Assembly (NCBI GenBank): GCA_036252695.1
Contig: GCA_036252695.1_4122.1
Reading direction: 5' to 3' (one strand)
Source: a phage
DNA length: 64,000 nt
How positions within the stretch are numbered: the stretch's first letter is position 1; each line of letters begins with the position of its first letter. The notes under the pieces are model-generated. The model had not been told where the DNA came from. It saw only the letters and a program-made list of their open reading frames with translations, and made no database searches. This document shows, in pieces, positions 1-64,000 of this stretch. The translations under genes and the position numbers were made by a program.

Positions 1-46
1 ACTGTATCATGTACTGTACCTAGCTTTCGTGTACTAAGAGAACAAT

Positions 47-232
47 ATGCATAAAGAATTCTACTTAAGCCATCTGGAACTAAACTCCCAAATGCTTATA
101 CCACTAAAACCAATAGATATCAAGGATAAGAAAAATACCAAACAATTCCACTACCACACACTATGTGCTATCAACCCAGATTATAATACATATAAACTGT
201 ACTACATTCTCGCCCTAATATATAGGTACTGA
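47..232 (+). CDS. small Tyr-rich protein, KE(F/Y)Y...LIYR tandem paralog 1
   Basis: ORF track; N-term MHKEFY, C-term LIYRY; no clear RBS. Confidence 0.3.
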   Translation: MHKEFYLSHLELNSQMLIPLKPIDIKDKKNTKQFHYHTLCAINPDYNTYKLYYILALIYRY

Positions 233-233
233 T

Positions 234-419
234 ATGCATAGAGAATACTATATACAATTTGTTAAAGGGAACTACAAACACGCCGTCCCCGTAAACCCCT
301 TAAATTCTAATGACCCAAGTACTATATTCTTGTTCCATGACGCAATACGTACAGTACTCAATACTAAAGATGAACAGGTGCAGTACGTATTCTTACTATT
401 ACTTATATACAGACACTAA
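234..419 (+). CDS. small Tyr-rich protein, tandem paralog 2
   Basis: MHREYY...LIYRH; paralog of neighbours. Confidence 0.3.
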   Translation: MHREYYIQFVKGNYKHAVPVNPLNSNDPSTIFLFHDAIRTVLNTKDEQVQYVFLLLLIYRH

Positions 420-424
420 CTAAT

Positions 425-634
425 ATGAATAAAGAACATAAAGAATTCTACTCCAAACACCTCAGCCCCTCAGAACAAATGTTTCTAAGGACTACAGCAC
501 CTTTAAGTACTGATACATATTTCGGCAGAGTATGCTACAATAATTGTATTCAAATGACTTTAAACGCAAACGCCAATAATAACAGTACTAATATGTACTC
601 CGGCATCATAGGTATACTATTTCTATATGAATAA
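425..634 (+). CDS. small Tyr-rich protein, tandem paralog 3
   Basis: MNKEHKEFY...; paralog. Confidence 0.3.
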   Translation: MNKEHKEFYSKHLSPSEQMFLRTTAPLSTDTYFGRVCYNNCIQMTLNANANNNSTNMYSGIIGILFLYE

Positions 635-809
635 AGAACATAAAGACTTCTACATAAGAAAACTAACATTCGTCCCCGTAAAAATATATAAAGAATGCGA
701 CCCAAGATTATACCTATGGCACTTCAATGAGTGCATAAAAGATTCTATATACCCTAAGAACTATAAAGAACAATTGTGCTCAGTACTAACACTAGTACTA
801 TCATATTAA
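627..809 (+). CDS. small Tyr-rich protein, tandem paralog 4
   Basis: MNKEHKDFY...LVLSY. Confidence 0.3.
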   Translation: MNKEHKDFYIRKLTFVPVKIYKECDPRLYLWHFNECIKDSIYPKNYKEQLCSVLTLVLSY

Positions 810-822
810 TAGAGATAATACT

Positions 823-1014
823 ATGCATAAAGACTATAAAGAGTACTATATAAGTAAACTAAAAGAAAACGAACAAGCATGGATTAACAATTTAATCCCC
901 CTGGCAATGACTCAATACGAATTTAATATGTGTACAAAGATTGTTTTAACTAGTAATGATATCTCTAATACGTACTACTTCCTATTAAGAGTACTATATG
1001 GTACTTTGAAATAA
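823..1014 (+). CDS. small Tyr-rich protein, tandem paralog 5
   Basis: MHKDYKEYYISKL...; shares EQAWI with paralog 6. Confidence 0.3.
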   Translation: MHKDYKEYYISKLKENEQAWINNLIPLAMTQYEFNMCTKIVLTSNDISNTYYFLLRVLYGTLK

Positions 1015-1025
1015 TAAGGTATACT

Positions 1026-1232
1026 ATGCAGAACATAAAAAACTATAAAGAGTACTATATAAGTAAACTACCACCGACTGACCAAGCATGGATTAGATCT
1101 ATAATAGTACTGGCATTTAATAGATATGCATTTAACAGATGCACAGAGATTGCTATAGACCCTTGTCCTATTAAAGAGAAGGCACAGTACAATCAGTACT
1201 ACTATATGTTAATGCTTATATATAGGAAGTAA
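1026..1232 (+). CDS. small Tyr-rich protein, tandem paralog 6
   Basis: KEYYISKLPPTDQAWI...LIYRK. Confidence 0.3.
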   Translation: MQNIKNYKEYYISKLPPTDQAWIRSIIVLAFNRYAFNRCTEIAIDPCPIKEKAQYNQYYYMLMLIYRK

Positions 1233-1299
1233 TTCAACATATAGACAGGGGAAGCTCCGTAGGGAAAGCATTGGACAGGCTTTAACATATGTTATATAT

Positions 1300-1346
1300 G
1301 TTAAAATTCAGCCTGCTCGACGTCTGAATTGTTAAAATTCAGCCTG
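1300..1346. repeat. direct repeat gttaaaattcagcctg x2
   Basis: Identical 16-mers at 1300-1315 and 1331-1346. Confidence 0.8.
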
Positions 1347-2359
1347 GACAAATGCGATCACTAGGATTCTCCCCAGGCTAAACCCCGTAATCATATGTAG
1401 TCATAAGTAATCATATATAAACATTTATATTAGCACCGTAGAATCACAGAATGATTATATATGATTCAGTACTGATTAGTATAGACAAGATTGCTCAAGA
1501 TTGCTCAAGAATGCTAGGGAAGGATTCAGTACTGCCCCAAAAGTATTCAGTACTGAAGGTGTCGATATCCCACTAAGTAGGCAGAGGAAGTCTGCCGTAC
1601 TTTGTAGTTTCCAAGCTCCTTTTCCATTTTGCAAATTACATCAAATGTAATCAAAAGTAATCACGCAATGATTAGTACTGAATTATTACTTTCACCTTAA
1701 TTACAATTACCCTTTTACCAGTCGGGGTAAAATTCAATTACCCCTTGAGGCTCCAGCAAAAAGTTGGTTAGTACTCCATCCTAAATCTCGATCCTAAAAA
1801 TTTTGGAGTACCTATGAAATAAAAGTTGGATCTTCGAAAGTTGAAATTTACGTTGGGACGTTTATGATTTGTGGGATATAATGATGTTTGTAGTCGGGTA
1901 GTTCTCAAGAATATCAGTACTGAAAGATGAAAGAAAGTTATTGACTTTATGATTCAGTACTGTATAATGTTCTACATAGCTTCAAGGGGTGATGAGTTGC
2001 TGCGAACAATTCATTTACTCTACCTACTGTCGTGAGACAGTACAGAAAAGATAGTTCCTCCTATTGGTGGTACATCTTTTTGAACCTCATATGAAAATCG
2101 TAATAACAGTACTGATATTAACAGAATGGTATCAGTACTGATTTTAATCTAAAGCATTATGCCACCAGCACAAGCTGGTGGATTCCCTCTAACAGTATTC
2201 AGTACTACATGATAGTCTTCATCCTCCTAGGGTAACATAGTGAGGGCTATGATGGCAGTACTGAATACTCCCTTTCAAAAGATAGATCTATGGTATAGTA
2301 CTGACGGATTTTGGGTGTAGTTACCCTGGGTGGATTTTGGACGTAGATATGTCTAGCCC

Positions 2360-2490
2360 TCCAGAAGTCTGGAAGTAAAGATGGCTATCCATCTAGACGG
2401 CTAAACGGCTAGATTTCTGGATGGCTAGACGTTTGGACGGCTAAACGGCTAGATGGTTACACGTCTGGAAGTATAGACGGCTAAATCAAA
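2360..2490. repeat. iteron-like interleaved direct repeats
   Basis: gacggctaaacggctagat at 2396-2414 and 2436-2454; agacggctaaatc 2475-2487; gtctggaagta 2367 and 2463. Confidence 0.7.
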
Positions 2491-3188
2491 ATTTTATTTT
2501 GTTTTTTCCAATAGTTCCCCTACCGCGTGGGGATAGTTTCCCCGCAGTATCTGGAGTTAGATTTTTCTGAATCTGGAATCATTATCTTATAAACTGGGGG
2601 CAATGTCAACGGCCTGGACGGATATTTTTAAAAATTTTTTTCAGTACTGAATTTTGGGCGTAACTATGCACCCGGTGGGCTTGAGTCTTTCTCGACTTGA
2701 TGGAACTATTATACAGTACTGAAAAAAATAAAGCAATACCCTGGAAGCAAAAAAGTTTTAATTAATTTGCTTGCTATCCTGGGCCGGACTATGGTACTAT
2801 ATTTCAGTACTGAGAAAGTGCGTTTACCTGCTAGGGTGCGGGAGTGTATCCTTTTTTTATATCTTGAATTTTGGGCGTAATTCCGCACCCTCTGGGGTTT
2901 CCGCTTTCTCGCGTCTATGTAGTAATTATACGCTTTTTCAGGATCAAGTCAATACCTAAAAACAAAATAATTGAAAATAATTTAACGCGTTTAAACGGCC
3001 CGTAAAGCCCTGGAATGATTGGAATGGTGCAAATGTATAGCTTAGGTGTATTAATGCGTTAGAATGCGTCTGAGGCCGTTTTATGGGGTGTAGTAGTGAT
3101 TTGGTTGATTCAGTACTGAATGATAGTACTGAATAATAGTTCCCCTATATAGAAAGAAAACTATTTTAAAAGTACATGTAGAAAGTAC

Positions 3189-3247
3189 TTGCAAACTATG
3201 TTTAAAGGCGTATAATGTTTTACATCGAGAGCGGGAACACTTCCCGC
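3189..3247 (+). promoter_or_regulatory. sigma70 promoter + 5' stem-loop cassette
   Basis: -35 TTGCAA 3189-3194, -10 TATAAT 3211-3216, hairpin gcgggaacacttcccgc 3231-3247. Confidence 0.75.
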
Positions 3248-3271
3248 TACACTTTAAAAGAGATTAATACG

Positions 3272-3634
3272 ATGGCGACCCAAATCAATAAAATTATTGC
3301 TAACCTGGTCAACTTCCGTGAAGAGATGAAAGGTCTTCCGGCTGAAACGGTAAAAATTCACATTTCAGCTTATCGGGAACTTATTACAATGTTGCCGCTT
3401 AAGCGTGAACAATACGCCGCTACCGTGATGCTTGATGCGATGATCCATAAGATGATCGCCAGTGATTTAACGATGGTTTATCAGTATATGGGCGAAAATT
3501 TCGCGGTGTATAGTAAACCAGTACCAGGAATGGAAAGTACAGAAGTATTACACGGTTTAAATTTAAAACAAGATGCATGGGATAATATGCCTCGTTTCCT
3601 GGTATGGGCTGACAGTGGCAAAATTTACGAATAA
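3272..3634 (+). CDS. hypothetical early protein
   Basis: ATG at 3272 downstream of promoter/hairpin; ORF track frame of 3215..3634. Confidence 0.65.
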   Translation: MATQINKIIANLVNFREEMKGLPAETVKIHISAYRELITMLPLKREQYAATVMLDAMIHKMIASDLTMVYQYMGENFAVYSKPVPGMESTEVLHGLNLKQDAWDNMPRFLVWADSGKIYE

Positions 3635-3648
3635 GTTTAATAAAGTAC

Positions 3649-3707
3649 TTGCAAACTAAGTTTAAAAGCGTATAATGTTTTACATCAGGTGGGGAATAGT
3701 TCCCCAC
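3649..3707 (+). promoter_or_regulatory. sigma70 promoter + 5' stem-loop cassette
   Basis: -35 TTGCAA 3649-3654, -10 TATAAT 3671-3676, hairpin gtggggaatagttccccac 3689-3707. Confidence 0.75.
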
Positions 3708-3727
3708 TATATAAGAGGATTAAAAAA

Positions 3728-3967
3728 ATGGCTAAATCAAAAATGTTCTTAGGTCACAAAAACAAAACTCATTGGAATGTAAGCCTTTGGATTAATAACG
3801 ATGAGGCATTGTATCGGCTGGCCCAGGACTTTATTGCCGCCAATACTAATCGTAATGATGCGGCCCGTCATATGATGCTATTTTTAGAACAGACTGGGCA
3901 AGATAAAACTCCAGACGGCTTTAAGTATAGCACTACTGCGATCCGTGCGGCGATGGTTGGAATGTAA
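3728..3967 (+). CDS. hypothetical early protein (paralog of 5770..6009)
   Basis: RBS aagagga; shares GHKNKTHWNVSLWINN and TPDGFKYSTTAIRAAMVGM with 5770 gene. Confidence 0.7.
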   Translation: MAKSKMFLGHKNKTHWNVSLWINNDEALYRLAQDFIAANTNRNDAARHMMLFLEQTGQDKTPDGFKYSTTAIRAAMVGM

Positions 3968-4055
3968 TAGAATAGAATTTATTTAAAGTACTATTGCACG
4001 GTGATAGTACTTTATAATAGTGTTTTATTCATACACCAACGATAAGGGCAACAGC

Positions 4056-4322
4056 ATGAATATTAAGTATTTTGCGACGCGTGAACAAGCTCGGATCGCC
4101 GCACGCCAGGACGGGGCAACGTTTAAAGATATGGGCGTACAATCGGAACGTGGTAAACGTTGGGCCATTGTAAAGCGTAGTACCGCCAGATCATTACAGT
4201 ACTGGTTAGCGGCCTTAAAAAGTCCCGATAGTGTATCGCGACGAGTGGTAGAAATAAAGCTCGACCGAAAGGGCAACCGCGTGACCGTGTACCGTACTAA
4301 AAAGATTGCAGTACTTGAATAA
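4056..4322 (+). CDS. hypothetical early protein (paralog of 17098..17493)
   Basis: FATREQARI...RKGNRVTVY shared with 17098 gene; upstream promoter has a 13-nt spacer (weak). Confidence 0.6.
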   Translation: MNIKYFATREQARIAARQDGATFKDMGVQSERGKRWAIVKRSTARSLQYWLAALKSPDSVSRRVVEIKLDRKGNRVTVYRTKKIAVLE

Positions 4323-4329
4323 AAAGTAC

Positions 4330-4388
4330 TTGCAAACTATGTTTAATGGCGTATAATGTTTTACATCGAGAGCGGGAACACTTCCCGC
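4330..4388 (+). promoter_or_regulatory. sigma70 promoter + 5' stem-loop cassette
   Basis: -35 TTGCAA 4330-4335, -10 TATAAT 4352-4357, hairpin gcgggaacacttcccgc. Confidence 0.75.
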
Positions 4389-4409
4389 CTATAACCTGGA
4401 GTAATAAAA

Positions 4410-4640
4410 ATGACTAATATGTATATGACTGAAGTTAAAACTGTAAAAGATACTACCACGAATAAAACTACTTACTTACAGCGGATCTGCGGTGTATGGC
4501 AACGTATCAGCAAATCAAAGTACTATAAATTAACATCATATGCAAACCGTTCGGATTCATTCAGTACTGAAATAAAAGGTAATAAAGTACACCAATACGG
4601 CACTTATTATTATTATAGCCTGGACGCGATTGCAGTATAA
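4410..4640 (+). CDS. hypothetical early protein
   Basis: RBS ctggagt; ORF track. Confidence 0.6.
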   Translation: MTNMYMTEVKTVKDTTTNKTTYLQRICGVWQRISKSKYYKLTSYANRSDSFSTEIKGNKVHQYGTYYYYSLDAIAV

Positions 4641-4887
4641 GCAGTTTACAAATCTTTACAATTGCCGGTATTGACTTATTTTGTCAGTACTGGCATAATG
4701 TATTCATTGGCAGATAAGCCGTAGCCCATAGGGTGCGGGAGTGTATCTATAGAAAAAGTAGTTTAGTATAGTTACAATTGTGCACCCGGTGGGTTAGCTG
4801 TTGTCATGGGGTATATTATGCCAGTACTTGATAATGCTGTCAATACTTTTTTAATATTCAGTACTGAAAACTATTTTTAAAAAGTAC

Positions 4888-4915
4888 TTGCAAACTATGT
4901 TTAAAGGCGTATAAT
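4888..4915 (+). promoter_or_regulatory. sigma70 promoter (upstream of conserved 80-nt leader)
   Basis: -35 TTGCAA 4888-4893, -10 TATAAT 4910-4915. Confidence 0.65.
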
Positions 4916-4921
4916 GTTTTA

Positions 4922-5000
4922 CATCAGGACGGGGAACGAAATAAGTAACTTCCCGTTAAGTAGCCCAGGAGTAAGGCACACGAAAAACTCCCCTGATAAA
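4922..5000 (+). ncRNA. candidate small RNA / structured leader, copy 1
   Basis: ~80 nt between two tandem promoters; near-identical copy at 15897-15976; no ORF. Confidence 0.25.
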
Positions 5001-5005
5001 ATAGT

Positions 5006-5035
5006 TTGACAAATGTTTTTTTAAAAGCGTATAAT
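5006..5035 (+). promoter_or_regulatory. sigma70 promoter
   Basis: -35 TTGACA 5006-5011, -10 TATAAT 5030-5035. Confidence 0.65.
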
Positions 5036-5067
5036 ACTTACATCAACTACTGAATGAGGGTTACAAA

Positions 5068-5679
5068 ATGAAAACTATCACTACTACTACTTATGTTATG
5101 GATTTTTCTGAATTGAACGCAGAACAAAAAACGTCAGCTATCGAACTGGTTCGGGATCGTGAGCGTTCATGCGGTGATTATTTCTTTTCTGAGGGCGTAT
5201 ACGAATACTATAAAGAAACAATTTTGCCGGAGTATGGCATTGATGACGCTGATTTGCAATTCAGTGGTTTTTGGTCGCAAGGTGACGGTGCATCAATTAG
5301 TACTGACCACGTTGACGCAGTGAAGTTTTTACGTAAGGTAAGAGCATTAACTAAGTATCGCTCAATCCGGCACCTGCTGAATGAAGATGATTTGGCGATG
5401 AGTGTAAAGCGTTATCACTACCACTACTCGCATGAGAATACTGTAAGCGGGTACATTGAATCGGCTTACACTGATTTAACCGCAAAACAAGAAACGTTAG
5501 TTAATGAGCTTGAGGAACTACTCACTGACACTATTCGTGAATTGTCCCGCAAGTTGTACCGTGATTTAGAGAATGCATATGAGGATCAATTCACTACTGA
5601 AAACATTACGGCACTGATTGAGGGTAACGAATATCAATTCAATGTTATTGATGGCGTAGTAGAATCAATCGAATATTAA
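5068..5679 (+). CDS. hypothetical acidic protein (203 aa)
   Basis: RBS gaggg; ORF track. Confidence 0.7.
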   Translation: MKTITTTTYVMDFSELNAEQKTSAIELVRDRERSCGDYFFSEGVYEYYKETILPEYGIDDADLQFSGFWSQGDGASISTDHVDAVKFLRKVRALTKYRSIRHLLNEDDLAMSVKRYHYHYSHENTVSGYIESAYTDLTAKQETLVNELEELLTDTIRELSRKLYRDLENAYEDQFTTENITALIEGNEYQFNVIDGVVESIEY

Positions 5680-5691
5680 TTTAAAAAGTAC

Positions 5692-5751
5692 TTGCAAACT
5701 AAGTTTAAAAGCGTATAATACTTTATATCGAGGCGGGGAGTGGTTCCCCGC
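5692..5751 (+). promoter_or_regulatory. sigma70 promoter + 5' stem-loop cassette
   Basis: -35 TTGCAA 5692-5697, -10 TATAAT 5714-5719, hairpin gcggggagtggttccccgc 5733-5751. Confidence 0.75.
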
Positions 5752-5769
5752 TCAAACGAGGATTTAAAA

Positions 5770-6009
5770 ATGGCTAGTACTAAAACTTACAACGGACACA
5801 AAAACAAAACTCATTGGAATGTAAGCCTTTGGATTAATAACGGTGAGTCATTGTATCGGCTTGCTCAAAGTTGCATCGCACAAAGTAGAACTAAAGATAT
5901 TGCAGCGGAATGTATGTACCGCAGATTAAAAGCCAACGGTACTACTACAACGCCGGACGGCTTTAAGTATAGCACTACTGCGATCCGTGCTGCAATGGTT
6001 GGAATGTAA
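5770..6009 (+). CDS. hypothetical early protein (paralog of 3728..3967)
   Basis: RBS gagga; identical C-terminal 19 aa to 3728 gene. Confidence 0.7.
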   Translation: MASTKTYNGHKNKTHWNVSLWINNGESLYRLAQSCIAQSRTKDIAAECMYRRLKANGTTTTPDGFKYSTTAIRAAMVGM

Positions 6010-6067
6010 TATTCAGTACTGTAACAATGGCGGGGAATGGTTCCCGCCTTTATTGAGGGTTTATCTA

Positions 6068-6328
6068 ATGAGTAAAGTAATTAACTATACAGTACTAAGC
6101 AAGTCATTATCTATCAGTCATTGCACCGATGGTTATTGGCTATTTGATGAAACGCGTGGCATGAATTTAGCTATGCGTGCAAAAACTGCTGAGGCGGCGT
6201 ATATTCAAGCACTGGAATACTACCAGGAACGTTTAAAGGAAGTAGAAGAAGATTATAAAAGCCTCAAAGCGAAAGTAGATCATTTCGTCGGTCAATTCAT
6301 CGAGGAAGACGACGACAAACAATATTGA
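6068..6328 (+). CDS. hypothetical early protein
   Basis: RBS tgagggt before ATG 6068; hairpin ggcggggaatggttcccgcc 6029-6048 upstream. Confidence 0.55.
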   Translation: MSKVINYTVLSKSLSISHCTDGYWLFDETRGMNLAMRAKTAEAAYIQALEYYQERLKEVEEDYKSLKAKVDHFVGQFIEEDDDKQY

Positions 6329-6336
6329 AAAAGTAC

Positions 6337-6396
6337 TTGCAATTAGTTTCAAGTACTGTATAATGGTTTACATCAAAGGGGGAAATGGTTCTCCCT
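6337..6396 (+). promoter_or_regulatory. sigma70 promoter + 5' stem-loop cassette
   Basis: -35 TTGCAA 6337-6342, -10 TATAAT 6359-6364, hairpin agggggaaatggttctccct. Confidence 0.75.
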
Positions 6397-6414
6397 GGTA
6401 ATGAGGAAAATAAA

Positions 6415-6636
6415 ATGGCTAATATCACTACTCTTTCCCAACTGGAAGCACTGGTTAAATCTATGCGGGAACATGCCGACAAAATCGGCGTACAAGATCC
6501 AGCCGTTTGCTTCTGCGACGAATTGAATGATGATACACTGGTAATAGCAGAAGTCCAGGACGTTTCTAACTATTCCTCGCGTTACACTGGCGGCGTAGCA
6601 AATAAAGGTGACTTCTGTTTATACCTTACAAAATAA
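6415..6636 (+). CDS. hypothetical early protein
   Basis: RBS gagga; ORF track frame. Confidence 0.65.
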   Translation: MANITTLSQLEALVKSMREHADKIGVQDPAVCFCDELNDDTLVIAEVQDVSNYSSRYTGGVANKGDFCLYLTK

Positions 6637-6640
6637 CAAC

Positions 6641-6671
6641 GCGGGGAGATAATAACTCCCCGTTACTTTTT
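6641..6671 (+). terminator. intrinsic terminator
   Basis: cggggag...ctccccg stem followed by ttacttttt. Confidence 0.55.
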
Positions 6672-6804
6672 CAGTACTGAATCATTTAATAGACGGATCT
6701 ATGCACCCGGTGGGTTAGTGACTGTTTCGTCTTGATGTAGTAATTATGCCAGTACTGGATGCACTTGTCAACAATTATTTTTCAAATACTTTTTATTAAA
6801 ATAC

Positions 6805-6859
6805 TTGCAATTAGTTTTTAAACGCGTATAATGTTTTGCATAGGGGGAGCGGTTCCCCT
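6805..6859 (+). promoter_or_regulatory. sigma70 promoter + 5' stem-loop cassette
   Basis: -35 TTGCAA 6805-6810, -10 TATAAT 6827-6832, hairpin gggggagcggttcccc. Confidence 0.75.
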
Positions 6860-6879
6860 GGTAACTAAGGAATAATAAA

Positions 6880-7137
6880 ATGCTTGAACAAATCAAATCA
6901 ACGTCTGCGAATGTAACGGGAACGGTAGCACACTTTACTAGTGATGAATCGCGGGGCGTTCCCTATTGTGCTGTACATGTAAACACTGAGGGTAACTACT
7001 GGTTTACGGTTTACGGATCATATTCATTTGGACGGCCAGGGCATCAAAAAATTCTGGATAAAGTACAACCAACGGGTAAAAATATCACTGCCGAAATGTT
7101 TTATAAAAATCATAAAGTACTTGATAATAGTTTTTAG
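6880..7137 (+). CDS. hypothetical early protein
   Basis: RBS aaggaa; ORF track. Confidence 0.65.
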   Translation: MLEQIKSTSANVTGTVAHFTSDESRGVPYCAVHVNTEGNYWFTVYGSYSFGRPGHQKILDKVQPTGKNITAEMFYKNHKVLDNSF

Positions 7138-7180
7138 TACTGTATAATATTTTACATCGCAAGGGGGAGCGGTTCCCCCT
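7121..7180 (+). promoter_or_regulatory. sigma70 promoter + 5' stem-loop cassette
   Basis: -35 TTGATA 7121-7126, -10 TATAAT 7143-7148, hairpin agggggagcggttccccct. Confidence 0.7.
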
Positions 7181-7199
7181 GGTAACTAAGGATAATCAA

Positions 7200-7499
7200 A
7201 TGAAAATTGCAATCATCGCCCTGGCTTTATCTGTTTCCTCTTTCGCTGTTAATGCGTCATTAGATGTAAGTAGTGAAAAATTCATTCAGTGCACTGTTGC
7301 AATGACCGATGAAAGAACTGGCGAGATTGTATTAAAGGATTTAGAGATCCAGCCAGAAGCATTTAAAAACGGGCCGTTCCATGAAGAAGACGAAAAAGGT
7401 AGCACGACAATTTATTACGATGCAAGTACTAAACGCGGTTCGGTCACTGTTATGGATACTGAGAAAGTAACTCATACTGGCGTTATTAATTGCCGTTGA
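7200..7499 (+). CDS. putative secreted/periplasmic protein with N-terminal signal peptide
   Basis: N-term MKIAIIALALSVSSFAVNA is signal-peptide-like (hydrophobic core, AxA-type cleavage site). Confidence 0.65.
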   Translation: MKIAIIALALSVSSFAVNASLDVSSEKFIQCTVAMTDERTGEIVLKDLEIQPEAFKNGPFHEEDEKGSTTIYYDASTKRGSVTVMDTEKVTHTGVINCR

Positions 7500-7520
7500 T
7501 AGATACTACGGGGTAACATC

Positions 7521-7751
7521 ATGACTAAGCGAATTGTTTTACTTAACGAAAGCAGTACTACACAACTACTTAACGCCGTGCATTATGATATTGAAACGAG
7601 CGTTAATCTTATCAGTACTGTAGTACTATTGGACACTGGAAAGGTCGCCAATGATAAAGCGATTGCAGGTATATTAACGGATCTTGAGCCTGGTAGCAGT
7701 GCACCAATAACGTTAAATGGTAAAGTGTTTAATATTTTACTCACTGATTAA
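7521..7751 (+). CDS. hypothetical early protein
   Basis: RBS gggg; ORF track. Confidence 0.55.
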   Translation: MTKRIVLLNESSTTQLLNAVHYDIETSVNLISTVVLLDTGKVANDKAIAGILTDLEPGSSAPITLNGKVFNILLTD

Positions 7752-7757
7752 GTACAT

Positions 7758-7786
7758 AGCCCACCTGGTGGGCTTTTTTGTTTTTG
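7758..7786 (+). terminator. intrinsic terminator
   Basis: agcccacctggtgggc hairpin + ttttttgtttttg. Confidence 0.8.
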
Positions 7787-7833
7787 TAGTATCGTAGTAC
7801 TGAGATACTTTAAAAATAGTTTTAAAAAAGTAG

Positions 7834-7861
7834 TTGACATTACCACAAAAAGGCGTAGAAT
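7834..7861 (+). promoter_or_regulatory. sigma70 promoter with ~120-nt leader
   Basis: -35 TTGACA 7834-7839, -10 TAGAAT 7856-7861; leader resembles the 4922 leader family. Confidence 0.65.
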
Positions 7862-7984
7862 GTATTACATCAAGACGGGGAGCACTAAGTAGACCGCCAG
7901 TAAGTCGAACGAAAAACTGGACACGTCGAGAAAACTTTGATACACTAATAAACGTAAACTAAACTTTAATTGAGGATTTATAAA

Positions 7985-8467
7985 ATGGCTAATGTAAAAT
8001 CATTCATCAAAGCACTGGTAGCAAATGAAACTAACGTAGCGGCAGAGATCCTGGCTGAACTGGATAACGATACCATGAAAGCGGTACGCAATAATTTTAA
8101 CATCGCTTACAGTACTGCGAAAGAACTACAAGCAAATAAAGCGGCAGAAATTGAAGCGGCAAAGGCGGCCCGTGAAGCAGAACTACAAGCAACAATTGAA
8201 AGTATCCAGGCGGCAGTAGTTGGATTGGATCTGGAAGTAGTTACAGAGATGGCACAAAAAGCCCTGGCGGTTAAGTATGGGGAAGACAAGCCAGAAGTAA
8301 AAGCCAAAAAATGGATTCAGGAACGCGTAGCGGTAGTACTGGACAACGGGGAAGAATATCTGATTCCGGTGCGTGGTAACTGCATTGCGGTAGTACTGGA
8401 TGCGATTAACTCCAGTGGTATGACTCGCGAGGAATGGATCGAAGCTCATCGCAAAGTGGAAGCATAA
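7985..8467 (+). CDS. hypothetical Ala/Glu-rich protein (160 aa, coiled-coil-like)
   Basis: RBS gagga; KAAEIEAAKAAREAELQA segment. Confidence 0.7.
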   Translation: MANVKSFIKALVANETNVAAEILAELDNDTMKAVRNNFNIAYSTAKELQANKAAEIEAAKAAREAELQATIESIQAAVVGLDLEVVTEMAQKALAVKYGEDKPEVKAKKWIQERVAVVLDNGEEYLIPVRGNCIAVVLDAINSSGMTREEWIEAHRKVEA

Positions 8468-8488
8468 CAATTAAAGTACTGAATCACT

Positions 8489-8516
8489 AGCCCACTGCAT
8501 AAGTGGGCTTTTTTGT
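8489..8516 (+). terminator. intrinsic terminator
   Basis: gcccact...agtgggc hairpin + tttttt. Confidence 0.8.
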
Positions 8517-8668
8517 GTTTATCGTTTACCAGGCCACCAGCACCGCCTAGAATCGATTCTAACGCATTAAACTGATTATCTGATGCATCGCCCTAGCTGG
8601 TGGCGTTAAGGTCGTTAGAATGCGATTGAGAGCGTTTAAAGTATTTTGCAAAAAGTAATAAAAAGTAC

Positions 8669-8727
8669 TTGCACGATTAAGAGATTAGCGTATAATGTTT
8701 TACATCGAGAGGGGGAAACGGTTCTCC
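8669..8727 (+). promoter_or_regulatory. sigma70 promoter + 5' stem-loop cassette
   Basis: -35 TTGCAC 8669-8674, -10 TATAAT 8691-8696, GC hairpin. Confidence 0.7.
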
Positions 8728-8751
8728 TTCCAAATCAAAGGAATTAAAACA

Positions 8752-8979
8752 ATGGCTATCGTAATCACTCGCGTAACTGGTACTACTGGCAATTCTTCTA
8801 CTGTTGCTGTAATTACTAATAAGAAAGGTGCGGAACTACATTTTGCAATGTATAACTGGTCAGTTGATGAGTTTGGTCAGTACGCTAGTGTAGAATACAT
8901 TGAAACCTATCAAGTGCCGTCGATTAGTTTAACTGATTTGGGCGTTGAGCGTATCCTTTGCCTGGATGAATTAAATTAA
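8752..8979 (+). CDS. hypothetical early protein
   Basis: RBS aaagga; ORF track frame. Confidence 0.65.
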   Translation: MAIVITRVTGTTGNSSTVAVITNKKGAELHFAMYNWSVDEFGQYASVEYIETYQVPSISLTDLGVERILCLDELN

Positions 8980-8987
8980 AAAAGTAC

Positions 8988-9047
8988 TTGCAAAGTAAAT
9001 CGAATAAAGTATAATACATTACATCAAGGGGAGAAATGGTTCTCCCT
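8988..9047 (+). promoter_or_regulatory. sigma70 promoter + 5' stem-loop cassette
   Basis: -35 TTGCAA 8988-8993, -10 TATAAT 9010-9015, hairpin ggggagaaatggttctccc. Confidence 0.75.
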
Positions 9048-9065
9048 GATAATGAGGAAACTAAT

Positions 9066-9209
9066 ATGAAAACTTGTCAATGTGGTAAAAAATCTATTAC
9101 TGGTTTAAAGCGGGGCGTTGCTCTTTGTCAGTACCATTATAATTTACAAGTATGGGGTAAAGAATGGGCCGACCAGGTGGAAGCAGCAAAGAAAGCAAAA
9201 AGTAAGTAA
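9066..9209 (+). CDS. small Cys-rich protein (47 aa; not in ORF track)
   Basis: RBS gagga; MKTCQCGKK...LCQYHYN; own promoter cassette. Confidence 0.5.
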   Translation: MKTCQCGKKSITGLKRGVALCQYHYNLQVWGKEWADQVEAAKKAKSK

Positions 9210-9288
9210 AAATATTATCACAGTACTATTGACATAGTTTGATAGTACTGACATAATAGATTTTATCAAGACAACTGAGGAAAATAAA
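9208..9288 (+). repeat. duplicated ~80-bp promoter module (copies at 9502-9590 and 12580-12662)
   Basis: aaatattatcacagtactattgacatagtttgatagtactg(a/g)cataata in all three copies. Confidence 0.85.
9229..9257 (+). promoter_or_regulatory. sigma70 promoter
   Basis: -35 TTGACA 9229-9234, 17-nt spacer, -10 CATAAT 9252-9257. Confidence 0.7.
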
Positions 9289-9501
9289 ATGGCTATCATC
9301 ACTAAAATCAAAGTAAGTAAAACCCTGGTTAAACTTGAACAAGTGAAAGCAGGTTATAAAGTATCTTGGTGCGGTATGTATCGGATGTTCGCAGATATTG
9401 ATGAAGCAATCAATTATTACAGCGACACGGTTAAAAACTTTGTTCGTGCTGATGTGGTTATGGCAGTGGCAACGCACAAAGCAGCGAAAGAAAGTAAGTA
9501 A
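9289..9501 (+). CDS. hypothetical early protein (MAII family; paralog of 12663..12842)
   Basis: RBS gagga; ORF track. Confidence 0.65.
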   Translation: MAIITKIKVSKTLVKLEQVKAGYKVSWCGMYRMFADIDEAINYYSDTVKNFVRADVVMAVATHKAAKESK

Positions 9502-9520
9502 AAATATTATCACAGTACTA

Positions 9521-9549
9521 TTGACATAGTTTGATAGTACTGGCATAAT
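9521..9549 (+). promoter_or_regulatory. sigma70 promoter
   Basis: -35 TTGACA 9521-9526, -10 CATAAT 9544-9549. Confidence 0.7.
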
Positions 9550-9590
9550 AGATTTTATCAAGACAACATATTAATTTAAGGAATACAAAA

Positions 9591-9914
9591 ATGGCTAAAA
9601 CTATCATTAACACCGTTTCCCTGGCTGCAATCCGTGCAATCAATGTTGACGGTAAACGTTGGACTGATTCATATGGCAATACTTATCATTCTTGTCATGT
9701 AAGCGTCGAACTGGATAACGGTTTGAATGATCTGGCGGTTGAATCATTTACTTATGGCTATGAAGATGCATATCAACAAACGGCGTTAGATCTATTAAAG
9801 GAATCAGTAGACGGGCTTAATACTGATGAAACCTCCCTTACTCGTTTGTGCAATGATCTTAATATCCCGTTGCATTGTACTGTACAGAATGTTAAACGCA
9901 AAAAAGATCTTTAA
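9591..9914 (+). CDS. hypothetical early protein (paralog of 16675..16998)
   Basis: Shares RWTDSxGNTYHSC...ETFTYGY...KRKKD with 16675 gene. Confidence 0.7.
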   Translation: MAKTIINTVSLAAIRAINVDGKRWTDSYGNTYHSCHVSVELDNGLNDLAVESFTYGYEDAYQQTALDLLKESVDGLNTDETSLTRLCNDLNIPLHCTVQNVKRKKDL

Positions 9915-9994
9915 TTAGCTTTACTTTATGCAGATACTTTGATATAGTGTCTGCATAGGGGAAAGAAATTAAATTAACTTAAGAGGAACGTATA

Positions 9995-10264
9995 ATGAAA
10001 AATATCAGTACTTTAATCGATGCAGGTACTCATGTTCGTCGGTCTATGGTTGCAACCAGTACTACAAAACAAGTAGCGAGCGGTTATCTTGTATTTGTGC
10101 ACGATGGTAAACTCCTGGAACGTTCAATCAATTTTGATGTTAAAAACAATTGCCGTTTTATTATCTTTAAGCGTGAACAATATAAAATTGATTTACCAGC
10201 GAAGCCCATAAGCGGGGCGTACAACGTGCAATCATTGTTTGAACGTCAACCATACACCTATTAA
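9995..10264 (+). CDS. hypothetical early protein
   Basis: RBS aagagga; ORF track. Confidence 0.6.
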   Translation: MKNISTLIDAGTHVRRSMVATSTTKQVASGYLVFVHDGKLLERSINFDVKNNCRFIIFKREQYKIDLPAKPISGAYNVQSLFERQPYTY

Positions 10265-10315
10265 TCAAAACATCGTTAGCGGTCGATTTAGGCCGCTTGT
10301 ATTGGGGATTATACC

Positions 10316-10486
10316 ATGAACGTTAATCAAGTACTGAATGAGATCGAAAGCATCATTAAACCAATGAAACGCATTGATGCTATGTTAACACCGGAAGAAT
10401 GCCGCCTTTATGAGCGTTACAGTGTGGAACAAGCCCAGGAAATGGCCCGTATCCGTCCGGTTGCCAGTACTGATAAGGCGGCGTAA
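10316..10486 (+). CDS. small hypothetical protein (56 aa; not in ORF track)
   Basis: RBS tggggatt; stop overlaps next start (TAATATG). Confidence 0.45.
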   Translation: MNVNQVLNEIESIIKPMKRIDAMLTPEECRLYERYSVEQAQEMARIRPVASTDKAA

Positions 10487-10487
10487 T

Positions 10488-10697
10488 ATGCTTACTGTAC
10501 AGGATAAGATCGACATCTTAAAGGTTAATATGTATGTGATTGATGCCGTACCTGGTAAAGTATTTGCATACGATGATTCTAATCGCAGTCCGTTTTATTG
10601 CAGTCATGTAGTTGGATACGTGCCGTTGGCGTATGTTATAGAAAGAGTGGTTGATGCAGCATACAAACATTTTTTAGAAAATAATACTTGCAATTAG
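10488..10697 (+). CDS. hypothetical early protein
   Basis: In-frame ATG at 10488 within ORF 10410..10697; coupled to upstream ORF. Confidence 0.5.
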   Translation: MLTVQDKIDILKVNMYVIDAVPGKVFAYDDSNRSPFYCSHVVGYVPLAYVIERVVDAAYKHFLENNTCN

Positions 10698-10746
10698 TTT
10701 TCAGTACTGTATAATGATTTACATCGAGAGCGGGAATAGTTCCCGC
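10688..10746 (+). promoter_or_regulatory. sigma70 promoter + 5' stem-loop cassette
   Basis: -35 TTGCAA 10688-10693, -10 TATAAT 10710-10715, hairpin gcgggaatagttcccgc. Confidence 0.75.
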
Positions 10747-10767
10747 CTCACTTTTAAGGAATATGAA

Positions 10768-10914
10768 ATGAAAGCATCAAAAAAGAGTAATACTAAGAAA
10801 GCATGTTCACCTTTCGCTGGGGTATTCCCTTTACGTTTTGTTGATGAAGTAGTTTCCTACCCGCCGGGCCTTACTCCTGAGATGGTAGAAAGTTTGCGTA
10901 AATCTAAAAAATAG
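10768..10914 (+). CDS. small hypothetical protein
   Basis: RBS aagga; ATG 10768. Confidence 0.55.
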   Translation: MKASKKSNTKKACSPFAGVFPLRFVDEVVSYPPGLTPEMVESLRKSKK

Positions 10915-10917
10915 TAC

Positions 10918-10974
10918 TTGCAATTAGTTTTTAGTACTGTATAATAGTTTACATGAAGGGGAAAACGTTCCCCT
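10918..10974 (+). promoter_or_regulatory. sigma70 promoter + 5' stem-loop cassette
   Basis: -35 TTGCAA 10918-10923, -10 TATAAT 10940-10945, hairpin aggggaaaacgttcccct. Confidence 0.75.
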
Positions 10975-10996
10975 TACACCTAACGAGGAAAGTATA

Positions 10997-11248
10997 ATGG
11001 AAACAATTTTAATCAAAGACACTGCTACTACTGTAACTTATGATAATGATTGCATTATCCCAGGGACTGAGTACGGCGAACGTGTACCCGTTCAAGTAGA
11101 GATTGATACCACATACATCGACAAGGCTGACCAGTGTATCACTATTGTAATTGGTGAATATCGTTTTCTACCAGAAGAGATCCAAAAATGGCAGAATATG
11201 ATTGACCGTGCGAAATTAGTCGCACAAAGTTTAAAATACAAAGTTTAA
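10997..11248 (+). CDS. hypothetical early protein
   Basis: RBS gaggaa; ORF track. Confidence 0.65.
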   Translation: METILIKDTATTVTYDNDCIIPGTEYGERVPVQVEIDTTYIDKADQCITIVIGEYRFLPEEIQKWQNMIDRAKLVAQSLKYKV

Positions 11249-11256
11249 AATAATAC

Positions 11257-11316
11257 TTGCAATTAGTTTTTAAACGCGTATAATGTTTTACATGAAGGGG
11301 AGAAATGATTCTCCCC
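11257..11316 (+). promoter_or_regulatory. sigma70 promoter + 5' stem-loop cassette
   Basis: -35 TTGCAA 11257-11262, -10 TATAAT 11279-11284, hairpin ggggagaaatgattctcccc. Confidence 0.75.
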
Positions 11317-11334
11317 AATAACAGGAGAAACAAA

Positions 11335-11487
11335 ATGAAACAATACAACGCTCGGTTTGATGTTACTATCGGTAACGGCAAAGGTCAATTCTCTTTCAGT
11401 ACTCGCAAAAGTTATACAGAAAACTTCCTGCGTAATTGTGCACTGACCGCCGCACAAATTAAACATTACTTTCAGGCTAAAAAATGA
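11335..11487 (+). CDS. small hypothetical protein
   Basis: RBS caggag; ATG 11335. Confidence 0.55.
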   Translation: MKQYNARFDVTIGNGKGQFSFSTRKSYTENFLRNCALTAAQIKHYFQAKK

Positions 11488-11573
11488 AATCATTAGCTTA
11501 TTACAGTTCGGCCCTGGTCGGTGCATTGATCGCGGCGTTGTTAGTAACCTATCTATTCTTTATGGTGATTTAA
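11484..11573 (+). CDS. 29-aa hydrophobic micropeptide (putative single transmembrane helix)
   Basis: ATGA overlap with upstream stop; MKSLAYYSSALVGALIAALLVTYLFFMVI. Confidence 0.35.
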   Translation: MKSLAYYSSALVGALIAALLVTYLFFMVI

Positions 11574-11717
11574 ATGAATCCAACAGGTTTAAACTATAAA
11601 AGTTGTTCGGCGTTTACGAAAGCAAATAAAGCGAATGCACGTAAAGCGAAAGTAAAGGAGTACATCAAGCAAGGCATGACGCGAAAGGCGGCGATTCTAA
11701 AAGCTAAAAATAAATGA
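11574..11717 (+). CDS. 47-aa basic micropeptide
   Basis: Starts immediately after stop of preceding micropeptide; Lys-rich. Confidence 0.3.
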   Translation: MNPTGLNYKSCSAFTKANKANARKAKVKEYIKQGMTRKAAILKAKNK

Positions 11718-11910
11718 AAAAAGTGGTTGACTCCGGTCAGCCATTTTGCTATTATATATTCATTGAGAGATAGCTCACTAGCCCACAGGGTGCATAAGTG
11801 TATCTATTATATAAGTATTGAGTACTGAAAACTATTTTAAAAAAGTACTTGCAAACTATCTCAATAAGCGTATAATGTTTTACATCGAAAGGGGAAACGG
11901 TTTCCCCTGG
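11717..11910 (+). repeat. dispersed ~190-bp intergenic module (hairpin/promoter + AGCCCAC box + promoter cassette)
   Basis: Near-identical to 19012-19205; contains TTGACT 11727-11732 / TATTAT 11750-11755 inside a hairpin, and agcccacagggtgc. Confidence 0.85.
11849..11908 (+). promoter_or_regulatory. sigma70 promoter + 5' stem-loop cassette
   Basis: -35 TTGCAA 11849-11854, -10 TATAAT 11871-11876, hairpin aggggaaacggtttcccct. Confidence 0.75.
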
Positions 11911-11927
11911 TAATAAGGAAACAAATC

Positions 11928-12269
11928 ATGACTATCTCAATTGCTCAATCTAACTTTGAAAACGAAATCATCGCCCAGGCACTGCGTTTAAATGATGGTC
12001 GGGCCGAAATTAATTACGGTTTCAATTCAGGCGGTTGTGAAAAATATCAGTACTTTGTAACGGCTGATGGCGGTGTCCTGGGTATCAATACAGTTATTGT
12101 AAACATCCAAAAAATTAATTTCAATGATCCAGACGATAGCCAGTTTTACATCACTGGCGTAGACGTGAACTATGAGGATGACTCACTAACTGATGATCAC
12201 ACTGGCGAGCGGTTAGAAAGTGCATACGGTGAAGATGATTATCAGTCCGGTCCAGAAGATTTCGAATAA
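11928..12269 (+). CDS. hypothetical acidic protein
   Basis: RBS aaggaa; ORF track. Confidence 0.65.
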   Translation: MTISIAQSNFENEIIAQALRLNDGRAEINYGFNSGGCEKYQYFVTADGGVLGINTVIVNIQKINFNDPDDSQFYITGVDVNYEDDSLTDDHTGERLESAYGEDDYQSGPEDFE

Positions 12270-12284
12270 TATAAAAAAAATAGT

Positions 12285-12344
12285 TTGACAATAGATTATA
12301 GTACTGTATAATAGTTTACATCAAGGGGAGAAAAACTTCTCCCC
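12285..12344 (+). promoter_or_regulatory. sigma70 promoter + 5' stem-loop cassette
   Basis: -35 TTGACA 12285-12290, -10 TATAAT 12307-12312, hairpin ggggagaaaaacttctcccc. Confidence 0.75.
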
Positions 12345-12366
12345 ACTAACAGAGAGAGAAAACAAA

Positions 12367-12579
12367 ATGGCTAATATCCGGTCGAAATTAAAAAATGCAA
12401 AACAAGTTTTATTTTCAGATCATGAATACTTTAATAAAGATATTACAGGAGTTACAAGTATCAAGGAAGTAAAAGAAAAAACCGGCGTTTTGTGTGATGT
12501 GCGATTAGTTGGGACATTTGGGAATAACGTGCTATATCGCTGCGGTGATTACAATTTTACACTGACTATCATTAACTAA
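12367..12579 (+). CDS. hypothetical early protein
   Basis: RBS agagaga; ORF track. Confidence 0.6.
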   Translation: MANIRSKLKNAKQVLFSDHEYFNKDITGVTSIKEVKEKTGVLCDVRLVGTFGNNVLYRCGDYNFTLTIIN

Positions 12580-12598
12580 AAATATTATCACAGTACTA

Positions 12599-12627
12599 TT
12601 GACATAGTTTGATAGTACTGACATAAT
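12599..12627 (+). promoter_or_regulatory. sigma70 promoter
   Basis: -35 TTGACA 12599-12604, -10 CATAAT 12622-12627 (third copy of the 9208 module). Confidence 0.7.
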
Positions 12628-12662
12628 AACTTTTATCAACTACACTACTAAGGAATTAAAAA

Positions 12663-12842
12663 ATGGCTATCATCGCAAAAACTGAAATCGTTGGTCTGGA
12701 TTCTATCATCATGACGTTTGAAGATCAAAAAGGTATGTATGTAGTTTCCTATGGTGATTATGTTCGGGAGTATGAAACGGTAGACGAAGCCTTTGAAAGT
12801 TATATTCGCCAGGTGAATAAAGCATACGACGACTACCGCTAA
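12663..12842 (+). CDS. small protein (59 aa; MAII family; not in ORF track)
   Basis: RBS aaggaa; MAIIAKTEIV... resembles 9289 gene N-terminus. Confidence 0.5.
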   Translation: MAIIAKTEIVGLDSIIMTFEDQKGMYVVSYGDYVREYETVDEAFESYIRQVNKAYDDYR

Positions 12843-12869
12843 AATATATTACCAGTACTATTAAATCTA

Positions 12870-12897
12870 TTGACAACGTTTGATAGTACTGTATAAT
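12870..12897 (+). promoter_or_regulatory. sigma70 promoter
   Basis: -35 TTGACA 12870-12875, -10 TATAAT 12892-12897. Confidence 0.7.
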
Positions 12898-12941
12898 AAG
12901 TTTTATAAACAGTAGTTAACTTAACCTAAGAGAGAAATAAA

Positions 12942-13085
12942 ATGATCGCACTGGATTCATTCATCGACGCAGTACTGGCAAAAACTGGCGAGGATCTGAC
13001 CGCAGAACAATACGCGATGATCGAGCAATGTCAGCAAAACGGTAAATCGGTGAAAGATACTGTTAAGATTATCCGCAAGATGTAA
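12942..13085 (+). CDS. small hypothetical protein (47 aa; not in ORF track)
   Basis: RBS aagagaga; terminator-like hairpin follows. Confidence 0.45.
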   Translation: MIALDSFIDAVLAKTGEDLTAEQYAMIEQCQQNGKSVKDTVKIIRKM

Positions 13086-13091
13086 GATTAT

Positions 13092-13125
13092 AGCCCACTG
13101 GTTAACGCTGGTGGGCTTTAATCAT
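13092..13125 (+). terminator. possible intrinsic terminator
   Basis: agcccactgg...ctggtgggct hairpin; weak T tract. Confidence 0.4.
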
Positions 13126-13190
13126 TTACCCTATACAATGCCAGTACTAAACCGTTTATCTCGTTAGAATGCGTTACAGGACGTTTAACA

Positions 13191-13388
13191 ATGATTAGCA
13201 TGAAATCAGTACAAAAACAAATAGAAACATTATCAAAAATTAAACGTAAACAATACTCCTTAGAATATACAATCAATGGTAACTATCATCTAATGAAAGA
13301 AAATAATTTTATAGTCATTGATGAATCATTGCAAATTATTAGTATAGTACTGAAAGCATTAATCAATGACAGAAAAAAATTAAAATAA
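13191..13388 (+). CDS. hypothetical AT-rich small protein
   Basis: ORF track; weak RBS; composition differs from neighbours. Confidence 0.35.
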   Translation: MISMKSVQKQIETLSKIKRKQYSLEYTINGNYHLMKENNFIVIDESLQIISIVLKALINDRKKLK

Positions 13389-13392
13389 TCTA

Positions 13393-13421
13393 TTGACAAT
13401 ATCCTCCAGTACTGGCATAAT
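13393..13421 (+). promoter_or_regulatory. sigma70 promoter with ~300-nt leader
   Basis: -35 TTGACA 13393-13398, -10 CATAAT 13416-13421. Confidence 0.6.
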
Positions 13422-13481
13422 ACTTACATCAAGACGAGAACGTCACTAACCCATAGGGTGCACAAATGTAACTATATAATA

Positions 13482-13558
13482 TCGATCAATAAATGATCAA
13501 AAAAGTACTGGATCAATTTAGCATAAGGAGTATAATTCTGATCAATTCTTGATCAAAG
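13482..13558. repeat. cluster of five GATCAA motifs (Dam-site cluster)
   Basis: GATCAA at 13484, 13495, 13511, 13540, 13551. Confidence 0.7.
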
Positions 13559-13717
13559 GCAATAAACGCAGTTGAATTTATATAGACAATACGAAGGCGT
13601 TACTATCCGTGGTAATGCTGGTGGATATGTAGTATCATGTGGTTTGAATAAGATTAGCACTAGTAGTATTATTGTAGCATTACAGTACTATAGTATTTTT
13701 ATAATGAGGTTAAAATA

Positions 13718-13975
13718 ATGGCTGTAGGATTTGCGAAGGACGGGGCCGAACAAGACGAGATTAACGCAGTGATTCAGGCCGCCGTAAACCACGCTAGAAA
13801 GCAAATTAACGCACAAATAGAATCACTGATACATTGCCTCGACTGTGGCGATAAAATCCCTGAGAATCGCCGCCAGGCTGTTAAGGGATGTAAGTACTGC
13901 ATAACTTGCCAGGAGGATCATGATAGTACTTTTAAAAGAGATCCGCGTAATTGTTGGCATAGATCTATGAGATAA
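13718..13975 (+). CDS. DksA/TraR-family C4 zinc-finger protein
   Basis: CLDCGDKIPENRRQAVKGCKYCITCQ fits the C-x2-C-x17-C-x2-C TraR/DksA zinc-finger pattern. Confidence 0.6.
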   Translation: MAVGFAKDGAEQDEINAVIQAAVNHARKQINAQIESLIHCLDCGDKIPENRRQAVKGCKYCITCQEDHDSTFKRDPRNCWHRSMR

Positions 13976-13981
13976 AAAGTA

Positions 13982-14009
13982 TTGACAGTACTGAAAGATA
14001 GTGTATAAT
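13982..14009 (+). promoter_or_regulatory. sigma70 promoter
   Basis: -35 TTGACA 13982-13987, -10 TATAAT 14004-14009. Confidence 0.7.
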
Positions 14010-14038
14010 ATTTTATATCTTAACTGAGGATAGTAATC

Positions 14039-14395
14039 ATGGGAATACAACATATCACGCGTACTACTGACAATGGTGAGATCACTGGCTATCAAGTACA
14101 GGGCAAAGTAGCACAATTGCAGTACTGGTTTGAAAAACGTGGAATCATTGCACCGGATCTTGATTATGACCGTGTAGCGTTTATTGATTCTCTTTATGTT
14201 GATCCTGATAGTCGGGGCAATGGTGAAGGTAACGAATTAATGAATGCCTTTATCGATGCCGCCGATGATTCAGATTGTATCATCTTAGAATGCGATACGG
14301 GAGAAGATAACGCCTTTAATCTTAAAGAATGGTACGAAGGTTTTGGATTCGAGGTACTGATCGATAGTGAATATCCTATCATGATTTTATCATAG
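14039..14395 (+). CDS. putative small GNAT-family acetyltransferase
   Basis: RGNGEGNELM (motif A-like R-G-x-G-x-G) and NAFNLKEWYEGFGF (motif B-like); 118 aa. Confidence 0.45.
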   Translation: MGIQHITRTTDNGEITGYQVQGKVAQLQYWFEKRGIIAPDLDYDRVAFIDSLYVDPDSRGNGEGNELMNAFIDAADDSDCIILECDTGEDNAFNLKEWYEGFGFEVLIDSEYPIMILS

Positions 14396-14398
14396 TAC

Positions 14399-14466
14399 TT
14401 GCATTTAGTTTTCAGTACTGTTATAGTACTTACATCAAGGGGAAACGTCTTCCCCTACTAAGAGGA
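14399..14466 (+). promoter_or_regulatory. sigma70 promoter + 5' stem-loop cassette
   Basis: -35 TTGCAT 14399-14404, -10 TTATAG 14421-14426, hairpin aggggaaacgtcttcccct. Confidence 0.6.
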
Positions 14467-14473
14467 AATGAAA

Positions 14474-14662
14474 ATGGAAAACTTATCAAGTATTTTAGTA
14501 CAAGATGATTTCGGTAATCCTGGAAGTGCTATCATAGTTCGGGGCAATAAAGCAACGTTTGTTCTTGCTGGTGGGCCAGTACAGCGTAGCATTAAAAATA
14601 ATGCTGTTACCATTAATAATGTACGCTATCGCTTAGATAAAGAATTAATTAAAAATATGTAA
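14474..14662 (+). CDS. small hypothetical protein
   Basis: RBS aagagga 8 nt upstream of ATG 14474. Confidence 0.55.
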   Translation: MENLSSILVQDDFGNPGSAIIVRGNKATFVLAGGPVQRSIKNNAVTINNVRYRLDKELIKNM

Positions 14663-14687
14663 TATTAACTCAATAGGAAAACGATAA

Positions 14688-15011
14688 ATGTATATTCACA
14701 CTACTATCACAAAAGAAGTCCGTTGTCAATTCGAAAGTATCCCAGGTGTATGTTTCATTACAGGCACTTTCTCACCTGGTGACCGTGATAATCCAGTACT
14801 GTTACAATTACGCCATCCATCATGGGATAAAGCATTTGATCTACCGTTGAATGAATTCGCAACTACTGCTGAAAAGTACATTAAAAATATTCGCGAGAAT
14901 GATCGACTATTCATTAATGCTTTCAGTGATTCCGCGTTAAGCGAGATTCATGCGGTACTAGTTGCAATCATGGAATCAATGCAGAAAACTAAATTCAAAC
15001 AAGGTGAATAA
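14688..15011 (+). CDS. hypothetical early protein
   Basis: RBS aggaaaa; ORF track. Confidence 0.6.
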   Translation: MYIHTTITKEVRCQFESIPGVCFITGTFSPGDRDNPVLLQLRHPSWDKAFDLPLNEFATTAEKYIKNIRENDRLFINAFSDSALSEIHAVLVAIMESMQKTKFKQGE

Positions 15012-15017
15012 AAACTA

Positions 15018-15076
15018 TTGACAATGCAATCCAGTACTGTATAATAAGTTACATGAAGGGGAGAAATGATTCTCCC
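15018..15076 (+). promoter_or_regulatory. sigma70 promoter + 5' stem-loop cassette
   Basis: -35 TTGACA 15018-15023, -10 TATAAT 15040-15045, hairpin ggggagaaatgattctcccc. Confidence 0.75.
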
Positions 15077-15095
15077 CAGTACTGAGGAAAGAAAA

Positions 15096-15308
15096 ATGCA
15101 AGGTCAACTAATCGTTCGTAAATGGTCTGATACTAACGCTAAACCGTGGGATGTACAATACATCGCCCCCAATGGTGAATCCAGATATCAACCAGGTGTA
15201 ACGCATAGTACTGAGCAATTTGCCGCCGCTCACCGTGAACGACTGTTACAATCCATGCAGCAAGGCTTCGGTGAAAAATTCATTCAGGATCATTGGCTGA
15301 AAGATTAA
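15096..15308 (+). CDS. hypothetical early protein
   Basis: RBS gaggaaa; ATG 15096. Confidence 0.6.
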   Translation: MQGQLIVRKWSDTNAKPWDVQYIAPNGESRYQPGVTHSTEQFAAAHRERLLQSMQQGFGEKFIQDHWLKD

Positions 15309-15315
15309 AAAGTAC

Positions 15316-15374
15316 TTGCACAGTACTGAATAAAGTGTATAATGTTTTATATCGAGAGGGGAACTATTCCCCTC
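15316..15374 (+). promoter_or_regulatory. sigma70 promoter + 5' stem-loop cassette
   Basis: -35 TTGCAC 15316-15321, -10 TATAAT 15338-15343, hairpin gaggggaactattcccctc. Confidence 0.7.
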
Positions 15375-15394
15375 CTAACAAAAAGGAAAGTATA

Positions 15395-15568
15395 ATGATC
15401 CAAGTAGAATTATCAGTACTGAAAGATCTATTTTATCGGTTAGGTACTAATGGCGAGTATCCTAAAAGTGATACCGCAAAACTTTTTGTATCACTCGACT
15501 TATGGCAACGCGAACAATTAGTAATGTCGTGGCGTAAAGGTAAAGCAGATCGCGAGGTGAAAGCATGA
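15395..15568 (+). CDS. small hypothetical protein
   Basis: RBS aaggaaa; ATG 15395. Confidence 0.55.
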   Translation: MIQVELSVLKDLFYRLGTNGEYPKSDTAKLFVSLDLWQREQLVMSWRKGKADREVKA

Positions 15569-15714
15569 AAGAATTCTTATTCGAAGTAGTGTTTCAAGGT
15601 GTCGGTAGTAACCAACTGATTCGCTCAAGTGGTTATAATGTTAACCAGGCATGGAATAACATTAAACAAATGTACCCGAACGCTATCACATATCGCAACC
15701 CGAAAGAAGTTTAA
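15565..15714 (+). CDS. small hypothetical protein (49 aa; not in ORF track)
   Basis: ATGA overlap with upstream stop; MKEFLFEVVFQGV... Confidence 0.35.
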   Translation: MKEFLFEVVFQGVGSNQLIRSSGYNVNQAWNNIKQMYPNAITYRNPKEV

Positions 15715-15724
15715 AAATAATTGA

Positions 15725-15900
15725 AAAAGGGATTGACTCCGGTCAATCCCTTTGCTATTATATACGCATAGAAACAAATTAGCCCACCGGGTGCATAAAT
15801 GTATCTATTGTTTGCTGGTGGCTAGTACTATCAAGTACTGAAAACTATTTTTAAAAAAGTACTTGCATTGTACTTAGAATCAAGTATAATGTTTTACATC
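15725..15900 (+). repeat. dispersed ~175-bp intergenic module (copy similar to 20941-21105)
   Basis: Perfect hairpin gggattgactccggtcaatccc with embedded TTGACT/TATTAT; agcccaccgggtgc box. Confidence 0.85.
15864..15890 (+). promoter_or_regulatory. sigma70 promoter (upstream of conserved leader copy 2)
   Basis: -35 TTGCAT 15864-15869, -10 TATAAT 15885-15890. Confidence 0.65.
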
Positions 15901-15976
15901 AGGACGGGGAACGAAATAAGTAACTTCCCGTTAAGTAGTCCAGGAGTAAGACATACGAAAAACTCCCCTGATAAAA
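15897..15976 (+). ncRNA. candidate small RNA / structured leader, copy 2
   Basis: Near-identical to 4922-5000 with a few substitutions; between tandem promoters. Confidence 0.25.
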
Positions 15977-15980
15977 TAGT

Positions 15981-16008
15981 TTGACAATAGAAATTAAACG
16001 AGTATAAT
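15981..16008 (+). promoter_or_regulatory. sigma70 promoter
   Basis: -35 TTGACA 15981-15986, -10 TATAAT 16003-16008. Confidence 0.7.
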
Positions 16009-16040
16009 ACTTACATCAACCACTGATAAGGAAACATAAA

Positions 16041-16316
16041 ATGCGGATTCTACTGACAGCTAACGAAATCGAACAAGTACTGACTACTAACCTGGAAGAC
16101 TGGAAACGTGAAGCAGATATCCAGTCGGTTCAATGGCTTAACGATAAGTTAACGCCGGATGACTTAAGCAAGATTGTAGATCCTCAATTCTACGAAGATA
16201 TCCACGACACCGCGTTAAGCGTCGAGGATGTACTAGATAAGCACTTTATTGATACAGATTTGCAGGTTTACGGTCGTAAAAACTTTATCACTATTCACGA
16301 CATTTACAATACTTAA
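16041..16316 (+). CDS. hypothetical acidic protein
   Basis: RBS aaggaaa; ORF track. Confidence 0.65.
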   Translation: MRILLTANEIEQVLTTNLEDWKREADIQSVQWLNDKLTPDDLSKIVDPQFYEDIHDTALSVEDVLDKHFIDTDLQVYGRKNFITIHDIYNT

Positions 16317-16319
16317 GTA

Positions 16320-16382
16320 TTGACAAAGTATCTTAGTACTGTATAATAGTTTACATCAAGTGAGGGGAAACGGTTCCCCTCC
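16320..16382 (+). promoter_or_regulatory. sigma70 promoter + 5' stem-loop cassette
   Basis: -35 TTGACA 16320-16325, -10 TATAAT 16342-16347, hairpin gaggggaaacggttcccctc; duplicated at 16591. Confidence 0.75.
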
Positions 16383-16404
16383 TAACAAAGAGAGAGAAAT
16401 AAAA

Positions 16405-16587
16405 ATGGCTAAGTGCACTATCTGCAAGAAAGAAATAGTATTAGTTCCAAGTGCCCGTGAACGTGCCGCTCGGTTTGGTGGCAAAGCGTCAGACTATACA
16501 AAAATGTTTACTGCCCATACAGCTTGCCAGGTAGCAAAACGTTCACAAGAAAGCGTAGAATTAATGCGTAAACTTTCCAAAAAATAA
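16405..16587 (+). CDS. small Cys-containing protein (possible zinc ribbon)
   Basis: MAKCTICKKE...HTACQ; RBS agagagaga. Confidence 0.55.
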   Translation: MAKCTICKKEIVLVPSARERAARFGGKASDYTKMFTAHTACQVAKRSQESVELMRKLSKK

Positions 16588-16590
16588 GTA

Positions 16591-16652
16591 TTGACAAAGT
16601 ATCTTAGTACTGTATAATAGTTTACATCAAGTGAGGGGAATGGTTCCCCTCC
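16591..16652 (+). promoter_or_regulatory. sigma70 promoter + 5' stem-loop cassette
   Basis: -35 TTGACA 16591-16596, -10 TATAAT 16613-16618, hairpin gaggggaatggttcccctc. Confidence 0.75.
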
Positions 16653-16674
16653 TAACAAAAAGAGAGAAATTAAA

Positions 16675-16998
16675 ATGACTATGATCCTTACCCAGAAAGT
16701 AGAAATGAAAATTGTAACTTCCTTTGACATTAAAGTTAATCGGTGGACTGATAGCCACGGCAATACTTACCACTCATGCTACGTGTCTGCATTGATTGGT
16801 GACCGCTGGGAAGACCTGGGACATGAAACCTTTACTTACGGTTACGGTACACAAGGCGAATACACGGGCTTGGAGATCATTAAAGAAACCGTTATAGGTT
16901 TCAACCCGAAAGAAAAAGTTATTCACCGCATCGAGGAAGAGATCAACAAAGAAATTACAGTTCGTTACTACGATGTAAAACGTAAGAAAGACATGTAA
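16675..16998 (+). CDS. hypothetical early protein (paralog of 9591..9914)
   Basis: NRWTDSHGNTYHSC...ETFTYGYG...VKRKKDM. Confidence 0.7.
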   Translation: MTMILTQKVEMKIVTSFDIKVNRWTDSHGNTYHSCYVSALIGDRWEDLGHETFTYGYGTQGEYTGLEIIKETVIGFNPKEKVIHRIEEEINKEITVRYYDVKRKKDM

Positions 16999-17020
16999 TA
17001 GAATCCATTTAAAGTACTAT

Positions 17021-17049
17021 TTGACATTGCCCAGATAGTACTTTATAAT
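17021..17049 (+). promoter_or_regulatory. sigma70 promoter
   Basis: -35 TTGACA 17021-17026, 17-nt spacer, -10 TATAAT 17044-17049. Confidence 0.7.
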
Positions 17050-17097
17050 AGACTCTAACTTGTAGTACTAATTAACTTAACTAATAGGATGTACACC

Positions 17098-17493
17098 ATG
17101 ATTACTAAATTCTTCGCTACCCGTGAACAAGCTCGCATCGTTGCCCGTGAAGAAGGTGAAACATTTAAAGACATGGGCAAAGATGCACCGAAAGGACAAC
17201 GCTGGGCGGTACAGTTCAAAGAGATCTCTGATATTGTGAATTCACCTGAACCAGTACTTACTGAAGCAGAACTGAAGAAAGCTCAAGAACTGGCTGAAGT
17301 ACTGAACGCTCAAGATGACTTCTTGAAAGGTTCTGATATTCAAGTACAAGTGAATAGTAATGCATGGACTCACGCGGATCACCTGGCAAACCTTAAGCGT
17401 CCAAGTGAACTGATTCGTAACCAGAAAGAGATTCGTCATGACCGTAAAGGAAACCGTGTAACAGTATACAGTAAACGCCGCCAGGTTATCTAA
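17098..17493 (+). CDS. hypothetical early protein (paralog of 4056..4322)
   Basis: FATREQARIVAREEGETFKDMG...RKGNRVTVY. Confidence 0.65.
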   Translation: MITKFFATREQARIVAREEGETFKDMGKDAPKGQRWAVQFKEISDIVNSPEPVLTEAELKKAQELAEVLNAQDDFLKGSDIQVQVNSNAWTHADHLANLKRPSELIRNQKEIRHDRKGNRVTVYSKRRQVI

Positions 17494-17516
17494 TAACTTT
17501 GCAGTACTAACAACAC

Positions 17517-17542
17517 GGCGGGAACTATTCCCGCCTTTTTTA
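17517..17542 (+). terminator. intrinsic terminator
   Basis: ggcgggaactattcccgcc + ttttttat. Confidence 0.7.
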
Positions 17543-17555
17543 TAGGATAAACAAA

Positions 17556-17810
17556 ATGATTAAGGTTCAACTATCAAACGATAATGTATTACGGGTACAC
17601 TATAAAGCCCCACAGAGAATCATCACAAAGGCCGTACAGCTTGCTAATGAGTTTATTAATGGTAGTCTATTGCCTAGGAAGTTAAGCAACGGGAAACTAC
17701 GTGTTATCGATGTAGACACTAACAATAGAATAGTGATCGAGAGTACTGGAAAAATTAATCTATATGAACACCAACAATACAATAAAAAAATAAAACTAAT
17801 ATCACGTTGA
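17556..17810 (+). CDS. hypothetical protein
   Basis: RBS aggataa; ORF track. Confidence 0.55.
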   Translation: MIKVQLSNDNVLRVHYKAPQRIITKAVQLANEFINGSLLPRKLSNGKLRVIDVDTNNRIVIESTGKINLYEHQQYNKKIKLISR

Positions 17811-17835
17811 CAGTACTCAAATGTTTTAGTATTAT
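17807..17835 (+). promoter_or_regulatory. sigma70 promoter
   Basis: -35 TTGACA 17807-17812, -10 TATTAT 17830-17835; module duplicated at 18088. Confidence 0.65.
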
Positions 17836-17868
17836 GTATCTATACCAACACAGAGAGAGAGAAACAAA

Positions 17869-18087
17869 ATGAAATTATCTAAAATCGAAAAGAAAACTAT
17901 TGATGAAGCAGTGAAGCACGGTTATACCTTTCGTAATGATTCACACTTCACTAGTTTTCAACAGGGAAACCGTACCATCAAAAAACTCATTGATAAAGGT
18001 TTACTCACTAAGGTTGATAACGGGAACGGTGTAGAATATCAACCGACAGAAGACGCATTATCACTAAAGAAATATTCTATTATCTAA
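17869..18087 (+). CDS. hypothetical protein
   Basis: RBS agagagaga; ORF track. Confidence 0.6.
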   Translation: MKLSKIEKKTIDEAVKHGYTFRNDSHFTSFQQGNRTIKKLIDKGLLTKVDNGNGVEYQPTEDALSLKKYSII

Positions 18088-18116
18088 TTGACAGTACTCA
18101 AATGTTTTAGTACTAT
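18088..18116 (+). promoter_or_regulatory. sigma70 promoter
   Basis: -35 TTGACA 18088-18093, -10 TACTAT 18111-18116. Confidence 0.6.
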
Positions 18117-18144
18117 GTACGCATACCAACACGGGGAAAACAAA

Positions 18145-18387
18145 ATGATTACTTTAGAAAAACGTATCAAAGAGACTACAACGCTGGTGGAACTGTTAAC
18201 CGTTCTTAAATGCCGGGTAACTCCATTCAGTACACCGGACTTTATCAACATGGTGGACGTTAACGGTCGATATCGTATTGCGGTCGAACAAGGTACGGCA
18301 AAAGTATTCAGTACTAAAAATACGCGTGAAGTATTCCACGCAGTTCAAGTAAAAAAAGTAGTTGCCATTGATAGTAAAGTACTGTAA
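18145..18387 (+). CDS. hypothetical protein
   Basis: ATG 18145 after acggggaaaacaaa RBS region. Confidence 0.55.
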   Translation: MITLEKRIKETTTLVELLTVLKCRVTPFSTPDFINMVDVNGRYRIAVEQGTAKVFSTKNTREVFHAVQVKKVVAIDSKVL

Positions 18388-18418
18388 TATAGTTTCATTA
18401 ACTCAAGGAGTCAACACA

Positions 18419-19003
18419 ATGCGTAACTATACTAAATTCATCCGTTCACTTCATGCAATGGAAACCAACAAAGAGATCCTTTCAGCTTGTCGGTTAGCTG
18501 GACTGGAGATCGTCGGTGCGGGTTCTTCCCGTATTGTATTCGCTTTAAATGATCGGTTAGTGATTAAGGTCGCGAATTGTGATGCGGGTGTAGAACAAAA
18601 TGAAACTGAATGTAAGGTATGGAATTTTTTAGATTATGACCGTCCGCACCTTAAACAGTACTTTGCTAAAGTGCATATGCATTTATGCGATCCTGATAAT
18701 CTGTTTATTGTTATGGATCGTTTGAGTACTGCAAGCAAAGGCAGTGTAAAGCATGTAAACGCGTGCAATGAGTTAAAGTACAATATTAAACGTAATACGG
18801 TAGAACGCCATCACCATTTCGCTGATGCTCTCAATCACGTTGATGATACATTATCCACACTAACGATAAGAGATATCAGAAAACAGAATATCGGCCAGGA
18901 TCGCAACGGCTTGATTAAAGTACTTGATTACGGTTTAACCCGCAATATCTGGAATCAGTACTATAAAAAACGTGATGTTAACGCGATAACTATAACACGA
19001 TAA
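18419..19003 (+). CDS. putative minimal Ser/Thr protein-kinase-like protein
   Basis: Gly-rich loop GAGSSRIVF, VIKV lysine, catalytic-loop-like IRDIRKQNI, DFG-like LDYG; RBS aaggag. Confidence 0.45.
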   Translation: MRNYTKFIRSLHAMETNKEILSACRLAGLEIVGAGSSRIVFALNDRLVIKVANCDAGVEQNETECKVWNFLDYDRPHLKQYFAKVHMHLCDPDNLFIVMDRLSTASKGSVKHVNACNELKYNIKRNTVERHHHFADALNHVDDTLSTLTIRDIRKQNIGQDRNGLIKVLDYGLTRNIWNQYYKKRDVNAITITR

Positions 19004-19011
19004 AAAAGATT

Positions 19012-19205
19012 AAAAAAGGGATTGACTCCAGTCAGTCCCTTTGCTATTATATATTCATTGAGAGATAACTCACTGACCCATAGGGTGCGGAAGTGTATCT
19101 ATTATATAAGTATTCAGTACTGAAAACTATTTTATAAAAAGTACTTGCAAACTATCTCAATGAGCGTATAATGTTTTATATCGAGAGGGGGAAATGGTTC
19201 TCCCT
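19012..19205 (+). repeat. dispersed ~190-bp intergenic module (near-identical to 11717-11910)
   Basis: Same hairpin/promoter, acccatagggtgcgg box and promoter cassette. Confidence 0.85.
19145..19205 (+). promoter_or_regulatory. sigma70 promoter + 5' stem-loop cassette
   Basis: -35 TTGCAA 19145-19150, -10 TATAAT 19167-19172, hairpin agggggaaatggttctccct. Confidence 0.75.
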
Positions 19206-19227
19206 GGTACTAAAAGGAATCAAGACG

Positions 19228-19449
19228 ATGACTACTATGACATGCGTTCACGCTTCAAATCTTCTGAATGATGCAGCATTTAAAGCAGGTGAAGAATATC
19301 AATGCTATCGGGATGAAAATAAAAAAGTTTTCGTCGTTGATGCTAACGGTTTCCATATTGAATTACAATCCGGCTTCACTGGTGTTGATGGTAAATCAGT
19401 ATGGGGCGTACAGGATGATAACGGTACATATCATTTTAAACGTAATTAA
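19228..19449 (+). CDS. hypothetical early protein
   Basis: RBS aaaagga; ATG 19228. Confidence 0.6.
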   Translation: MTTMTCVHASNLLNDAAFKAGEEYQCYRDENKKVFVVDANGFHIELQSGFTGVDGKSVWGVQDDNGTYHFKRN

Positions 19450-19452
19450 GTA

Positions 19453-19511
19453 TTGACAAAGTATATCAGTACTGTATAATAGTTTACATCAAGGGGAGAA
19501 TAGCTCTCCCC
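19453..19511 (+). promoter_or_regulatory. sigma70 promoter + 5' stem-loop cassette
   Basis: -35 TTGACA 19453-19458, -10 TATAAT 19475-19480, hairpin ggggagaatagctctcccc. Confidence 0.75.
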
Positions 19512-19533
19512 ACCAATAAAAGGAAACAAAATT

Positions 19534-19806
19534 ATGTCCAGCTACTCCGCTACTATGATTATTAAAGATATGAACGGTAATCCTACTTCTGCTGGTGGAT
19601 CATTTGGTAACATTAATTTAGATGGGCGGTTATCAATTGAATCAGCCATCAATGCAGCGAAAGAAGTTTTTAAGAATGAATGTACTGTAAGCAAACTGGA
19701 TTATATGGGCTTCGCTATCGAGAAAACTAATCGTTTTGTGGACTACAAAAAACCACTGATGATTGATACTAACCTGAAAGCAAACGAAGTGGAATACTTA
19801 TTATGA
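19534..19806 (+). CDS. hypothetical early protein
   Basis: RBS aaaggaaa; ORF track. Confidence 0.65.
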   Translation: MSSYSATMIIKDMNGNPTSAGGSFGNINLDGRLSIESAINAAKEVFKNECTVSKLDYMGFAIEKTNRFVDYKKPLMIDTNLKANEVEYLL

Positions 19807-19994
19807 CAGTAGAAGAAGTTAAAAAAGTACTGGCAGTACTACGCTATCATAATCATTGTAAGGTGAAGAATGATCCTGATTATCTTGATTCATCGCTGGA
19901 AGAGGATACACTACAAGCAATAAGCCATATGCAAAAAATGCTTAAGCGTATGACCGAAAAGAACAGGCCGGACTATATCGGAAATAAAATTTAA
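19803..19994 (+). CDS. hypothetical protein
   Basis: ATGA start/stop overlap with upstream gene. Confidence 0.5.
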   Translation: MTVEEVKKVLAVLRYHNHCKVKNDPDYLDSSLEEDTLQAISHMQKMLKRMTEKNRPDYIGNKI

Positions 19995-20001
19995 AAAGTA
20001 C

Positions 20002-20058
20002 TTGCATTGTAAGTAAAACAAAGTATAATGTTTTACATAGGGGGAGATATCCTCCCCC
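20002..20058 (+). promoter_or_regulatory. sigma70 promoter + 5' stem-loop cassette
   Basis: -35 TTGCAT 20002-20007, -10 TATAAT 20024-20029, hairpin gggggagatatcctccccc. Confidence 0.75.
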
Positions 20059-20077
20059 ACTAATAAGGAGTACTAAA

Positions 20078-20302
20078 ATGGCTAACTTTGATGAACTGAT
20101 GCGGGAAGTAGCTACCCTGGCAGAAGAGAAGAAATCATTTGATTCTATCTATAACACCGCTTACAGTGATTCAGTACTGGCATGTACTCAGGATCAAAAA
20201 GATGAACTGATCGCCACCTATCATGAAGCATGGAAGTATTACCGCCAATGGGAGAAAGAAGAAAGCGAGTCTACCATCAACGGCATCAATAATCTAATCT
20301 AA
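20078..20302 (+). CDS. hypothetical acidic protein
   Basis: RBS aaggag; ORF track. Confidence 0.65.
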   Translation: MANFDELMREVATLAEEKKSFDSIYNTAYSDSVLACTQDQKDELIATYHEAWKYYRQWEKEESESTINGINNLI

Positions 20303-20320
20303 AGTTTTATTTCAGTACTA

Positions 20321-20349
20321 TTGACAATGCGTGATAGTACTGATGTAAT
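20321..20349 (+). promoter_or_regulatory. sigma70 promoter
   Basis: -35 TTGACA 20321-20326, -10 TGTAAT 20344-20349. Confidence 0.55.
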
Positions 20350-20377
20350 AACTTTACTAACTACAAGGGGAAACATA

Positions 20378-20635
20378 ATGGAACAGTTCACACAATATCG
20401 GGTAAATCCTCAAGCTATGGCCTACGTAGAAGACCATAAAACATTACCAGTACAGACACCAATCAAAGGCCGTATCTATCGTGCTATGCAGTGGAATAAC
20501 GCCTATAATGGCTATAAAGCGGTAGCGGCTGCAATGTACTTAGGGGATGGCGAATGGTTTGATCCAAATAATCCTGGTGCACTAGATAGTACTGAACAAA
20601 TGACATGGGCCGACTATATCGAAGATATTTCATAA
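20378..20635 (+). CDS. hypothetical protein
   Basis: RBS aagggga; ATG 20378. Confidence 0.6.
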   Translation: MEQFTQYRVNPQAMAYVEDHKTLPVQTPIKGRIYRAMQWNNAYNGYKAVAAAMYLGDGEWFDPNNPGALDSTEQMTWADYIEDIS

Positions 20636-20642
20636 AAACTAT

Positions 20643-20703
20643 TTGACAGTACTACAAGATAATGTATAATGTTTTACATAGAGCGGGGGAATAGTTCTCC
20701 CGC
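20643..20703 (+). promoter_or_regulatory. sigma70 promoter + 5' stem-loop cassette
   Basis: -35 TTGACA 20643-20648, -10 TATAAT 20665-20670, hairpin gcgggggaatagttctcccgc. Confidence 0.75.
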
Positions 20704-20723
20704 ACCTTTAGGAGTAAAACATT

Positions 20724-20924
20724 ATGTCAATCGCTAACGAATTGGTTGCAGTACTGAATGAAGCAAAAGCCAACTGCATCGATGTACAGATCAAAGAGCT
20801 TGGCAATGGCTTGATCGGCTGTACTTGTACAGTGCAAACGGCTACCGATTATCGGGAAGTGGAATCACTCGAATCACTGGTACGGTATATTAAAATCCTG
20901 GTAGAAGATTGGAGAATCATCTAA
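20724..20924 (+). CDS. hypothetical protein
   Basis: RBS taggagt; ORF track. Confidence 0.6.
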   Translation: MSIANELVAVLNEAKANCIDVQIKELGNGLIGCTCTVQTATDYREVESLESLVRYIKILVEDWRII

Positions 20925-20940
20925 CAAAAAAGAATAAAAA

Positions 20941-21105
20941 AAAGGGATTGACTCCGGTCAGTCCCTTTGCTATTATATACGCATAGACAAAAACTAGCCC
21001 ACAGGGTGCAGAGAAGTATCTATAAGATAGTTAATAACGGTGAGTAACTATCTGCTGGTGGATGTAATGCCAGTACTCAAAACTATTTCAAAAAAAGTAT
21101 TGACA
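20941..21105 (+). repeat. dispersed intergenic module (copy similar to 15725-15900)
   Basis: aaagggattgactccggtcagtccctttgctattatatacgcatag + agcccacagggtgc. Confidence 0.85.
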
Positions 21106-21127
21106 AAGTATATCAGTACTGAGATAA
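21100..21127 (+). promoter_or_regulatory. sigma70 promoter
   Basis: -35 TTGACA 21100-21105, -10 GATAAT 21122-21127; module duplicated at 21417. Confidence 0.65.
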
Positions 21128-21182
21128 TGTATCTCGTAGGGCGGCAATAGTGCAGCCCACCTCCAAAAGAGCGAGATATAAA

Positions 21183-21398
21183 ATGGCGTTAACCAAACAA
21201 GAAATTATCGACCGTATCAAAGAGTCAACTGGCTGGTATGTTGGGGACCGTTTAATTGTTAAAGTTCTCGATTATTCAAATAATCCTCTTGCACCGGAAC
21301 CAGTGGCATACAAATTATCCTGGATATCTGCGTTTAGCGGTAAGCGTGAAAGATGTGTGTACTATCCGAACACAGTCGGGCTACAGTTCTGTAAATAA
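21183..21398 (+). CDS. hypothetical protein
   Basis: ATG 21183; ORF track frame. Confidence 0.55.
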   Translation: MALTKQEIIDRIKESTGWYVGDRLIVKVLDYSNNPLAPEPVAYKLSWISAFSGKRERCVYYPNTVGLQFCK

Positions 21399-21416
21399 AT
21401 TTTAATAGAAAAAGTA

Positions 21417-21445
21417 TTGACAAAGTATATCAGTACTGCAATAAT
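21417..21445 (+). promoter_or_regulatory. sigma70 promoter
   Basis: -35 TTGACA 21417-21422, -10 AATAAT 21440-21445. Confidence 0.6.
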
Positions 21446-21498
21446 GTATCTCGTAGGGCGGCAATGGTGCGACGGCCCACAAAGTTAGGAGATTCACC

Positions 21499-21825
21499 AT
21501 GAGTACTTCAATCGCTATCGTTAAAGCTTTCATCCGTACCAATTTCGACCGCATTACTGTTGATGGTAATGATCGGGAAGTAGAATACTCTTTCATTGTT
21601 GCACAAACCGCAAACGGTGCACGCTATATCTTAAACGATAGTGAAGCTAACCACTACTTCTATAATAAAGGATTACACTACATCCCTAGCGAAGTAGTCT
21701 ACAGTAAGATGAATAAGCTGGTAGACAAGATTAACGCTAAAGGTACTATCGATTTACAGTACTGGACCGAAACCGATCCAGAATACGGATCACATCGTTA
21801 CCTGAATCCAGGAATTAAAATGTAA
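21499..21825 (+). CDS. hypothetical protein
   Basis: RBS taggaga; ORF track. Confidence 0.65.
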   Translation: MSTSIAIVKAFIRTNFDRITVDGNDREVEYSFIVAQTANGARYILNDSEANHYFYNKGLHYIPSEVVYSKMNKLVDKINAKGTIDLQYWTETDPEYGSHRYLNPGIKM

Positions 21826-21833
21826 AAAGTACT

Positions 21834-21894
21834 TGCATTGTACTTAGAATCAAGTATAATGTTTTACATAGAGAGGGGGAAATGGTTCTCCCTC
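21834..21894 (+). promoter_or_regulatory. sigma70 promoter + 5' stem-loop cassette
   Basis: -35 TTGCAT 21834-21839, -10 TATAAT 21855-21860, hairpin gagggggaaatggttctccctc; same promoter sequence as 15864. Confidence 0.75.
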
Positions 21895-21914
21895 CTAAAT
21901 TAAGGAGTTTTATC

Positions 21915-22316
21915 ATGACCTTCTCAATCACTTCCTTCGCTGACGTTTTAGTACTGGCTCGGACTTTTGGTAAAGATGCACTGGAGTACGCTGTAAGTAA
22001 TGGCACTCTCCAACCGGAACAATGCCGCATCATTGGAAACTGCAAACGTTGGGCGGTATCCAATACTATTGCACTAGAAAACTTCAACGATGGTAACAAT
22101 GAGTATTCAGTTGATGCAGTATTCGAAGCCGTTGATCTTGGCGGTATCTATAACACTAACCTAAATGATGTGCGTATCGTTCGCACGGGGTTCGGTGCTT
22201 ATGATGTATCTATCCGTGAAGCTATGAACACCGGATACATTAGTAAGGACTTACTTGCTCACATCATGCAGCTATGGACGGAACGTAACGAAGCACGCAC
22301 TATCTTAGGGCTGTAA
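21915..22316 (+). CDS. hypothetical protein (133 aa)
   Basis: RBS taaggag; ATG 21915. Confidence 0.65.
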   Translation: MTFSITSFADVLVLARTFGKDALEYAVSNGTLQPEQCRIIGNCKRWAVSNTIALENFNDGNNEYSVDAVFEAVDLGGIYNTNLNDVRIVRTGFGAYDVSIREAMNTGYISKDLLAHIMQLWTERNEARTILGL

Positions 22317-22340
22317 GCATTACACATCACCAAACATCAT

Positions 22341-22360
22341 AGGCCGCTCTCTAGCGGCCT
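22341..22360 (+). terminator. hairpin, possible weak terminator
   Basis: aggccgctctctagcggcct; no T tract. Confidence 0.3.
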
Positions 22361-22384
22361 TAACTATATCAGGAGGGCATACAT

Positions 22385-22594
22385 ATGTTCTATACAGTAT
22401 ACAGCGTTCTAGGTACTATTGCTGGCGTACATGATAACGTCAGTGATGCTATGCGTACAGTACTGCAACAGGTTCCACTAAAGCCTAAGACTGTTAAGCA
22501 GATGACAGCACGACTAACCAGGGCGACGGATGGCGTGGAAGTATGGCAGGACTACGGGGATACACAGATAATCGTTAGCGTAACGAAGGATTAA
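22385..22594 (+). CDS. hypothetical protein
   Basis: RBS aggaggg; ORF track. Confidence 0.6.
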   Translation: MFYTVYSVLGTIAGVHDNVSDAMRTVLQQVPLKPKTVKQMTARLTRATDGVEVWQDYGDTQIIVSVTKD

Positions 22595-22625
22595 TGCGTA
22601 AAGGGATCTAGTACTGATTCAGAAA

Positions 22626-22690
22626 AAAGTCAAGGCGTTTTTAAAATAATGCGTTAAAAAAATGCATAGGTAATCCCTTGACTTTTTTAA
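22626..22690. repeat. inverted repeat at the compositional boundary
   Basis: aaaaagtcaagg 22626.. and reverse complement ccttgacttttt ..22690, ~35-nt loop. Confidence 0.6.
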
Positions 22691-22785
22691 AATAAAAGGG
22701 ATTGGACTATGGCAAAATGCGTAGGGGGCTAAAGGGCGGGTAACCTTAGCGACTTCGATAAAGGGGTATTACGAATAAAATGTTA

Positions 22786-22813
22786 TTGACTTTTTATACA
22801 ATTCATATATTAT
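22786..22813 (+). promoter_or_regulatory. sigma70 promoter at head of the LGTNYQ-family array
   Basis: -35 TTGACT 22786-22791, -10 TATTAT 22808-22813. Confidence 0.55.
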
Positions 22814-22843
22814 ATGATTGATATTATTTTCAAGGGAGTCCCT

Positions 22844-23041
22844 ATGCGTATTTTAACTCAAGCAGAACACCACGAAAGACTTATCAATAACATGGCTATG
22901 ATAATGTATAAGTCACATGACCGTGGTATTGCCTATAAGCGTGAATTAATTATGGCACTATTCATTGGGACTAACTATCAGGAAAGGTATGTCAAGGATT
23001 GGATTTGGTATTTAATTGAAGATGTAACGAGTAAACTATGA
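22844..23041 (+). CDS. LGTNYQ-family small protein (A1)
   Basis: RBS caaggga; motif FIGTNYQERYV. Confidence 0.6.
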   Translation: MRILTQAEHHERLINNMAMIMYKSHDRGIAYKRELIMALFIGTNYQERYVKDWIWYLIEDVTSKL

Positions 23042-23238
23042 AAATGCGTAAATTAACCGAAAAAGAATATCAAGCACTGTTACGTAAAAACTTCACAAAG
23101 ATTTATAATACAGACTCACACGTAGAACGAATGGAGTTATACCTTTTGATTACATTGGGAACTAACTATCAGGATGCATGGGTAACGAAATATGTGGATA
23201 CATTGAAAAATGAAATTTTGTCCACGAGGAAACAATGA
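23038..23238 (+). CDS. LGTNYQ-family small protein (A2)
   Basis: ATGA coupling; TLGTNYQDAWV. Confidence 0.6.
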   Translation: MKMRKLTEKEYQALLRKNFTKIYNTDSHVERMELYLLITLGTNYQDAWVTKYVDTLKNEILSTRKQ

Positions 23239-23444
23239 AAACTATAACACGAACCCAATCATACGGTCTTATCTTGAAATACATGGACTTAATGGTGGAT
23301 ATCAGCAAAGACCTTCCTAAAACTGAAATTGAAGTTGCAAGAGCAGAGATCCGTATGTTGGCTGTACTGAACACAAACCATCAGGAAGAGTATGTTCAAG
23401 ATTGGATTCGATTTTTAATAGAAGATATTAAGAGTAAACTATGA
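23235..23444 (+). CDS. LGTNYQ-family small protein (A3)
   Basis: ATGA coupling; VLNTNHQEEYV. Confidence 0.6.
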   Translation: MKTITRTQSYGLILKYMDLMVDISKDLPKTEIEVARAEIRMLAVLNTNHQEEYVQDWIRFLIEDIKSKL

Positions 23445-23653
23445 TTATATTAACACCTGAAGAATATAAGAAACGTTTTAAATCTGTCCAGGCTGAAATA
23501 TTACTTATATACCTTTCAAATGCAGATCTTAACTTATCAAGGGTAATGGAGAAGGATTTACTTATGGGTGCATTTTTGGATACAGACTTTCAGGAGTATT
23601 ATGTAGGAGAATACTTTATTGCACTTCAGAACCACATTAAGAGTAAACTATGA
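23441..23653 (+). CDS. LGTNYQ-family small protein (A4)
   Basis: ATGA coupling; FLDTDFQEYYV. Confidence 0.6.
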   Translation: MIILTPEEYKKRFKSVQAEILLIYLSNADLNLSRVMEKDLLMGAFLDTDFQEYYVGEYFIALQNHIKSKL

Positions 23654-23865
23654 TTATTCTAGAAAAATCATATCAATATACTGAACGCATCGCTGCCAGA
23701 CAACTTGAAATCCTCATAATATACGAAGAGACTTCTGATTTAAACTTAGCCGAGGTATTGGAAAATGAAATACTTTTGGGTGCATTCTTGGGAACAGACT
23801 ATCAGGAGTATTATGAGGAAAAGTATTTGTCATCTCTTGAGAAATACGTCAGGAGCAAACTATGA
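23650..23865 (+). CDS. LGTNYQ-family small protein (A5)
   Basis: ATGA coupling; FLGTDYQEYYE. Confidence 0.6.
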   Translation: MIILEKSYQYTERIAARQLEILIIYEETSDLNLAEVLENEILLGAFLGTDYQEYYEEKYLSSLEKYVRSKL

Positions 23866-24089
23866 AACATTTAAGTAATATAGAGAAGAATAAAATTATC
23901 ATTGCTGTAATAAACAAATATTTTACACTTCCACAAAAAGAATGTTTATCTATAAGGGAACACAGGATAAACACCACCGAGATTCGCATGTTGGCTGTAC
24001 TGGGGACTAACTTCCAAGAAGGCTATGTTCATGAGCACATCGTTGCACTCACTAATTACATAATGGACAAATGTAATGAACATCATTAA
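23862..24089 (+). CDS. LGTNYQ-family small protein (A6)
   Basis: ATGA coupling; VLGTNFQEGYV. Confidence 0.6.
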   Translation: MKHLSNIEKNKIIIAVINKYFTLPQKECLSIREHRINTTEIRMLAVLGTNFQEGYVHEHIVALTNYIMDKCNEHH

Positions 24090-24300
24090 TAACTTTGAAT
24101 ACGAGGCCCGTGCTAAGAGTGCCAGAAAAAAAGAGAACACCATTTACTTCACTATGATGTACTTACAATGGACTGAAATTGAAGAAAAGGTTGCTGAAGT
24201 ATGGATGTTGGAATTCATGGGGACGCAGTATCAGAATAGGTTTGCGGGTGAGTATATCAATGTTCTTATGAAACAAATAGAAAGAAAGGAAAAGAACTAA
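24076..24300 (+). CDS. LGTNYQ-family small protein (A7)
   Basis: FMGTQYQNRFA. Confidence 0.55.
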   Translation: MNIINNFEYEARAKSARKKENTIYFTMMYLQWTEIEEKVAEVWMLEFMGTQYQNRFAGEYINVLMKQIERKEKN

Positions 24301-24458
24301 TGGTTTTCATTAACATATCTGACCAACTCGATACTAAACTAAAAGTCGAGCAGAGTGAGGGATGGATGCTGTACTTTCTTGGAACTTCTCATCAGAATTT
24401 TTATGTCCATGAACACATAGTTGCACTCACAAATCTAATAAGGGATAAATGTAAATGA
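24300..24458 (+). CDS. LGTNYQ-family small protein (A8, 52 aa; not in ORF track)
   Basis: TAATG overlap; FLGTSHQNFYVHEHIVALTNLI. Confidence 0.5.
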   Translation: MVFINISDQLDTKLKVEQSEGWMLYFLGTSHQNFYVHEHIVALTNLIRDKCK

Positions 24459-24712
24459 AACACTTGACGAACGATGAATATTCACTTAGAATTCGAAAGC
24501 TCACCCCAGAAGCAAGACTAATCTACGATGACGGTGAACTTTCATGGAACGAGATGAAAGTTAAAGTTCATGAGCTATGGTTGCTGTACTTTGTGGGAAC
24601 CCAATATCAAGAGAAATATTGTACCGATTATCTTGAACAACTAATGGATCTTATACAGATAAAACTAAATGAACGAATTGTGGAAAAATATGAAGACTTT
24701 ATCAAGCACTGA
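24455..24712 (+). CDS. LGTNYQ-family small protein (A9)
   Basis: ATGA coupling; FVGTQYQEKYC. Confidence 0.55.
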   Translation: MKHLTNDEYSLRIRKLTPEARLIYDDGELSWNEMKVKVHELWLLYFVGTQYQEKYCTDYLEQLMDLIQIKLNERIVEKYEDFIKH

Positions 24713-24941
24713 GTATCAGACTGCCCTCTTCTCTCTTCTTAACACCCTTAGAAAAAACTATGCATTACATGGTGCACCTGAATTGGATGTTATCAACGGT
24801 GATGTTTATCTTATGAAATTCATTGGAACAAACTATCAAGAACTGTTCACTCAACGATATATCTCTGCACTGAGAAACGAAATATCAGATAAAACCCGCC
24901 AAGCCCAAAGAGAATGGAAGAGACAATGCAACAAAGACTAA
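24690..24941 (+). CDS. LGTNYQ-family small protein (A10)
   Basis: FIGTNYQELFT; start uncertain (24669 or 24690). Confidence 0.5.
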   Translation: MKTLSSTEYQTALFSLLNTLRKNYALHGAPELDVINGDVYLMKFIGTNYQELFTQRYISALRNEISDKTRQAQREWKRQCNKD

Positions 24942-25177
24942 ATCACAAAATGTATTTTAAACTATTACAGAATCTAGGACAAAAACACTATGATACAGTA
25001 TCTGAAATATTACCCTATGATATCATGCGTTTAATTCATAGTGAGGCAGAGATGCTTGTACTGATGACAGGCACTGATAAAACAGCAATTACCAAATCTA
25101 TAGATATGTTCATCGATGCACACTGCCAACACATTAGAACCGAGATATGGAGACGTGAGAATGAAAATCCTGACTGA
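24926..25177 (+). CDS. divergent member of the small-protein array (A11)
   Basis: LMTGTDKTAIT degenerate motif; start uncertain. Confidence 0.4.
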   Translation: MQQRLNHKMYFKLLQNLGQKHYDTVSEILPYDIMRLIHSEAEMLVLMTGTDKTAITKSIDMFIDAHCQHIRTEIWRRENENPD

Positions 25178-25376
25178 GCATGAGTATTACAATAGGTTAA
25201 GAACTATACAAGGAAAAGTCTCGTGGACTTTTTTAGATAATTCTATTGCAGAAGCGGACCGATGTGTTATAATAGCTGAAATGAAGCTATTACTCTTCAT
25301 TGGGACAAACTATCAAAGTATCTACATAGACGCATGGTTAAGCAGCTTACGTCTGAAGTCGGTGAGTTTAAAATGA
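25161..25376 (+). CDS. LGTNYQ-family small protein (A12)
   Basis: RBS ggagacg; FIGTNYQSIYI. Confidence 0.55.
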   Translation: MKILTEHEYYNRLRTIQGKVSWTFLDNSIAEADRCVIIAEMKLLLFIGTNYQSIYIDAWLSSLRLKSVSLK

Positions 25377-25591
25377 GAAAATTAATAGGTTTCGAATATG
25401 TTAAGCTTCTACAAACCTGTGGAATCAGAAGGAGAATGATTCAAAAGGATAAAAGAATTGCCGAAGAACGAAAGTATATAATGATAACTGAACTTTATGT
25501 CTTAACACTCTTAGGCACAAACTATCAACACACTTATGTAGACCTATGGATCGATGCACTACAGAAAGAGGTTAAAAGTAAATGCAAATGA
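25373..25591 (+). CDS. LGTNYQ-family small protein (A13)
   Basis: ATGA coupling; LLGTNYQHTYV. Confidence 0.6.
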   Translation: MRKLIGFEYVKLLQTCGIRRRMIQKDKRIAEERKYIMITELYVLTLLGTNYQHTYVDLWIDALQKEVKSKCK

Positions 25592-25800
25592 TTAATTTAA
25601 GTAAAGACGAATTTTATGTTATACTGGCGAAAACTTATCCAGCACGTAAGGCCGTTTATGATAGTCACATTATTGAACCCTCAAAGAAGTTGATTTTAGT
25701 AAATGAGATAAAGATGCTTTCAGTCTTAGGAACAAACTATCAAGAGAATGCTGTACTGTTGTTAATTGATGCCCTCAAGAGAGAGATACAAAGTAAATGA
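25582..25800 (+). CDS. LGTNYQ-family small protein (A14)
   Basis: VLGTNYQENAV. Confidence 0.6.
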   Translation: MQMINLSKDEFYVILAKTYPARKAVYDSHIIEPSKKLILVNEIKMLSVLGTNYQENAVLLLIDALKREIQSK

Positions 25801-26021
25801 TTAATTTAACTTACCATGAATATCAAAAACGTTTAAATGCATCCAGAGATATAAGGATTCAAATATTCAATAACAAAAGATTGAAGCCTGATATCAGGAA
25901 AATCAAAATCATAGAAGCAGAGTTGTGCAACTTTCTAGGGACGAACTATCAGGCAGGTAAGGTAAAAAACTATCTTAAAGAACTCATGAATAGTATTGAA
26001 AATAAATGTAAGGGTAATTAA
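25797..26021 (+). CDS. LGTNYQ-family small protein (A15)
   Basis: ATGA coupling; FLGTNYQAGKV. Confidence 0.6.
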   Translation: MINLTYHEYQKRLNASRDIRIQIFNNKRLKPDIRKIKIIEAELCNFLGTNYQAGKVKNYLKELMNSIENKCKGN

Positions 26022-26022
26022 C

Positions 26023-26289
26023 ATGAAAATGATCAATTTAAGTAAAGATGAATATAACGAGCGACGTGCAAAAATCTCAACTAAACGCACCGAAATCTAT
26101 TACAGCGAAGAAATCAAACACGACAAGAAGATGATTATGATACGTGAGTTGATAATGGGTGCTATGCTAGGAACTAACTATCAAGAACAAGAGGTACAAC
26201 TCGTATTAAATGAATTACTAATGGAAATCAGAGGTAAGCTGTACTTTCATCAAATGACCCGCCCACTAAGGTGTACTAGGAATGATTAA
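26023..26289 (+). CDS. LGTNYQ-family small protein (A16)
   Basis: MLGTNYQEQEV. Confidence 0.55.
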   Translation: MKMINLSKDEYNERRAKISTKRTEIYYSEEIKHDKKMIMIRELIMGAMLGTNYQEQEVQLVLNELLMEIRGKLYFHQMTRPLRCTRND

Positions 26290-26497
26290 CATCACATTAC
26301 AAGAAAGGTTCATACGCATCAACTATGCAATTTCCAAATTAGATGCTACAATAGGATTTCAAAGTCTACCATACAAAACCAGATTGTTATTAGAGTGTGA
26401 AGCTAAGTTGGGTGTACTGTTAGGGACGCAACACCAACAACGATATGTGGAAATCTGGATTGACCTTTTAACCCAAAATATATATGAGAGAATGTAA
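26282..26497 (+). CDS. LGTNYQ-family small protein (A17)
   Basis: LLGTQHQQRYV. Confidence 0.55.
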   Translation: MINITLQERFIRINYAISKLDATIGFQSLPYKTRLLLECEAKLGVLLGTQHQQRYVEIWIDLLTQNIYERM

Positions 26498-26728
26498 ATG
26501 CAAAATGAAATGATATACATAACGAATGAAGAATTTCAAGAGAAGATGTTAAAAACAAAAAACATTAATCTTAAGTTCGTTCCAAATCAATCAATATATG
26601 AAGTATCTGCAAATGTATTGTTTCAGAAGTTACCATACGTTCTTGGAACTGATAAACAAGAATTTATGGTTCAAAATATGATTGAACATCTTATGATGAG
26701 TATTAAGGAAAAAGTAAATGCAAAATGA
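26498..26728 (+). CDS. LGT..Q-family small protein (A18)
   Basis: YVLGTDKQEFMV; N-term MQNEMIY shared with A19. Confidence 0.55.
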   Translation: MQNEMIYITNEEFQEKMLKTKNINLKFVPNQSIYEVSANVLFQKLPYVLGTDKQEFMVQNMIEHLMMSIKEKVNAK

Positions 26729-26963
26729 AATGATATACTTAACATATAATGAATACGTCGAGAGATTAGTTAGTGCCAAGAGATATACAAATCAACTTCC
26801 TCACAACCCAAACCAAACCCCAGAGGAAAAGAATGCGGAAGCTCTATTCCAAGCACTACCATACCTTCTTGGAACTGATAGGCAGGAGTATCACGTTGAA
26901 CGTATAATTAAATCTCTTAAAATCACTATTAAGGAAAAGATACATGAAACACTTGACAGATGA
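26718..26963 (+). CDS. LGT..Q-family small protein (A19)
   Basis: YLLGTDRQEYHV. Confidence 0.55.
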   Translation: MQNEMIYLTYNEYVERLVSAKRYTNQLPHNPNQTPEEKNAEALFQALPYLLGTDRQEYHVERIIKSLKITIKEKIHETLDR

Positions 26964-27174
26964 TGAACATGGGCTTATAGTAATGGATGTAATCAACATC
27001 GAATACAAAAAGTTGATACGCTATCGTTGTTATGAAGATAAGCAACTAGTTCTAGCAGAACAGAAGTTGTTTCGACTCTTAAACACAAACTACCAAGCAC
27101 AATACGAAGAATCGTATATGTACCTTTTGGCGAGGAAAGCAAAAAGAGATTATGAAAATTTTAAGCAAAGGTGA
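26944..27174 (+). CDS. LGTNYQ-family small protein (A20)
   Basis: LLNTNYQAQYE. Confidence 0.55.
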   Translation: MKHLTDDEHGLIVMDVINIEYKKLIRYRCYEDKQLVLAEQKLFRLLNTNYQAQYEESYMYLLARKAKRDYENFKQR

Positions 27175-27373
27175 TTCAGTAATATTACTTATAGAGAGTT
27201 CAAGTAAATTCTTAAACATAACACTGTCTGATATAGATGAAGATGATAAAGAAGTACTGAGAGCAGATTTAAGAGTACTGTTACATCTCGGAACAAACCT
27301 ACAAGAAGAATATGTAGAGTACTACATTGATGAACTTAAAGAATCAGTACTGAGAAGATGCAAATGCGAATGA
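27152..27373 (+). CDS. LGTNYQ-family small protein (A21)
   Basis: HLGTNLQEEYV. Confidence 0.55.
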   Translation: MKILSKGDSVILLIESSSKFLNITLSDIDEDDKEVLRADLRVLLHLGTNLQEEYVEYYIDELKESVLRRCKCE

Positions 27374-27585
27374 TTACCGACGAAGAATACCTAACAATTA
27401 TAAATGGATTGTTTTTGAAGTTGTTTGTTATTAACACATCAGATATACCAGATATGGATAAAATTATTAAGAGAAATGAAATCTATGTTCAAGCTACACT
27501 AGGGACTAACTATCAAGAATGCAATATTAATGATTATATTAATACACTTAAACGAGCGATTGAACTAAAATGCCAAAACCACTAG
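27358..27585 (+). CDS. LGTNYQ-family small protein (A22)
   Basis: TLGTNYQECNI. Confidence 0.55.
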   Translation: MQMRMITDEEYLTIINGLFLKLFVINTSDIPDMDKIIKRNEIYVQATLGTNYQECNINDYINTLKRAIELKCQNH

Positions 27586-27785
27586 GAACAGCAGAATACA
27601 TTGAACTCATGGGATTACACTTCTCATCCTTTCAGAAACTTATGCGAGAATCAAAGAATGATTTAGAATATACCATCAGAGGTTCAGAATTAAGAATGCT
27701 TCTCACCCTAGACACAGATTCCCAAGAGAGATTTGTCAATGAGCATATTAGAGCACTTTTAATGGAAATTCAAAGTAAACTATGA
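27570..27785 (+). CDS. LGTNYQ-family small protein (A23)
   Basis: TLDTDSQERFV. Confidence 0.55.
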   Translation: MPKPLGTAEYIELMGLHFSSFQKLMRESKNDLEYTIRGSELRMLLTLDTDSQERFVNEHIRALLMEIQSKL

Positions 27786-27997
27786 AGATAATATCAAATC
27801 AAGAGTACTTGGCACTATTCAGGAAGAATAATCACAAATATATGGCACTTGATTCAAGAACTGATATAAGTGAACTTGAAAAAAATCTTTTGCGTTCAGA
27901 GATGATAGTACTGACACTCTTAGGAACACAGCATCAAGAAAGAACTGTTAATTCACACATAGAAATACTTAAGAAGCTTATACAGGAAAAGTTATGA
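27782..27997 (+). CDS. LGTNYQ-family small protein (A24)
   Basis: ATGA coupling; LLGTQHQERTV. Confidence 0.6.
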   Translation: MKIISNQEYLALFRKNNHKYMALDSRTDISELEKNLLRSEMIVLTLLGTQHQERTVNSHIEILKKLIQEKL

Positions 27998-28215
27998 GAA
28001 TCATAACACAACAAGATATGTTTAAGTTCACAAGGGATTATGCATCTGAATTTGATGCTATATTATCAAAAAGTTACAACAACCCTTATACAGAAGATGT
28101 ACACTACAATGAATTATGGGTGTATATACTTTTAGGTACAGATCATCAAGAGCAAGCCGTACAGAGGTATTTGAGTGCTTTAAGTACTGCTACTGCTAAT
28201 GGAGTATGTGTTTAA
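27994..28215 (+). CDS. LGTNYQ-family small protein (A25)
   Basis: ATGA coupling; LLGTDHQEQAV. Confidence 0.6.
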   Translation: MRIITQQDMFKFTRDYASEFDAILSKSYNNPYTEDVHYNELWVYILLGTDHQEQAVQRYLSALSTATANGVCV

Positions 28216-28216
28216 T

Positions 28217-28459
28217 ATGAAAGTACTGACAGAATTAGAAATGTATCATAGATTTAATAAGTACTATCATTTACTTAAACCTATACAGAGGATTAAGTGT
28301 CCCTTTGTAGTGAAACAGGTATTAATTTATGAGCATAAGTTATTTGTATCATTAGGTACGAATGAACAAGATTATTATTTGAAGTTGTACTTAATTACTT
28401 TAATTGAATTGATTAATTCCAAAACTCAGAAAGCGAAGAAATATAAAAATGAAAACTAA
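28217..28459 (+). CDS. LGTNYQ-family small protein (A26)
   Basis: RBS ggag; SLGTNEQDYYL. Confidence 0.55.
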   Translation: MKVLTELEMYHRFNKYYHLLKPIQRIKCPFVVKQVLIYEHKLFVSLGTNEQDYYLKLYLITLIELINSKTQKAKKYKNEN

Positions 28460-28790
28460 AATTCAACTCAGGGTATACATATCGTATGAAAATATATACG
28501 TTAAAAGTAGTCTATGTAAAGATGTAATGGACTACAAAGGTAAACCATTCACAGTTACTTACAGTTTAACAGGAGGTTTATATATCTCTTTTGCTAATTA
28601 CGAAAATAATATGTACGAACACATTGACATTGAAGATTTAAGTACTTTATCACCAGAGGAATACTTCCAGGAATCATTAGTATGGGATTTAGAGTTCCCT
28701 ATGCCATTAGTACATAAGATGATAGTACTAATGAAAGAATCTAAACAGGAGCCTAATGGTGATTATGAAGAACACATTATTGAGTATTAA
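28449..28790 (+). CDS. FQ-motif family protein (B)
   Basis: motif PEEYFQESLVWD. Confidence 0.55.
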   Translation: MKTKIQLRVYISYENIYVKSSLCKDVMDYKGKPFTVTYSLTGGLYISFANYENNMYEHIDIEDLSTLSPEEYFQESLVWDLEFPMPLVHKMIVLMKESKQEPNGDYEEHIIEY

Positions 28791-28880
28791 GAGTTCTGAT
28801 AGTACTGAGAGTACAAATGTTCTTGACAGTACTTTTCATTACTGATATAGTGCACCAACGTTAATCATAGGGTACAGATT

Positions 28881-29126
28881 ATGTTGAATTTTTTAAATTT
28901 CCTTATCGTCTTGTGTATTGTTCTTGGGATTGCACCATTTGTATTGTATTTCATGGATTCAGATGAAATGCAGAAGATGAATTGCACAAGGACAGGACAG
29001 AGTAGAGTAGAGACGATTCTTATGCCTGTTACGGTTATTGTTAACAACATGCCAATTACGAACATGGTCCCTACCCTAACGACAACGTACCAGTACTCTT
29101 GTACAGACGGAGTGAGGTGGAGATAA
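28881..29126 (+). CDS. hypothetical hydrophobic protein (possible membrane protein)
   Basis: N-term MLNFLNFLIVLCIVLGIAPFVLYF; promoter-like TTGACA at ~28825. Confidence 0.4.
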   Translation: MLNFLNFLIVLCIVLGIAPFVLYFMDSDEMQKMNCTRTGQSRVETILMPVTVIVNNMPITNMVPTLTTTYQYSCTDGVRWR

Positions 29127-29449
29127 TGCGTAAATTCAATTGTATTGTACGTAAGAATTCATGTTACATTGTAGTAGCTGATTTTAATACGGGTTCTGGG
29201 TTGAAGATATTTGAGTACAGAAAATGTAATAATTCTTTTCATTGGAAATTAGGTGCAAGAAAAACAAATACAATTTCAGTACCGAATTTATGTTCTATCT
29301 CTGAAGAAGAAGAGTTTCAGTACATGTTAGTACACGATGATTCTTTAGGTTTTACATTAGAAGATATGAAGAAAGTGCAACAGCAGATGATTGCACATTG
29401 TCATCTTCCAAAGAATTTTGTTCAACACGTATGTGAATTCCACATATAA
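29126..29449 (+). CDS. FQ-motif family protein (B)
   Basis: RBS ggaggtggag; motif EEEEFQYMLVHD. Confidence 0.55.
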   Translation: MRKFNCIVRKNSCYIVVADFNTGSGLKIFEYRKCNNSFHWKLGARKTNTISVPNLCSISEEEEFQYMLVHDDSLGFTLEDMKKVQQQMIAHCHLPKNFVQHVCEFHI

Positions 29450-29557
29450 GAGAAGAATATGAAATTTAATATTCACAGAATGAAGATCAATGTTGACACT
29501 CCATTTGAATAGTGTTAACATGTTTACCTATTCAATTTTAAGATAAGGTACAATGAT

Positions 29558-30367
29558 ATGAAATTTTTAACAGAATCTGAAGCAACCAATTTGATTATGA
29601 AAAAATTTAGTTCTGGTGATTTAAAGAAATCAGCATCTTACAAAGGTTCAGTTGCCTTGAGTTTATATCTTGGTACAAATTATCAGGAAGCAGCACAAGA
29701 GCAATATATTAATGCATTAAAGGAAGAGATTCGAGAAAAAATTAAAATTAATAAAGATTGCAGTACTGATTTTTCAATTGAAAAGTTATTGAATATGTTT
29801 GTCAATACAACAGAGACACCAAGAAAAGAAGATGTTGGTTTAGGTCATGTAAGTGATTTTATGTACGCAGCATATGAATCTTTAGTACAGACTGGGATTG
29901 CTAAATCTGTAATTGAAGTGCATCGTAAATTTGAAGAAGGTGATGAAATTAGACAATTAGTTAAAGATAAAGAAAATAAGATTGGTCGTTTATTTGTTAT
30001 TAAGGACAATGATAGTTCTTCATATATTTTGATTAATACAGATAAGACATTCAATTATTACAAGGATTTACATTATTATATGATTACCAATTACGGAATA
30101 TCCTATTTAAGAAGTAATTGGGAAGTTGAATATGTATTTTATTTTAACAAACATTCGCATGGTTCAACAAGAACAAAAGATTTATATGAGCAAGCATTAA
30201 TGATTGCTACGCCTAATGAAAATGGCATTTTCAGTAAAGATTACGATAAGGTATTGGAACGTTTAAAACACAGAGCTTCGTGCGGGACAATGCCGTGTGA
30301 TTATAGTATTACACAATACAATAAAAATTATCATTGTGGTGTTTTTAAGGAACAATATAAATCATGA
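29558..30367 (+). CDS. two-domain protein: N-terminal LGTNYQ module + ~200-aa C-terminal domain
   Basis: SLYLGTNYQEAAQEQYINALKEEIREKIK at residues ~35-65; 269 aa. Confidence 0.65.
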   Translation: MKFLTESEATNLIMKKFSSGDLKKSASYKGSVALSLYLGTNYQEAAQEQYINALKEEIREKIKINKDCSTDFSIEKLLNMFVNTTETPRKEDVGLGHVSDFMYAAYESLVQTGIAKSVIEVHRKFEEGDEIRQLVKDKENKIGRLFVIKDNDSSSYILINTDKTFNYYKDLHYYMITNYGISYLRSNWEVEYVFYFNKHSHGSTRTKDLYEQALMIATPNENGIFSKDYDKVLERLKHRASCGTMPCDYSITQYNKNYHCGVFKEQYKS

Positions 30368-30684
30368 AATTTAATATAGCAAAAACATCTAATGTATGTA
30401 TATTTGGTTATGCTGATGAGTTAGGTGATCTTGACATTCTATTGTACAAAAAGGATGGTGTTATGCATTTCAAGTACCAGGATGAAGAGGCAGACAATTA
30501 TCCTTTACCTAATTTAGTACAAATGCAGGAAGATGAATTATTCCAGTACAGCTTAGTATATGACATTGATATTTGCACGATGCCAGTACTAATTAATATT
30601 CAAAAAGTGATGCTCGATGTGTTTGATAGGCTAATACAAGGCACACAAGGAAGAACCATATATGTCAATGTACAAGACAATTAA
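30364..30684 (+). CDS. FQ-motif family protein (B)
   Basis: ATGA coupling; EDELFQYSLVYD. Confidence 0.55.
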   Translation: MKFNIAKTSNVCIFGYADELGDLDILLYKKDGVMHFKYQDEEADNYPLPNLVQMQEDELFQYSLVYDIDICTMPVLINIQKVMLDVFDRLIQGTQGRTIYVNVQDN

Positions 30685-30877
30685 TCAAGAATGGAAGACC
30701 CAAAAGTACAGGGAATTCAGTACTAGTTTAACAAAAGATGCATTGAATTTAAAAAGAACAGAGTTTGATATGTTTATTTTTCTTGGAACACGTTCACAGG
30801 AACAATACATTCATTATTATATAAGTTCATTGCGAACGGAGATCGTATGCAAAACACAGGGTATTATAAAAAAGTAA
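30662..30877 (+). CDS. LGT..Q-family small protein (A-like)
   Basis: FLGTRSQEQYI. Confidence 0.5.
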   Translation: MSMYKTINQEWKTQKYREFSTSLTKDALNLKRTEFDMFIFLGTRSQEQYIHYYISSLRTEIVCKTQGIIKK

Positions 30878-31113
30878 ACCAATATTTGTACGCTACAAAG
30901 TACAGGGATTTTTGTTTAAAGGGTGGTGATGAAGATTTTTCTTTGCGATTATCAGAATTTAATCTGTTATTTTATCTTGGTACATCGGAACAAGAAGAAA
31001 TGGCACAGAAATTTATCAAGCACCTTGAACAAAAAATTCATATGCAAATTTTGATGCTTAAGGTACATAATGAGATAAACAAATATGAACCCAACAATAG
31101 TACAGGATCTTAA
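30847..31113 (+). CDS. LGT..Q-family small protein (A-like)
   Basis: YLGTSEQEEMA. Confidence 0.5.
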   Translation: MQNTGYYKKVNQYLYATKYRDFCLKGGDEDFSLRLSEFNLLFYLGTSEQEEMAQKFIKHLEQKIHMQILMLKVHNEINKYEPNNSTGS

Positions 31114-31471
31114 ACAAGTAATATTCCTTTTGAATACAAGAAGTGAAATGTATACAGAGTTTAAAGAGATTAATGCATTTTATCAGAATTTTGTAATTCA
31201 AGAGTTCAGTGATTTAATTACAGATGCATTATTTGAATTATCGGAAAAATACAAAGGATCAGAGTTCAGTGTTAAGAATGTTATTCGTCCAATTACAAGG
31301 AAAATTATATTATCACATTTTACATTTGACAATAAAGATTTATTCAGTCATAATCCAAGTACAGCTTTATATTTTATTCCTGATTCAGACAAAAATCATC
31401 CTATTCATTACGGATGGATTTTGTCGTACATAGTACAAGGAAAGGAGTATCCTATTAAATGGAACGATTAG
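31085..31471 (+). CDS. hypothetical protein
   Basis: ORF track; no family motif. Confidence 0.45.
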   Translation: MNPTIVQDLKQVIFLLNTRSEMYTEFKEINAFYQNFVIQEFSDLITDALFELSEKYKGSEFSVKNVIRPITRKIILSHFTFDNKDLFSHNPSTALYFIPDSDKNHPIHYGWILSYIVQGKEYPIKWND

Positions 31472-31819
31472 GGCGATTAGATTATTACACAATTAATACA
31501 AATTATTTGTTGCGTAATATAAAATCCGATTACAAAATATGGATAAAGAACAGAGATAGTATGTGTTATGAATTTTATTTAGATTATGCCATCAAACGCT
31601 TTTTAAGAGAAGAACATTAATGCACACACCGCACAAAGAGCACAAAAATACAAAAACGATAAATGTTTTAAATGATTCTTTATTGGTGAGTATAAATTTA
31701 TATTATAAAATTCATTTAAATGGTGGTATTGAAAATTTTAGTTATTATTTGAGTACAATATCGCAAGAGCATTTAATATACCAAGATCATTTATTGCACC
31801 CGAATCCATAAGGCGAATT

Positions 31820-32365
31820 ATGAATGAGATAGAATTATTAGCACACAAGATTAGTACAATAATGCTTATCCTAAATAACAACCATCCTATATCGCAGATA
31901 GATGGAATCCTGAGTCAGAGGACAGGTGGTAGTTTATATTTGACATTAACAGAGGTTATCGCAAGGAATTACATTGATATTGAAATCGAGAACAGTGATG
32001 CATCAGGAAAGGTTGATGTAGGTGCATTAATCAGTTCAAATCCAGTATCAGCATCCCCATTGACCAAAGGTGTTAGTACAGGATTCGAAGGGTATTTGTG
32101 GTACAATACCAATGATGATTATTTTATATATCAGCATTCCAATACAAATTATGATGAAGACAAATTTCAGTTCATAGACCCTTATGATGAAGCTGAAGTA
32201 TTTCAAAAATCATTAATCACAAAACCGCATGAGATGATGTATCTAATGTTATTCAGTACAATGCATTTGAATCCATTAATTAAAGGTTTAAAATTTTATA
32301 TTCAATTGAATTTAGTCCATGTAGTTTATGATTTATTAATGCAAGGATATAGTTATGAAGTATAA
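31820..32365 (+). CDS. FQ-motif family protein (B-like)
   Basis: EAEVFQKSLITK. Confidence 0.5.
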   Translation: MNEIELLAHKISTIMLILNNNHPISQIDGILSQRTGGSLYLTLTEVIARNYIDIEIENSDASGKVDVGALISSNPVSASPLTKGVSTGFEGYLWYNTNDDYFIYQHSNTNYDEDKFQFIDPYDEAEVFQKSLITKPHEMMYLMLFSTMHLNPLIKGLKFYIQLNLVHVVYDLLMQGYSYEV

Positions 32366-32672
32366 AATGCTTAATACAGTATCAGGGGTATATGTAGAAT
32401 TAGAATCCGATTATTCAGATGGATGGAATTTTATTAAACGACACGATAGAAATACATGGTACATGGCACATTTGGATAATGACGTAATAATAGATAATTT
32501 TGTCGATTTTAATACATTATCAGAAGAAGAATTTTTCCAAATGCAATTTGTGCTTGATACAAATGGATTTGATTTGCTATTATTAAGGAATATTCAGAAA
32601 GCGGTTAATGAATTCATAATCCAAAATAATTCAGGTAAAATGGGGATGTTCCATGATCTGGAAGTACAATGA
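32355..32672 (+). CDS. FQ-motif family protein (B)
   Basis: EEEFFQMQFVLD. Confidence 0.55.
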   Translation: MKYKMLNTVSGVYVELESDYSDGWNFIKRHDRNTWYMAHLDNDVIIDNFVDFNTLSEEEFFQMQFVLDTNGFDLLLLRNIQKAVNEFIIQNNSGKMGMFHDLEVQ

Positions 32673-33210
32673 AATTCAGTACACCTACGCTAATGCAATC
32701 CTTATGGGACAAAAGTTAGCTTGTATTGTTGCAGCCTTATATAATGCACAGAAAGATTACAAGCGTCATATTCACAAATATATTGGTATTATTCCATCGA
32801 AGTACAATACATATATTGCGTGCACGAGTCATTTTGATAAACGATTCAATACACCTGATACCCCAAATGCCAGTAGTGTTATTGGTCTTTTGGATTTCGC
32901 ACCTGGTGCTGTTATTGGAAAGAATGATTTAGAGTACACATGGTATAATAAAAATGCCCCGTTAGTAATGGTAAAATATGATACAGAAACGAATAAAACA
33001 ATAGAGTACAATACATATAAATCAGAGGAAGAATTTTTCCAAGGTTCATTGCTTGTGCCAGTGCGTTTGTTGTTTTATAATGTCCTTATTAGTACAGTAC
33101 ACAATAGTCCATTACACAAGAATCACAAAATTAATTTCAATTTTTGTGCTTATGCGATTGATGGTGTGTATGAGTGTTTAATGGAGGTATTGAGTTATGA
33201 AGCTGAATAA
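32653..33210 (+). CDS. FQ-motif family protein (B)
   Basis: EEEFFQGSLLVP. Confidence 0.55.
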   Translation: MIWKYNEIQYTYANAILMGQKLACIVAALYNAQKDYKRHIHKYIGIIPSKYNTYIACTSHFDKRFNTPDTPNASSVIGLLDFAPGAVIGKNDLEYTWYNKNAPLVMVKYDTETNKTIEYNTYKSEEEFFQGSLLVPVRLLFYNVLISTVHNSPLHKNHKINFNFCAYAIDGVYECLMEVLSYEAE

Positions 33211-33538
33211 TACATTTGATATTAATAAGTTAAGAGAATGGTTTTATAGTATTGAAATTGAAGCCATCCCATATCATAGATATGAACAATATAATTTAAC
33301 CAGTATTGATATCAGTGAGTTGTACGCGTATTATCAAAGTGCATTAGAGATGCATAAGTTATTTTTGAGTACAGATTTTGTTCTAAATTACAATTTTGAG
33401 GAATTTAATAATTATAATTTAGTACAGAAATATGTAGTAGCAAAGTATATGTACCTTCAAGGAATTACAAGTAATTTGGAATTCAATACAGTCCTTGCTT
33501 TAGTTGAGGTAATTTTATGCAGTACATGTATGATTTAG
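33197..33538 (+). CDS. hypothetical protein
   Basis: ORF track; no family motif. Confidence 0.45.
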   Translation: MKLNNTFDINKLREWFYSIEIEAIPYHRYEQYNLTSIDISELYAYYQSALEMHKLFLSTDFVLNYNFEEFNNYNLVQKYVVAKYMYLQGITSNLEFNTVLALVEVILCSTCMI

Positions 33539-34023
33539 AGTTCAGCTTAGATGCTGCCTTTAAATTTGTTCACAAGATAGAAACAATATACAGTACATTA
33601 TGTGCAATAAAATCAGTAACAGAAGAGCTTGATGTTGGTGAAAAATATCAGGTATGGAATAATACATTTCTAAACAAAGAACGTTGCTCTACGGGGTTTA
33701 ATATTTTAACATTTAATCCCAGCAATTGTTACCCAGAGAAGCATGAACGTTATCCGAATGACGACATGTGGTTTGATTACACAAAAGATGGTGATATGTC
33801 ATCCCTTGTAGTTCCTGATGATTTTAATGCCGAAGATTTAACGGAAGAGTGGTGGTTTCAACAGAATTTAGTCCATGATGATATTGATTTATTTTTTTAT
33901 GTAGTATTTAAAATGCTTTATCACAACAATATATTAAAAGATAGTGTGTTTTTTTCATGTCTATATATTGATGATTTGTACAATGAAATCCAAATCAACA
34001 TTCCCAGCACGCCTGTATCGTAA
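33517..34023 (+). CDS. FQ-motif family protein (B)
   Basis: EEWWFQQNLVHD. Confidence 0.55.
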   Translation: MQYMYDLEFSLDAAFKFVHKIETIYSTLCAIKSVTEELDVGEKYQVWNNTFLNKERCSTGFNILTFNPSNCYPEKHERYPNDDMWFDYTKDGDMSSLVVPDDFNAEDLTEEWWFQQNLVHDDIDLFFYVVFKMLYHNNILKDSVFFSCLYIDDLYNEIQINIPSTPVS

Positions 34024-34048
34024 GATATGGGCTTTTTTCGTTTTGGTA

Positions 34049-34077
34049 TTGACAAAGAAGTGCAAAGCTGTTATCAT
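34049..34077 (+). promoter_or_regulatory. sigma70 promoter internal to the array
   Basis: -35 TTGACA 34049-34054, 17-nt spacer, -10 TATCAT 34072-34077. Confidence 0.55.
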
Positions 34078-34105
34078 GTGTAATCATTTTAAAGGAGAAC
34101 ATATA

Positions 34106-34618
34106 GTGAGTTTCATAATCCCAAGTACATACGAAGATGCATCAAGTGCAGTTCATAAGATTCATTATATTTTTAATTTAATTATTAGATCTGCAAAAAA
34201 TAAAATGTATGCACCTCTTGTGGAATACGATAAAAATGAGGAAATTTTTGTTAGCACAGACCAAATTATTTTTCCATATTTCAATGAAGATAGATTGTGG
34301 TTCATGCATTTAGCTGCATTACAAAAATATAAAATGTCAATTCGTAATAATTTGGATATACCGTTATATCATCCTGATATTGGAGAGGATGAATATTTTC
34401 AGTACAGTACAGTACACCGCCATGAAGATATCTTTGTTGCTATGCTTATTGCTAAATTGAATACCGTTGATTTGGAGCAGTACAAATACAATAATAAATC
34501 ATGTAAGATCATAATCCCTGCATTCATAGCTCTTTATGATTATGTGGTGCATAACAAAAAAGATGATACATATGCTTTCAATGAAGAGTATTTGAATTTT
34601 TTTAAGGAGAACATATGA
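34106..34618 (+). CDS. FQ-motif family protein (B), GTG start
   Basis: RBS aaaggag 8 nt before GTG 34106; ORF-track ATG 33944 lies upstream of the promoter; EDEYFQYSTVHR. Confidence 0.5.
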   Translation: MSFIIPSTYEDASSAVHKIHYIFNLIIRSAKNKMYAPLVEYDKNEEIFVSTDQIIFPYFNEDRLWFMHLAALQKYKMSIRNNLDIPLYHPDIGEDEYFQYSTVHRHEDIFVAMLIAKLNTVDLEQYKYNNKSCKIIIPAFIALYDYVVHNKKDDTYAFNEEYLNFFKENI

Positions 34619-35142
34619 GCAGTGACGTGCAGAAATCAATGACATTCAATGAAATTGGTGCATTTAAAGATAAGATCATTGATTGTCTTGAATACATGAT
34701 TTGTAGTAATATCGAAAGTATCGAGATATTTAACAAGACAAATCGCTCTTACCATATGATGTACATTGCAAACAATAATGGTATCATTCCATTTATTTCG
34801 GATAGTACAATATGGTACGCATGTGATACGAAAAAAACCACAATAGGTTTACATTTATTTGAGACACATTATGATCTAATTATTCCTGAACATTGTATGC
34901 AAGAAGAAGAATATTTTCAAATGCAATGTATACATTCACCATTAGTGTTGTTTAGTTTATATATTATACCTTATATCACCAAATGTGTTCATGAGAATAA
35001 AGCTCCGTGGAATCATGAATTTGTATCGTTGAAGTTATTGTATAATGTATTAGTAGAATATTATGATTACAGGCACAATGGTACAATCAGTGATGTATGG
35101 GATTTTGAATCGCTAAGGGTGAAAACATACACAGGTGAATGA
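34615..35142 (+). CDS. FQ-motif family protein (B)
   Basis: ATGA coupling; EEEYFQMQCIHS. Confidence 0.55.
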   Translation: MSSDVQKSMTFNEIGAFKDKIIDCLEYMICSNIESIEIFNKTNRSYHMMYIANNNGIIPFISDSTIWYACDTKKTTIGLHLFETHYDLIIPEHCMQEEEYFQMQCIHSPLVLFSLYIIPYITKCVHENKAPWNHEFVSLKLLYNVLVEYYDYRHNGTISDVWDFESLRVKTYTGE

Positions 35143-35758
35143 TATGACCAGAATTAAAATGTATGATTTGATGCAGTACAGTAAAATTGCCATTCCGGTG
35201 CTTAATAAAGTGCTGGATGCATTCATTGCCAAATACCCTGAGAATTCAGTGTTATGTATTCCATTTAGTGTTCCAGATAAAGATGATATATTTCAAGTGA
35301 ATGTCAGTACACGTGGTATTACATTGCAGCAGAAATACATGGATACGGAATATTATGGAATAAAGTTGGATTCAGTACAGGGTTCTAAATCAGCCTATGA
35401 TTTTTTTGTTCCTAATAACATCGAGTCATGGGAAACAAACATTTCAAAGAAAGATGAAAATGATGTTCCTATTAGTGGTGTGTTCAACAATAAAGTTTTT
35501 TATTATTACGAAACCGACAAATTCCCTGAAGAGTTATATTACAATTCAGAAATGAATGAAGATGTAGATGCATTCATGTTTCAATTATCTTTAGTACATG
35601 ATATCATTGATGTTCAAGAGTTAAGAGCAGAAATCAATTTAGCTAAAGAGTTATCGGACATGCTCCCACCGTTTAGTATGCTTTTTTGTGAAGGAGGTTA
35701 TTTTTCAAAAGAAGTGTTTGAACATTTCGTAGATGTTGTAAAAGGGTTGGATATATAG
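35135..35758 (+). CDS. FQ-motif family protein (B)
   Basis: DAFMFQLSLVHD. Confidence 0.55.
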   Translation: MNDMTRIKMYDLMQYSKIAIPVLNKVLDAFIAKYPENSVLCIPFSVPDKDDIFQVNVSTRGITLQQKYMDTEYYGIKLDSVQGSKSAYDFFVPNNIESWETNISKKDENDVPISGVFNNKVFYYYETDKFPEELYYNSEMNEDVDAFMFQLSLVHDIIDVQELRAEINLAKELSDMLPPFSMLFCEGGYFSKEVFEHFVDVVKGLDI

Positions 35759-35759
35759 T

Positions 35760-35954
35760 ATGCTTATAATTGATATTAAACAAAAATACCGTAAGTTTGA
35801 TTGGTTCACCGATAGTTTCCAGCTTGAATTATTACATATGAATATCAGTGAAACATTATGTGCAGAAACACAAGATGAATTTGATGATAGAGTGATGAAC
35901 ATAGTAATGCTTTCTTGCTTTAAACATTTTGGTTATTTTTTCGGACAGAATTGA
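35760..35954 (+). CDS. hypothetical small protein
   Basis: ORF track. Confidence 0.4.
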   Translation: MLIIDIKQKYRKFDWFTDSFQLELLHMNISETLCAETQDEFDDRVMNIVMLSCFKHFGYFFGQN

Positions 35955-35962
35955 GGTAAAAA

Positions 35963-36478
35963 ATGCATCAACACAAGCATCATTCATATGATTTTGCAAT
36001 TAACATTATGAAGTTTATTCGAGCGTTGGAGGATGGGAAGCTTAGTCATAAGTACAGGAAAGAGGGTAACAATTGGTTCAGAAATGATTCCGAGTTCAGT
36101 TGTCATAAAATCGTGTATAGTAATCAGTACAGTGCCAATTACCTACAAGATGTAGTGATGTGTTTTGAATACGTGTTGCAGTTCAGGGGTTCAATCCAAG
36201 ATGAGTTGATGGAGAACATGTACATCCGATACCTTCCAATGCTCAAAGATGAAAATGTATTATTAAATTCAATATACCAACGAGTTCGTGAAATTGAGTG
36301 CAGGGATATATTAGATACAGAAGAATCGTATTTCCAGCAATCCCTGATTTATTCACCTGATTTATTACAGGTACATAATTTGTTTAATACATTACGTCAG
36401 AACATCAGTACAGACATATTTTTGTCATTATCGGATTATGATACATTTGTCAAAGATTTAGAGGAAATAGGTTTATGA
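35963..36478 (+). CDS. FQ-motif family protein (B)
   Basis: RBS gaggtaaaaa; EESYFQQSLIYS. Confidence 0.55.
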   Translation: MHQHKHHSYDFAINIMKFIRALEDGKLSHKYRKEGNNWFRNDSEFSCHKIVYSNQYSANYLQDVVMCFEYVLQFRGSIQDELMENMYIRYLPMLKDENVLLNSIYQRVREIECRDILDTEESYFQQSLIYSPDLLQVHNLFNTLRQNISTDIFLSLSDYDTFVKDLEEIGL

Positions 36479-36816
36479 GTCGATTTTCGGTTTGTGTGGT
36501 AAACATAAAAAGTGATGGTAGTTTAATTGAATTAGATGTATATGATGATGATAATGCATATGGTATTAAAGTACAGGACAATGATGTGCAGTTCAGTTCA
36601 AGAACAAATTTTGAAAATCCAGTCCAAGTTCCTAATTTCATAGAAGATGAAGCAGCACGTTTCCAATACGAAACGGCATATGACAATGTACATATGCATA
36701 TTATTATGCAACAAAGTTTAGTTCAATTAGTTCCTTTGTTCAGACAAAATATATATGTACATGAATTGTCGATCAATGACGTTCGCAGTTCCGTATTGTT
36801 CGATACAAATATGTAA
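36475..36816 (+). CDS. FQ-motif family protein (B-like)
   Basis: ATGA coupling; EAARFQYETAYD. Confidence 0.5.
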   Translation: MSRFSVCVVNIKSDGSLIELDVYDDDNAYGIKVQDNDVQFSSRTNFENPVQVPNFIEDEAARFQYETAYDNVHMHIIMQQSLVQLVPLFRQNIYVHELSINDVRSSVLFDTNM

Positions 36817-36826
36817 GGAAAGTACA

Positions 36827-37378
36827 ATGAGTTCAATGAGTTTATTAGATACATTAGAAAAAGACAGAAGTGCAATTAAGCGTTTAAAAGAGCAAGTACA
36901 AAAGATTGTATACAACGTTGATAAGTTTGAGGTTCCCGGAAGATTTGGTGATATTTCCCATACGGAGATCAAATCCCTTAAGTCAGATTTGTTGATTAAA
37001 AATAAAAATGGGTTGATTTTAGTTTTGAGTTCAGATATGATGGGGGCAACACATAGTTATAATGCAGTATCGGTGCGTTCCGAGTGTGAAGGTATATATC
37101 TATCACAGGGTTTCAATAGCGAGACACAGGTTTGTTTTTGTGATGCAGTACATGACCCTATGAAGTTCACGAGAAGTGAAGCCCAAGCGTTATTAGAGCT
37201 ATCAGACGAGAGTTTGTTTCAGTACAGTACAATGTATGACAATGATAAGCTTCGTTGTATGTACGCTGTAAAGCATTATACACAGGAGTTCTCTGGATTT
37301 GCATACCTTTTAGTTAGAACCAATACCAGATATATTGATATGTTAGAAGATTACATCGATAAAGTTGTTAATGTATGA
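36827..37378 (+). CDS. FQ-motif family protein (B)
   Basis: RBS aaggaaag; DESLFQYSTMYD. Confidence 0.55.
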   Translation: MSSMSLLDTLEKDRSAIKRLKEQVQKIVYNVDKFEVPGRFGDISHTEIKSLKSDLLIKNKNGLILVLSSDMMGATHSYNAVSVRSECEGIYLSQGFNSETQVCFCDAVHDPMKFTRSEAQALLELSDESLFQYSTMYDNDKLRCMYAVKHYTQEFSGFAYLLVRTNTRYIDMLEDYIDKVVNV

Positions 37379-37553
37379 TTTTGTGATGGGATGATGCTAA
37401 TGAAAGAGTTATTTGAAGATCAGTTCAATACATATGTGGATAATATTCTTTATTCCAGTCGTGCCAGTCAACGAGGAAATCGTGCTTACAATATTGATTA
37501 CCTATTGGTGGTGCTGAGTTCACAGTACACCAATGCGGTACAAAGGGTTTATT

Positions 37554-37763
37554 ATGAAAAGTGCAAGTAATAGTGATATTGCAAAGGAGAAGTTTAAGTG
37601 CAGTTTAGATTACGGTTTAAATGATTTTCTTACATGCACAATGTACAGGAATGATGATTATGAACAATCCGTAATTTCGTTGCATCGATATTTCGAAATA
37701 ATTTACGCAAGATATCTTAGAAGGTTAGAGGGAATAGGGGATTGGTATTATGATTACGTTTGA
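37554..37763 (+). CDS. hypothetical small protein
   Basis: ORF track frame; start uncertain. Confidence 0.3.
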   Translation: MKSASNSDIAKEKFKCSLDYGLNDFLTCTMYRNDDYEQSVISLHRYFEIIYARYLRRLEGIGDWYYDYV

Positions 37764-37986
37764 AGAACCAGAAACAATGAGTCCATATACGATGAAAGGT
37801 TTTGAATTCATGATGGATTCGATTTTGAAGAGTTCGTGTTTAGTACACAATCCTGAGCGTGCAACAGTGAGGGAATATCAGGACAATGCATTACAGCGTG
37901 TAATGAATATGTACAGGAATACGAGTCGCAAGCTTTGTGCGTTGAAAAGGATTGAAGAAATCAAGGTTTCTAGGCTGAATAAATAG
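37750..37986 (+). CDS. hypothetical small protein
   Basis: ORF track. Confidence 0.4.
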   Translation: MITFEEPETMSPYTMKGFEFMMDSILKSSCLVHNPERATVREYQDNALQRVMNMYRNTSRKLCALKRIEEIKVSRLNK

Positions 37987-38191
37987 AGACGTTTCATTTT
38001 GACAGGCCGCTGGAGGGGGTCAAAAAAATTTCCGCTGAAAAACATGCTAAGGTATATGTTTAATATAAAGTTTTATATTGTGTTTTTCAGAGTACAGTTC
38101 ATGTTTCCTTAAACAAAAAAATACCCCGCCACCGAACGTGCTCCTTATATTGGAGTTTACCTTATTAATTATAGTAGAGACTACAATTGAA

Positions 38192-38575
38192 ATGAAGATG
38201 CAAATAAAATATAATGAATTTTGTGCAAGGACATGGATGTACACTGGTGAGTTAGTTACGCACTCTAACTTATACAAGGGTGATTTAAACTACGCTAGGG
38301 ACAAGATTTTAAAGTACTGGAATGCTGACTTTTATTTGATGGATTTTAGTACTGGGTTTAGGGGTAAAGCAACCGAGATGTTGGACTATACAGTACTTGA
38401 TGATGCTGCACTGTTTCAGGAGGCATTAGTATTTGATAAGAAGTACATCTGTACATTAGAAGAGATGATTGAATTACAGCGTAGAATTAAATGTATTCAC
38501 AGGGAATGTATAGATATCTGGTGCAGTACTGGTGAAGATGATTTTTGTAATCATTTCAATCTAGGGGAAGTGTGA
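38192..38575 (+). CDS. FQ-motif family protein (subtype C, LFQEALVFDKKY)
   Basis: DYTVLDDAALFQEALVFDKKYICT. Confidence 0.55.
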   Translation: MKMQIKYNEFCARTWMYTGELVTHSNLYKGDLNYARDKILKYWNADFYLMDFSTGFRGKATEMLDYTVLDDAALFQEALVFDKKYICTLEEMIELQRRIKCIHRECIDIWCSTGEDDFCNHFNLGEV

Positions 38576-38799
38576 TGGAATTTGATTTTTTAATATCAGT
38601 ACATACGGTCAAGGGTGCACCTCAGTACCTTTGTAATTTAAACAAAGGTGATTTGATTATGGATACAGATACAGAAGTTGTATACAGTTCTAATGTTCTG
38701 TGCAAGGAATTTCAGAATTCGAAAATGCTTGAGTTATTGTGCATTGCTGATTGTAATATTCTGTACAAATTCAGTACTAATCTGAAGGAGATTTTATGA
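38572..38799 (+). CDS. truncated subtype-C paralog (N-terminal part only)
   Basis: MMEFDFLISVHTVKG...CNLNKGDL matches N-terminus of 39164 gene; no FQ motif. Confidence 0.45.
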   Translation: MMEFDFLISVHTVKGAPQYLCNLNKGDLIMDTDTEVVYSSNVLCKEFQNSKMLELLCIADCNILYKFSTNLKEIL

Positions 38800-39164
38800 A
38801 AAAAGAAATTAGAATCCAATTCGGTATGAGGAAAAAAGAGGTCATCTGTACACTGAATCATGCGGACGTGGAAATGGGTGGTGCATTACAAAAATTCTCA
38901 CATTTTGTTCTTGTACTATATGAAAATGGGTCTTTTAAAATCTTCACATATGATGATTCAAAAAATTACCGTAATGATTTTGTAAATCTTACAGTACTGT
39001 CAGAAGAGGAATTCTTTCAGGAAAGTACTGTCTGGAATTTACAAGGAGCACCAATTGAATACGTCCGTGCTACACAGGTAGAGATGATCAAAACAATGCA
39101 GAACTATCCAGAAGATTATATGACTAAGTTTCCTGAATCTTTTAATGTAGAGGTTGAGTACTGA
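38796..39164 (+). CDS. FQ-motif family protein (B)
   Basis: EEEFFQESTVWN. Confidence 0.55.
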   Translation: MKKEIRIQFGMRKKEVICTLNHADVEMGGALQKFSHFVLVLYENGSFKIFTYDDSKNYRNDFVNLTVLSEEEFFQESTVWNLQGAPIEYVRATQVEMIKTMQNYPEDYMTKFPESFNVEVEY

Positions 39165-39520
39165 TGGAATTTGATTTTTTAATATCAGTACATTCTTTTA
39201 AGCACAGTTTTCAGTACTTTTGTAATTTAAACAAAGGTGATTTAATGCACAGTGCGAATGAGTATATTCATTTTACTGATGGTAAATTCTCATTTATTGA
39301 TTACAGTTCATTAGATTTTCCATACACTGATATGCCGGACTATACATTGATGGATGCTGGTGAACTATTTCAAGCTGCATTAGTATTTGACAAGAAGTAC
39401 ATCTGTACATTTGAAGAAGTAATTACTATACAAAATGAAATGAAGGTGTATGCATCGTTGAATAAACCTAATGAATGTATTAATCAAGAATACAAATTCA
39501 ATATAGGAATTCCAAAATGA
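39164..39520 (+). CDS. FQ-motif family protein (subtype C)
   Basis: DYTLMDAGELFQAALVFDKKYICT. Confidence 0.55.
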   Translation: MEFDFLISVHSFKHSFQYFCNLNKGDLMHSANEYIHFTDGKFSFIDYSSLDFPYTDMPDYTLMDAGELFQAALVFDKKYICTFEEVITIQNEMKVYASLNKPNECINQEYKFNIGIPK

Positions 39521-39876
39521 CATATGATTATTCTATGTATTATTATAAGTTACCTAAAGGATGGGACTTGTGCTGTAATCTTATTAAGGGAGACTCGGAA
39601 CATGAGTTGAGTTTATATATGCACTACAAAGATTCTTGTTTTAAATTTATTCATGTATTACATGATGGCTATGACTATGAATCTGAGAGTCTTATAGATT
39701 ATACAGTACTGGACGATGGTGAACTATTTCAGGAAGCATTAGTGTTTGATAAGAATAAGTACTCCTGTACATTTGAAGAAATGGTTTCTTTGCAAAATGA
39801 AATGAAGAGATTTGAAAAAGAAAACGTATTTAATCCATCCCCATCAAGAACGAATAATTATTATTTCAATATATGA
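39517..39876 (+). CDS. FQ-motif family protein (subtype C)
   Basis: DYTVLDDGELFQEALVFDKNKYSCT. Confidence 0.55.
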   Translation: MTYDYSMYYYKLPKGWDLCCNLIKGDSEHELSLYMHYKDSCFKFIHVLHDGYDYESESLIDYTVLDDGELFQEALVFDKNKYSCTFEEMVSLQNEMKRFEKENVFNPSPSRTNNYYFNI

Positions 39877-39885
39877 GATTATAAA

Positions 39886-40356
39886 ATGACATTACAGAGT
39901 TCATTGGAAAAAGCAAAGAAGATTCATGAGTACATGAATATGGCAAAAGAAGGTTCAGTTTACGGTGTTTTCAAAGACACAAGTACTCAATATTATGTGC
40001 CGGATAACCTCCTTTATAATGACTGCTCAGATACAGAAACGTGCGTACTGGATACCGACCCTAATGATTATGAATGCTTCATTAATATGCATAATGAGTA
40101 CATGGTCTATATTAATGATACAGATACCATCTACAGTACTGATAGCGATTCCGATGACATTATAATTCCGAGTGAAGTACTGGAAGGTCCGTGGGATAGT
40201 GAAGAGTATTACTTCCAACAAAGTACTGTATACGATAATGAAGTACTTGATGTTATTATAATTATGTGGTACTTTAAAAGTATTGGTTCTGGGAACTTCT
40301 ATTTCGATTACAAATACGTAAAGAAAACTGTAGATAACGGTATTAACAGGGGTTAA
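39886..40356 (+). CDS. FQ-motif family protein (subtype D, EEYYFQ...WYFK)
   Basis: VLEGPWDSEEYYFQQSTVYD...IMWYFKS...FYFD. Confidence 0.6.
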   Translation: MTLQSSLEKAKKIHEYMNMAKEGSVYGVFKDTSTQYYVPDNLLYNDCSDTETCVLDTDPNDYECFINMHNEYMVYINDTDTIYSTDSDSDDIIIPSEVLEGPWDSEEYYFQQSTVYDNEVLDVIIIMWYFKSIGSGNFYFDYKYVKKTVDNGINRG

Positions 40357-40357
40357 A

Positions 40358-40828
40358 ATGAGTTTAGAAAGAGCATTAGAGATTGCGAAGTTAATTGATT
40401 TATGCAGCAAAGAAATTGTAGCAAATTGTCTCAATGGATATCTATTCAAGGAAGGTAAATCTTATTGTCGAATGAGATACGATGACAGTAGTGAGTACAT
40501 TCACATGTATGAAGAAAACTTAGATTCTTCTGAAACAACACTCAATGGGTGTGATGTTAATTTGGAAGATAATTACATGTACTTCTGTCGTGATGCTGAT
40601 ATTTTAATACAAGATTCTGACATTATATCTGGTGCAGCAGAGAAACATCTTCCGTATTCAGTACTGGATAATGACTGGGGAAGTGAAGAGTACTACTTCC
40701 AGCAGAATACGATCTACGCAGAAGATGTACTTGACAAGCTTGTCATTCTGTGGTACTTTAATAATACAGATTGTCCTAGCTTCTATTTGGACTTGGATCT
40801 ACTACGAGTTATTAAAGAGGATATATGA
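40358..40828 (+). CDS. FQ-motif family protein (subtype D)
   Basis: VLDNDWGSEEYYFQQNTIYA...LWYFNN. Confidence 0.6.
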   Translation: MSLERALEIAKLIDLCSKEIVANCLNGYLFKEGKSYCRMRYDDSSEYIHMYEENLDSSETTLNGCDVNLEDNYMYFCRDADILIQDSDIISGAAEKHLPYSVLDNDWGSEEYYFQQNTIYAEDVLDKLVILWYFNNTDCPSFYLDLDLLRVIKEDI

Positions 40829-41268
40829 GTTTAGCAAGTGCACTTGAACTAGCACACAGAATACATCACTTCCACGATAACATAAAAAGTGGGTTCTATG
40901 GTGATAAAGTAAGTGCATTTGGTGATGAGTATTATCTATCAGGTATAAAGACATACTCTGATGATATTTTACTTATGGGACAGGATAAAGACAATACTAT
41001 ACAGTACTCTTCATGTAGTCAATATACTAATTTTTTTGTATATATTCCAGGTACTAAGATTACTTTTGACACAACAAATACACCTGTTGACTTCGGGGTA
41101 CTTGATGGCCCGTGGGGTACTGAAGAGTATTACTTCCAACAGAGTCTCATTTTTAACCAAGAAATTCTTGATTCCTTGGTTGTGTTGTGGTACTTTAAGG
41201 AATTGAATTTTGAACCATTCTTTCTTGACTGGGGAGCATGTGAATATTTAAGTACAGGGGATTTGTAA
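40825..41268 (+). CDS. FQ-motif family protein (subtype D)
   Basis: VLDGPWGTEEYYFQQSLIFN...LWYFKE. Confidence 0.6.
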   Translation: MSLASALELAHRIHHFHDNIKSGFYGDKVSAFGDEYYLSGIKTYSDDILLMGQDKDNTIQYSSCSQYTNFFVYIPGTKITFDTTNTPVDFGVLDGPWGTEEYYFQQSLIFNQEILDSLVVLWYFKELNFEPFFLDWGACEYLSTGDL

Positions 41269-41756
41269 TGTCATTACAAAGTGCATTGAAAGAAGCAAAG
41301 AAGATTCATGAGTACATGATTATGGTACAGGAAGGTTCAGTACCAGGTGTATATAAAACATCTGATACTGAATTTTTTGTAAAAGACCGTGACGATTATG
41401 ACGAGTCCGAGATATGTGCAGAAACATTAGTACTGCACACTGATACTGGTGACAGTGATAACTGTGAATATCATATGTACAATCAGTACATTAGTTATTG
41501 TCGTAATGAAGATATTACCATCTACAACACAGATAGTGATGCTGATGACACTATCATTCCTTATTCAGTACTGGAAGGACCGTGGGATAGTGAAGAATAT
41601 TACTTCCAGAATAGTACGTTGTACAATGAAGAAGAATTAGATGTTATTGTAATTATGTGGTATTTCAAAAGTATTGACTCCAGTAGTTTCTATTTTGATT
41701 ATGAATATGTAGAGAATACTGTAGGAGAAGGTAATGTCATTACAAAGTGCTCTTGA
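41268..41756 (+). CDS. FQ-motif family protein (subtype D)
   Basis: VLEGPWDSEEYYFQNSTLYN...IMWYFKS. Confidence 0.6.
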   Translation: MSLQSALKEAKKIHEYMIMVQEGSVPGVYKTSDTEFFVKDRDDYDESEICAETLVLHTDTGDSDNCEYHMYNQYISYCRNEDITIYNTDSDADDTIIPYSVLEGPWDSEEYYFQNSTLYNEEELDVIVIMWYFKSIDSSSFYFDYEYVENTVGEGNVITKCS

Positions 41757-42186
41757 AAAAGCAAAAGAACTACATGGATACTTTGACGATATAAAGGCAG
41801 GAAAGTTCAAAGAAGTGTACAAAGCCGAGAACGGCAACTACTACAAGGATGAAATGTATAATAACTCCGTTGGTGTAAGGGTTATTCTTGGGTTGAATTC
41901 CAATAGTCCTATATCGTTTTCTGAATACAATAGAGATGCAGAATTTATTAGTTATGTTGAAAATGGTAGCATTCGTTTTATTAATCGCAAAAAACCATTA
42001 ATTTTGAATTATGAAGTACTGGAAGGTCCGTGGGATAGTGAAGAGTATTACTTCCAAAACAGTACTGTATACGATGATGAAGTACTTGAAGCATTAGTTA
42101 TTATGTGGTACTTCAAGAGTGTTAGCTGCCCTCGATTTTATTTGGATTTCGAAGAACTTCGTAAAGATCCAGAAGGTATAGAATGA
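41734..42186 (+). CDS. FQ-motif family protein (subtype D)
   Basis: VLEGPWDSEEYYFQNSTVYD...IMWYFKS. Confidence 0.6.
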   Translation: MSLQSALEKAKELHGYFDDIKAGKFKEVYKAENGNYYKDEMYNNSVGVRVILGLNSNSPISFSEYNRDAEFISYVENGSIRFINRKKPLILNYEVLEGPWDSEEYYFQNSTVYDDEVLEALVIMWYFKSVSCPRFYLDFEELRKDPEGIE

Positions 42187-42497
42187 AAAACTTATTCAGT
42201 GTTCAGTACGTTCCTGGTGAAATTGGTTTATTGTATCTATTTGACCATGATAATTCATTATTACTAGTAGTGAAGAAATGCCAAGCTAGTTCGTTTGTTG
42301 AATACATTCACGATAGTGAATACATTCCTGATTTCCTAGAGTGTGATTATCACGATGAACATGAATCATTTATTTTTCAGGAATCACTCGTATGGGATAA
42401 ATCGATCAACTTCTTTACGTTAATTGAATTACAAAAGCAGGTGAAGTATCATTGGGATTACTTAATTACACAGGATTACATTGAGATTGAAACATAA
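42183..42497 (+). CDS. FQ-motif family protein (B)
   Basis: HESFIFQESLVWD. Confidence 0.55.
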   Translation: MKNLFSVQYVPGEIGLLYLFDHDNSLLLVVKKCQASSFVEYIHDSEYIPDFLECDYHDEHESFIFQESLVWDKSINFFTLIELQKQVKYHWDYLITQDYIEIET

Positions 42498-42805
42498 TGA
42501 CAAAAAATGAATTTGATTCACTTTGTACGGTTTATAATTCATTGACAGAAATACCTGACTTTATTAATTACATTTCAGCTTTAAATCAAATTATGCATAG
42601 TTTTGAACAATCGTTTGAAGAGAAATATGCAGGTAGAAAAGTTCTATGTCATATGTCAATGTACTTAGGAGATGGTGAGCCTTACACTACCAGTACTACA
42701 TGTGAAATAAAAAAATATAATATATTATTGGGGACAATAGAATTCAAGGTATCCAATGGTGGTAGTTATATGTACTTTAGAGATGGAGTGGTTGAATTAT
42801 TATGA
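42497..42805 (+). CDS. hypothetical protein
   Basis: ORF track; no family motif. Confidence 0.45.
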   Translation: MTKNEFDSLCTVYNSLTEIPDFINYISALNQIMHSFEQSFEEKYAGRKVLCHMSMYLGDGEPYTTSTTCEIKKYNILLGTIEFKVSNGGSYMYFRDGVVELL

Positions 42806-43251
42806 GTTACGAAAGTGCAATCAAGAAAGCAAATGATATTCTAAAAGTTGTTCAGTTCTTCAAAGAAAATCCTGAATACCTAGATGATGAAAACCATGAT
42901 CACGATGAGAGATTGAGACGAAAAATTGTCGCTTTATTTGACACTAATGCGGATAATTATAGTCTAATTGAGTTAGCATACGATTATATTTCATTGAACC
43001 GAAACGGACATTTAGTTAATATAGAAAGACATGCGACTGAAGAATCTTTTAAAATTTCAGACATTTTATCCCTGAGTACTGAAGAAGGGTACTTCCAGGG
43101 TAGTACTGTTTATGAACAAGGAACGCTTGACAATCTATGCACATTTAGTGTAATATATCAGAAATCAGTACTGGATGTATTTTATCTTGACACTGCTGAA
43201 CTGGATACACTAATCAATTTTGTTACTACTGAAGAGGCCACATTTGAGTGA
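42802..43251 (+). CDS. FQ-motif family protein (D-like)
   Basis: TEEGYFQGSTVYE. Confidence 0.55.
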   Translation: MSYESAIKKANDILKVVQFFKENPEYLDDENHDHDERLRRKIVALFDTNADNYSLIELAYDYISLNRNGHLVNIERHATEESFKISDILSLSTEEGYFQGSTVYEQGTLDNLCTFSVIYQKSVLDVFYLDTAELDTLINFVTTEEATFE

Positions 43252-43784
43252 TGAAAGTTAACATCAATGACTTTGATGCATTACAAGATTTATCAAAAAA
43301 GATTCGTATCATCGTACCAGTACTCAAAAAATGCAGTACTGGTTTAATTGATCCTAGTACTGTTGTTAATGAGAAGTACAATTTTCATCGTGTATTACAG
43401 GGTACAGGTGCATTTCAGAAGTGTGATGTACGTGAGAAACACGTAATTGATACATCATTGTTTTCTATTGGTGCACCTGTGTCGAATAATTCTATTTTCC
43501 TGGATAACGCAGGAAATATTCAACAATTAACATTTAAGAAAAGGAAAAAGAACAATAACATTGGTGTGTACGCGATGAAGTGGGGGCAACCTGATTTGAA
43601 GCGTGAAATTCACATCCCTAAGTACAATTACAATGCATTCGACGAACAGTGTTTTCAACTATCGTGTACTGACCCTGACTATGCAATCATTCAGTTCTAT
43701 ATGGAATTGCAGATAGCATTTAACAGTAATTTGTATATTAACTTATTGGCAATGAACATCGATGAAGTATTCAAAAACATTTAA
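43248..43784 (+). CDS. FQ-motif family protein (B-like)
   Basis: DEQCFQLSCTDP. Confidence 0.45.
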   Translation: MMKVNINDFDALQDLSKKIRIIVPVLKKCSTGLIDPSTVVNEKYNFHRVLQGTGAFQKCDVREKHVIDTSLFSIGAPVSNNSIFLDNAGNIQQLTFKKRKKNNNIGVYAMKWGQPDLKREIHIPKYNYNAFDEQCFQLSCTDPDYAIIQFYMELQIAFNSNLYINLLAMNIDEVFKNI

Positions 43785-43980
43785 TCGAATTGAATACATG
43801 AGAACTGTGAGTGCAGTGTGGGACATATGGTTCACTACTAAACCAAAAATGGATTACCATGACTTTAAGCTCTTGTTCTTCGTTGGCTCTAACAAACAGG
43901 ATGTTGCAATGAAGGGTTATATTCAGCACTTACAGGAACTAATACAGAAGAGGGTTAATGAAAATAATAGACCAAGATGA
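43762..43980 (+). CDS. LGT..Q-family small protein (A-like)
   Basis: FVGSNKQDVAMKGYIQHLQELI. Confidence 0.45.
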   Translation: MKYSKTFNRIEYMRTVSAVWDIWFTTKPKMDYHDFKLLFFVGSNKQDVAMKGYIQHLQELIQKRVNENNRPR

Positions 43981-44149
43981 TATTGCTAAACTATTCAATA
44001 TATATTCTACTAGAATGATGCAAACAGACTCATATAGTACTGAATTCAAAGAGTTGAAAGTACTGATGTACTTGGGAACCCAATATCAGGAACAAGTTAT
44101 TTTGGAATATATTAATTCGTTGAAGAAGGATATCCGTTATGTACGATGA
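43958..44149 (+). CDS. LGTNYQ-family small protein (A)
   Basis: YLGTQYQEQVI. Confidence 0.5.
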   Translation: MKIIDQDDIAKLFNIYSTRMMQTDSYSTEFKELKVLMYLGTQYQEQVILEYINSLKKDIRYVR

Positions 44150-44699
44150 TTTAGATCTTGCGTTTGAACGTATGGTAATTTTAATGCAATGTGCAGAAAT
44201 GCATGAAACAATCCGTCGCACCAAAGGGATTGAATATACAAGTAAACTATTCTCATACGAAAGTCGTCGAGGGATGGATCATTTTTACTGCACTGATTGT
44301 TCAAAGTTTTCAGTACTGAAATATTATCATCCTACTGTTTCCAATAATAGTTTAATATCCACATATGACGGTGATCTGTTTAGTGTAATGTATGACACAT
44401 TACATCCATCAATTTCAATCTATAAAGATTGCGATAGTAGTTTATCGTATATAATTGAAGATTACTTATCTCCTAATACTGAAGAGAATATTTTTCAGAA
44501 CAGTGTGTTGCATGATGAATTAAGTATAAAATGCATCTATATGTTCAATAAGTTAAAACAGTACGCCGATAATAATTACTTAATTGATAAGTTAGCAGTA
44601 TTGTCTGTTTCCGTTTTTAATACAAATGACATTGATATGAAATACTATAATGAGATTTGTAAAGTACATCATATGTATAAGGAACTATTATGTCAATAA
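44139..44699 (+). CDS. FQ-motif family protein (B)
   Basis: EENIFQNSVLHD. Confidence 0.55.
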   Translation: MYDDLDLAFERMVILMQCAEMHETIRRTKGIEYTSKLFSYESRRGMDHFYCTDCSKFSVLKYYHPTVSNNSLISTYDGDLFSVMYDTLHPSISIYKDCDSSLSYIIEDYLSPNTEENIFQNSVLHDELSIKCIYMFNKLKQYADNNYLIDKLAVLSVSVFNTNDIDMKYYNEICKVHHMYKELLCQ

Positions 44700-45292
44700 A
44701 TGCAAATAAATGTTGTAGTGCAGATGTGCATTTGTTTTTTAAGAAATTAGCAAATGATATTATATATATGCAGGAAATGATTTATCACAAACGAGCGGAT
44801 TTAGAAAAAGCATTAGTACAGTTCTCATTTATGCTTGATGGTGATATATTTCTAGAGAGTGATGCATTGCGAATAGTATTAGACAAAAATGCTAAAAGAT
44901 TTTTATTTCATATAGATAATAAATTATGTTCCTCCGTATGTCGTACTTTTTATAATCGTGATTCGGACTTATATCAATTCCTTTATTCCAAAGGTGCAGT
45001 AGAAGCATCATATGGTGATGGTTATGCCCTAGGAAAGAGTATTCCATTTATGAAATCATTTAAAATAGAACACATCAGTACTGATGAAGATGCAATGTTC
45101 ACAAATGATATAACTATGGGACGTGAAGATGCAATGCGATATATTACAAATTCTATGCATACATTCTTTCAACGAACAGAATTTGATAATGTATATATAT
45201 CAAATGTAAATATTTTCAATGACCTGTGTCAGTACTTGAGAAGTGTTTGTGACTTCGATGAAAGTTATTGTAAGCTATACACTGAGGTATAA
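44690..45292 (+). CDS. hypothetical protein (200 aa)
   Basis: ORF track; no clear family motif. Confidence 0.45.
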   Translation: MSINANKCCSADVHLFFKKLANDIIYMQEMIYHKRADLEKALVQFSFMLDGDIFLESDALRIVLDKNAKRFLFHIDNKLCSSVCRTFYNRDSDLYQFLYSKGAVEASYGDGYALGKSIPFMKSFKIEHISTDEDAMFTNDITMGREDAMRYITNSMHTFFQRTEFDNVYISNVNIFNDLCQYLRSVCDFDESYCKLYTEV

Positions 45293-45297
45293 AACAA

Positions 45298-45660
45298 ATG
45301 AACACATTAAGTATTACATACTATACAACTAAAAAATTAGTTACTTGTTTAATATCTTTGAAGACAAACCATGATGATATGTTTGATATGGCTGCATATG
45401 AATTAGAATTATCAGAAGATGGCTTCAAGAGCTATGAAGTATATAGCTATGTCCGTGAAGATGTAATTGACACTACACTAATGCAAGAGGATGAGTTATT
45501 CCAAGAAAGTTTAGTATGGGATAATAAGTACGATTGTAACTTTGATTTCTTATGTTTAATCCAGAAAGAAATGAAAAGAATCTTTGATAATTATCCAATC
45601 AAACGTTTCAGTACTGCACCTGAGCAATATAAAAGGATTATATTCACCTATGAAGATTGA
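45298..45660 (+). CDS. FQ-motif family protein (B)
   Basis: EDELFQESLVWD. Confidence 0.55.
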   Translation: MNTLSITYYTTKKLVTCLISLKTNHDDMFDMAAYELELSEDGFKSYEVYSYVREDVIDTTLMQEDELFQESLVWDNKYDCNFDFLCLIQKEMKRIFDNYPIKRFSTAPEQYKRIIFTYED

Positions 45661-46027
45661 ATTTGAAGTTATTACATATAGTATAGGTGATGGTATCCGT
45701 TGCTATGTACAAGCAAGGCATATGGTTCCTGATGATAAACTGTCACCCAAAAGCTTCTGTATCACACAAGATCTCTTAGATATCAACGGAGAGTACAAGT
45801 ACATATATTATCTTACTAAGGGTTATTGTAGTACACGTGGTTTTAATATTGTAGCTGTTTCTAGAGATGAAATTGATGATTTAACTGAGTACGGGGAAGA
45901 AGAGATGTTCCAGTACAGTACTGTTTTTAATGAACTGGATGTGTTTCTGTTACGAAAAATACAACACATTATGCAAGAATGTTTGCATCATAAGAGAGGT
46001 ATTGTATGCGACGTGAATCTGAATTAG
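45650..46027 (+). CDS. FQ-motif family protein (B)
   Basis: EEEMFQYSTVFN; ATG 45650. Confidence 0.5.
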   Translation: MKIEFEVITYSIGDGIRCYVQARHMVPDDKLSPKSFCITQDLLDINGEYKYIYYLTKGYCSTRGFNIVAVSRDEIDDLTEYGEEEMFQYSTVFNELDVFLLRKIQHIMQECLHHKRGIVCDVNLN

Positions 46028-46347
46028 TTAAAGTAATGTACGCTACTCATATTAAACTACTACTTGTTAAATTTGATTATAATAAAAAACATAATGATTT
46101 CTATACTTTAATTCGTGATGAAAATACATTCTCCTTGCGATGCAACAATATACCCTTGAAGATAAATGATTTTACTTCACTTGACGAGGGGGAATTATTT
46201 CAAGAATCATTAGTTTTTAATAGTAATATAAAAATTGATATAGAAGTTATTAAAAAATACCAGATTCTATTGAACAAAATTATGAATTGTTATCCATGTG
46301 AAATAGGTGGTCATATGCAGTTCAAATCAAAAATGTATGAATTATGA
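46006..46347 (+). CDS. FQ-motif family protein (B)
   Basis: EGELFQESLVFN. Confidence 0.55.
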   Translation: MRRESELVKVMYATHIKLLLVKFDYNKKHNDFYTLIRDENTFSLRCNNIPLKINDFTSLDEGELFQESLVFNSNIKIDIEVIKKYQILLNKIMNCYPCEIGGHMQFKSKMYEL

Positions 46348-46354
46348 GGTTTAT

Positions 46355-46891
46355 ATGTTAGATAAAAAAATGAACTCTGGAACCCAATATAATCATCTTA
46401 AGTTGGATACATTCGAATCAGCTATCAGTACAGCACAAGATATAATTGATATTATCAAGTTCATTAAAGAAGATAAGTTCAAATGTGTGAAAATACTAAA
46501 TCGTTCAATGTACCGTGATAAAAATATTCATGTATCAGTACGTAGACCGAAAGATCAAGAAAGTGGGAGAGATTTCTATAACAACAGTGAGCAGTTCGAA
46601 TGTGAATATGATCCAGAATTTAGAGGTGGTTTCATGTGTTACAGTATGAAGGATACCTCACACATTGAGATACGTTCATCGAAAGGTGGCATACGTACAT
46701 TAGAGTTTATTGATATAGTTTTAAATCAGGAATACTACTTTCAACTATCATTATTGTTTCCTGCATACGATTTAGGAGTTCTATTCATGTATAAGTACTT
46801 TCATGAGCACTGGAATGAAGACTTCTATCTGGACTTAGAAGATTACCAATTAGTTTGGGAAGAAATGGTAGAACTTCGCAACCACTCTTGA
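46355..46891 (+). CDS. FQ-motif family protein (D-like)
   Basis: RBS tgaggt; NQEYYFQLSLLFP...FYLDLEDY. Confidence 0.55.
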   Translation: MLDKKMNSGTQYNHLKLDTFESAISTAQDIIDIIKFIKEDKFKCVKILNRSMYRDKNIHVSVRRPKDQESGRDFYNNSEQFECEYDPEFRGGFMCYSMKDTSHIEIRSSKGGIRTLEFIDIVLNQEYYFQLSLLFPAYDLGVLFMYKYFHEHWNEDFYLDLEDYQLVWEEMVELRNHS

Positions 46892-46917
46892 CACCCACCG
46901 ATTTTTTGTGATATAAT
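46888..46917 (+). promoter_or_regulatory. sigma70 promoter internal to the array
   Basis: -35 TTGACA 46888-46893, 18-nt spacer, -10 TATAAT 46912-46917. Confidence 0.6.
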
Positions 46918-46950
46918 CCCTTTATATTAATTGTAAAGGGTTATAACACA

Positions 46951-47427
46951 ATGTCCAAAGACCTATCATTTAGCAATGCACAAAAAATAGCAAAAGACAT
47001 TATCAGGGTTTATAAATTCCTTGCGAATGTTACTGAAGATTTTTTAATTGATAAAAATAAAGTTATTAAACGAAATGGATATCTTTCCTTTATGGATGGG
47101 TTACTCTATAGCTCAGATGAATCAACTTGTAGTATTAGAGTGCTTGATGAAGTACCAAGTGGTGATTTTATTTCATACCATTTCCCAAGTTCAGATAATT
47201 TCAAATACTACAATCATCTTCTTATAAATGAAGCATTTGATACGATTGTAATTAACACTGAAGAAGAGTTCTTCCAGTACAGTACTGTGTATCCAGAGAG
47301 GATTGTTTTCAGTTCAGTGATTTTAACAGCCCTTAAAAATGAACTAAATTCCGATAGTGATCATTTCTACTTGGACCTGAACAATGTCGATTGTATTATT
47401 GAGTACCTGGAGAAAAATGGTTTATGA
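46951..47427 (+). CDS. FQ-motif family protein (D-like)
   Basis: EEEFFQYSTVYP...FYLDLNNV. Confidence 0.55.
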   Translation: MSKDLSFSNAQKIAKDIIRVYKFLANVTEDFLIDKNKVIKRNGYLSFMDGLLYSSDESTCSIRVLDEVPSGDFISYHFPSSDNFKYYNHLLINEAFDTIVINTEEEFFQYSTVYPERIVFSSVILTALKNELNSDSDHFYLDLNNVDCIIEYLEKNGL

Positions 47428-47909
47428 TTACTACAGAATATGATTACTATGGTGTTTTAGAATTTACAGAAAATATCTATCGCATTGCAAAGGAGTTCAG
47501 AAGTCCTAAGCCTTTTGGTGGAATGCCTTTTGGTGGTATGTTTCAATACGATGAGTTCAGTTCATCTAAAGGAAGACTAGCATTTACTAATGGTAGAGGT
47601 AATCAAATCTACGCGGAGTACTTTGATGATAATGACTTTCATTACAAAGCCGAATACATTTCATATTGCCCTGGGTCTGATTTGAAGATTAATATTGATA
47701 CATTTAGAGAAGCAGTATTTGTTCCGTATAATGATTTAGTCTTCATGTCAGAGGAAATGTACTTTCAGGGTTCTTGTATTCATGATGTAAAAGTACTTAA
47801 TGCTATGTTATTTTATGGTGCACTACTTAATCATTACAAATACAATCAACGATTCTTTTTAGATTTAGCAGTCTACTATAAATGCGTGGATTATTTGAAT
47901 GCAAAATAA
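47424..47909 (+). CDS. FQ-motif family protein (D-like)
   Basis: ATGA coupling; EEMYFQGSCIHD. Confidence 0.55.
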   Translation: MITTEYDYYGVLEFTENIYRIAKEFRSPKPFGGMPFGGMFQYDEFSSSKGRLAFTNGRGNQIYAEYFDDNDFHYKAEYISYCPGSDLKINIDTFREAVFVPYNDLVFMSEEMYFQGSCIHDVKVLNAMLFYGALLNHYKYNQRFFLDLAVYYKCVDYLNAK

Positions 47910-48261
47910 GAAAACAATTCAGTACATGACTGATGGTTCTGAATACTTTGTTTCAAGATATGTAATCAACTACAACCATTATGTAACCTATATTCCAGAG
48001 TACAATCAATTTTATATTCAGATTTATCAAAATAATGGAAAGATAAATGATATATATTCAGAAATAAAAATCCCTGATTATAGTACTTTATCAGAAGAGG
48101 AATTGTTTCAGGAGAACACTATAAGTACTGAAGATGTGTACGAAATAATGGAATACCAAAAGGTACTTAAACATTTTCATGAAGCAAATGATATACAAAT
48201 AGATATTGTTAAACCGTGGTGTTACAATACATATGAGGTAAATTATGTTAGAAATGATTAA
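47899..48261 (+). CDS. FQ-motif family protein (B)
   Basis: EEELFQENTIST. Confidence 0.55.
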   Translation: MQNKKTIQYMTDGSEYFVSRYVINYNHYVTYIPEYNQFYIQIYQNNGKINDIYSEIKIPDYSTLSEEELFQENTISTEDVYEIMEYQKVLKHFHEANDIQIDIVKPWCYNTYEVNYVRND

Positions 48262-48658
48262 AATTATGCAACGCTGTCTTGTTGATCAACACGGGGTATA
48301 TGGATATCGTTTAAGTGCTCCTATTGACAAAAATAAAACAACCTATGTAAGCTATAATGCTGTACATGGATTTGATATATTCATTGATGCCAACAATAAA
48401 ATCAAACAAGCTAAGGATGTGTCTATAATGACCCCTGATGAGTTATTCCAGTACAGCTTAGTTCTTCCTACATGTATCGATTTACAACGTCTAGGAGCGA
48501 TACAGAAGGTTTTACGCGAACATAAAGTACAACCCAATAAAGTCACACACATTCCAGAAACAATCTTCAAAACCATAGAAGTAGAAACTCCTGATTATAT
48601 GTTAAGTGATGATGAGTACTACGAAAAACACTTCCCTGGTAAAGTTTGGAGAGACTAA
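48245..48658 (+). CDS. FQ-motif family protein (B)
   Basis: PDELFQYSLVLP. Confidence 0.55.
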   Translation: MLEMIKIMQRCLVDQHGVYGYRLSAPIDKNKTTYVSYNAVHGFDIFIDANNKIKQAKDVSIMTPDELFQYSLVLPTCIDLQRLGAIQKVLREHKVQPNKVTHIPETIFKTIEVETPDYMLSDDEYYEKHFPGKVWRD

Positions 48659-49149
48659 TGAACCGAAAGTACAGAGAAACTATGAAGTTCGCTAAGGAGT
48701 GTTTAGAAGTGTTTGAGTTCATCAATGCTCATAAAGATTTACTCCATAGATACATTGCAATCAGTGAGACAGATGACCATAGGTACATATGTTCTCGAAT
48801 TCAAGATAAGATATATAAGATTGTGTTCTCGGAAACATACACAGATACATCTAATTCACTATATGATTTTGCACGTACTGATTACGTTTCATACAAATCT
48901 TGGTCTGATAGTATTAAAATTGTGCACAAGCAAAATACATTTTATTCTTTTCTTACGGACATTTCCGAAGAAAGTTACTTTCAAAACAGTTTAATTTATA
49001 CAGAAAAAGAACTCAAAATGTTATATATTATGTCGTACTTTAAAAAGTACTGCAAATTTAATACATTATCTTTTGAGATTTCTGCAATGAAAGTATTCAT
49101 TAAAAATGTAAAAGAATTAAAGAGGGCTTTTAATGTACATAGAAAATGA
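48646..49149 (+). CDS. FQ-motif family protein (D-like)
   Basis: EESYFQNSLIYT. Confidence 0.55.
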   Translation: MERLMNRKYRETMKFAKECLEVFEFINAHKDLLHRYIAISETDDHRYICSRIQDKIYKIVFSETYTDTSNSLYDFARTDYVSYKSWSDSIKIVHKQNTFYSFLTDISEESYFQNSLIYTEKELKMLYIMSYFKKYCKFNTLSFEISAMKVFIKNVKELKRAFNVHRK

Positions 49150-49675
49150 GAATGTAAAATGCATTACTGAAATTTGTATAAAATTAATGAAAATTTTCAT
49201 TAACCCAAAATACAAAAAACGTTCATTACATCATAATATTGATGAGCATTGTACCATTAATATACTAGGTAGTATTCTTGATGTAAAATATGATGGTAGA
49301 ATGTTATTTGGCATAAGAGAAGAGAAAATAGATGATGCATTCTTTTCCTGTAAAGATAAATTTGAACCTTCTGATTATAAAGTAATTATTCGTGATGATA
49401 GCATCTACATTAGTAGTGATTATTCAAATTACTTCGATAAAATATACAATGAAAACGTTGACTACCATTATGAAATGATAGATTTACCAGTAACAGACAT
49501 TGATATGGAGAGAATCAAATTTTCATTATCAGATAATGAGTACTTAGGTATACAAACATATTATTCACTACAAGGAAAGATTCCACCTGCTATGTATATA
49601 AGGATTGAGATTGGTAATGTATTCAATGATAAGGTTATATCTATTGCTGATAAAATATTGAGGGTTGAATTATGA
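49133..49675 (+). CDS. hypothetical protein (180 aa)
   Basis: ORF track; no clear family motif. Confidence 0.45.
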   Translation: MYIENENVKCITEICIKLMKIFINPKYKKRSLHHNIDEHCTINILGSILDVKYDGRMLFGIREEKIDDAFFSCKDKFEPSDYKVIIRDDSIYISSDYSNYFDKIYNENVDYHYEMIDLPVTDIDMERIKFSLSDNEYLGIQTYYSLQGKIPPAMYIRIEIGNVFNDKVISIADKILRVEL

Positions 49676-50235
49676 ATATCAATGATTACCAATTTCATAG
49701 GCTTGAATTTCGTCATTGTGTTGCATTTGCAAAAACATTGATGTGCATCATTGACACTCTTTCATCCAAACAATTTCGTAAGGATAATGATTTATTTCTG
49801 AAAAAAGGTCGTGTAACATCAACCGATATCGGTATTGAACTATTTGTTGATATCAGTGTTGATACCGGAGACAGTACAAGGGTTGGTTGTATAGGTCATA
49901 TTGGTACACATTGCTTCACATGGAATCCAAATACAAGTCAAGTACGAATTGATTATAGAAATTCACGTTGGGTTGATCTTAGTACTGAATCAGATTTAGA
50001 ATCAGCTATGTTCCAGCTAAGTTTAATTCACAATCCTAATGAACTTCTTTACATTATTACTTTCAGTTATCTGTTACAAAACTACGATAATCCATCAGGA
50101 TTTTTCATAGAATCAGATATAGATGAAATTATGGAAGAGATTCCAAGTTTAAAGAATATTCTCGAAGAAAAAGATTTCTATGAAGACTTCAGAGATTTAT
50201 ACGACATGCACTTGGAGTTATTTAAGAATGGATAA
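49672..50235 (+). CDS. FQ-motif family protein
   Basis: ATGA coupling; ESAMFQLSLIHN. Confidence 0.55.
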   Translation: MNINDYQFHRLEFRHCVAFAKTLMCIIDTLSSKQFRKDNDLFLKKGRVTSTDIGIELFVDISVDTGDSTRVGCIGHIGTHCFTWNPNTSQVRIDYRNSRWVDLSTESDLESAMFQLSLIHNPNELLYIITFSYLLQNYDNPSGFFIESDIDEIMEEIPSLKNILEEKDFYEDFRDLYDMHLELFKNG

Positions 50236-50746
50236 AGATGATATTCTAATTAGACTAATTAATAGTTTAATAAAGTTCTCAAATAATGATGTCGATACAT
50301 ACAAAGTGGGGGATATTGAATTTAAATCATTTGGTATGTACGGTGAGGATAAAACATATTATGCGTCAATGAAATTTCAAGATTTTCACGAGATGTTAAT
50401 ATCGTTATCATATGAAGATGTTGATCCAAGATGGAGTTCCAGTATTTCACTATCGAGAATGGTAATTCGTAGTAAGCATCGTTATATTTCGTCAAAGAAT
50501 ACTCCTAACTTGATTAATATTGTGTTGAATGAAAATACAAATCCCCTATCTAAACATGATATCGTACCGTTAACCGATGAAGTTATTTTTCAATTGAGTA
50601 CCATTTGTGATGAAGATGTGATATCATGTATGAAAATTTATGAGAAGGTTGGGAGTGATATTCCCATGAACTATTACCTAACTATAGATGGAACGTACCT
50701 TCGAGATGAGGTTCTAGCGTACATCGACAGTGTTTTACCAAAATAA
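50228..50746 (+). CDS. FQ-motif family protein
   Basis: DEVIFQLSTICD; ATG 50228. Confidence 0.5.
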   Translation: MDKDDILIRLINSLIKFSNNDVDTYKVGDIEFKSFGMYGEDKTYYASMKFQDFHEMLISLSYEDVDPRWSSSISLSRMVIRSKHRYISSKNTPNLINIVLNENTNPLSKHDIVPLTDEVIFQLSTICDEDVISCMKIYEKVGSDIPMNYYLTIDGTYLRDEVLAYIDSVLPK

Positions 50747-50772
50747 AGACCCGTATGGGTCTTTTTGTGTTT
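50747..50772 (+). terminator. intrinsic terminator
   Basis: agacccgtatgggtct hairpin + ttttgtgttt. Confidence 0.8.
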
Positions 50773-50833
50773 ATGGCTTTACAAGAGCATTCAGGTGTGT
50801 TATACTTGATTTTAACTAGAGTTGGAGGAATCT

Positions 50834-51400
50834 ATGAGTACTGAATTAATTAAAGAAGTCACATTACTTCTGAAGCATTGTTTTAAGTTCATTCCTGATA
50901 CTGGCTCACGCCAGTACATTAAAGTTAATGAGAAATATAACATCAATATCCTTGTATCTGAAACTGCGAGCAGTTATGCAAACATTGAGTTGGATTCTGA
51001 AGAAAAATATACAGTATTACAAATCATAGCAGATGTACAACGTAAACAAGATTATCGTTCTTCATTTTACAACGATCATCTGTGTGTTTGCTCAAACTTC
51101 AGTGAGAATAAAATTGTGTATAAGAATTTATACACACATGAAGTGATTGATACATATAATTATAAAATTTCATCTGATGAATACAATGTTCTAATGTTCA
51201 ACGCAAACCTTTTGTATGATGCCAGTACTGTACGCTGTTTAGAGTTAGCATATAAAATTCCAAAGATCATGGAAAGAAAAGATTTGATTCACTTTAAAAC
51301 TATTTTAAAATACAGTACAAAAGAATTAGAGGATTTAGTACAGGCTCTTAAGAATTTCATTAATGAACATGTACCTGTTAAATTCGAGGATGCACAATGA
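50834..51400 (+). CDS. hypothetical protein (189 aa)
   Basis: RBS ggagga before ATG 50834. Confidence 0.55.
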   Translation: MSTELIKEVTLLLKHCFKFIPDTGSRQYIKVNEKYNINILVSETASSYANIELDSEEKYTVLQIIADVQRKQDYRSSFYNDHLCVCSNFSENKIVYKNLYTHEVIDTYNYKISSDEYNVLMFNANLLYDASTVRCLELAYKIPKIMERKDLIHFKTILKYSTKELEDLVQALKNFINEHVPVKFEDAQ

Positions 51401-51981
51401 ACCATATCAGAACTAAAATTTTGAGACTCATGCATGACATTGCAGAACTTTCAGAGATTCATGACATTACAGAAATTGTTGAATTTGATGATTATCGACT
51501 GAAAATTGAAAACAAATCCAAACATCGTTTTGGATCAGTTCAGTTGGATGTATATAAAACTTATGAATTTTCTAAAAAAATTAAAAGTTCATGGGATACG
51601 ATTACTATGTACATTCGCACATCCAGAAATCGTGAACGTATTGGTTCTATTTCTTCTAATATGGTATTTGCGAATGCATTACATGAAAAAATGAATAAAA
51701 TTGTAGAATCTAATTTCAGTGAAGATGATGGATTTATTGGGTTGGATGTTCCACCAGAATTAGACCAAAGTGAAGATATTCGAGATGCATTCATTTTCCA
51801 GAAATCCTTGTTGGACAATTACAAAGAATTCGAGTACTTAATGCTTTGTTACGATACTGCAAAAATTCTTGATTGTGGTGAACTAGTTATGTACAATGAT
51901 TTTATCAATTGCAAGACTGATGTTCTGAATACACTACTTCAAAATATAGAATCTGTTAAGGAAAAATATGAACGCTTATAG
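51397..51981 (+). CDS. FQ-motif family protein (B-like)
   Basis: ATGA coupling; RDAFIFQKSLLD. Confidence 0.5.
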   Translation: MNHIRTKILRLMHDIAELSEIHDITEIVEFDDYRLKIENKSKHRFGSVQLDVYKTYEFSKKIKSSWDTITMYIRTSRNRERIGSISSNMVFANALHEKMNKIVESNFSEDDGFIGLDVPPELDQSEDIRDAFIFQKSLLDNYKEFEYLMLCYDTAKILDCGELVMYNDFINCKTDVLNTLLQNIESVKEKYERL

Positions 51982-52546
51982 TTATATGACAGAACGCCAT
52001 CAGTTATTATATGATATCAGTAAAAAAATGCTATCAATTGTTGGTAGTGCGAAAGAAATTGAAAAACAATATCTCATCCGTGATGTATCAATTTCATCCA
52101 AATGTTGGTCAAATGAATATTACGACCACGGTATTCTTACTATTTCTGGGGCCAGAAATATTTGTATTGTAAAAAATAAAAGTAAAAGTAATGAAGAGTG
52201 TGAGATTAGAACCGATATACAAATTAAGGATGATGGAAGTTTTTCACACCACCCATTCCATATTAGTACTGTTGGTGTTTTATATAATATTAAAGTACTA
52301 TTCGGTGATGAAGAGTATGTGTTAAAATCTATCAATCCAGATTCAAGTACAGTTGAAGAAGAACTGTTCCAGATGAGCACTGTTATACCTGAAGAGGTTC
52401 TTAGTACTATTATTTTTTGTAGTTTAATTTATCATGAATACAAAAAGAACCAGTTCGATTTCCACATGTTAGGAACGTACATCTTCAATAATTTGAATGT
52501 AGATCGTTTAAAAGCATTAAATGCAGCAATGGATAAGGTTATATAA
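51968..52546 (+). CDS. FQ-motif family protein
   Basis: EEELFQMSTVIP. Confidence 0.55.
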   Translation: MNAYSYMTERHQLLYDISKKMLSIVGSAKEIEKQYLIRDVSISSKCWSNEYYDHGILTISGARNICIVKNKSKSNEECEIRTDIQIKDDGSFSHHPFHISTVGVLYNIKVLFGDEEYVLKSINPDSSTVEEELFQMSTVIPEEVLSTIIFCSLIYHEYKKNQFDFHMLGTYIFNNLNVDRLKALNAAMDKVI

Positions 52547-52974
52547 TGACAAGAGATGATTGTTTGTACATATGGGATATAATTGAAACTACACTTTCAA
52601 ATCCAGAAAATTATAAAACAAAAAAAAGACAACGACACAAAATATGGATAGATTTGTTCGTTGAGGGCATACACGCAGTGACTATTTGGGATTCACCGAG
52701 GGCATCAGCATCTACTCTATTGGACAATGAATGCATTGATTGTATTAATTCCACTTTTCATCTCTACGGTACTACATTTTTCGGTACATTTCTGGATATT
52801 GAAAGTAAAGATGATATTGATTCACTTGCGTTACAATACCAAGTACTGTATAATACTAAATTAATTTACGATTTAGTACTAGCTTCTTATGTGTATAAAT
52901 TAATGATGAAATATAATCATATTTCAGTTTCAGTTTATACTAAGGATATTCTTTCATTAAGAGACAAAACATGA
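52546..52974 (+). CDS. hypothetical protein
   Basis: ORF track; TAATG coupling. Confidence 0.45.
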   Translation: MTRDDCLYIWDIIETTLSNPENYKTKKRQRHKIWIDLFVEGIHAVTIWDSPRASASTLLDNECIDCINSTFHLYGTTFFGTFLDIESKDDIDSLALQYQVLYNTKLIYDLVLASYVYKLMMKYNHISVSVYTKDILSLRDKT

Positions 52975-53480
52975 GTTTATTAAATGCACGCGAATTAGTT
53001 GAGATGTATGAGATTTTGTCTTCATATAAAAATTCTCATGGAGATGTGATTCTCGACAAAAAGTTCCATGTCAGTGTTGAACATATATCAAATATAGATA
53101 TGATTTCTTTGGTGGAAAGTAATAAGTCAGGTCTTGAACGCGATATCATGCGTTTGATTTATATTCCCAAACCATCATATACTAATGATAGTTCAATTAG
53201 TAATGAGACATTCATGTATAGTCCTGGTACGGATTCTACTATAGTATCGCTGTCCAATAAATCAATGGGTACTTTCCAATTCATCTATACCAGTACTGAT
53301 AACATTGAAGAAATTGAATTTCAAAACAATACATTAAGTCCATGTAGTAGTGTTATAACCTTTATGTCATATCTATGGTCAACTAAAACAAGTGCTGTTG
53401 TATATAGTTCAAATTATACACAAGATAGTATTGTTGAATCATATAAAGTTCTAAAGGAATACTATGAAAATAACAAATGA
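52971..53480 (+). CDS. FQ-motif family protein (divergent)
   Basis: ATGA coupling; EEIEFQNNTLSP. Confidence 0.5.
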   Translation: MSLLNARELVEMYEILSSYKNSHGDVILDKKFHVSVEHISNIDMISLVESNKSGLERDIMRLIYIPKPSYTNDSSISNETFMYSPGTDSTIVSLSNKSMGTFQFIYTSTDNIEEIEFQNNTLSPCSSVITFMSYLWSTKTSAVVYSSNYTQDSIVESYKVLKEYYENNK

Positions 53481-54045
53481 TTTTATTAAAAGTGTAGTAC
53501 ACCCTATGCTTAGTATTATGAAAAAAATACAGAATCTACCGGAAGATAACGATTACAAGTTTAATCGTTTTGATTCAGATGTGTTTTGTATTGAAATTGA
53601 AATTAATAACAATCGCAATTTACATTTAAAATTCAAAGAATCGTCAAGTCCGTACTACAACTTTGATATGAATTTTAAAATAGATACTGACATTGAAGAA
53701 AACGTAATATCAAATCATACTAGCAAAAATGGTTTTATGCATAGAACTACTATGTACAATAATAAAAATAGTATTATATCTAAATGGAATCATCAATTCA
53801 CTAAAATTTGTGAAATTGAATATAGTGATTTTGGTGAAGAGCATTACTTTCAGTTAAGTACAATTCATGAACTTCCACCGTATGATTATGTTAAAACATG
53901 GTTTGATATTCATAATATAATTGATGATGCAATCAAACTTCCATTTGGTGTGTCAATATCATATACTGCTCCTAAAACATTTGTTTTTACTGAAGATATG
54001 ATTATGAAAAAGATATGGGCAATTATCCCACTTATGACGGATTAA
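53464..54045 (+). CDS. FQ-motif family protein
   Basis: EEHYFQLSTIHE. Confidence 0.55.
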   Translation: MKITNDFIKSVVHPMLSIMKKIQNLPEDNDYKFNRFDSDVFCIEIEINNNRNLHLKFKESSSPYYNFDMNFKIDTDIEENVISNHTSKNGFMHRTTMYNNKNSIISKWNHQFTKICEIEYSDFGEEHYFQLSTIHELPPYDYVKTWFDIHNIIDDAIKLPFGVSISYTAPKTFVFTEDMIMKKIWAIIPLMTD

Positions 54046-54050
54046 ATTCG

Positions 54051-54077
54051 TACCAGGGGTTGACTCTGGTATTTTTG
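54051..54077 (+). terminator. intrinsic terminator
   Basis: taccag...ctggta hairpin + tttttgt. Confidence 0.55.
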
Positions 54078-54106
54078 TATGATACATTGTCCTAAAGGAG
54101 AATTTT

Positions 54107-54658
54107 ATGAACTACAATCATGATCTTTTTACATTATGTGCATCCAAATGTGTTGATGGATGGACAGATAAAATCAATACCATAATTCATCGATATCTGG
54201 TCTTTAGTTCTCGTGCACGAAGTGAGGGGGCTATGGATTTCAAATATACACTATCTATTGATGGTGTAACTATCCATGCAGACGAAGAACGTCTGAGCAT
54301 TAATTTGTATGATTCCTGTGTATTTGCTATTCACCAAAAGATGGGGAAAGGATGGGGTTGTAATAACATTAACTCAAAAGCTATCTTTTGGGTTGGTCAC
54401 CACCAGACAGTACTTGATCCTTCAATCAAATCTAATCTTTTATCCGATAATATGGTTTATGATTTATTGTACTCCGAAGAACAACATTTTCAGTTAAGTA
54501 CATTACATGATCTGGCACAGTACGAGGATTGTTACAAAACATTAGAACTATGCCATTCCCTTGAACTTAAAGATAAATTGATACAAGTTTACCCTTCATT
54601 CTTTCATGAAGAAGTACAAAGTACACTAGATCATATTTTATATGGATACGATAAATGA
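54107..54658 (+). CDS. FQ-motif family protein
   Basis: RBS aaggagaa; EEQHFQLSTLHD. Confidence 0.55.
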   Translation: MNYNHDLFTLCASKCVDGWTDKINTIIHRYLVFSSRARSEGAMDFKYTLSIDGVTIHADEERLSINLYDSCVFAIHQKMGKGWGCNNINSKAIFWVGHHQTVLDPSIKSNLLSDNMVYDLLYSEEQHFQLSTLHDLAQYEDCYKTLELCHSLELKDKLIQVYPSFFHEEVQSTLDHILYGYDK

Positions 54659-55257
54659 GAAAAAGTTATCAAGAAGCTATTGACTTAATTCGTGAAGTTA
54701 TCAAGGTGGCTCCTGCTGCTATTGAGTTCAAGAAGTCCATATACAAGAAGTATGGTTCAATGTCGAGTATGTGCTTTCAAAAGAAACGTAGAGCATTCAC
54801 TACCCAGTACTGGAATGATTCTATCATCCTGAGCAATGAGACTCAGCGTATTTTAACACTAGAATCTGAACCTAATGAGTACGGGGAAGGGAACATTTGT
54901 GTACCTGATTATGATGAAATTAACTTCAACTGCGGTGATTTTGAAACAACATTATTACTTCATGAGGGTTATCCAGAAGGTGATGTATTAGCTGAGTACA
55001 ATCCAAAAACTAAAATTCTCAAAAGAGGAATCCAGTTCACTATTAATAACAAAGATGATGTTCAAGCAGCACTGATGCAACTGAGTACAAGTGAACCTAT
55101 CACTATTAGTGTAGAAGAGTTATGGGGAATTATTTCAGTACTCAATGAGTGCTACAAAGTAAAATCATTGCGTAAACACAGCATTATATTACATACCAAT
55201 ATGGCAAATATAAAATGTAAGCACATTCAAGAAATGGTGGTTCCAGATGGACTTTAA
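54655..55257 (+). CDS. FQ-motif family protein (divergent, MQ variant)
   Basis: ATGA coupling; QAALMQLSTSEP. Confidence 0.45.
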   Translation: MRKSYQEAIDLIREVIKVAPAAIEFKKSIYKKYGSMSSMCFQKKRRAFTTQYWNDSIILSNETQRILTLESEPNEYGEGNICVPDYDEINFNCGDFETTLLLHEGYPEGDVLAEYNPKTKILKRGIQFTINNKDDVQAALMQLSTSEPITISVEELWGIISVLNECYKVKSLRKHSIILHTNMANIKCKHIQEMVVPDGL

Positions 55258-55831
55258 AGAAATTGAAAGTAAATTAAAGTACTTCAAAGATATCAAACTT
55301 CTTTGGAAAAAGTATAAAGTTGATTACAATTTCAGTGATGATGAGACAATAAAATACATTGAGATTAATATCAAAATCAAGTTCAAGAATAATAATTATG
55401 GTGAAGTAAGCTTAAATCATACTGGTATATCACTCAAGGACTATGATGGTACAACACTCGCATATTTCGACTTCACACCAGAACCAGGTGAAACACTACT
55501 TAGTGAGATAAATTCCTATGACATGGAAGTGTTCGGCGGGAATCCGTTACTGTTCCGACTTTCTGAAGAGTGGAGTGAAGAGTACTACACTTACAAAGAT
55601 GGTGTAGTACTTGACATTCATGGAGAAGTTGTGAATGACTTGGAAGAACGTTTGTTCCAAGAATTGTGTGTTTCAAATACTTCATATGCATACAATCATA
55701 TCCTTGACATGTTTGATTTATATAATAAAATAGATGCTGAAATGAATGCACATGGTATTCATTACCTTACAATTAACGACTATGCTCAACTCGAAACCGC
55801 TGTGAAAGCATTGACTAAAGTACTGAAATAG
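55247..55831 (+). CDS. FQ-motif family protein (divergent)
   Basis: EERLFQELCVSN. Confidence 0.45.
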   Translation: MDFKEIESKLKYFKDIKLLWKKYKVDYNFSDDETIKYIEINIKIKFKNNNYGEVSLNHTGISLKDYDGTTLAYFDFTPEPGETLLSEINSYDMEVFGGNPLLFRLSEEWSEEYYTYKDGVVLDIHGEVVNDLEERLFQELCVSNTSYAYNHILDMFDLYNKIDAEMNAHGIHYLTINDYAQLETAVKALTKVLK

Positions 55832-55840
55832 GAATGAAAT

Positions 55841-56254
55841 ATGAAACTGTATCATGCGAGTACTGTAAAAATTGATAACTTTTATATCCCGTATGGTGGT
55901 CTTCATATGGGAGGTAAACACAGTGCTTTGGAAGCTGCATTACGCAAGCTGAGAAGCCCACTGAACGTAGTAGACGCATGTACAGTATACTTGCATACCT
56001 TAGAAGTTGATGTTGATAACGTGCTTCTGTGTGAAGATTTAGGTAGTGATGATGAGTGGCGTGCACTAATTGAACATTGTATTTCGAAAGGTTACGATGC
56101 TGTTCAGTACAAAAATGACTACGAGCCTGATAATGTTCCTAGTTATATGATTTGGGATGCATCTAAAGTTCGCATCATTGAAGTTGATGCTATGCATATG
56201 GATGAAGCTGAAATGATTATCGAAGATTTTCTTGATGAATATGAAGGTGTATAA
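55841..56254 (+). CDS. hypothetical protein (137 aa)
   Basis: RBS aggaatgaaat; ORF track. Confidence 0.5.
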   Translation: MKLYHASTVKIDNFYIPYGGLHMGGKHSALEAALRKLRSPLNVVDACTVYLHTLEVDVDNVLLCEDLGSDDEWRALIEHCISKGYDAVQYKNDYEPDNVPSYMIWDASKVRIIEVDAMHMDEAEMIIEDFLDEYEGV

Positions 56255-56790
56255 TGACTGACCCGATGGTAGCACTGGCACGTACAAAATTACTATTAAA
56301 GATTGGTGAGATTTTTACGGTTCTTCTGTCCAATAATATTGATATCACTGAGCTAGATATTAGGCAACCGTGGGAAGTGACTATGTTCTCGGCGTTCCAC
56401 CGATTGTCATATAAAGGTGAAAGTGTTCTTGATTTTAACCCTAAAGCAAAATTCATAGATTATGCTGCGTTGTACAGAGAGTTGCACCGAAATATTTATT
56501 CCGGTTGTATAACCAATAACTTTGACCGAATTCAAGTTCAAACTGCATCACATGAGTTCAATGATTTACTTTATCCAGAATTTAATCTAACTGAAGAATT
56601 ACTCTTTCAGTACTCGTTAATTCTCACAAATCTCGAAACGCTAGAGTACTACAAAGAGTTAGTAGATATTTTTATGAATACACGACTTTCAAAAGATATT
56701 GTGATATTCTGGTATACAGAGCATGTTACGGAGGAATTGCTTACTGAATTTCTTCTAAATATGACAGCTATAAAGGAGAAGTTATGTTAG
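56254..56790 (+). CDS. FQ-motif family protein
   Basis: TAATG coupling; EELLFQYSLILT. Confidence 0.55.
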   Translation: MTDPMVALARTKLLLKIGEIFTVLLSNNIDITELDIRQPWEVTMFSAFHRLSYKGESVLDFNPKAKFIDYAALYRELHRNIYSGCITNNFDRIQVQTASHEFNDLLYPEFNLTEELLFQYSLILTNLETLEYYKELVDIFMNTRLSKDIVIFWYTEHVTEELLTEFLLNMTAIKEKLC

Positions 56791-57257
56791 ATATTTTAGG
56801 AAACATCGATACTGCAAATTATTTTATCCAGGACGCACTGTTCAATACAGTTCAACAAGGATTAGAAGTTCGTCATAACGTTTACCAAGGTGATGGTTAT
56901 TTCGTTGATATTGTTGAGGCACGAAAGAATACGTTTAATGTTAACATTACAACACTGGGTAGACAGAACATTGCACGAATTTTAGTAAGTAAAGATGAAA
57001 TTGTATTGAGATACAGTGCTAAGTTTATGTTGACTTATAAGAAAAAAACTGATATGTTCAGTACTAATTTATTTGATGAACCATTTGACCTTGATGATAT
57101 TGAAGCTACTTTCTTTACTCAAAGTACTATGGTAAAATACACTGATGTTCAATTTTCTGCTGATGTAATGTCAGAAACATTACAAATGATCAAGGTATTA
57201 TTTTATGCATTTGAGCAATTTAGAGAAGAAAGAAACAAGGTTAACAACCACAGATGA
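56784..57257 (+). CDS. FQ-motif family protein (divergent)
   Basis: EATFFTQSTMVK. Confidence 0.45.
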   Translation: MLDILGNIDTANYFIQDALFNTVQQGLEVRHNVYQGDGYFVDIVEARKNTFNVNITTLGRQNIARILVSKDEIVLRYSAKFMLTYKKKTDMFSTNLFDEPFDLDDIEATFFTQSTMVKYTDVQFSADVMSETLQMIKVLFYAFEQFREERNKVNNHR

Positions 57258-57618
57258 ACTAATAGAGGCGATCACTAAGGAGTCAAAATACCACAAAGGG
57301 ATTCGTCTATATTTTATAGATATTGGTTCAATGGAAGGCATATACATTTATGGTTCACAATCTTTATCTTATGATGTAATGCCAAAAAAACACGTAAAAA
57401 TCTTTTTAGGTTCAGATAAAAAAACTTTCTTGACAATTAATGATAAAAACGTTATTATGAATTCGTTGGGTCATGATAAGGTGGAAATTGATCTAAACAC
57501 GCTTGAGGATATTGATTTTTTTCAATACGAGTGTTTAGGTGTTGACTTACATGGCATTAGTAGCGATAAGATAAAATCATTAATCAAATATTTCGAAGGT
57601 GTTCATAAATGTATCTAA
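57205..57618 (+). CDS. FQ-motif family protein (divergent)
   Basis: DIDFFQYECLGV; start uncertain. Confidence 0.4.
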   Translation: MHLSNLEKKETRLTTTDELIEAITKESKYHKGIRLYFIDIGSMEGIYIYGSQSLSYDVMPKKHVKIFLGSDKKTFLTINDKNVIMNSLGHDKVEIDLNTLEDIDFFQYECLGVDLHGISSDKIKSLIKYFEGVHKCI

Positions 57619-58106
57619 CTAAATCAATGAAAAATTCATTTGATAAAATCAAGAGTTGTCTTGATGGGGAAAATATTACAAGTGTTACACAAACTGCTGA
57701 CCAAATTCAAAGCAGTTCAAGTGATTGTACTGTTATTTTAGGTTTACATAGTCTACGTTTATCAATAGTAAATAATATTGACAACACTGCTATTGTAATC
57801 ACACCATGCAATATTCAAAATGAGAATGGTGTATATCTTCATCACATGGGAACAGTATTTCATATTTTCAATACAAACGAAAACATTGTTAAGGAATACA
57901 AATCTCTTAATATTGATTCAGGTGAATTATTTCAAATGAGTACTTTGTACTCATGTAATTTCACAGATACTTCATGCATTTTGCCATTTTTCTTGGAAAT
58001 TATTAAGAAAATGGAAAATTTAAAACGTGAATACAATAAAGAAATGGTTCCTGAAGCTATATTAAATATTACTAATGCTATAGAGAAGTATAATGCAGTG
58101 ACTTAA
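57609..58106 (+). CDS. FQ-motif family protein
   Basis: SGELFQMSTLYS. Confidence 0.55.
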   Translation: MYLTKSMKNSFDKIKSCLDGENITSVTQTADQIQSSSSDCTVILGLHSLRLSIVNNIDNTAIVITPCNIQNENGVYLHHMGTVFHIFNTNENIVKEYKSLNIDSGELFQMSTLYSCNFTDTSCILPFFLEIIKKMENLKREYNKEMVPEAILNITNAIEKYNAVT

Positions 58107-58148
58107 TAAAAACGCACATGGAGTGCATTAGAAGATCAAGGATAGATC

Positions 58149-58622
58149 ATGGAGATTAAAACTGTTGAAAATGGGAAAATTGATGACATTTTAGAGTTGG
58201 ACGCATTCAAAGTTCATGATATAATGTTTAATGTGAAGGACATTATTCAATGTCTATTTTTGTGTAGCAAGACAATGCATGATTTTTTTCACAACCCAAA
58301 TACTAACGTTTTTATACTAACAATCAGTACTGAAAACTCGTTTATCATGGGTATGCCTATGAGTACAAATGAACAATATATTGATTGTGTTATTCGTAAT
58401 AACGATAGTATTACGCCACAATCTGAAGTACGTAAAAAGAAAAACACCTACACAATCAAAGATGATAAAATTATGATGTGCTGTAGTAAAGGGTTTATAT
58501 TAGATAATTTTATCGTCAAAGACAGTTATCACGACTTTAAAGTGTCTGAAAATCAATCCAATGTAGTTCTTTATGCGAGTGACATAGAAAGTCTAACAGT
58601 TAAAGATCCCAGTTTGGAGTAA
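58149..58622 (+). CDS. hypothetical protein (157 aa)
   Basis: ORF track; RBS aaggatagatc. Confidence 0.5.
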   Translation: MEIKTVENGKIDDILELDAFKVHDIMFNVKDIIQCLFLCSKTMHDFFHNPNTNVFILTISTENSFIMGMPMSTNEQYIDCVIRNNDSITPQSEVRKKKNTYTIKDDKIMMCCSKGFILDNFIVKDSYHDFKVSENQSNVVLYASDIESLTVKDPSLE

Positions 58623-58624
58623 GT

Positions 58625-58756
58625 ATGGCTAAGAAAGTAAACAATTTCGTACAGAAACACATGAATGAGTTTAACAAGCCTCAGACACATGTGGATCGTA
58701 AAAAAGAAATGAAAAATGGTAAAGTAAAACACAAGTCGAGATTTATTCTCGACTAA
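58625..58756 (+). CDS. 43-aa basic micropeptide (not in ORF track)
   Basis: RBS ggagtaagt; MAKKVNNFVQKHMNEF... Confidence 0.3.
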   Translation: MAKKVNNFVQKHMNEFNKPQTHVDRKKEMKNGKVKHKSRFILD

Positions 58757-58785
58757 TTTTTTGTCTAAATTTATGAGGATTGTAT

Positions 58786-59634
58786 ATGTTAGATATTTCA
58801 GATTTTCTTAATTTTAAAAAGTATTCAGTACTTGAACATATCAACGAATTTCTGAATTCTACTACACCATTTGGTATCAGTACATCAGATGCATACGATG
58901 GATATACAATCTTCCCATACAATGACTTTCAAATTTCCGTCAAAAAAGGTTTTACAAAAGAAGTTGCAATTCGTGATGTAGTAATGTATAGCGATTCTTC
59001 TATTTCTTACTGTCATGACGTGAACAAGTTTGAATCTCTTTCAACACCTAATTGTTCATACTACAAATCCCATGACACGATGATGTATAAAGAACAACAT
59101 ATTAATGGTGTTTCGTTCTATAAAACTAGCAGTGATAAATCATATACATCTAGAGATGATTTTGGAAAATACACATGTACTATGCACACGGATAATGAAA
59201 AAACAAATTACACTCATTCATTCGAGTCCAAATTCCAAGAGAGTGAAGTTTCAAATATCACTATACAAGAACAGGTTTCAGAAGGCATTGTATATCGTAG
59301 TACTGCATTCTTTCGCATGAAAGATATTGCCACAGGCAGACCAATGATGTACAATATTGACATATACATGAAAGGTGATATATCCGAAGTAGTGATTAGT
59401 ACTGGTTATCGTGAAAAATATACAGTTACAATGGAATCACCAGATGCATCATTAGTTCACCTCTTTAACAATTTATATACATTCCAATTCGAACTTAGTT
59501 TCGATCCAAATGAATATCAAATATTTGATATATTAAAAAGTAATATTATTAATAAGTTAGAATATTACTACAAGTTAGGTGGTAAGATGTGCATAGTTAA
59601 TACTATGTTACATAACATAAAAGAAACATTATAA
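58786..59634 (+). CDS. hypothetical protein (282 aa)
   Basis: RBS gagga before ATG 58786. Confidence 0.6.
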   Translation: MLDISDFLNFKKYSVLEHINEFLNSTTPFGISTSDAYDGYTIFPYNDFQISVKKGFTKEVAIRDVVMYSDSSISYCHDVNKFESLSTPNCSYYKSHDTMMYKEQHINGVSFYKTSSDKSYTSRDDFGKYTCTMHTDNEKTNYTHSFESKFQESEVSNITIQEQVSEGIVYRSTAFFRMKDIATGRPMMYNIDIYMKGDISEVVISTGYREKYTVTMESPDASLVHLFNNLYTFQFELSFDPNEYQIFDILKSNIINKLEYYYKLGGKMCIVNTMLHNIKETL

Positions 59635-59650
59635 ATCTGGAGGATTTGGT

Positions 59651-59944
59651 ATGGATACTAAATTCAAAATTATTTTTAAAACTAAGCCGTATATTCCACA
59701 TACAGCAGAACGTTTTATACCACATGGTGCTGAGGAAATTATTCACCAAGATGGTACTAAGTTATACCTTGTTCCTTGTTCTTATGAACGTGCAGTAGAA
59801 ATGTTACTAATGAATGCTAGACTATGCAAAAACAAGTACATTAGTTACCTATACAATGAACATATTTTAGATTTCAATGATGAAAATATGTTCATTCTAG
59901 CAATTGAGGATTTTGATAACTGGTACAATATTATTAAAATCTAA
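59651..59944 (+). CDS. hypothetical protein
   Basis: RBS tggagga; ORF track. Confidence 0.6.
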   Translation: MDTKFKIIFKTKPYIPHTAERFIPHGAEEIIHQDGTKLYLVPCSYERAVEMLLMNARLCKNKYISYLYNEHILDFNDENMFILAIEDFDNWYNIIKI

Positions 59945-59953
59945 TGAAAATAA

Positions 59954-60000
59954 TGTGAACATATTAGATTCTTGTGATATAATGTTCACATCTTTTTTTT
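59954..60000 (+). terminator. terminator hairpin overlapping a -10-like element
   Basis: tgtgaacat...atgttcaca stem + tctttttttt; loop contains tgtgatataat. Confidence 0.55.
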
Positions 60001-60016
60001 GATAACGGAGATATAG

Positions 60017-60403
60017 ATGAATACAAGTTCAGTCCTAAAAGCAATTGGTGGTGTTTTACTCATTGAAGTAAAAGGTGAGCCAAAGCTATGCTGTTTAGAA
60101 GATATGAAGAATACAAAACACTTCAGTACTGGTCAGATTTTCAATGCCATTCGTATTCTAAATGACAAATCCATTGCTGATTATGGAAAAGTTTGGCCTG
60201 TATATCAAAATGCTGATGGTGATATCAGTACTGATTGGAAAACAATTGAGGCGGTACGACAAAGTTGTGAGAGTGATTGGGACTTCATTGTTGAAGTTTG
60301 TGATCAACTACAAGAAGATGTTCCAGAAATTGTTGAACGAAAAGAAGTTCTAGCACGACTTGAAAAATTCCGTCACGGAACACTACAGTATGACACAATC
60401 TAA
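60017..60403 (+). CDS. hypothetical protein (128 aa)
   Basis: RBS acggaga; ORF track. Confidence 0.6.
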   Translation: MNTSSVLKAIGGVLLIEVKGEPKLCCLEDMKNTKHFSTGQIFNAIRILNDKSIADYGKVWPVYQNADGDISTDWKTIEAVRQSCESDWDFIVEVCDQLQEDVPEIVERKEVLARLEKFRHGTLQYDTI

Positions 60404-60452
60404 TCTGCTTATTAAAAATATCTAATTAACATTATATAAAAGGAATTTAAAA

Positions 60453-60758
60453 ATGGAAGACAATGGAATGAAATTTGATATGTTTGAAGGTGTACCAGAG
60501 TTCGATTTCAACAAACTTGAAGAAGGTGAGGAATCAGAACTAGTTAGTGTTACACTTAAAGCAGATTCTAAAAAGAAATATTCATCATCAGTACGTTCAC
60601 GTTCACAAGAAGAATACGAAACATTTATTGAAAGTATTCATTATGAAACATTCCATCACGCAGATGGAACTCCATATGAAGTACGTGTAACAGTACTGAA
60701 GCCTGAAGTAAATCCAATGGAAAATCTACGTCCTGTTTACTGCTGGGCAAGTCACTAA
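60453..60758 (+). CDS. hypothetical acidic protein
   Basis: RBS aaaaggaa; ORF track. Confidence 0.6.
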   Translation: MEDNGMKFDMFEGVPEFDFNKLEEGEESELVSVTLKADSKKKYSSSVRSRSQEEYETFIESIHYETFHHADGTPYEVRVTVLKPEVNPMENLRPVYCWASH

Positions 60759-60766
60759 TAAACCAA

Positions 60767-60798
60767 AGGACGGGATTTGTTATCTCGTCCTTTTTTTT
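60767..60798 (+). terminator. intrinsic terminator
   Basis: aggacgggat...atctcgtcct hairpin + tttttttt. Confidence 0.8.
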
Positions 60799-60810
60799 GT
60801 CTGGAGATGT

Positions 60811-61665
60811 ATGAAACTTTATCTAATCGTTGACTACAATAAGGATTATGCTGGTAACTTCACCGAAGATTCGGATGGATATTGCACATCGACTAATGTC
60901 AATGTACGTAGCAGTAGTGCTCATGAACATGAATCTTGTAAAAATCTAAAAGATTTTATCGCATACCGAGCATTTGAAAAGAACTTCTGCCGCAGTAGAT
61001 ATTCGAAGTTTGAGTACCCGTTAATTGATGTTCCTGATGATTTAATGTTCCAGTTAATGCTGACTGGAGTTCAAGATTATGATTACATAGCGTATAATCA
61101 TATTACTAAGAAAATTTATATTGGTACATCATCACATGACACTTCTATGTATGCATCATGCCCAGATGATCGAATGAATGATAGAAAATCATACTATAGT
61201 GGGTCAGTTGGTTTAAATGATTCATTAAATAAAAATTCATTCTTTGAGTATGTTTATGATTACCATCATGAGAAAAAAGAACGTGAAGATTACTGTATAG
61301 CAATTGATAGTACTAATGGTTATGAAGACGTGAAAGAAGCACTTATGCCTTACATTATTGAAAAGTACTACAAAGATTTTCAGTACTGTAGTAATTTTCT
61401 AATCAGAAATTCTATTATAATCGGTCGCCAATCTAGTGCATACTCTCAGTACTACAACGATTCACCAGTAGCATCGGCAAATGAAATGTGTGATATTTTA
61501 CAAATTCCACGTGAAGATATGACATTTATTTTTACGTCTTTTATTGAAGATGATGAGTTGTATATTAAAAATAAACATCGTTTCATGCCAAGCAGGATTG
61601 AGGTTATTCGAAGTTTTAGTGTTGATATACTAACAAATTTCACAGAAAAAACCGAATATAACTGA
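60811..61665 (+). CDS. hypothetical protein (284 aa), possible distant FQ-family relative
   Basis: RBS tctggaga; contains PDDLMFQLMLTG. Confidence 0.6.
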   Translation: MKLYLIVDYNKDYAGNFTEDSDGYCTSTNVNVRSSSAHEHESCKNLKDFIAYRAFEKNFCRSRYSKFEYPLIDVPDDLMFQLMLTGVQDYDYIAYNHITKKIYIGTSSHDTSMYASCPDDRMNDRKSYYSGSVGLNDSLNKNSFFEYVYDYHHEKKEREDYCIAIDSTNGYEDVKEALMPYIIEKYYKDFQYCSNFLIRNSIIIGRQSSAYSQYYNDSPVASANEMCDILQIPREDMTFIFTSFIEDDELYIKNKHRFMPSRIEVIRSFSVDILTNFTEKTEYN

Positions 61666-61694
61666 GACAAATGATAAGTTAATGATATAATATA

Positions 61695-61729
61695 AGGTGA
61701 CAACATAATATGTTAGTCACCTTTTTTTA
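61695..61729 (+). terminator. intrinsic terminator
   Basis: aggtgac...gtcacct hairpin + ttttttt. Confidence 0.8.
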
Positions 61730-62270
61730 ATCCTGAAAGGTTCCCATAAGGAAATGATTAAAAGCCTAATCCACTCGAAAATGTAGAGGGTAGATGAGTA
61801 GTCCTTTCAGTACGAACAGCAGATGAAACCCGTTAGATGATGGCATAGTTTGAACCACTCACGGCAATGCGGCTGTATAAAGAACTCCAATAGGATAAAG
61901 AGAGTTCCTCGATAGACATATAAGGATCGCACCTTACCAATTATCTAAGGGAGATTTCATAAGAAATATGCGGTCGGAATTATACAATATAGTTGCGTCC
62001 AAATTTTGTGAAATCAAATACAAGTACTGGTCATATGGTATTTGTATTATGTGTCGGGATGTTTAAGACCGACGACCGTTGCTACAAGAACCGCGATAGA
62101 GAGAAACAGAGCAACCCGCTTTCGTCTCGTAAGAGAATTCGTGATATGAACTATGTGAAGGCCACCAGCGTCAAATTTTTTTGTTCTTTCCCCTGCGGGG
62201 GGATGAAATATGCTCAAGCAAACCCCGTCAATATTAATTAAAAGAAAATAGTACTTGTGTAGAATTAGAC
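61730..62270. other. GC-richer ORF-poor island with multiple hairpins (function unknown)
   Basis: No RBS-supported ORF; hairpins gtcgggatgtttaagaccgac, cccctgcgggggg, ctgaaagg...cctttcag; composition unlike flanks. Confidence 0.4.
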
Positions 62271-62345
62271 ATGCGTAGCATGATAATTCTACTGATGTTG
62301 ATGCAATCAACGTCACGTATATTCATTGATGTTTCCATAGGAATA

Positions 62346-62891
62346 ATGATGGCATTTATTAGAAAAGAAAAAACTGTTACTTATAAAACTTTGAATTTTG
62401 ATGATTGCATTAATCAATCACAAGACGAAGATATCTTTACTGGATATGTGGTTATTAAAGAAAAAGGATGCATTTCTTATATAAAGGAATTACAAAATGG
62501 AATTGAAGTAACTTCAGTTAAATTACTTCCTACTCAAAAACCAACAATATCAAAAGCCCAGTATGGTAATTATTTTGAAGAAAGATATAGTAATAATTCA
62601 ATAAGTGTTAAGGCTCATATTATTAAAGGAGAACTAGAAGGAGAATATAGAAAATACAACCCACAAGGAAAATGTGTTTGGGTTAAATACTTCAATTCAG
62701 GATATGATGTAACATCTGAAATTATAGAGTTCTTGGGTTTAAAATGTACCCCTGAGACTATTCATGATTACAAGTTCAATACTGAAGAAGAGTTTAATCT
62801 GATGATGCGTTACGGTTCACATTTTAAATTTTTATATGAATATAACATTGACAGTAGTACTTTTGATAAGATAGTACACAACTGTCTCTAA
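62346..62891 (+). CDS. hypothetical protein
   Basis: ORF-track ATG at 62271 lacks an RBS; ATG 62346 has agga upstream; start uncertain. Confidence 0.4.
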   Translation: MMAFIRKEKTVTYKTLNFDDCINQSQDEDIFTGYVVIKEKGCISYIKELQNGIEVTSVKLLPTQKPTISKAQYGNYFEERYSNNSISVKAHIIKGELEGEYRKYNPQGKCVWVKYFNSGYDVTSEIIEFLGLKCTPETIHDYKFNTEEEFNLMMRYGSHFKFLYEYNIDSSTFDKIVHNCL

Positions 62892-62907
62892 CAAAAGGAA
62901 TTATATA

Positions 62908-63429
62908 ATGTCGAAGAAGGATGCTTCGAAAAAACATTCAGTACATTTCAGTACTGGAAAAGATAACTGGACAACTCCCAAAGATTTCTTTGAAGATTTG
63001 GATGAGTTATGGGGATTTACACTTGATGCTGCTTGTGTTGATGAGACTGCATTGTGTGATAATTTTTTCACTCCAGAAGATGATTCACTATCACAGGATT
63101 GGGGAAATAATATAGTTTGGTTGAATCCACCATACAGTGACTTGAAAACTTGGTTATCTAAAGCAGTAGATGCATATAATAACGGGGCAACTGTAGTTAT
63201 TCTTGTACCCTCAAGAACCGACACAATTGCTTTTCAGGATTATGCTGCTAAAATATGTGATTGTATTTGTTTTATTAAGGGAAGATTACGATTTGGTATA
63301 CCAGAAGAACCCGATAAGAAAACAGATTCAGCACCATTTCCTTCGTGTCTGATAGTACTGGATAAGTACTTAACCACTGCTAAAATCAATTATCTTAAAT
63401 CTCTTGGGTTGGTGATGAAGAATTTATGA
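62908..63429 (+). CDS. DNA N6-adenine methyltransferase (small phage Dam-like, NPPY motif)
   Basis: WTTPKDFFEDL...WLNPPYS; (D/N)PPY is catalytic motif IV of amino-methyltransferases; 173 aa. Confidence 0.65.
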   Translation: MSKKDASKKHSVHFSTGKDNWTTPKDFFEDLDELWGFTLDAACVDETALCDNFFTPEDDSLSQDWGNNIVWLNPPYSDLKTWLSKAVDAYNNGATVVILVPSRTDTIAFQDYAAKICDCICFIKGRLRFGIPEEPDKKTDSAPFPSCLIVLDKYLTTAKINYLKSLGLVMKNL

Positions 63430-63959
63430 AAGAAACATGTGTATTAACGTTTGGTCGTATTAATCCTGTACATCGTGGACATGGTTTAGTTTTTGAAAAG
63501 GCCAAAACATTACAAGAACAGTACAATGCTGATTTAAAAATATATCTAAGCACCAGTACTGACAATATAAAAAACCCACTCCCACCTGAACTAAAAATGT
63601 ATTATACAGAGGGATTCTATCCTTCAGTGCAAGAGAACATCTACACAGAAGACAATCTATTTGATATAATGAGAGAACTGGATGGAAAGTACTTAGATGT
63701 TCTTTTCATTTGTGGTTCTGACCGTATTGATTCTTTTCAAAAAACTCTTGACATGTACAATGGTAAGTTGTATAATTTTTGTAGTATAAAAGCAATTCAG
63801 GCAGGTATTGACCGTAATGTAAGTCAATATAGCTCAACACAAATGCGTAACTTCGCAAAAAATGAAGATTTTGATAGTTTTCGTGAGTTTTTACCTGGAA
63901 ATGACGAGGACTTAAAAATACAATTATTTGAAGACGTTATAAAATACATGAGGAAATAA
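63426..63959 (+). CDS. HxGH-type nucleotidyltransferase (NMN adenylyltransferase-like)
   Basis: FGRINPVHRGH (GxxxPxHxGH) and YSSTQMR (SxTxxR); ATGA coupling to the methyltransferase. Confidence 0.6.
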   Translation: MKETCVLTFGRINPVHRGHGLVFEKAKTLQEQYNADLKIYLSTSTDNIKNPLPPELKMYYTEGFYPSVQENIYTEDNLFDIMRELDGKYLDVLFICGSDRIDSFQKTLDMYNGKLYNFCSIKAIQAGIDRNVSQYSSTQMRNFAKNEDFDSFREFLPGNDEDLKIQLFEDVIKYMRK

Positions 63960-63961
63960 TT

Positions 63962-64000
63962 ATGTCAGTACTGTTCAAAACCAATCCAGTACTTTGGGAT
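63962..64000 (+). CDS. hypothetical protein, 5' end only (runs off window)
   Basis: ATG 63962 directly after upstream stop; MSVLFKTNPVLWD... Confidence 0.3.
   Translation, partial: MSVLFKTNPVLWD

Follow-up and report, generated by a model that had tools for sequence, protein, structure and literature searches.

Conserved ends and a divergent middle in five tandem genes of a jumbo coliphage: probable old paralogs of a lineage-specific superfamily beside the terminal repeat

Introduction

Five consecutive genes of a jumbo coliphage encode proteins with similar N- and C-termini and strongly differing middle parts. How did this contrast arise, and what may it serve? An initial annotation of the DNA took the genes for the outcome of a recent duplication followed by targeted diversification of a central specificity region. 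The genes, here called D1 to D5, reside on a stretch of phage DNA of 64,000 nucleotides, which was analyzed as a whole and is referred to as the window. These coliphages have 350-kb genomes in which more than 80% of the genes lack a known function, and several of them are under consideration as therapeutic agents. We report that D1 to D5 are probably old tandem paralogs within a lineage-specific superfamily situated beside the terminal repeat; a role of their products as early host-interaction effectors is suggested.

Results

The D genes and their products

The window belongs to a 121Q/Rak2-like jumbo coliphage of the genus Asteriusvirus, its DNA being 97-98% identical to that of G17 and Sharanji. 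Within positions 39886-42186, five abutting ORFs of 147 to 162 amino acids each were found on the plus strand at the coordinates initially assigned: D1 (39886..40356; 156 aa, pI 4.06), D2 (40358..40828; 156 aa, pI 4.12), D3 (40825..41268; 147 aa, pI 4.25), D4 (41268..41756; 162 aa, pI 4.05) and D5 (41734..42186; 150 aa, pI 4.67). The end of D4 and the start of D5 overlap by 23 nt. All five products are acidic (pI 4.05-4.67) and soluble. Their counterparts in 121Q are gp370-374, D1 being orthologous to gp370 and to gp442c of phAPEC6. In the divergent phage JNE01 only D2, among the five copies, has a clear ortholog (57.5%, BLASTP). Each D protein gave a full-length HMM match to PHROG 9317 (E=2e-55 to 9e-66, D1 E=5e-64; profile positions 1-155/160), and weak matches to PHROGs 12674 and 34017 were also obtained.

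The proteins share the N-terminus M[ST]L.S[AS]L..A..I and the C-terminus VL[ED]..W[DG][ST]EEYYFQ[QN][SN]...[VIE]L[DE]..[VI][IV][ML]WYF[KN]....F[YF][FL]D. The terminal motifs quoted earlier were thus essentially correct, apart from small deviations in D1 (start MTL), D2 (VLDNDWGS) and D3 (GT and SL). Mean pairwise column identity amounted to 0.59 in the ends (alignment columns 1-14 and 109-154) versus 0.17 in the middle (columns 15-108; P=6e-15, one-sided Mann-Whitney). Hence, the initial annotation was right in describing five tandem copies with conserved termini and a discrete variable core; divergence is concentrated centrally and not uniform along the alignment. The core comprises 75-85 residues per copy instead of the ~60 proposed. 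That it differs almost completely holds for the pairs with 9-20% identity, but not for D1/D4, whose middles share 44% of their residues. The middle keeps an aromatic strand pattern, [YF]xx[YF], throughout.

A superfamily of at least 39 paralogs

An HMM was iterated from paralogs of the window until convergence at 39 ORFs. They form an array of at least 39 paralogs (28449..58106), all located on the plus strand; the interval has 58 ORFs with a length of 95 aa or more, of which 39 are members and about seven more are borderline. We named the superfamily FQ. The two residues are invariant in the 39-sequence alignment; acidic-x-x-FQ occurs in 39 of the 39 members. D1 to D5 are one subfamily and the youngest that can be recognized. 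Their own scores against the 39-member HMM (82-99 bits, E=7e-25 to 3e-30) are partly circular, since D1 to D5 were among the seeds. Independent support comes from 34 further ORFs recruited in the window and from at least 28 members detected in the syntenic 50 kb of Klebsiella phage RaK2.

The core of the signature reads [TS]EEx[YF]FQxS, its fuller form [TS]-E-E-x-[YHF]-F-Q-x-S-[TL]-[IVL]-[YH]. In the D proteins the segment is SEEYYFQ[QN][SN], with TEEYYFQQS in D3. Of 156 representatives, 153 carried the signature, its median distance from the C-terminus being 51 residues. Q is usually followed by Y, N, L or Q instead of G or S. Among 1.84 billion representatives, only 142 clusters belonged to the family, nearly all of them with 90-210 aa. 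FQ proteins have no recognizable relative outside the Rak2-like phages.

On the plus strand, D1 is preceded by a gap-free gene run (38192..39876) with the short-form FQ paralogs 38192-38575, 38796-39164, 39164-39520 and 39517-39876. Downstream, the FQ paralogs 42183-42497 and 42802-43251 (PHROG 12674) are separated by an unrelated ORF of 102 aa (42497-42805), again on the plus strand. Two 284-aa ORFs farther downstream (58780 and 60811) are not paralogous to each other. The ten largest ORFs of the window outside the family had no Pfam match.

Predicted structure and database searches

The AlphaFold2 model of D4 (pLDDT 87.1, pTM 0.83) assigned the conserved ends to a helical core, in which the N-terminal helix packs with the signature-bearing C-terminal helices, and the variable middle to a seven-stranded beta-sheet. 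The signature itself was modelled as a short helix in a well-packed region (pLDDT 93-97). BFVD models of uncharacterized proteins of 121Q, RaK2, GAP32 and Serratia BF matched that of D4 (E=8e-13 to 1e-2), the better matches reaching TM scores of ~0.5-0.86 with predicted structures on both sides. One of them, a 121Q protein of 146 aa (TM 0.78/0.86, 29% identity), has the same length as the D3 ortholog of this phage. The models point to a fold common to the FQ members, with an N-terminal helix, a beta-sheet and C-terminal helices. On this structural prediction, it is plausible that the variable sheet is a specificity region, as first proposed.

No PDB structure matched the predicted D4 fold, and the best hit of the D proteins in an HMM search of PDB sequences had an E-value of 0.9. 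For the D proteins and their neighbors, Pfam gave nothing above threshold and PADLOC no hits. The matched PHROGs are all annotated with function "unknown". An Rfam search of the whole window had no hits either. The D proteins are non-structural, as the virion mass-spectrometry list of phAPEC6 (one phage, one dataset) contains no protein between gp348 and gp548, the interval to which the D1 ortholog gp442c belongs.

Age of the duplications and variation between isolates

Across 10 isolates, the D copies are one-to-one positional orthologs in conserved order. Orthologs of the Asteriusvirus isolates share 70-100% of their amino acids, paralogs only 27-60%. Between paralogs, the proportion of synonymous differences (pS) is at or near saturation, with values of 0.64-0.98 for the middle and of 0.38-0.83 for the conserved C-terminus; even the closest pair, D1/D4, has a middle pS of 0.74. 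From the one-to-one orthology and the saturation of synonymous sites even in the conserved ends, we conclude that the duplications, correctly recognized as such, are ancient and not recent.

Ortholog dN/dS was 0.14-0.47 in the middle, slightly above the C-terminus (0.10-0.31), and ortholog identity was lower in the middle than in the ends (0.83 versus 0.90, P=0.001). The comparison of isolates thus disclosed a middle that evolves somewhat faster, but in copies that stay one-to-one orthologous with dN/dS below 1. According to these ratios, purifying selection maintains the ends, and there is no sign of ongoing targeted diversification. Because paralogs are saturated at synonymous sites, the evidence for constraint refers to the present ortholog lineages; positive selection may have acted in the period just after duplication. 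A template/variable repeat pair was not found either; the only repeats within 39.5-42.6 kb are the conserved gene ends.

Isolates differ by multi-gene mosaic patches crossing gene junctions and by whole-gene replacement, not by swaps of the middle. D1 is absent in fEgEco12, WPEC5 and ph0011, in which other genes have replaced it, and is split or disrupted in SD-1_S14. In fEgEco12 its place is taken by a short-form FQ paralog and an unrelated 61-aa ORF, with breakpoints at gene boundaries. A 3' part of D1 had been presumed to persist there, broken off at the motif, but according to the alignment D1 is wholly replaced in this phage. Phage A4 has four D copies. Its fourth copy was considered as a D4/D5 hybrid created by unequal crossover, but turned out to be a divergent D4 allele (N-terminus 95%, middle 40-50%, C-terminus ~75% identical).

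Codon usage in the motif block

The motif segment VLEGPWDSEEYYFQQS of D1 is encoded by a 48-nt block (40177..40224), which has matching blocks in D2 to D5 (40661-40708, 41098-41145, 41568-41615 and 42016-42063), all on the plus strand. The DNA identity of the five blocks is 75-96%. Over these 16 codons, identical residues share the same codon in 77% of cases versus 46% expected, and in 14 of 14 for D1/D5. Elsewhere the corresponding values are 0.61 versus 0.41 expected (N-terminus) and 0.58 versus 0.47 expected (remaining C-terminus). Amino acid constraint alone does not explain the excess of synonymous identity in the motif block. Constraint on the motif at the nucleotide level across the family was rejected, as the codons are mixed (TTT 22, TTC 17; CAG 24, CAA 15; n=39). 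The motif being kept with mixed codons in 39 paralogs, constraint across the family acts on the amino acids.

Gene conversion was studied with a permutation null, to which the number of identical derived changes shared by several paralogs of one genome was compared. One change, CCG to CAG at a single codon, recurs in D1, D4 and D5 of 121Q/slurp01, in D3 of BF17 and in D5 of UE-S1. The conserved regions exhibited 18 parallel changes versus 11.2 expected (~1.6x, P=0.06), the variable middle 21 versus 11.1. The excess is thus weak and no stronger in the conserved ends than in the middle.

Genome position and promoters

By mapping onto fEgEco12 and G17, a direct terminal repeat (DTR) of ~21 kb was located at ~1400..22746 of the window. 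In fEgEco12 the DTR measures 20,993 bp, with termini verified by restriction digestion (PMC13070987). At about the DTR boundary the GC content shifts. The FQ array starts ~5.7 kb past the inner boundary and the D genes lie ~17 kb inside, with transcription directed away from the terminus. Array genes abut or overlap and contain internal SD-like motifs, in the manner of tightly packed operons. Terminators, as well as sigma-70 promoters close to the consensus, are found in the few intergenic gaps. Candidate promoters lie near 28.8, 29.5, 38.2, 46.9, 50.8 and 54.1 kb.

Upstream of the D genes, the closest strong match is a candidate sigma-70-type promoter (TTGAAA-17-TATAAT; 38187..38215, plus strand) at the edge of the last gap before the tandem array. 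It overlaps the ATG at 38192 and its role is uncertain. For the GC-rich gap at 37987-38191, RNA folding was not significant (z = -0.39). The next gap between genes holds a perfect sigma-70 promoter sequence (12/12, extended -10; 46888..46917, plus strand), from which the following transcription unit probably starts. In total, promoter-like sites did not exceed the shuffled expectation (106 versus 121 and 107 versus 114); what is suggestive is solely that they coincide with the rare gaps between genes. [quoted passage not shown] Taken together, the promoters in the gaps, the proximity to the DTR and the analogy to PA5oct suggest that the FQ array may be transcribed early by the host RNA polymerase.

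Discussion

The contrast between ends and middle in D1 to D5 is the conservation pattern of the whole FQ superfamily. According to the structural model, it reflects unequal constraint on the helical core and the beta-sheet surface over a long time. The core with its [TS]EEx[YF]FQxS signature would be held by purifying selection, while the sheet would have kept its fold but changed its sequence and the length of its loops following each duplication, to come under purifying selection in its turn within each ortholog lineage. The turnover of copies is probably one of birth and death, affecting whole genes by gain, loss or replacement, and the motif block may now and then undergo conversion over short tracts. 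Our best guess for the function is that the proteins act inside the cell as early host-interaction effectors in host takeover or anti-defence, with a conserved core that all paralogs would use as scaffold or for docking, and a divergent sheet that would direct each of them to its own target.

Other explanations have to be weighed against this one. The initial annotation implied a recent duplication and a dedicated or strongly selected process that actively diversifies a central specificity cassette between fixed ends. Such a process would suit the discrete core, the lower conservation of the middle among orthologs and the A4 allele of D4 with its middle of only 40-50% identity. It is largely refuted, and in our opinion hardly credible, given that synonymous sites are saturated in all paralog pairs including D1/D4, that the isolates compared contain one-to-one orthologs whose middle has a dN/dS of 0.14-0.47, that template and variable repeats are missing, and that the isolates differ by mosaic patches across gene junctions and replaced genes. 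If instead repeated gene conversion or unequal crossover, rather than selection on the protein, had been mainly responsible for the likeness of the termini, shared codons would be expected, as they are seen in the motif block and, to a lesser degree, in the N-terminus; the recurrent CCG-to-CAG change and the parallel changes in the conserved regions point the same way. Yet pS over the whole conserved C-terminus is still 0.38-0.83, codon identity in its remaining part is just 0.58 versus 0.47, and the equally large excess of parallel changes in the middle may reflect mutable sites. Moreover, the motif is conserved at the protein level in 39 of 39 paralogs, no hybrid genes were found, and paralogs (27-60%) are not closer to each other than orthologs (70-100%). 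We therefore regard concerted evolution as an unlikely main cause.

Two further readings concern the function. The core site of the potyviral NIa (TEV) protease is E-x-x-Y-x-Q-(G/S), and EExYFQ(x)S might accordingly be a recognition site, the family consisting of substrates or decoys of a glutamine-specific protease that releases a C-terminal piece of ~50 residues. The fixed distance of the signature from the C-terminus in nearly all representatives would fit, and EEGYFQGS (42802-43251) and EEMYFQGS (47424-47909) match the TEV consensus exactly. In D1 to D5, E-E-Y-Y-F-Q is followed by Q or N and not by G or S. Across the family, however, residues other than G or S usually follow Q. In addition, the motif was modelled as a well-packed short helix and not as an exposed extended loop, and a 3C-like protease with specificity for glutamine is not known to us from these phages or from E. 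coli. Cleavage at this site is thus highly improbable. The array could also be largely neutral ballast, tolerated through spare capsid capacity, whose copies have no specific function. Single copies are dispensable, as is evident from D1 (missing in three isolates, broken in one) and from the four copies of A4, and no function could be assigned by Pfam, PADLOC or PHROGs. But the ORFs of all copies are intact, their dN/dS stays well below 1 in each region, ~30-40 copies have been kept in Asteriusvirus and Alcyoneusvirus despite saturated divergence, and the predicted fold is confident, so that we consider ballast very unlikely.

Old paralogy under unequal constraint therefore remains the preferred reading of the D genes. 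A bolder and more doubtful extension would be that Rak2-like jumbo phages use the FQ family, a previously undescribed fold, as an arsenal of 30-45 early effectors, whose EExYFQxS core docks to one common host or phage machine and whose divergent sheets, those of D1 to D5 included, each recognize a host target or defence system of their own. In this case the array would form a hard-wired birth-and-death repertoire for counter-defence or host range, similar in kind to the multigene families found in large eukaryotic DNA viruses. Regardless of this, ~30 kb of dark matter (roughly 8% of the genome) belong to a single superfamily with 30-40 copies across at least two genera, so that dozens of "hypothetical proteins" can be addressed as one testable problem.

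Neither the family nor its signature or fold was described in the literature searched, and for Asteriusvirus the searches on paralog families, transcriptomics and functional screens yielded only general remarks. PHROGs splits the superfamily into separate families: the D proteins match 9317 (listed with 12674, 34017 and 28549) end to end, and neighboring paralogs belong to these other PHROGs. Linking these entries by the FQ signature, the shared predicted fold and the array of ~40 genes is new here. It was known that ~10% of the RaK2 proteins are paralogs (PMC3622015), and tandem duplication has been proposed as a route of genome growth in the Rak2-like group (PMC7247149). Another giant phage, Bacillus phage G, harbors a lineage-specific expansion of a zinc-ribbon family with ~35 copies (Iyer et al. 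2021, PMC7824862). Like the FQ array, it is a large expansion of one small domain within a genome, but the FQ domain is without a recognizable relative beyond the Rak2-like phages. The "gene accordion" amplifications of phage anti-defence loci (PMC13096335) are recent and consist of nearly identical copies, whereas the D copies are saturated at synonymous sites.

As to its position, the array resembles the DTR early genes of PA5oct (PMC7318152), likewise a dense one-directional block of small uncharacterized genes with host-type promoters. The FQ array differs from such blocks in lying just inside the DTR and not within it, and in consisting of ~40 copies of one predicted fold. Early gene blocks at terminal repeats also include the host-takeover module of SPO1 and the pre-early genes of T5; these modules and that of PA5oct are composed mostly of unrelated genes. 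By analogy only, without homology, the array can be compared to multigene families near genome ends such as MGF360/505 of ASFV and the host-range families of poxviruses, which are terminal-proximal tandem arrays as well, with copy numbers differing between isolates and with conserved scaffolds bearing divergent surfaces. The likeness to targets of diversity-generating retroelements (DGRs) and other programmed hypervariable cassettes, in which conserved flanks surround a variable segment, is superficial. Unlike DGR targets, the D genes have no template repeat, and the variation between them is ancient and fixed, with orthologs that are 70-100% identical and dN/dS below 1. Conserved ends and a divergent core in tandem genes thus need not mean recent duplication or programmed diversification.

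Conservation and age of the D genes

The five tandem subtype-D genes were called as ORFs exactly where the initial annotation had placed them, all on the plus strand: D1 (39886-40356), D2 (40358-40828), D3 (40825-41268), D4 (41268-41756) and D5 (41734-42186). They belong to a Rak2/121Q-like jumbo coliphage (genus Asteriusvirus), whose D region matched 36 phage records and was 97-98% identical to that of phages G17, Sharanji and SHEFM2K. Their 121Q counterparts are gp370-374, and every gene is annotated as 'hypothetical protein'. The deduced proteins (147-162 aa) are acidic (pI 4.05-4.67, net charge -10 to -26), contain no hydrophobic segments and did not match any curated family.

In the protein alignment D2 to D5 shared 30-59% identity with D1, and nearly all of the 21 invariant columns resided at the two ends. 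Mean pairwise identity of the five copies, calculated per column from an alignment of 51 sequences, was 0.68 in columns 1-10, 0.07-0.29 in columns 11-110 and 0.45-0.76 in columns 111-150. Since the ends (columns 1-14 and 109-154) reached 0.59 versus 0.17 for the middle (columns 15-108; P=6e-15), the proposed pattern of alike termini and a discrete variable core is real. The core, however, comprises 75-85 residues per copy instead of about 60, and while most middles indeed differ almost completely (9-20% identity), those of D1 and D4 are 44% identical.

The D locus was also compared with ten other isolates. Each copy possesses a one-to-one ortholog at the same position (70-100% identity), whereas the paralogs are only 27-60% identical among themselves. 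Nei-Gojobori pS between paralogs ranged from 0.64 to 0.98 in the middle and from 0.38 to 0.83 in the conserved C-terminus, so that synonymous sites are at or near saturation everywhere, even in the closest pair D1/D4. Thus, the duplications occurred long before the radiation of these phages and were not recent, as had been suggested; the likeness of the ends is due to constraint on the protein sequence, not to young DNA. The divergent phage JNE01 contains several D-like genes, but a clear ortholog only for D2.

Selection, exchange and possible gene conversion

For orthologs, dN/dS ranged from 0.14 to 0.47 in the middle and from 0.10 to 0.31 in the C-terminus, and identity was 0.83 in the middle and 0.90 in the ends (P=0.001). 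These sequence comparisons indicate that the middle is under purifying selection, only moderately more relaxed than the C-terminus. No template/variable repeat was found around the D genes, and isolates differ by mosaic patches extending over several genes and across gene junctions, e.g., a low-identity patch of 121Q (40666-40960) from the D2 C-terminus into D3. These data argue against the postulated targeted diversification of the middle; of the initial interpretation, the tandem duplication and the discrete variable core stand. In fEgEco12, WPEC5 and ph0011, D1 is missing and its slot is filled by a short-form paralog and an unrelated 61-aa ORF (1985-2511 of the fEgEco12 locus L007; same region in L008 and L009), with breakpoints at gene boundaries. 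D1 of SD-1_S14 is split into two ORFs (1549-1949 of locus L002), which points to a pseudogene or to a sequencing error. Phage A4 has four D copies, the fourth of which was considered as a hybrid gene but turned out to be a divergent D4 allele.

Codon usage was examined as the share of identical residues using the same codon in the five copies. A 48-nt motif block (40177-40224 in D1) encoding VLEGPWDSEEYYFQ.S is 75-96% identical among the copies and gave a same-codon share of 0.77 (expected 0.46), D1 and D5 agreeing in 14/14 codons (expected about 6.5). The N-terminus (0.61, expected 0.41), the rest of the C-terminus (0.58, expected 0.47) and the middle (0.52, expected 0.48) followed. Furthermore, a CCG-to-CAG change (Pro to Gln) is found repeatedly at one shared codon just 3' of VLEG/VLDG (40189-40191 in D1, 41110-41112 in D3, 41580-41582 in D4, 42028-42030 in D5; orthologous codons in loci L001, L003, L004 and L006), affecting D1 and D4 of 121Q, D1, D4 and D5 of slurp01, D3 of BF17 and D5 of UE-S1. 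It could reflect short-tract gene conversion or parallel selection. In a permutation test, parallel within-genome changes numbered 18 in the ends (11.2 expected, P=0.06) and 21 in the middle (11.1 expected, P=0.014), a weak signal not stronger in the ends, and the motif codons are mixed across the whole superfamily described below. Within the D subfamily, short conversion tracts may have arisen occasionally.

The FQ superfamily

Many genes neighbouring D1-D5 contain the motif [ED]E..FQ.S. Starting from the five copies, an iterated HMM converged on 39 plus-strand ORFs between 28449 and 58106, an interval with 58 ORFs of 95 aa or more; in all 39, FQ is preceded by acidic residues (median pI of this FQ family, 4.86). 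About seven borderline ORFs (35135-35758, 36475-36816, 43248-43784, 51397-51981, 52971-53480, 55247-55831 and 57205-57618) score below the HMM threshold, yet carry an FQ-like motif in the expected place and are probably more divergent members, which would raise the array to ~46/58 ORFs. As D1-D5 form the largest BLAST-linkable group among the 39 members, most others being singletons, they represent the most recent expansion within an array that is itself much older. Their conserved termini are the superfamily core, because the N-terminal helix is common to long-form paralogs and D1-D5 and the signature is shared throughout.

Only 142 clusters, nearly all of 90-210 aa, were recovered when 1.84 billion representatives were searched with a profile. 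Of 156 sequences, 153 carry the signature [TS]-E-E-x-[YHF]-F-Q-x-S-[TL]-[IVL]-[YH], its median distance to the C-terminus being 51 residues. The Klebsiella phages RaK2 and K64-1 encode members as well. RaK2 harbors at least 28 FQ genes, many with TEEGYFQ, as a one-directional block in the syntenic 50 kb (240000-289999, about 5.5-36 kb of this locus). As in the window, ORFs of about 290 aa come after the block, and the synteny of the array is thus kept between genera. Matches of predicted structures reach GAP32 and Serratia phage BF.

The AlphaFold2 model of D4 (39-sequence alignment as input) is confident (pLDDT 87.1, pTM 0.83) and begins with a helix (residues 3-21). Seven strands lie within residues 28-97, and the remainder consists of helices at 99-103, 109-115 (EEYYFQN), 121-135 and 146-153 plus one strand at 141-144. 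Confidence drops only at indel-rich loops (41-50). According to the seven modelled strands, the variable middle would be a folded beta-sheet and not a linker. A 146-aa protein of 121Q, as long as the D3 ortholog, is predicted to adopt this fold as well (TM 0.78/0.86, 29% identity).

The core site of TEV/NIa protease is ENLYFQ(G/S), with which the signature E-E-x-Y-F-Q coincides. Two paralogs match the full consensus exactly (42802-43251, EEGYFQGS; 47424-47909, EEMYFQGS), and a third carries EEEFFQGS (32653-33210). Judged by the model (pLDDT 93-97), the motif probably serves as a structural helix. It nevertheless poses a practical hazard when FQ proteins are expressed with TEV-cleavable tags.

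Organization and possible role of the array

Neighbouring genes of the array touch or overlap each other, Shine-Dalgarno-like motifs lie within the preceding gene, and 38.2-46.9 kb is devoid of intergenic gaps. The few gaps of the array contain near-consensus sigma-70 promoter candidates, often with extended -10 regions (28823, 29493, 38187, 46888 with 12/12 matches, 50778 and about 54059), and clean intrinsic terminators directly followed by such a promoter (50745-50806 and 54050-54087), pairs that may split it into short operons. In 46-64 kb, more terminator-like sites are present than expected (14 versus 5.2). The gap 37987-38191, unusually long for the array, contains GC-rich patches (GGCCGCTGGAGGGGGTC and ACCCCGCCACCGAACGTGC) in an AT-rich genome, but neither an Rfam match nor a significant RNA fold (z = -0.39) was obtained for it. 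The whole 64 kb, without tRNA genes or Rfam matches and with no Pfam match for its ten largest non-family ORFs, appears functionally unannotated.

Mapping onto fEgEco12 and G17 placed a direct terminal repeat (DTR) of ~21 kb at ~1400-22746; the fEgEco12 termini have been verified by restriction digestion (PMC13070987). Thus, the FQ array starts about 5.7 kb beyond the inner DTR boundary, with transcription running away from the terminus. The window, spanning the DTR, derives from a circularised or concatemer-style assembly. The DTR (GC content 0.37-0.39 versus 0.29-0.35 downstream) matches 220 phage records including other genera, so its small genes are widely exchanged. Within phAPEC6, whose D1 ortholog is gp442c, no virion proteins fall between gp348 and gp548. 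In the related, host-RNAP-dependent PA5oct, small genes of the DTR region are highly transcribed early genes (PMC7318152). From this analogue, the acidity, the tight packing, the sigma-70 candidates, the DTR-adjacent position and the absence from the phAPEC6 virion, we infer that the array encodes early intracellular proteins, most likely host-interaction or counter-defence effectors that would combine a common helical scaffold with a sheet surface particular to each paralog.

Comparison with known systems

Neither the FQ superfamily nor its signature and fold were described in the literature searched; the family brings some 40 dark-matter genes of each genome together as one testable unit. 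Paralog expansion in jumbo phages as such is already known: the zinc-ribbon family of phage G is a lineage-specific expansion (PMC7824862), paralogues make up about 10% of the RaK2 proteins (PMC3622015), and tandem duplication has been proposed for this very phage group (PMC7247149). The D genes are probably neither a DGR target nor a concerted-evolution array; they follow birth-and-death evolution with exchange of whole genes and not cassette swapping of the middle.

Follow-up and report, generated by a model that had tools for sequence, protein, structure and literature searches.

Evidence for a structured RNA gene shared by jumbo phages and chromosomal islands of bacteria

The window, a stretch of 64,000 nt, belongs to an Asteriusvirus jumbo coliphage and is 100% identical to phages G17 and Sharanji across the 1.2 kb compared. 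Positions 61730-62270 (541 nt) had been described in a sequence-only reading as a GC-richer, ORF-poor patch of roughly 0.5 kb, and this description was confirmed: the segment has a GC content of 39.9%, against 29.6% upstream, 29.4% downstream and a window mean of 34.2%, and it contains no conserved ORF. One further 541-nt stretch of comparable GC richness was found in the last 40 kb of the window. The gap of about 540 bp with no RBS-supported ORF is non-coding as proposed, but its real extent is longer, running from 61666 to 62348 (about 40% GC between flanks of 29.5%, likewise with no conserved ORF), and the next RBS-bearing gene begins at 62349 in the G17 annotation and not at 62271. The conserved element within the gap extends a little beyond 62270, with a promoter-like motif and hairpins reaching to approximately 62292. 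Most phage records leave the gap unannotated, and a few call short hypothetical ORFs. No second copy of the element was detected within the 64,000-nt window by blastn or profile HMM, and no inflection of GC skew was seen at the locus.

The two overlapping ORFs noted previously do exist, one on the + strand at 61993-62241 (TTG start, 82 aa) and the other on the - strand at 62047-62316 (GTG start, 89 aa). Both lack an RBS and neither frame is conserved, the homologous segments being open in only 1/50 and 3/50 homologues, respectively, whose longest ORF has a median length of 61 aa. The Rfam scan that had been suggested as a check was run against Rfam 15 and no family matches the element at gathering score; the whole window returned no match, including to GOLLD, ROOL, OLE, raiA, HEARO, group I and group II introns, RNase P, tmRNA, 6S and RNA I, and the same scan over 107 kb of phage and bacterial loci bearing other copies returned only host SRP RNA. 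With permissive cut-offs (E of at most 10 or 1), the Rfam scans produced only scattered chance matches outside the element or at its edge, and ARAGORN found no tRNA or tmRNA. The scan is empty because the RNA family is absent from Rfam, and no prior description of the RNA was found in the jumbo-phage, structured-RNA or satellite literature. On comparative sequence grounds, 61664-62232 is a putatively independent + strand transcription unit for an undescribed structured ncRNA of ~0.5 kb, with a predicted promoter, start and 3' end.

To define the structure, 50 non-redundant homologues (<94% identity) were used as a covariation set, from about 75 unique sequences overall. RNAalifold applied to the whole alignment, with or without constraints, gave messy results because the pseudoknots conflict, and a covariation-driven helix search was therefore used instead. 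In the resulting 17-helix model, which includes two pseudoknots, 89.7% of 4761 cells are paired, compared with 39-44% when the 3' partners are slid, and compensatory changes are present at 73 of the 102 pairs, compared with 35-46 when slid. The covariation score is 0.424, against 0.07-0.11 for slid partners and 0.16 for shuffled alignments, and 0/500 shuffles scored as high. The helices, at least 17 in number, are joined by approximately ten nearly invariant junction sequences. Some pairs are mostly G-U, and G-U outnumbers A-C by 314 to 183, although the strand asymmetry that arises from G-U pairs is modest, with 89.7% paired on the + strand and 87.0% on the - strand. Several stable hairpins had been noted in the segment, and the helices are indeed conserved, as demonstrated by covariation, but the stability of the single-sequence fold is unremarkable (MFE -124.3 kcal/mol, z = -1.22). 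Support for the structure comes from covariation and not from thermodynamics.

The predicted promoter of the RNA gene lies at 61664..61691 (+) and consists of a -35-like GAGACA at 61664-61669, a spacer of 13 nt and the extended -10 TGATATAAT at 61683-61691, with a predicted transcription start at around 61697-61699. This GAGACA-N13-TGATATAAT arrangement was the best match in the promoter scan, and the motif G[GA][GA]AC[A/G]-N13-TGnTATAAT precedes 27/27 first-round copies and 12 A-type orthologues. Phage 121Q possesses 20 sites of this class, all on the + strand, where 0.7 would be expected; the SSB, primase, exonuclease and late-sigma genes have upstream sites of this class too. The -35 element agrees with the 'TGAAACG' promoter class of CBB and GAP32 (PMC5259590), and the promoter of the element is putatively of the phage 'middle-class' type. 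At 61694..61729 (+) lies the hairpin AAGGTGAC..GTCACCTT followed by T7, which carries a terminator annotation in G17. The terminator previously reported at 61695-61729 is therefore real, but it does not simply close the upstream gene: since it lies downstream of the conserved promoter, it is both the 3' end of that gene, as its intrinsic terminator, and the 5'-terminal stem-loop of the predicted transcript. The order of promoter, hairpin with U-run and P1 is preserved in 12 A-type orthologues despite unrelated hairpin sequences.

The 5' domain of the RNA (61733..61810, +) is modelled as a three-way junction of P1 (61733-40/61803-10), P1a (61741-44/61750-53) and P1b (61772-76/61786-90), and contains conserved CGAAAAUGUAG and GAUGAG blocks; double changes are seen at 7/8 pairs of P1 and 3/5 pairs of P1b. 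The P2 domain follows at 61816..61876 (+) and comprises P2 (61816-20/61872-76), which is 100% paired with 3/5 pairs covarying, P2a (CCGU/ACGG, 61830-33/61861-64) and the P2b arm (61836-43/61855-60), together with the invariant blocks GAAACCCGUUAG and CACGGCAAUGCGGC. A UUCG tetraloop takes the place of the P2b arm in homologues L017, L011 and L123. The P3/P4 region (61882..61953, +) holds P3 (61882-87/61902-07; 6/6 pairs covarying), the conserved junction CUCGAUAGACAUAUA and P4 (61921-25/61932-36; 3/5 covarying), after which comes the invariant junction CUAAGGGAG at 61945-61953 (+). P6, at 61953..62015 (+), is an arm of variable length, from ~15 to >100 nt among homologues, with the stem GAUUUCA/UGAAAUC (61953-59/62009-15) and, at its tip, the conserved module UACAAUAUAGUUGCGUCCAAAUUUUG (61983-62008, +). 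This module sits at the tip of either P6 or P11, and at both in copy D of 121Q. The P6 stem is recovered by the single-sequence fold but was excluded from the formal pair count because the arm aligns poorly.

P7 (62017..62048, +) is an 11-bp hairpin in which 11/11 pairs covary, and its loop (62030-62036) pairs with 62144-62150 to form pseudoknot PK1, in which 100% of cells are paired and 7/7 pairs covary. The pseudoknotted core (62053..62150, +) contains the most conserved block of the RNA, GAUAGAGAGAAACAGAGCAACCCGCUUUCG, and is built from P8 (62053-57/62069-73; 93% paired, 5/5 covarying), the second pseudoknot PK2 (GUUGC/GCAAC, 62078-82/62111-15; 100% paired, 3/5 covarying), P9 (62092-96/62139-43; 99.2% paired, 5/5 covarying), P10 (GAGAG/CUUUC, 62099-103/62119-23), P11 (62125-28/62133-36) with a GUAA tetraloop, and the 3' strand of PK1 (62144-50). 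P10 is 100% paired and includes the variants GCGAG/CUUGC and GGAAG/CUUCC, and P11 is capped by GUAA, GAAA or GCAA depending on the copy, all of which are GNRA loops.

Downstream of the core, the P12 region (62157..62182, +) consists of a hairpin (62157-61/62168-72) that is degenerate in the window copy, the sequence ..CACCAGCGUCAAA and a U7 tract at 62176-62182. A terminator-like hairpin follows P12 in about half of the homologues and is absent from 22/50 copies, including that of the window. P13 (62184..62232, +) is a C-run/G-run hairpin (62184-93/62197-207) followed by the conserved 3' tail CAAACCCCGUCAAU (62219-62232), and P13 and the tail region are found in 50/50 aligned copies; C-G pairs in P13 alternate with U-G, which argues for an RNA-level hairpin on the + strand. 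The sequence ..CACCAGCGUCAAA and the tail are the first and second copies of a duplicated 12-nt motif, A-Y-C-A-n-C-G-W-C-A-R, whose identity co-varies inside each copy of the element and differs between the paralogues of one genome. An extension of P12 was considered as an account of this motif, but the flanking positions were left unexplained, and no complementary partner for the tail was found. A further conserved unit lies at 62238..62292 (+), with a promoter-like TTAAAA (62238-43), 16 nt and TAGAAT (62260-65), and an inverted repeat GTAGAATTA/TAATTCTAC (62259-67/62284-92) around the hairpin CATGC-GTA-GCATG (62270-82); this unit probably supplies the following operon with its promoter and 5' leader. 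In both phage and bacterial-island copies, the tail is followed by a T(A)GAATT(G/A)AG motif and hairpins with C-GAA-G or C-GUA-G loops. Several other candidates were discarded: a helix 'H3' (GAUG/CGUU) showed one compensatory change and three violations, pairing of GAUGAG with CUCGUC of the tail showed no covariation, hammerhead and C/D-box look-alikes had the wrong core nucleotides and no covariation, and the GGA motifs in loops that might have marked a CsrA sponge are not conserved.

The RNA is present in four copies per genome in Asteriusvirus and in five in GAP32-, CBB-, BF- and Yen9-04-like jumbo phages, and those of 121Q lie at 90.3, 192.8, 247.5 and 326.7 kb of 348 kb. All copies are co-oriented in every genome seen, and their positions are syntenic across genera. 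The paralogues are ancient and exhibit 65-70% sequence divergence that is compensated in the helices. The element is 96% identical where the surrounding 1.2-kb region is 86% identical, and across genera it retains 66-75% nucleotide identity, whereas the flanking proteins exhibit 26-64% amino-acid identity. The B-type copy lies between minus-strand genes (gp595, baseplate hub) in all genera, and the genes after the A-, C- and D-type copies are on the + strand. No partner protein conserved beside the copies was found; the phage copies have no adjacent recombinase or TnpB/IscB-like gene, and the neighbours differ between paralogues. An RNA that guides or scaffolds a nuclease or recombinase of a mobile element, such as an omega RNA or bridge RNA, was rejected, there being no constant cognate protein neighbour.

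In Enterobacterales, small chromosomal islands that bear an integrase carry a related clade of the RNA. Each of these islands, seen in Serratia, Enterobacter, Silvania and E. coli, has one copy, preceded by a host sigma-70 promoter; they include an island beside ffs in E. coli LR-29-1 and islands of Serratia fonticola GTA-SR07 and Enterobacter chinensis 170198. The island copies lie near CI-like repressors, converging on the cI-like gene, and have a large serine recombinase or a tyrosine integrase as a neighbour. The parts of the islands seen encode an integrase, a CI/Ner-like switch and defence-type cargo (a PDC-M45 candidate), with no structural genes and no recognisable replication gene, and in one island ParB/RepB-like partition genes sit beside the RNA. 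The only proteins common to islands and phage are a DUF4326 domain and an unrelated ADP-ribosylglycohydrolase, neither of which is linked to the RNA.

Two identities had been offered for the gap, a structured RNA and a decayed acquired gene. The latter is contradicted by the lack of any conserved frame and by strong purifying selection without decay. The former has held up, with covariation that includes two pseudoknots, a promoter at each copy, GNRA and UUCG loops, synteny and conservation exceeding that of the flanking genes, and the gap is almost certainly a structured-RNA gene. Few large RNAs with a conserved tertiary-type architecture are known, and RNase P, group I and II introns, tmRNA, OLE, ROOL, GOLLD and raiA each opened a field or remain a prominent question. 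The comparative support in the present case, including two covariation-proven pseudoknots, is unusually clean, and the RNA is present in cultivable coliphages that infect E. coli K-12 (G17, 121Q, phAPEC6 and PBECO4), which makes it directly testable. 'Gaps' in jumbo-phage annotation hide genes that are missed by protein callers and Rfam alike.

The favoured explanation, with a probability of roughly 0.5, is that selection acts on a compactly folded RNA that works in trans, most probably either within an RNA-protein complex or as a decoy for a protein or ligand. Such an RNA would be made in quantity when the replication genes switch on, the several copies would supply dosage, and their helix-compensated divergence may avoid deletions by the phage recombination system. 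The RNA occurs both in lytic jumbo phages and in integrative islands, and its target would therefore be something important to both, a function either of the host or of a rival mobile element. A stand-alone gene is favoured over a leader by the B-type copy and by the island copies, which lie between minus-strand genes and converge on a cI-like gene, respectively. RNAs that function as compact 3D objects, such as RNase P, group I introns, ROOL and GOLLD, characteristically combine many invariant junctions with tetraloops and pseudoknots. Like ROOL and GOLLD, the new RNA falls in the 0.5-0.8 kb size class, is carried by phages and mobile elements as a stand-alone gene with no associated protein, and possesses many helices, pseudoknots, tetraloops and invariant junctions; unlike them, it gives no match to either covariance model. 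ROOL and GOLLD are single copies near tRNA genes, whereas the new RNA is multi-copy per genome, and the hosts differ (Enterobacterales, Xanthomonas). Both are large, ornate ncRNAs of phages and prophages, and cryo-EM has shown them to form RNA-only cages (PMC12286853).

A second likeness is to PA5oct, a jumbo myovirus distantly related to the 121Q/RaK2/GAP32 group, which also has four ORF-less + strand RNAs. These RNAs, ncRNA001-004, were defined by RNA-seq and measure 236-619 nt, and two of them reach ~5% of phage reads (PMC7318152). ncRNA004 is flanked by minus-strand genes, as is the B-type copy, and has a C-run/G-run hairpin at its end. The four have not been reported as paralogues, unlike the copies described here, their structure is undescribed, and they show no detectable similarity to the new family (nhmmer E = 5.1), but by analogy the abundance of such ORF-less RNAs may support a trans-acting RNA. 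Weighing against a trans-acting RNA are the lack of a conserved partner protein, the unexplained duplicated motif, the modest strand asymmetry and the unremarkable folding energy. In addition, ancient, position-fixed and co-oriented paralogues suit a role in cis at least as well as they suit dosage. It would also be unusual for a discrete trans-acting RNA that conservation persists beyond the terminator-like hairpin, through P13 and the tail to an AT-rich stretch and further hairpins.

A possible but less likely explanation is that the transcript acts in cis at replication origins, as a structured pre-primer like ColE1 RNA II or the T4 oriF/oriG transcripts. Transcription from the middle-class promoter would be followed by folding, formation of a persistent RNA-DNA hybrid near P13 and the tail, processing and priming of the leading strand. 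The four or five co-oriented copies would then be phage origins, and the island copy would let the enzymes of an infecting jumbo phage or of the host replicate the island. T4 origins use middle-mode promoters, and RNA II has ~500 nt between its promoter and its G-run. The new element is similar in having its own promoter ~0.5 kb before a G-rich 3' region and a structured transcript, and it resembles the T4 origins in its several dispersed copies, whose positions are fixed across genera, and in a promoter class shared with replication genes (SSB, primase and exonuclease). It has, however, no sequence or model similarity to RNA II or oriF/oriG, and a structure this elaborate and this constrained in sequence goes well beyond what priming seems to require. 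An origin would fit with conservation that reaches past the terminator to hairpins and an AT-rich stretch, but the region itself is GC-richer than its flanks and lacks an iteron array. That the duplicated motif varies from paralogue to paralogue in a single genome speaks against a shared initiator protein. No match was found among 72,556 plasmids, no RNA I-family match was obtained on either strand, no conserved antisense promoter was seen in the alignments inspected, GC skew shows no inflection, and the fixed positions are also predicted by plain vertical descent.

The chromosomal islands bear on this origin model as well, since the parts seen carry no recognisable replication gene and one has partition genes. 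Satellites that ride jumbo phages and carry an integrase and defence cargo are documented in Pseudomonas and provide a precedent (PMC12595487, PMC12772148). A more specific and decidedly doubtful proposal is that the RNA is the cis 'handle' of jumbo-phage replication, possibly also of packaging, and that the islands are satellites of RaK2-like phages that present the origin RNA of their helper and are thereby amplified and transferred. The multi-copy RNA, the promoter class shared with replication genes and the integrase-bearing defence islands connect RNA structural biology with the questions of how jumbo phages begin replication and whether satellites of theirs exist in Enterobacterales. If the origin and satellite model were true, giant phages would have a family of origins defined by an RNA, and satellites would have a hijacking mechanism not described before.

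A cis-regulatory leader, in which a long 5' attenuator or a put-like antiterminator controls whether transcription proceeds past the internal terminator hairpin to P13, the tail and the operon beyond, is improbable. Like HK022 put and other processive-antitermination RNAs, the element is structured, lies just downstream of a phage promoter and has several copies heading transcription units; the A-, C- and D-type copies have + strand genes after them, approximately half of the copies have a terminator-like hairpin before a still-conserved P13, and the 5' strand of P12 could pair alternatively with either copy of the duplicated motif. However, put RNAs are ~70-120 nt and the new RNA is ~500 nt, and to our knowledge no leader reaches its size and complexity. 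The B-type and island copies are not followed by an operon in their own direction on which to act, the former meeting minus-strand genes in every genus, the terminator hairpin is missing from the window copy among others, and the downstream genes have a separate promoter-like site after the tail.

A DNA-level repeat with no RNA product, be it an array bound by proteins, a site for packaging or partition, or a mobile repeat scattered over the genome, is very improbable, even though the element is multi-copy and dispersed and carries a duplicated 12-nt motif of co-varying identity. Long-range compensatory pairing and pseudoknots would be meaningless in duplex DNA, tetraloops and G-U pairs are strand-specific, and a promoter is present at every copy. 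Synteny of the loci across genera shows that the copies do not move. As for packaging, a 22-kb terminal repeat is predicted for the CBB genome (PMC5259590), and if the CBB ends are fixed, as such a repeat suggests, packaging would need one site and not five. A pseudogene remnant or a gene for a small protein can practically be dismissed, for although the 82-aa and 89-aa ORFs are present and a few GenBank records call short hypothetical proteins, the frames are closed in nearly all homologues and lack an RBS, the many indels have lengths other than multiples of three, substitutions in the helices are compensatory, and purifying selection at the nucleotide level exceeds that on the neighbouring genes.

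The 1.2 kb around the GC-richer, ORF-poor island matches the Escherichia phages vB_EcoM_G17 and Sharanji at 100% identity and 121Q at 99%; all three are Asteriusvirus jumbo myoviruses with genomes of ~350 kb. The compositional contrast described in the sequence-only reading was borne out, with 39.9% GC at 61730-62270 versus 29.5% in each flank, and the terminator placed before the island was recovered as a hairpin with a T7 run at 61694-61729 that carries a terminator annotation in G17. The ORF-poor gap is also real, but its extent had to be redrawn: since the next RBS-bearing gene in the G17 annotation begins at 62349, the true gap is 61666-62348, and it is left unannotated in most GenBank records. 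Conservation of the island exceeds that of the surrounding sequence: in the WPEC5/Ecwhy_1 group it is 96% identical, compared with 86% for the 1.2-kb region. The two overlapping ORFs (plus strand, 61993-62241; minus strand, 62047-62316) are both present in the window; however, the homologous segments are open in just 1/50 and 3/50 homologues, and a protein-coding reading was rejected. The decayed acquired gene that had been proposed is effectively excluded, as is a DNA-only repeat. The other proposal, a structured RNA, is upheld by a fold backed by covariation with two pseudoknots: the island holds a gene for a structured RNA, preceded by a predicted promoter of its own.

A nucleotide search with the island alone returned homologues over ~480 nt, at 66-75% nucleotide identity, in distant RaK2-like jumbo phages, among them GAP32, CBB, BF, fHe-Yen9-04, 7t3/Munch, the Erwinia pEa_SNUABM phages and Xanthomonas XbC2/XaC1, with 4-5 matches in each record. 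Further homologues were gathered by IUPAC pattern scans of IMG/VR (three scans), JGI/ENA metagenomes and GTDB genomes (one scan each), giving 127 loci in which a profile HMM delimited 129 elements, 75 of them unique and full-length and 47 of these below 94% identity. No copy matches a family in Rfam 15, no prior description of the RNA was found in the literature, and among phages it was not found outside 62 jumbo-phage records.

Alignments of the homologues contain near-invariant blocks, including GAAACCCGUUAG, CACGGCAAUGCGGC, GAUAGACAUAUAAGG, CUAAGGGAG, CGACCGUUGC, GAUAGAGAGAAACAGAGCAACCCGCUUUCG, CCCCUGCGGGGGGAUGAAA and CAAAUCUCGUCAG, interspersed with arms whose sequence and length differ between homologues but whose pairing is retained. 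A helix search driven by covariation produced a 17-helix model, which was placed on a 50-sequence MAFFT alignment. Standard pairs occupy 89.7% of 4761 cells, and sliding the 3' partners by 1-3 columns lowers this share to 39-44%; compensatory double changes occur in 73 of 102 pairs, versus 35-46 when slid; and the covariation score is 0.424, versus 0.07-0.11 when slid and 0.16 when shuffled, with none of 500 shuffles as high. Two helices are pseudoknots, because both cross others: PK1 joins the P7 hairpin loop to a strand ~110 nt downstream, with 7/7 pairs covarying and 100% of cells paired, and PK2 joins GUUGC to GCAAC in the P10 hairpin loop and is likewise 100% paired. The tetraloop capping P11 is GUAA, GAAA or GCAA according to copy, CCG-UUCG-CGG stands in for arm P2b in three sequences, and the tip of P6 or of P11, or of both in copy D of 121Q, bears a conserved module, UACAAUAUAGAUCCGUCCAAAAUU. 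The window copy has a minimum free energy of -124.3 kcal/mol (z = -1.22), and support for the structure is comparative, not thermodynamic.

A G[GA][GA]AC[A/G]-N13-TGnTATAAT site lies upstream of every copy (27 first-round copies and 12 A-type orthologues, those of the window copy), and the site at 61664-61691 is the top match of the promoter scan in the window. The 121Q genome possesses 20 sites of the G[GA][GA]A[CT]N-N13-TGnTATAAT class, on the plus strand only, versus 0.7 expected by shuffling; four precede RNA copies, and others precede SSB, primase, exonuclease and late-sigma genes. The -35 element of the RNA gene matches a second promoter class of CBB and GAP32, 'TGAAACG', which is found chiefly ahead of DNA-synthesis genes (PMC5259590). 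Because this element is conserved and non-sigma-70, the promoter class suggests a phage-encoded specificity factor. In A-type copies, including that of the window, the promoter follows the stop codon of the upstream gene and precedes the terminator hairpin, so that transcription is predicted to begin at the base of the hairpin; 12 orthologues, with hairpins of unrelated sequence, have the same arrangement. The plus strand is supported by tetraloops that are meaningful on that strand only, by a terminator hairpin and U-run that about half of the copies have 3' of P12, by positions that are predominantly G-U, and by totals in which G-U outnumbers A-C (314 vs 183).

The 121Q genome carries four copies, all on the plus strand, at 90.3, 192.8 (copy A, that of the window), 247.5 and 326.7 kb, with pairwise identities of 70-74%; no further copy was found in the 64-kb window. 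All copies within each genome are co-oriented, and paralogues cluster across genera, so the duplications are older than the genera. The A-type locus has the constant order gp415-like, RNA, gp416-like, Dam methylase, gp418-like, and the B-type locus the constant order SbcC, endonuclease VII (minus), RNA (plus), gp595 (minus), baseplate hub (minus). The loci are syntenic, not mobile, and the flanking proteins share just 26-64% identity while the RNA retains 66-75% nucleotide identity. An ADP-ribosylglycohydrolase-like gene lies directly downstream of the RNA in one lineage of paralogues, from BF-like phages and metagenomic contigs related to them (loci L028, at 6897-7730, L019, L025, L020 and L081).

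Each element contains a 12-nt motif, A-Y-C-A-n-C-G-W-C-A-R, twice, on the 3' side of P12 and in the tail; in the window these are CACCAGCGTCAAA at 62163-62175 and AAACCCCGTCAAT at 62220-62232. Within an element the two motif copies change in step, also when paralogues from a single genome are compared, and across homologues their identity follows the RNA copy, not the genome. A complementary partner for the motif was looked for and not found. In the half of the copies that have the terminator hairpin, conserved structure at the RNA level continues 3' of it. A conserved unit beyond the tail, at 62238-62292 in the window, also follows all of the other copies (for example L130, L133 and L024) and is common to phage and bacterial copies. 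It comprises an AT-rich stretch followed by a promoter-like 'T(A)GAATT(G/A)AG' (TTAAAA at 62238-62243 and TAGAAT at 62260-62265 in the window), a recurring GAACGNAGTGA motif, and hairpins whose loops are C-GAA-G or C-GUA-G (CATGC-GTA-GCATG at 62270-62282, within an inverted repeat at 62259-67/62284-92). The unit may represent either a promoter plus 5' leader or a further small RNA.

Bacterial chromosomes also carry the RNA. The GTDB matches (L128-L135) include Serratia fonticola (a complete chromosome), Serratia sp., Enterobacter chinensis, Silvania hatchlandensis, Buttiauxella and Enterobacteriaceae MAGs, and numerous metagenomic contigs are of the same kind. Here the RNA is single-copy, lacks the 5' strand of P1, is preceded by a sigma-70 extended -10 promoter, and lies directly downstream of a large serine recombinase or tyrosine integrase, convergent with a CI-like repressor (HTH and S24 peptidase) that is followed by a Ner-like gene. 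It is present in 2 of 5,426 complete E. coli genomes; in strain LR-29-1 (L136; NZ_AP027515, ~3,473,000-3,484,000) it is unannotated, in a ~10-kb island that adjoins ffs and contains integrase fragments, a resolvase and the PADLOC candidate defence system PDC-M45. A full-length copy on a 2.8-kb contig binned as Clostridium sp. UBA10317 (L134; DPOH01000171.1) is probably a binning artefact, not a true Firmicute occurrence. The RNA-bearing islands, which are small and integrative and have a CI/Ner-like switch, may be satellites of RaK2-like jumbo phages; in Pseudomonas, a jumbo phage transduces integrase-plus-defence islands, in work that mentions no RNA (PMC12595487, PMC12772148).

The element represents a new class of large structured RNAs, found in a system that is amenable to experiments. 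With a probability of roughly 0.5, it is a compactly folded, trans-acting RNA that either belongs to an RNA-protein complex or serves as a decoy. This is favoured because its many invariant junctions, two pseudoknots and tetraloops are the architecture of RNAs that work as three-dimensional objects, because it forms a unit of its own also in the B-type and island copies, which have no co-directional gene behind them, and because PA5oct, a distant relative, accumulates ORF-less plus-strand RNAs. Several diverged copies would provide dosage without recombination between direct repeats. The main rival, a cis-acting pre-primer like RNA II or a T4 origin, appears unlikely: it would accommodate copies that are dispersed, fixed in position and co-oriented, a promoter class shared with replication genes, the ~500 nt between promoter and G-run, conservation beyond the terminator, and islands with no visible replication gene, but the region is GC-rich and has neither iterons nor an antisense RNA, a plasmid search found the RNA in none, and the fold is more elaborate than priming would seem to require. 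A leader or antiterminator role is very improbable, as it fails for B-type and island copies.

The trans-acting RNA reading draws on PA5oct, where four ORF-less plus-strand RNAs account for up to 5% of phage reads (PMC7318152). No homology between these and the RNA family was detectable by nhmmer. One of them, ncRNA004 (246116-246734), a 619-nt plus-strand transcript established by RNA-seq between minus-strand genes, ends in a C-run/G-run hairpin, UUCCUUCCC-AAAC-GGGGAGGAA, that resembles hairpin P13.

Elsewhere in the window, ~2 kb at about 4100-6100 (121Q 135194-137161) is without an annotated CDS and follows ~17 tandem small ORFs of ~60 aa (121Q genes 249-265); its GC is above that of the rest of the window, and it has neither similarity to the RNA family nor an Rfam match. 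At 2394-2485, a unit of about TAGACGGCTAAACGGC recurs imperfectly in a short tandem array, with periods of 16, 32 and 40 nt and 72-78% matches.

Follow-up and report, generated by a model that had tools for sequence, protein, structure and literature searches.

The two genes described here, which encode a Dam-family methyltransferase and a nucleotidyltransferase of the HxGH superfamily, are probably ordinary accessory genes, independent of each other, within a long array of co-directional genes in an Asteriusvirus phage, where block synteny and tight gene packing make them neighbours. They lie in a stretch of phage DNA of 64,000 nucleotides that was analysed at its full length and is hereafter called the window. 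The original prediction had joined methylation against restriction to NAD+ replenishment against NAD-depleting defence systems in a co-regulated counter-defence cassette. Such a coupling is unsupported, although not strictly refuted, as the profile searches carried out for both proteins placed neither of them in an unrelated family; the counter-defence reading is weakened by the evidence given below. Nothing points to a shared function of the two products. The case also carries a more general caution, namely that a protein with HxGH and SxxxxR motifs does not in itself indicate NAD salvage and that an ATGA overlap does not in itself indicate functional coupling.

The gene pair and its place in the phage genome

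The coordinates, motifs and overlap of the pair, i.e. an NPPY-containing ORF of 173 amino acids joined by ATGA to an HxGH/SxTxxR ORF of 177 amino acids, are as originally described (Table 1), with the ATG of ORF2 at 63426-63428 and the TGA of ORF1 at 63427-63429. Both ORFs appear to be real genes, since ORF1 scores 110.8 bits against the Pfam Dam family and ORF2 has homologues that are 59-99% identical and retain its motifs. No support was found for the opposite-strand ORFs that overlap either of them, and Rfam and repeat scans over 61-64 kb of the window returned no result.

Table 1. Features of the methyltransferase-nucleotidyltransferase locus, in window coordinates
Feature	Position	Strand	Remarks
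Shine-Dalgarno-like AAGGA	62895-62899	+	Putative, from sequence reading; 8 nt 5' of the ORF1 ATG
ORF1, Dam-family methyltransferase (= 121Q gp417)	62908-63429	+	ATG start, 173 aa
Weak Shine-Dalgarno-like GGTGA	63411-63415	+	Putative, from sequence reading; within the methyltransferase 3' end, 10 nt 5' of the ORF2 ATG
ATGA start/stop overlap of ORF1 and ORF2	63426-63429	+	Read from the sequence
ORF2, "cytidylyltransferase-like" HxGH nucleotidyltransferase (= 121Q gp418)	63426-63959	+	ATG start, 177 aa
Perfect sigma-70 consensus TTGACA-17-TATAAT	63748-63776	+	12/12 match; inside ORF2, ~185 nt 5' of the next gene

Over the region 62271-64000, nucleotide identity is 99.9% with the Escherichia phages phAPEC6 and 121Q and 91-99% with some 30 further jumbo coliphages of the genus Asteriusvirus, and the genome that hosts the pair is that of a 350-kb Asteriusvirus jumbo phage of E. 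coli. The pair is also present in phAPEC6, PBECO4, G17, Sharanji and others, and in 121Q it sits in a long series of small genes that share its strand. Public annotation already covers both genes, which are not new in that sense: the RefSeq record of 121Q (NC_025447) lists gene 417 as "DNA methyltransferase" and gene 418 as "cytidyltransferase", and the labels "DNA (N-6-adenine) methyltransferase" and "cytidyltransferase" are carried by the phAPEC6/121Q records. In some GenBank records gp418 is mislabelled "ribonucleotide reductase A".

Overlaps of the ATGA kind are common in the window, where 21 of the 141 same-strand neighbouring ORF pairs overlap by 4 nt and 62 of the 141 overlap to some extent. 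The two genes are likewise adjacent in Klebsiella phage RCIP0023 (63% and 58% identity), in which they also overlap, in Cronobacter phage GAP32 (42% and 39% identity), in which a 3-nt gap replaces the overlap, and in Yersinia phage fHe-Yen9-04, in which they are separated by an 8-nt gap and the second gene has a separate annotated ribosome-binding site. The overlap is thus a frequent arrangement that is not kept in two of the relatives, and the co-regulation that had been read from it is not borne out. We consider it likely that the ATGA reflects the tight gene packing of the genome and not a dedicated two-enzyme module. Co-transcription with the neighbouring genes is probable for both, and the overlap may permit some translational coupling.

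The adjacency itself is block synteny confined to the Rak2-like jumbo phages, since the homologous flanking genes 415, 416, 419 and 421 are also collinear, giving the conserved order gp415-416-417-418-419-421 across this group. Elsewhere the methyltransferase gene does not adjoin the nucleotidyltransferase gene, neither in the PA5oct-like phage PAC2 and Sinorhizobium phage Phosso nor in any of seven T4-like loci (Stenotrophomonas phage DLP6, Methylophilales phage Melnitz, Vibrio phage EniLVp02 and cyanophages Syn9, P-RSM6, P-SSM5 and S-SKS1), and none of 50 long multidomain nucleotidyltransferase homologues carries a Dam domain. These gene contexts were compiled record by record, a locus-level search with a narrow alignment having recovered 121Q alone. 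The pairing, which had been called unusual, is therefore a lineage-wide feature of Rak2-like phages that is absent from the other nucleotidyltransferase-bearing phages examined. It is kept down to about 40% protein identity in four genera, and from synteny alone a functional link is possible.

The perfect sigma-70 consensus inside ORF2 overlaps the codons of a conserved LDxYNGxLYNF motif. Where 0.23 perfect matches of this kind would be expected in the window there are 13, every one of them on the + strand, and the other 12 are intergenic. The equivalent site is perfect in RCIP0023 and imperfect in GAP32 and fHe-Yen9-04.

Family assignment of the two proteins

ORF1, which is 100% identical to gene 417 of 121Q, was originally predicted to be an N6-adenine methyltransferase, and this assignment is confirmed by its match to Pfam PF05869 Dam (GA 28.1, E 7e-32), in which residues 16-156 align to profile positions 7-149 of 169. 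The NPPY of motif IV is found at residues 73-76 (nt 63124-63135) and the sequence LDAAC at residues 39-43. Further matches were obtained to phrog_111 "DNA methyltransferase" (E 7e-57) and to the PADLOC orphan methyltransferase model PDLC03726 (E 3e-34), while the NCBIfam equivalog TIGR01712 phage_N6A_met scored 91.5 bits, narrowly under its cut-off of 97.05; a single-sequence PDB search returned noise only. Dam homologues are present in 2126 phage records, among them T1-like, Stx-converting, Vibrio and Gordonia phages. ORF1 can thus be placed solidly, by profile, in PF05869 as an ordinary phage orphan adenine methylase. Characterised Dam members of this family methylate adenine at N6 within GATC. 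In the window GATC is present and depleted, occurring at 138 sites where 233 would be expected. The non-specific Hia5-type methylase was considered as a model and rejected, as its DPPY lies at about residue 194 after FxGxG in a different architecture, and no specificity was inferred from it.

ORF2 carries HRGH at residues 16-19 (nt 63471-63482), SSTQMR at residues 136-141 (nt 63831-63848), GSDR at 97-100 and YNG at 111-113, and in an alignment of 37 diverse homologues H19, S136 and R141 are invariant. The match of ORF2 itself to Pfam PF01467 CTP_transf_like, at 17.3 bits, is under the GA of 21, and FAD_syn is sub-threshold with the same score; the orthologues of GAP32 (27.4 bits) and fHe-Yen9-04 (31.7 bits) score above GA for PF01467. 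Much stronger matches were found to the PHROGs families named "cytidyltransferase", phrog_3041 (E 8.5e-58) and phrog_395 (E 1e-24). The fold is of the Rossmann-like alpha/beta type that belongs to the HxGH nucleotidyltransferases. A Foldseek search of BFVD gave TM values of 0.84-0.89 against the S-RIM2, P-TIM68 and S-PM2 proteins; cyanophage homologues give 0.85-0.9, as compared with only about 0.6 for PPAT and NadD.

A word-indexed homologue search recovered close relatives only, whereas an exhaustive profile search returned 3419 representative clusters (50% identity) at E<=1e-3, many of them of 500-1200 amino acids with the shared domain at the N-terminus. The family occurs in 566 phage records, of which more than 80% are T4-like cyanophages, where the protein is named "cytitidyltransferase". 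No match was obtained in a single-sequence PDB search, no PADLOC model covers this nucleotidyltransferase, and a literature search on "cytitidyltransferase" found no paper. Sequence and fold place ORF2 in a very large, phage-specific branch of HxGH nucleotidyltransferases, of which it is a minimal member with one domain, and at an equal distance from PPAT and the NMNATs.

Membership of the HxGH superfamily is the part of the NMNAT-like description of ORF2 that stands. The NMNAT assignment does not, the NCBIfam NMNAT models NadD TIGR00482 and NF000840 scoring 19.8 bits against a cut-off of 112.45 and 15.3 against 150, respectively. A profile of the ORF2 family searched against the PDB ranked PPAT first, with the NMNATs no better; its alignments to NadM and NadR were confined to positions 3-71, the N-terminal motif region, and that to the NMNAT chain 9x6f to positions 7-71. 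A phmmer search of ORF2 against the NadM-Nudix protein of GAP32 (GAP32_112) gave nothing at E<=10.

NAD+ reconstitution, DUF6267 and other readings of the pair

Pathways by which phages reconstitute NAD+ do exist, are common and comprise two genes each, namely Adps and Namat in NARP1, Nampt and Nmnat in NARP2, and PnuC with a NadR-like protein in NARP3. The whole annotation of 121Q lists no Nampt, NMNAT, NadM, PnuC or NadR. The Nampt (PF04095/PF18127) that NARP2 calls for in the same phage was absent from 121Q and the window, and in place of the adjacent PnuC and bifunctional NMNAT-kinase of NARP3, the neighbours of ORF2 are the Dam gene and genes for small hypothetical proteins. A hidden Nampt in 121Q was considered and rejected: no NAPRTase domain was found in those proteins without an assigned function that are of Nampt size (~380-620 aa), and tblastn with the NadM-Nudix and Nampt proteins of GAP32 found neither in any piece of 121Q or in the window, the Nampt matches being noise (E>=3) where a Sir2 control reached 2e-65. 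By these searches, this phage lacks an enzyme for turning nicotinamide into NMN, and the proposed NAD salvage is left without a Nampt, NadM, PnuC or NadR partner. ORF2 is not demonstrably a member of the NMNAT, NARP2, NARP3 or CoaD families.

GAP32 provides an informative comparison, as it carries a canonical module of GAP32_112 (CTP_transf_like and NUDIX, i.e. NadM-Nudix) and GAP32_114 (NAMPT_N and NAPRTase) in addition to its Dam-nucleotidyltransferase pair. Since GAP32 has both, the NMNAT role in a NARP2-type pathway of these relatives does not fall to the ORF2-type nucleotidyltransferase. The Nampt/NadM-Nudix module has been noted for GAP32 and CBB (PMC5259590).

In five of the seven T4-like loci (Syn9, P-RSM6, Melnitz, DLP6 and EniLVp02) a DUF6267 gene lies directly 5' of the nucleotidyltransferase gene. 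The DUF6267 proteins share the invariant columns VK(Y/W)DGAP, EG(F/Y)V and K(L/I)V(D/N)R, which resemble motifs I, IV and V of ligases, as a motif-level lead only. Their identification as ligases is unsupported, a PDB profile search being negative, as was hhalign with the DNA and RNA ligases of the phage. No DUF6267 homologue was found in 121Q or the window, and a literature search on DUF5824 and DUF6267 found no paper. Among the 50 long nucleotidyltransferase homologues, 11 contain DUF5824 and three a P-loop kinase of the Zeta_toxin/AAA_33 type; fusions of nucleotidyltransferase homologues also reach the phrog_505 "polynucleotide kinase" family.

Three other readings of the pair were weighed against that of two independent accessory genes. 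If gp418 were a working NMN or NaMN adenylyltransferase co-expressed with the methylase, methylation would counter restriction while NAD+ was rebuilt after depletion by Sir2- or TIR-type systems. The HxGH and SxTxxR motifs, the wide occurrence of phage NAD+ reconstitution and the Sir2, Nudix and macro domain genes elsewhere in the phage genome agree with this, and the NMNAT idea is already in the literature as speculation, given the statement in a cyanophage paper that the "cytidyltransferase is a homolog of NMNAT", with such proteins often found in virion proteomes (PMC10665884). That statement, together with the kinase fusions in three of the 50 long homologues, was counted against independence. 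We nevertheless regard this reading as quite unlikely, as each known pathway needs a partner (Nampt, Adps with Namat, or PnuC with a NadR-like protein) and none was detected in 121Q or the window, as GAP32 keeps a true Nampt and NadM-Nudix beside its own Dam-nucleotidyltransferase pair, as the scores against the NMNAT equivalogs fall far under their cut-offs with PPAT scoring at least equally, and as the overlap is generic for the genome and is not kept in GAP32 or fHe-Yen9-04. NAD-depleting defences leave nicotinamide and ADP-ribose, and an NMNAT by itself is unable to turn these back into NAD+.

It is unlikely, by a narrow measure less so, that gp418 belongs to a pathway for nucleic acids or a cofactor that T4-like phages also have, in which DUF6267 would be the ancestral partner, the protein acting alone or with other partners in Rak2-like phages and its adjacency to Dam being incidental. 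The position of DUF6267 directly upstream in most of the T4-like loci, its ligase-like KxDG, EGFV and KLVxR-type columns, the fusions to kinases, to the polynucleotide kinase family and to DUF5824, and the report of cyanophage homologues in virion proteomes (PMC10665884) all speak for it; the evidence nevertheless comes from a handful of loci, DUF6267 has no profile similarity to ligases in the PDB or by hhalign, and 121Q and the window are without a homologue. A joint role in DNA hypermodification, with the nucleotidyltransferase activating a group for later attachment to adenine or another base, is very improbable. Its sole favourable point is that the adjacency is conserved across four genera of Rak2-like phages; the genes flanking the pair encode small hypothetical proteins and include no transferase, glycosylase-like or other such gene, the great majority of phages carrying the nucleotidyltransferase have it without Dam, and Dam is not fused to it in any of the 50 multidomain homologues.

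Proposed activities and comparison with known systems

As two independent accessory genes, the pair would act as follows. The methylase gp417, whose family is established, would form N6-methyladenine in phage DNA by means of S-adenosylmethionine and the catalytic loop that carries its NPPY motif, both its target sequence and its role against restriction being presumptive. The nucleotidyltransferase gp418, with the fold and motifs of its superfamily, would most likely release PPi from ATP and transfer the AMP to a phosphorylated acceptor. ATP-using PPAT and NMNATs carry an ISSTxxR motif and CTP-using enzymes carry RTEGISTT. A preference for ATP and AMP is suggested for gp418 because its C-terminal motif resembles the former rather than the latter. 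For the acceptor, NMN or NaMN may be proposed tentatively and phosphopantetheine or another cofactor precursor is doubtful; the greater weight falls on an acceptor of a type not yet described for the HxGH superfamily.

It is also possible, although proposed only tentatively, that gp418 represents in minimal form a very large phage-specific adenylyltransferase family that may act on a substrate other than NMN and phosphopantetheine and whose usual partner in T4-like phages would be DUF6267. If this family acts with DUF6267, it may represent an undescribed phage pathway concerned with a nucleotide-linked cofactor or with nucleic-acid end processing. The phage "cytidyltransferase" is a core gene of marine cyanomyoviruses, of which the 177-aa gp418 is an easily assayed version, and under this proposal the single-domain gp418, coming from a jumbo phage of E. 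coli, would be a tractable point of entry to the family.

Among known systems, gp417 and gp418 of 121Q are identical to the window in ORF pair, order and overlap, and nothing material differs. The methylase resembles the phage orphan Dam proteins (PF05869/TIGR01712) of T1-like and Stx-converting phages in its profile match over the full length, its NPPY motif and its similar size and, like them, has no cognate endonuclease nearby; unlike TIGR01712 members it is below the equivalog cut-off. For ORF2, the resemblance to CoaD/PPAT is low, with only 14-17% identity, 26 bits and a TM of about 0.6, and an NCBIfam search reported no CoaD model. NadM-Nudix and NadR proteins have a Nudix or kinase domain, whereas ORF2 is a single 177-aa domain with neither, and the P-loop kinase fusions of the three long homologues are reminiscent of the NadR arrangement. 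A further system is the "cytitidyltransferase" of T4-like cyanophages (Syn9 gp184, S-PM2, S-RIM2; phrog_395/3041), which has the same nucleotidyltransferase domain, 30-38% identical to ORF2, and shares with it the invariant residues H19, N50, R100, Y111, N112, S136 and R141. The cyanophage proteins are of 380-1020 amino acids with additional N- and C-terminal regions, in some cases DUF5824, usually follow a DUF6267 gene and have been reported in virions, whereas ORF2 is the bare domain and follows Dam.

Consensus promoters and the site within the nucleotidyltransferase gene

By chance, 0.23 perfect sigma-70 consensus promoters (TTGACA-N16-18-TATAAT) would be expected in the window; it carries 13, all of them on the + strand (Table). 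Twelve of the sites are intergenic and lie ahead of a + strand ORF, at a distance of 21-58 nt in 11 cases and 294 nt in one, and many share an AGTACTG element directly ahead of the -10 hexamer. The remaining site is located inside the ORF of the HxGH nucleotidyltransferase (NTase), where it covers codons of the conserved LDxYNGxLYNF motif. This match could be a genuine internal promoter serving downstream genes, or a by-product of the AT-rich codons that encode the conserved residues. Klebsiella phage RCIP0023 likewise matches the consensus perfectly at the equivalent position, whereas GAP32 and Yen9-04 do not.

Coordinates of the features described (window positions unless a locus is named)
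Feature	Sequence	Position	Strand	Basis
Perfect sigma-70 consensus sites	Window	5006-20670, 46888-46917, 63748-63776	+	Sequence match
13th site, intragenic in NTase ORF	Window (L011, locus paired with the RCIP0023 site)	63748-63776 (L011 2811-2839)	+	Sequence match
Paralogous family, 21 ORFs	Window	22814-28215, plus 29558 and 43958
Second paralogous family, 8 members	Window	28.4-46.3 kb
Third paralogous family, 7 members	Window	39.9-49.1 kb
Gap of ~600 bp without convincing ORF, 5' of gp416 homologue	Window	61666-62270
NadM-Nudix NMNAT and Nampt	GAP32 (L018)	18570-21776
Place syntenic with GAP32 NadM-Nudix/Nampt	121Q (L007)	14734-18476
DUF6267 gene, T4-like phages	L003	1800-2759
DUF6267 gene	L013	583-1815
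DUF6267 gene	L014	832-2076
DUF6267 gene	L015	3532-4611
DUF6267 gene	L021	2202-3380

Paralogous ORF families, an ORF-poor gap and restriction sites

In the largest of the three paralogous families, 19 of the 21 members encode ~66-90 aa and are arranged in tandem within a single interval, many being joined by 4-nt overlaps. The gap upstream of the gp416 homologue contains promoter-like sites and had no match in Rfam; the syntenic gap of GAP32 has an annotated rho-independent terminator.

The tetranucleotide GCGC is absent both from window positions 1-64000 (~50 expected under a tri/dinucleotide model) and from ~313 kb of 121Q (L001, L004-L009; ~140 expected). Across the window and the 121Q pieces, GATC occurs at ~0.55-0.6 of expectation and the GC-rich 6-mer palindromes CCGCGG, CGGCCG, GGGCCC, GAGCTC and TGGCCA are likewise missing. 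This looks like strong restriction-site avoidance.

NAD-linked genes in GAP32 and 121Q

In GAP32, the gene for an Ig-domain tail protein is separated from a Sir2-Nudix pair by genes for a NadM-Nudix NMNAT and for a Nampt. Neither of these two genes is present at the syntenic place in 121Q, which is occupied by ClpP- and HslV-like protease genes; 121Q retains Sir2 and a Nudt16-like Nudix as an overlapping pair, along with a macro-domain protein and two more Nudix genes.

NTase homologues and their DUF6267 neighbour

Several GenBank/UniProt records wrongly label NTase homologues as 'ribonucleotide reductase A' or 'NrdB', and a homologue from one Vibrio phage carries the label 'DNA helicase'. The wrong labels, for which KM507819 (121Q), MK773491 (7t3) and KF156339 (S-MbCM25) were flagged, reflect an annotation error that has propagated.

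A gene for a DUF6267 protein usually lies ahead of the NTase homologue in T4-like phages. Profile comparisons seeking a ligase relationship for DUF6267 confirmed none; its invariant columns, VK(Y/W)DGAP, EG(F/Y)V and K(L/I)V(D/N)R, resemble motifs I, IV and V of ligases.
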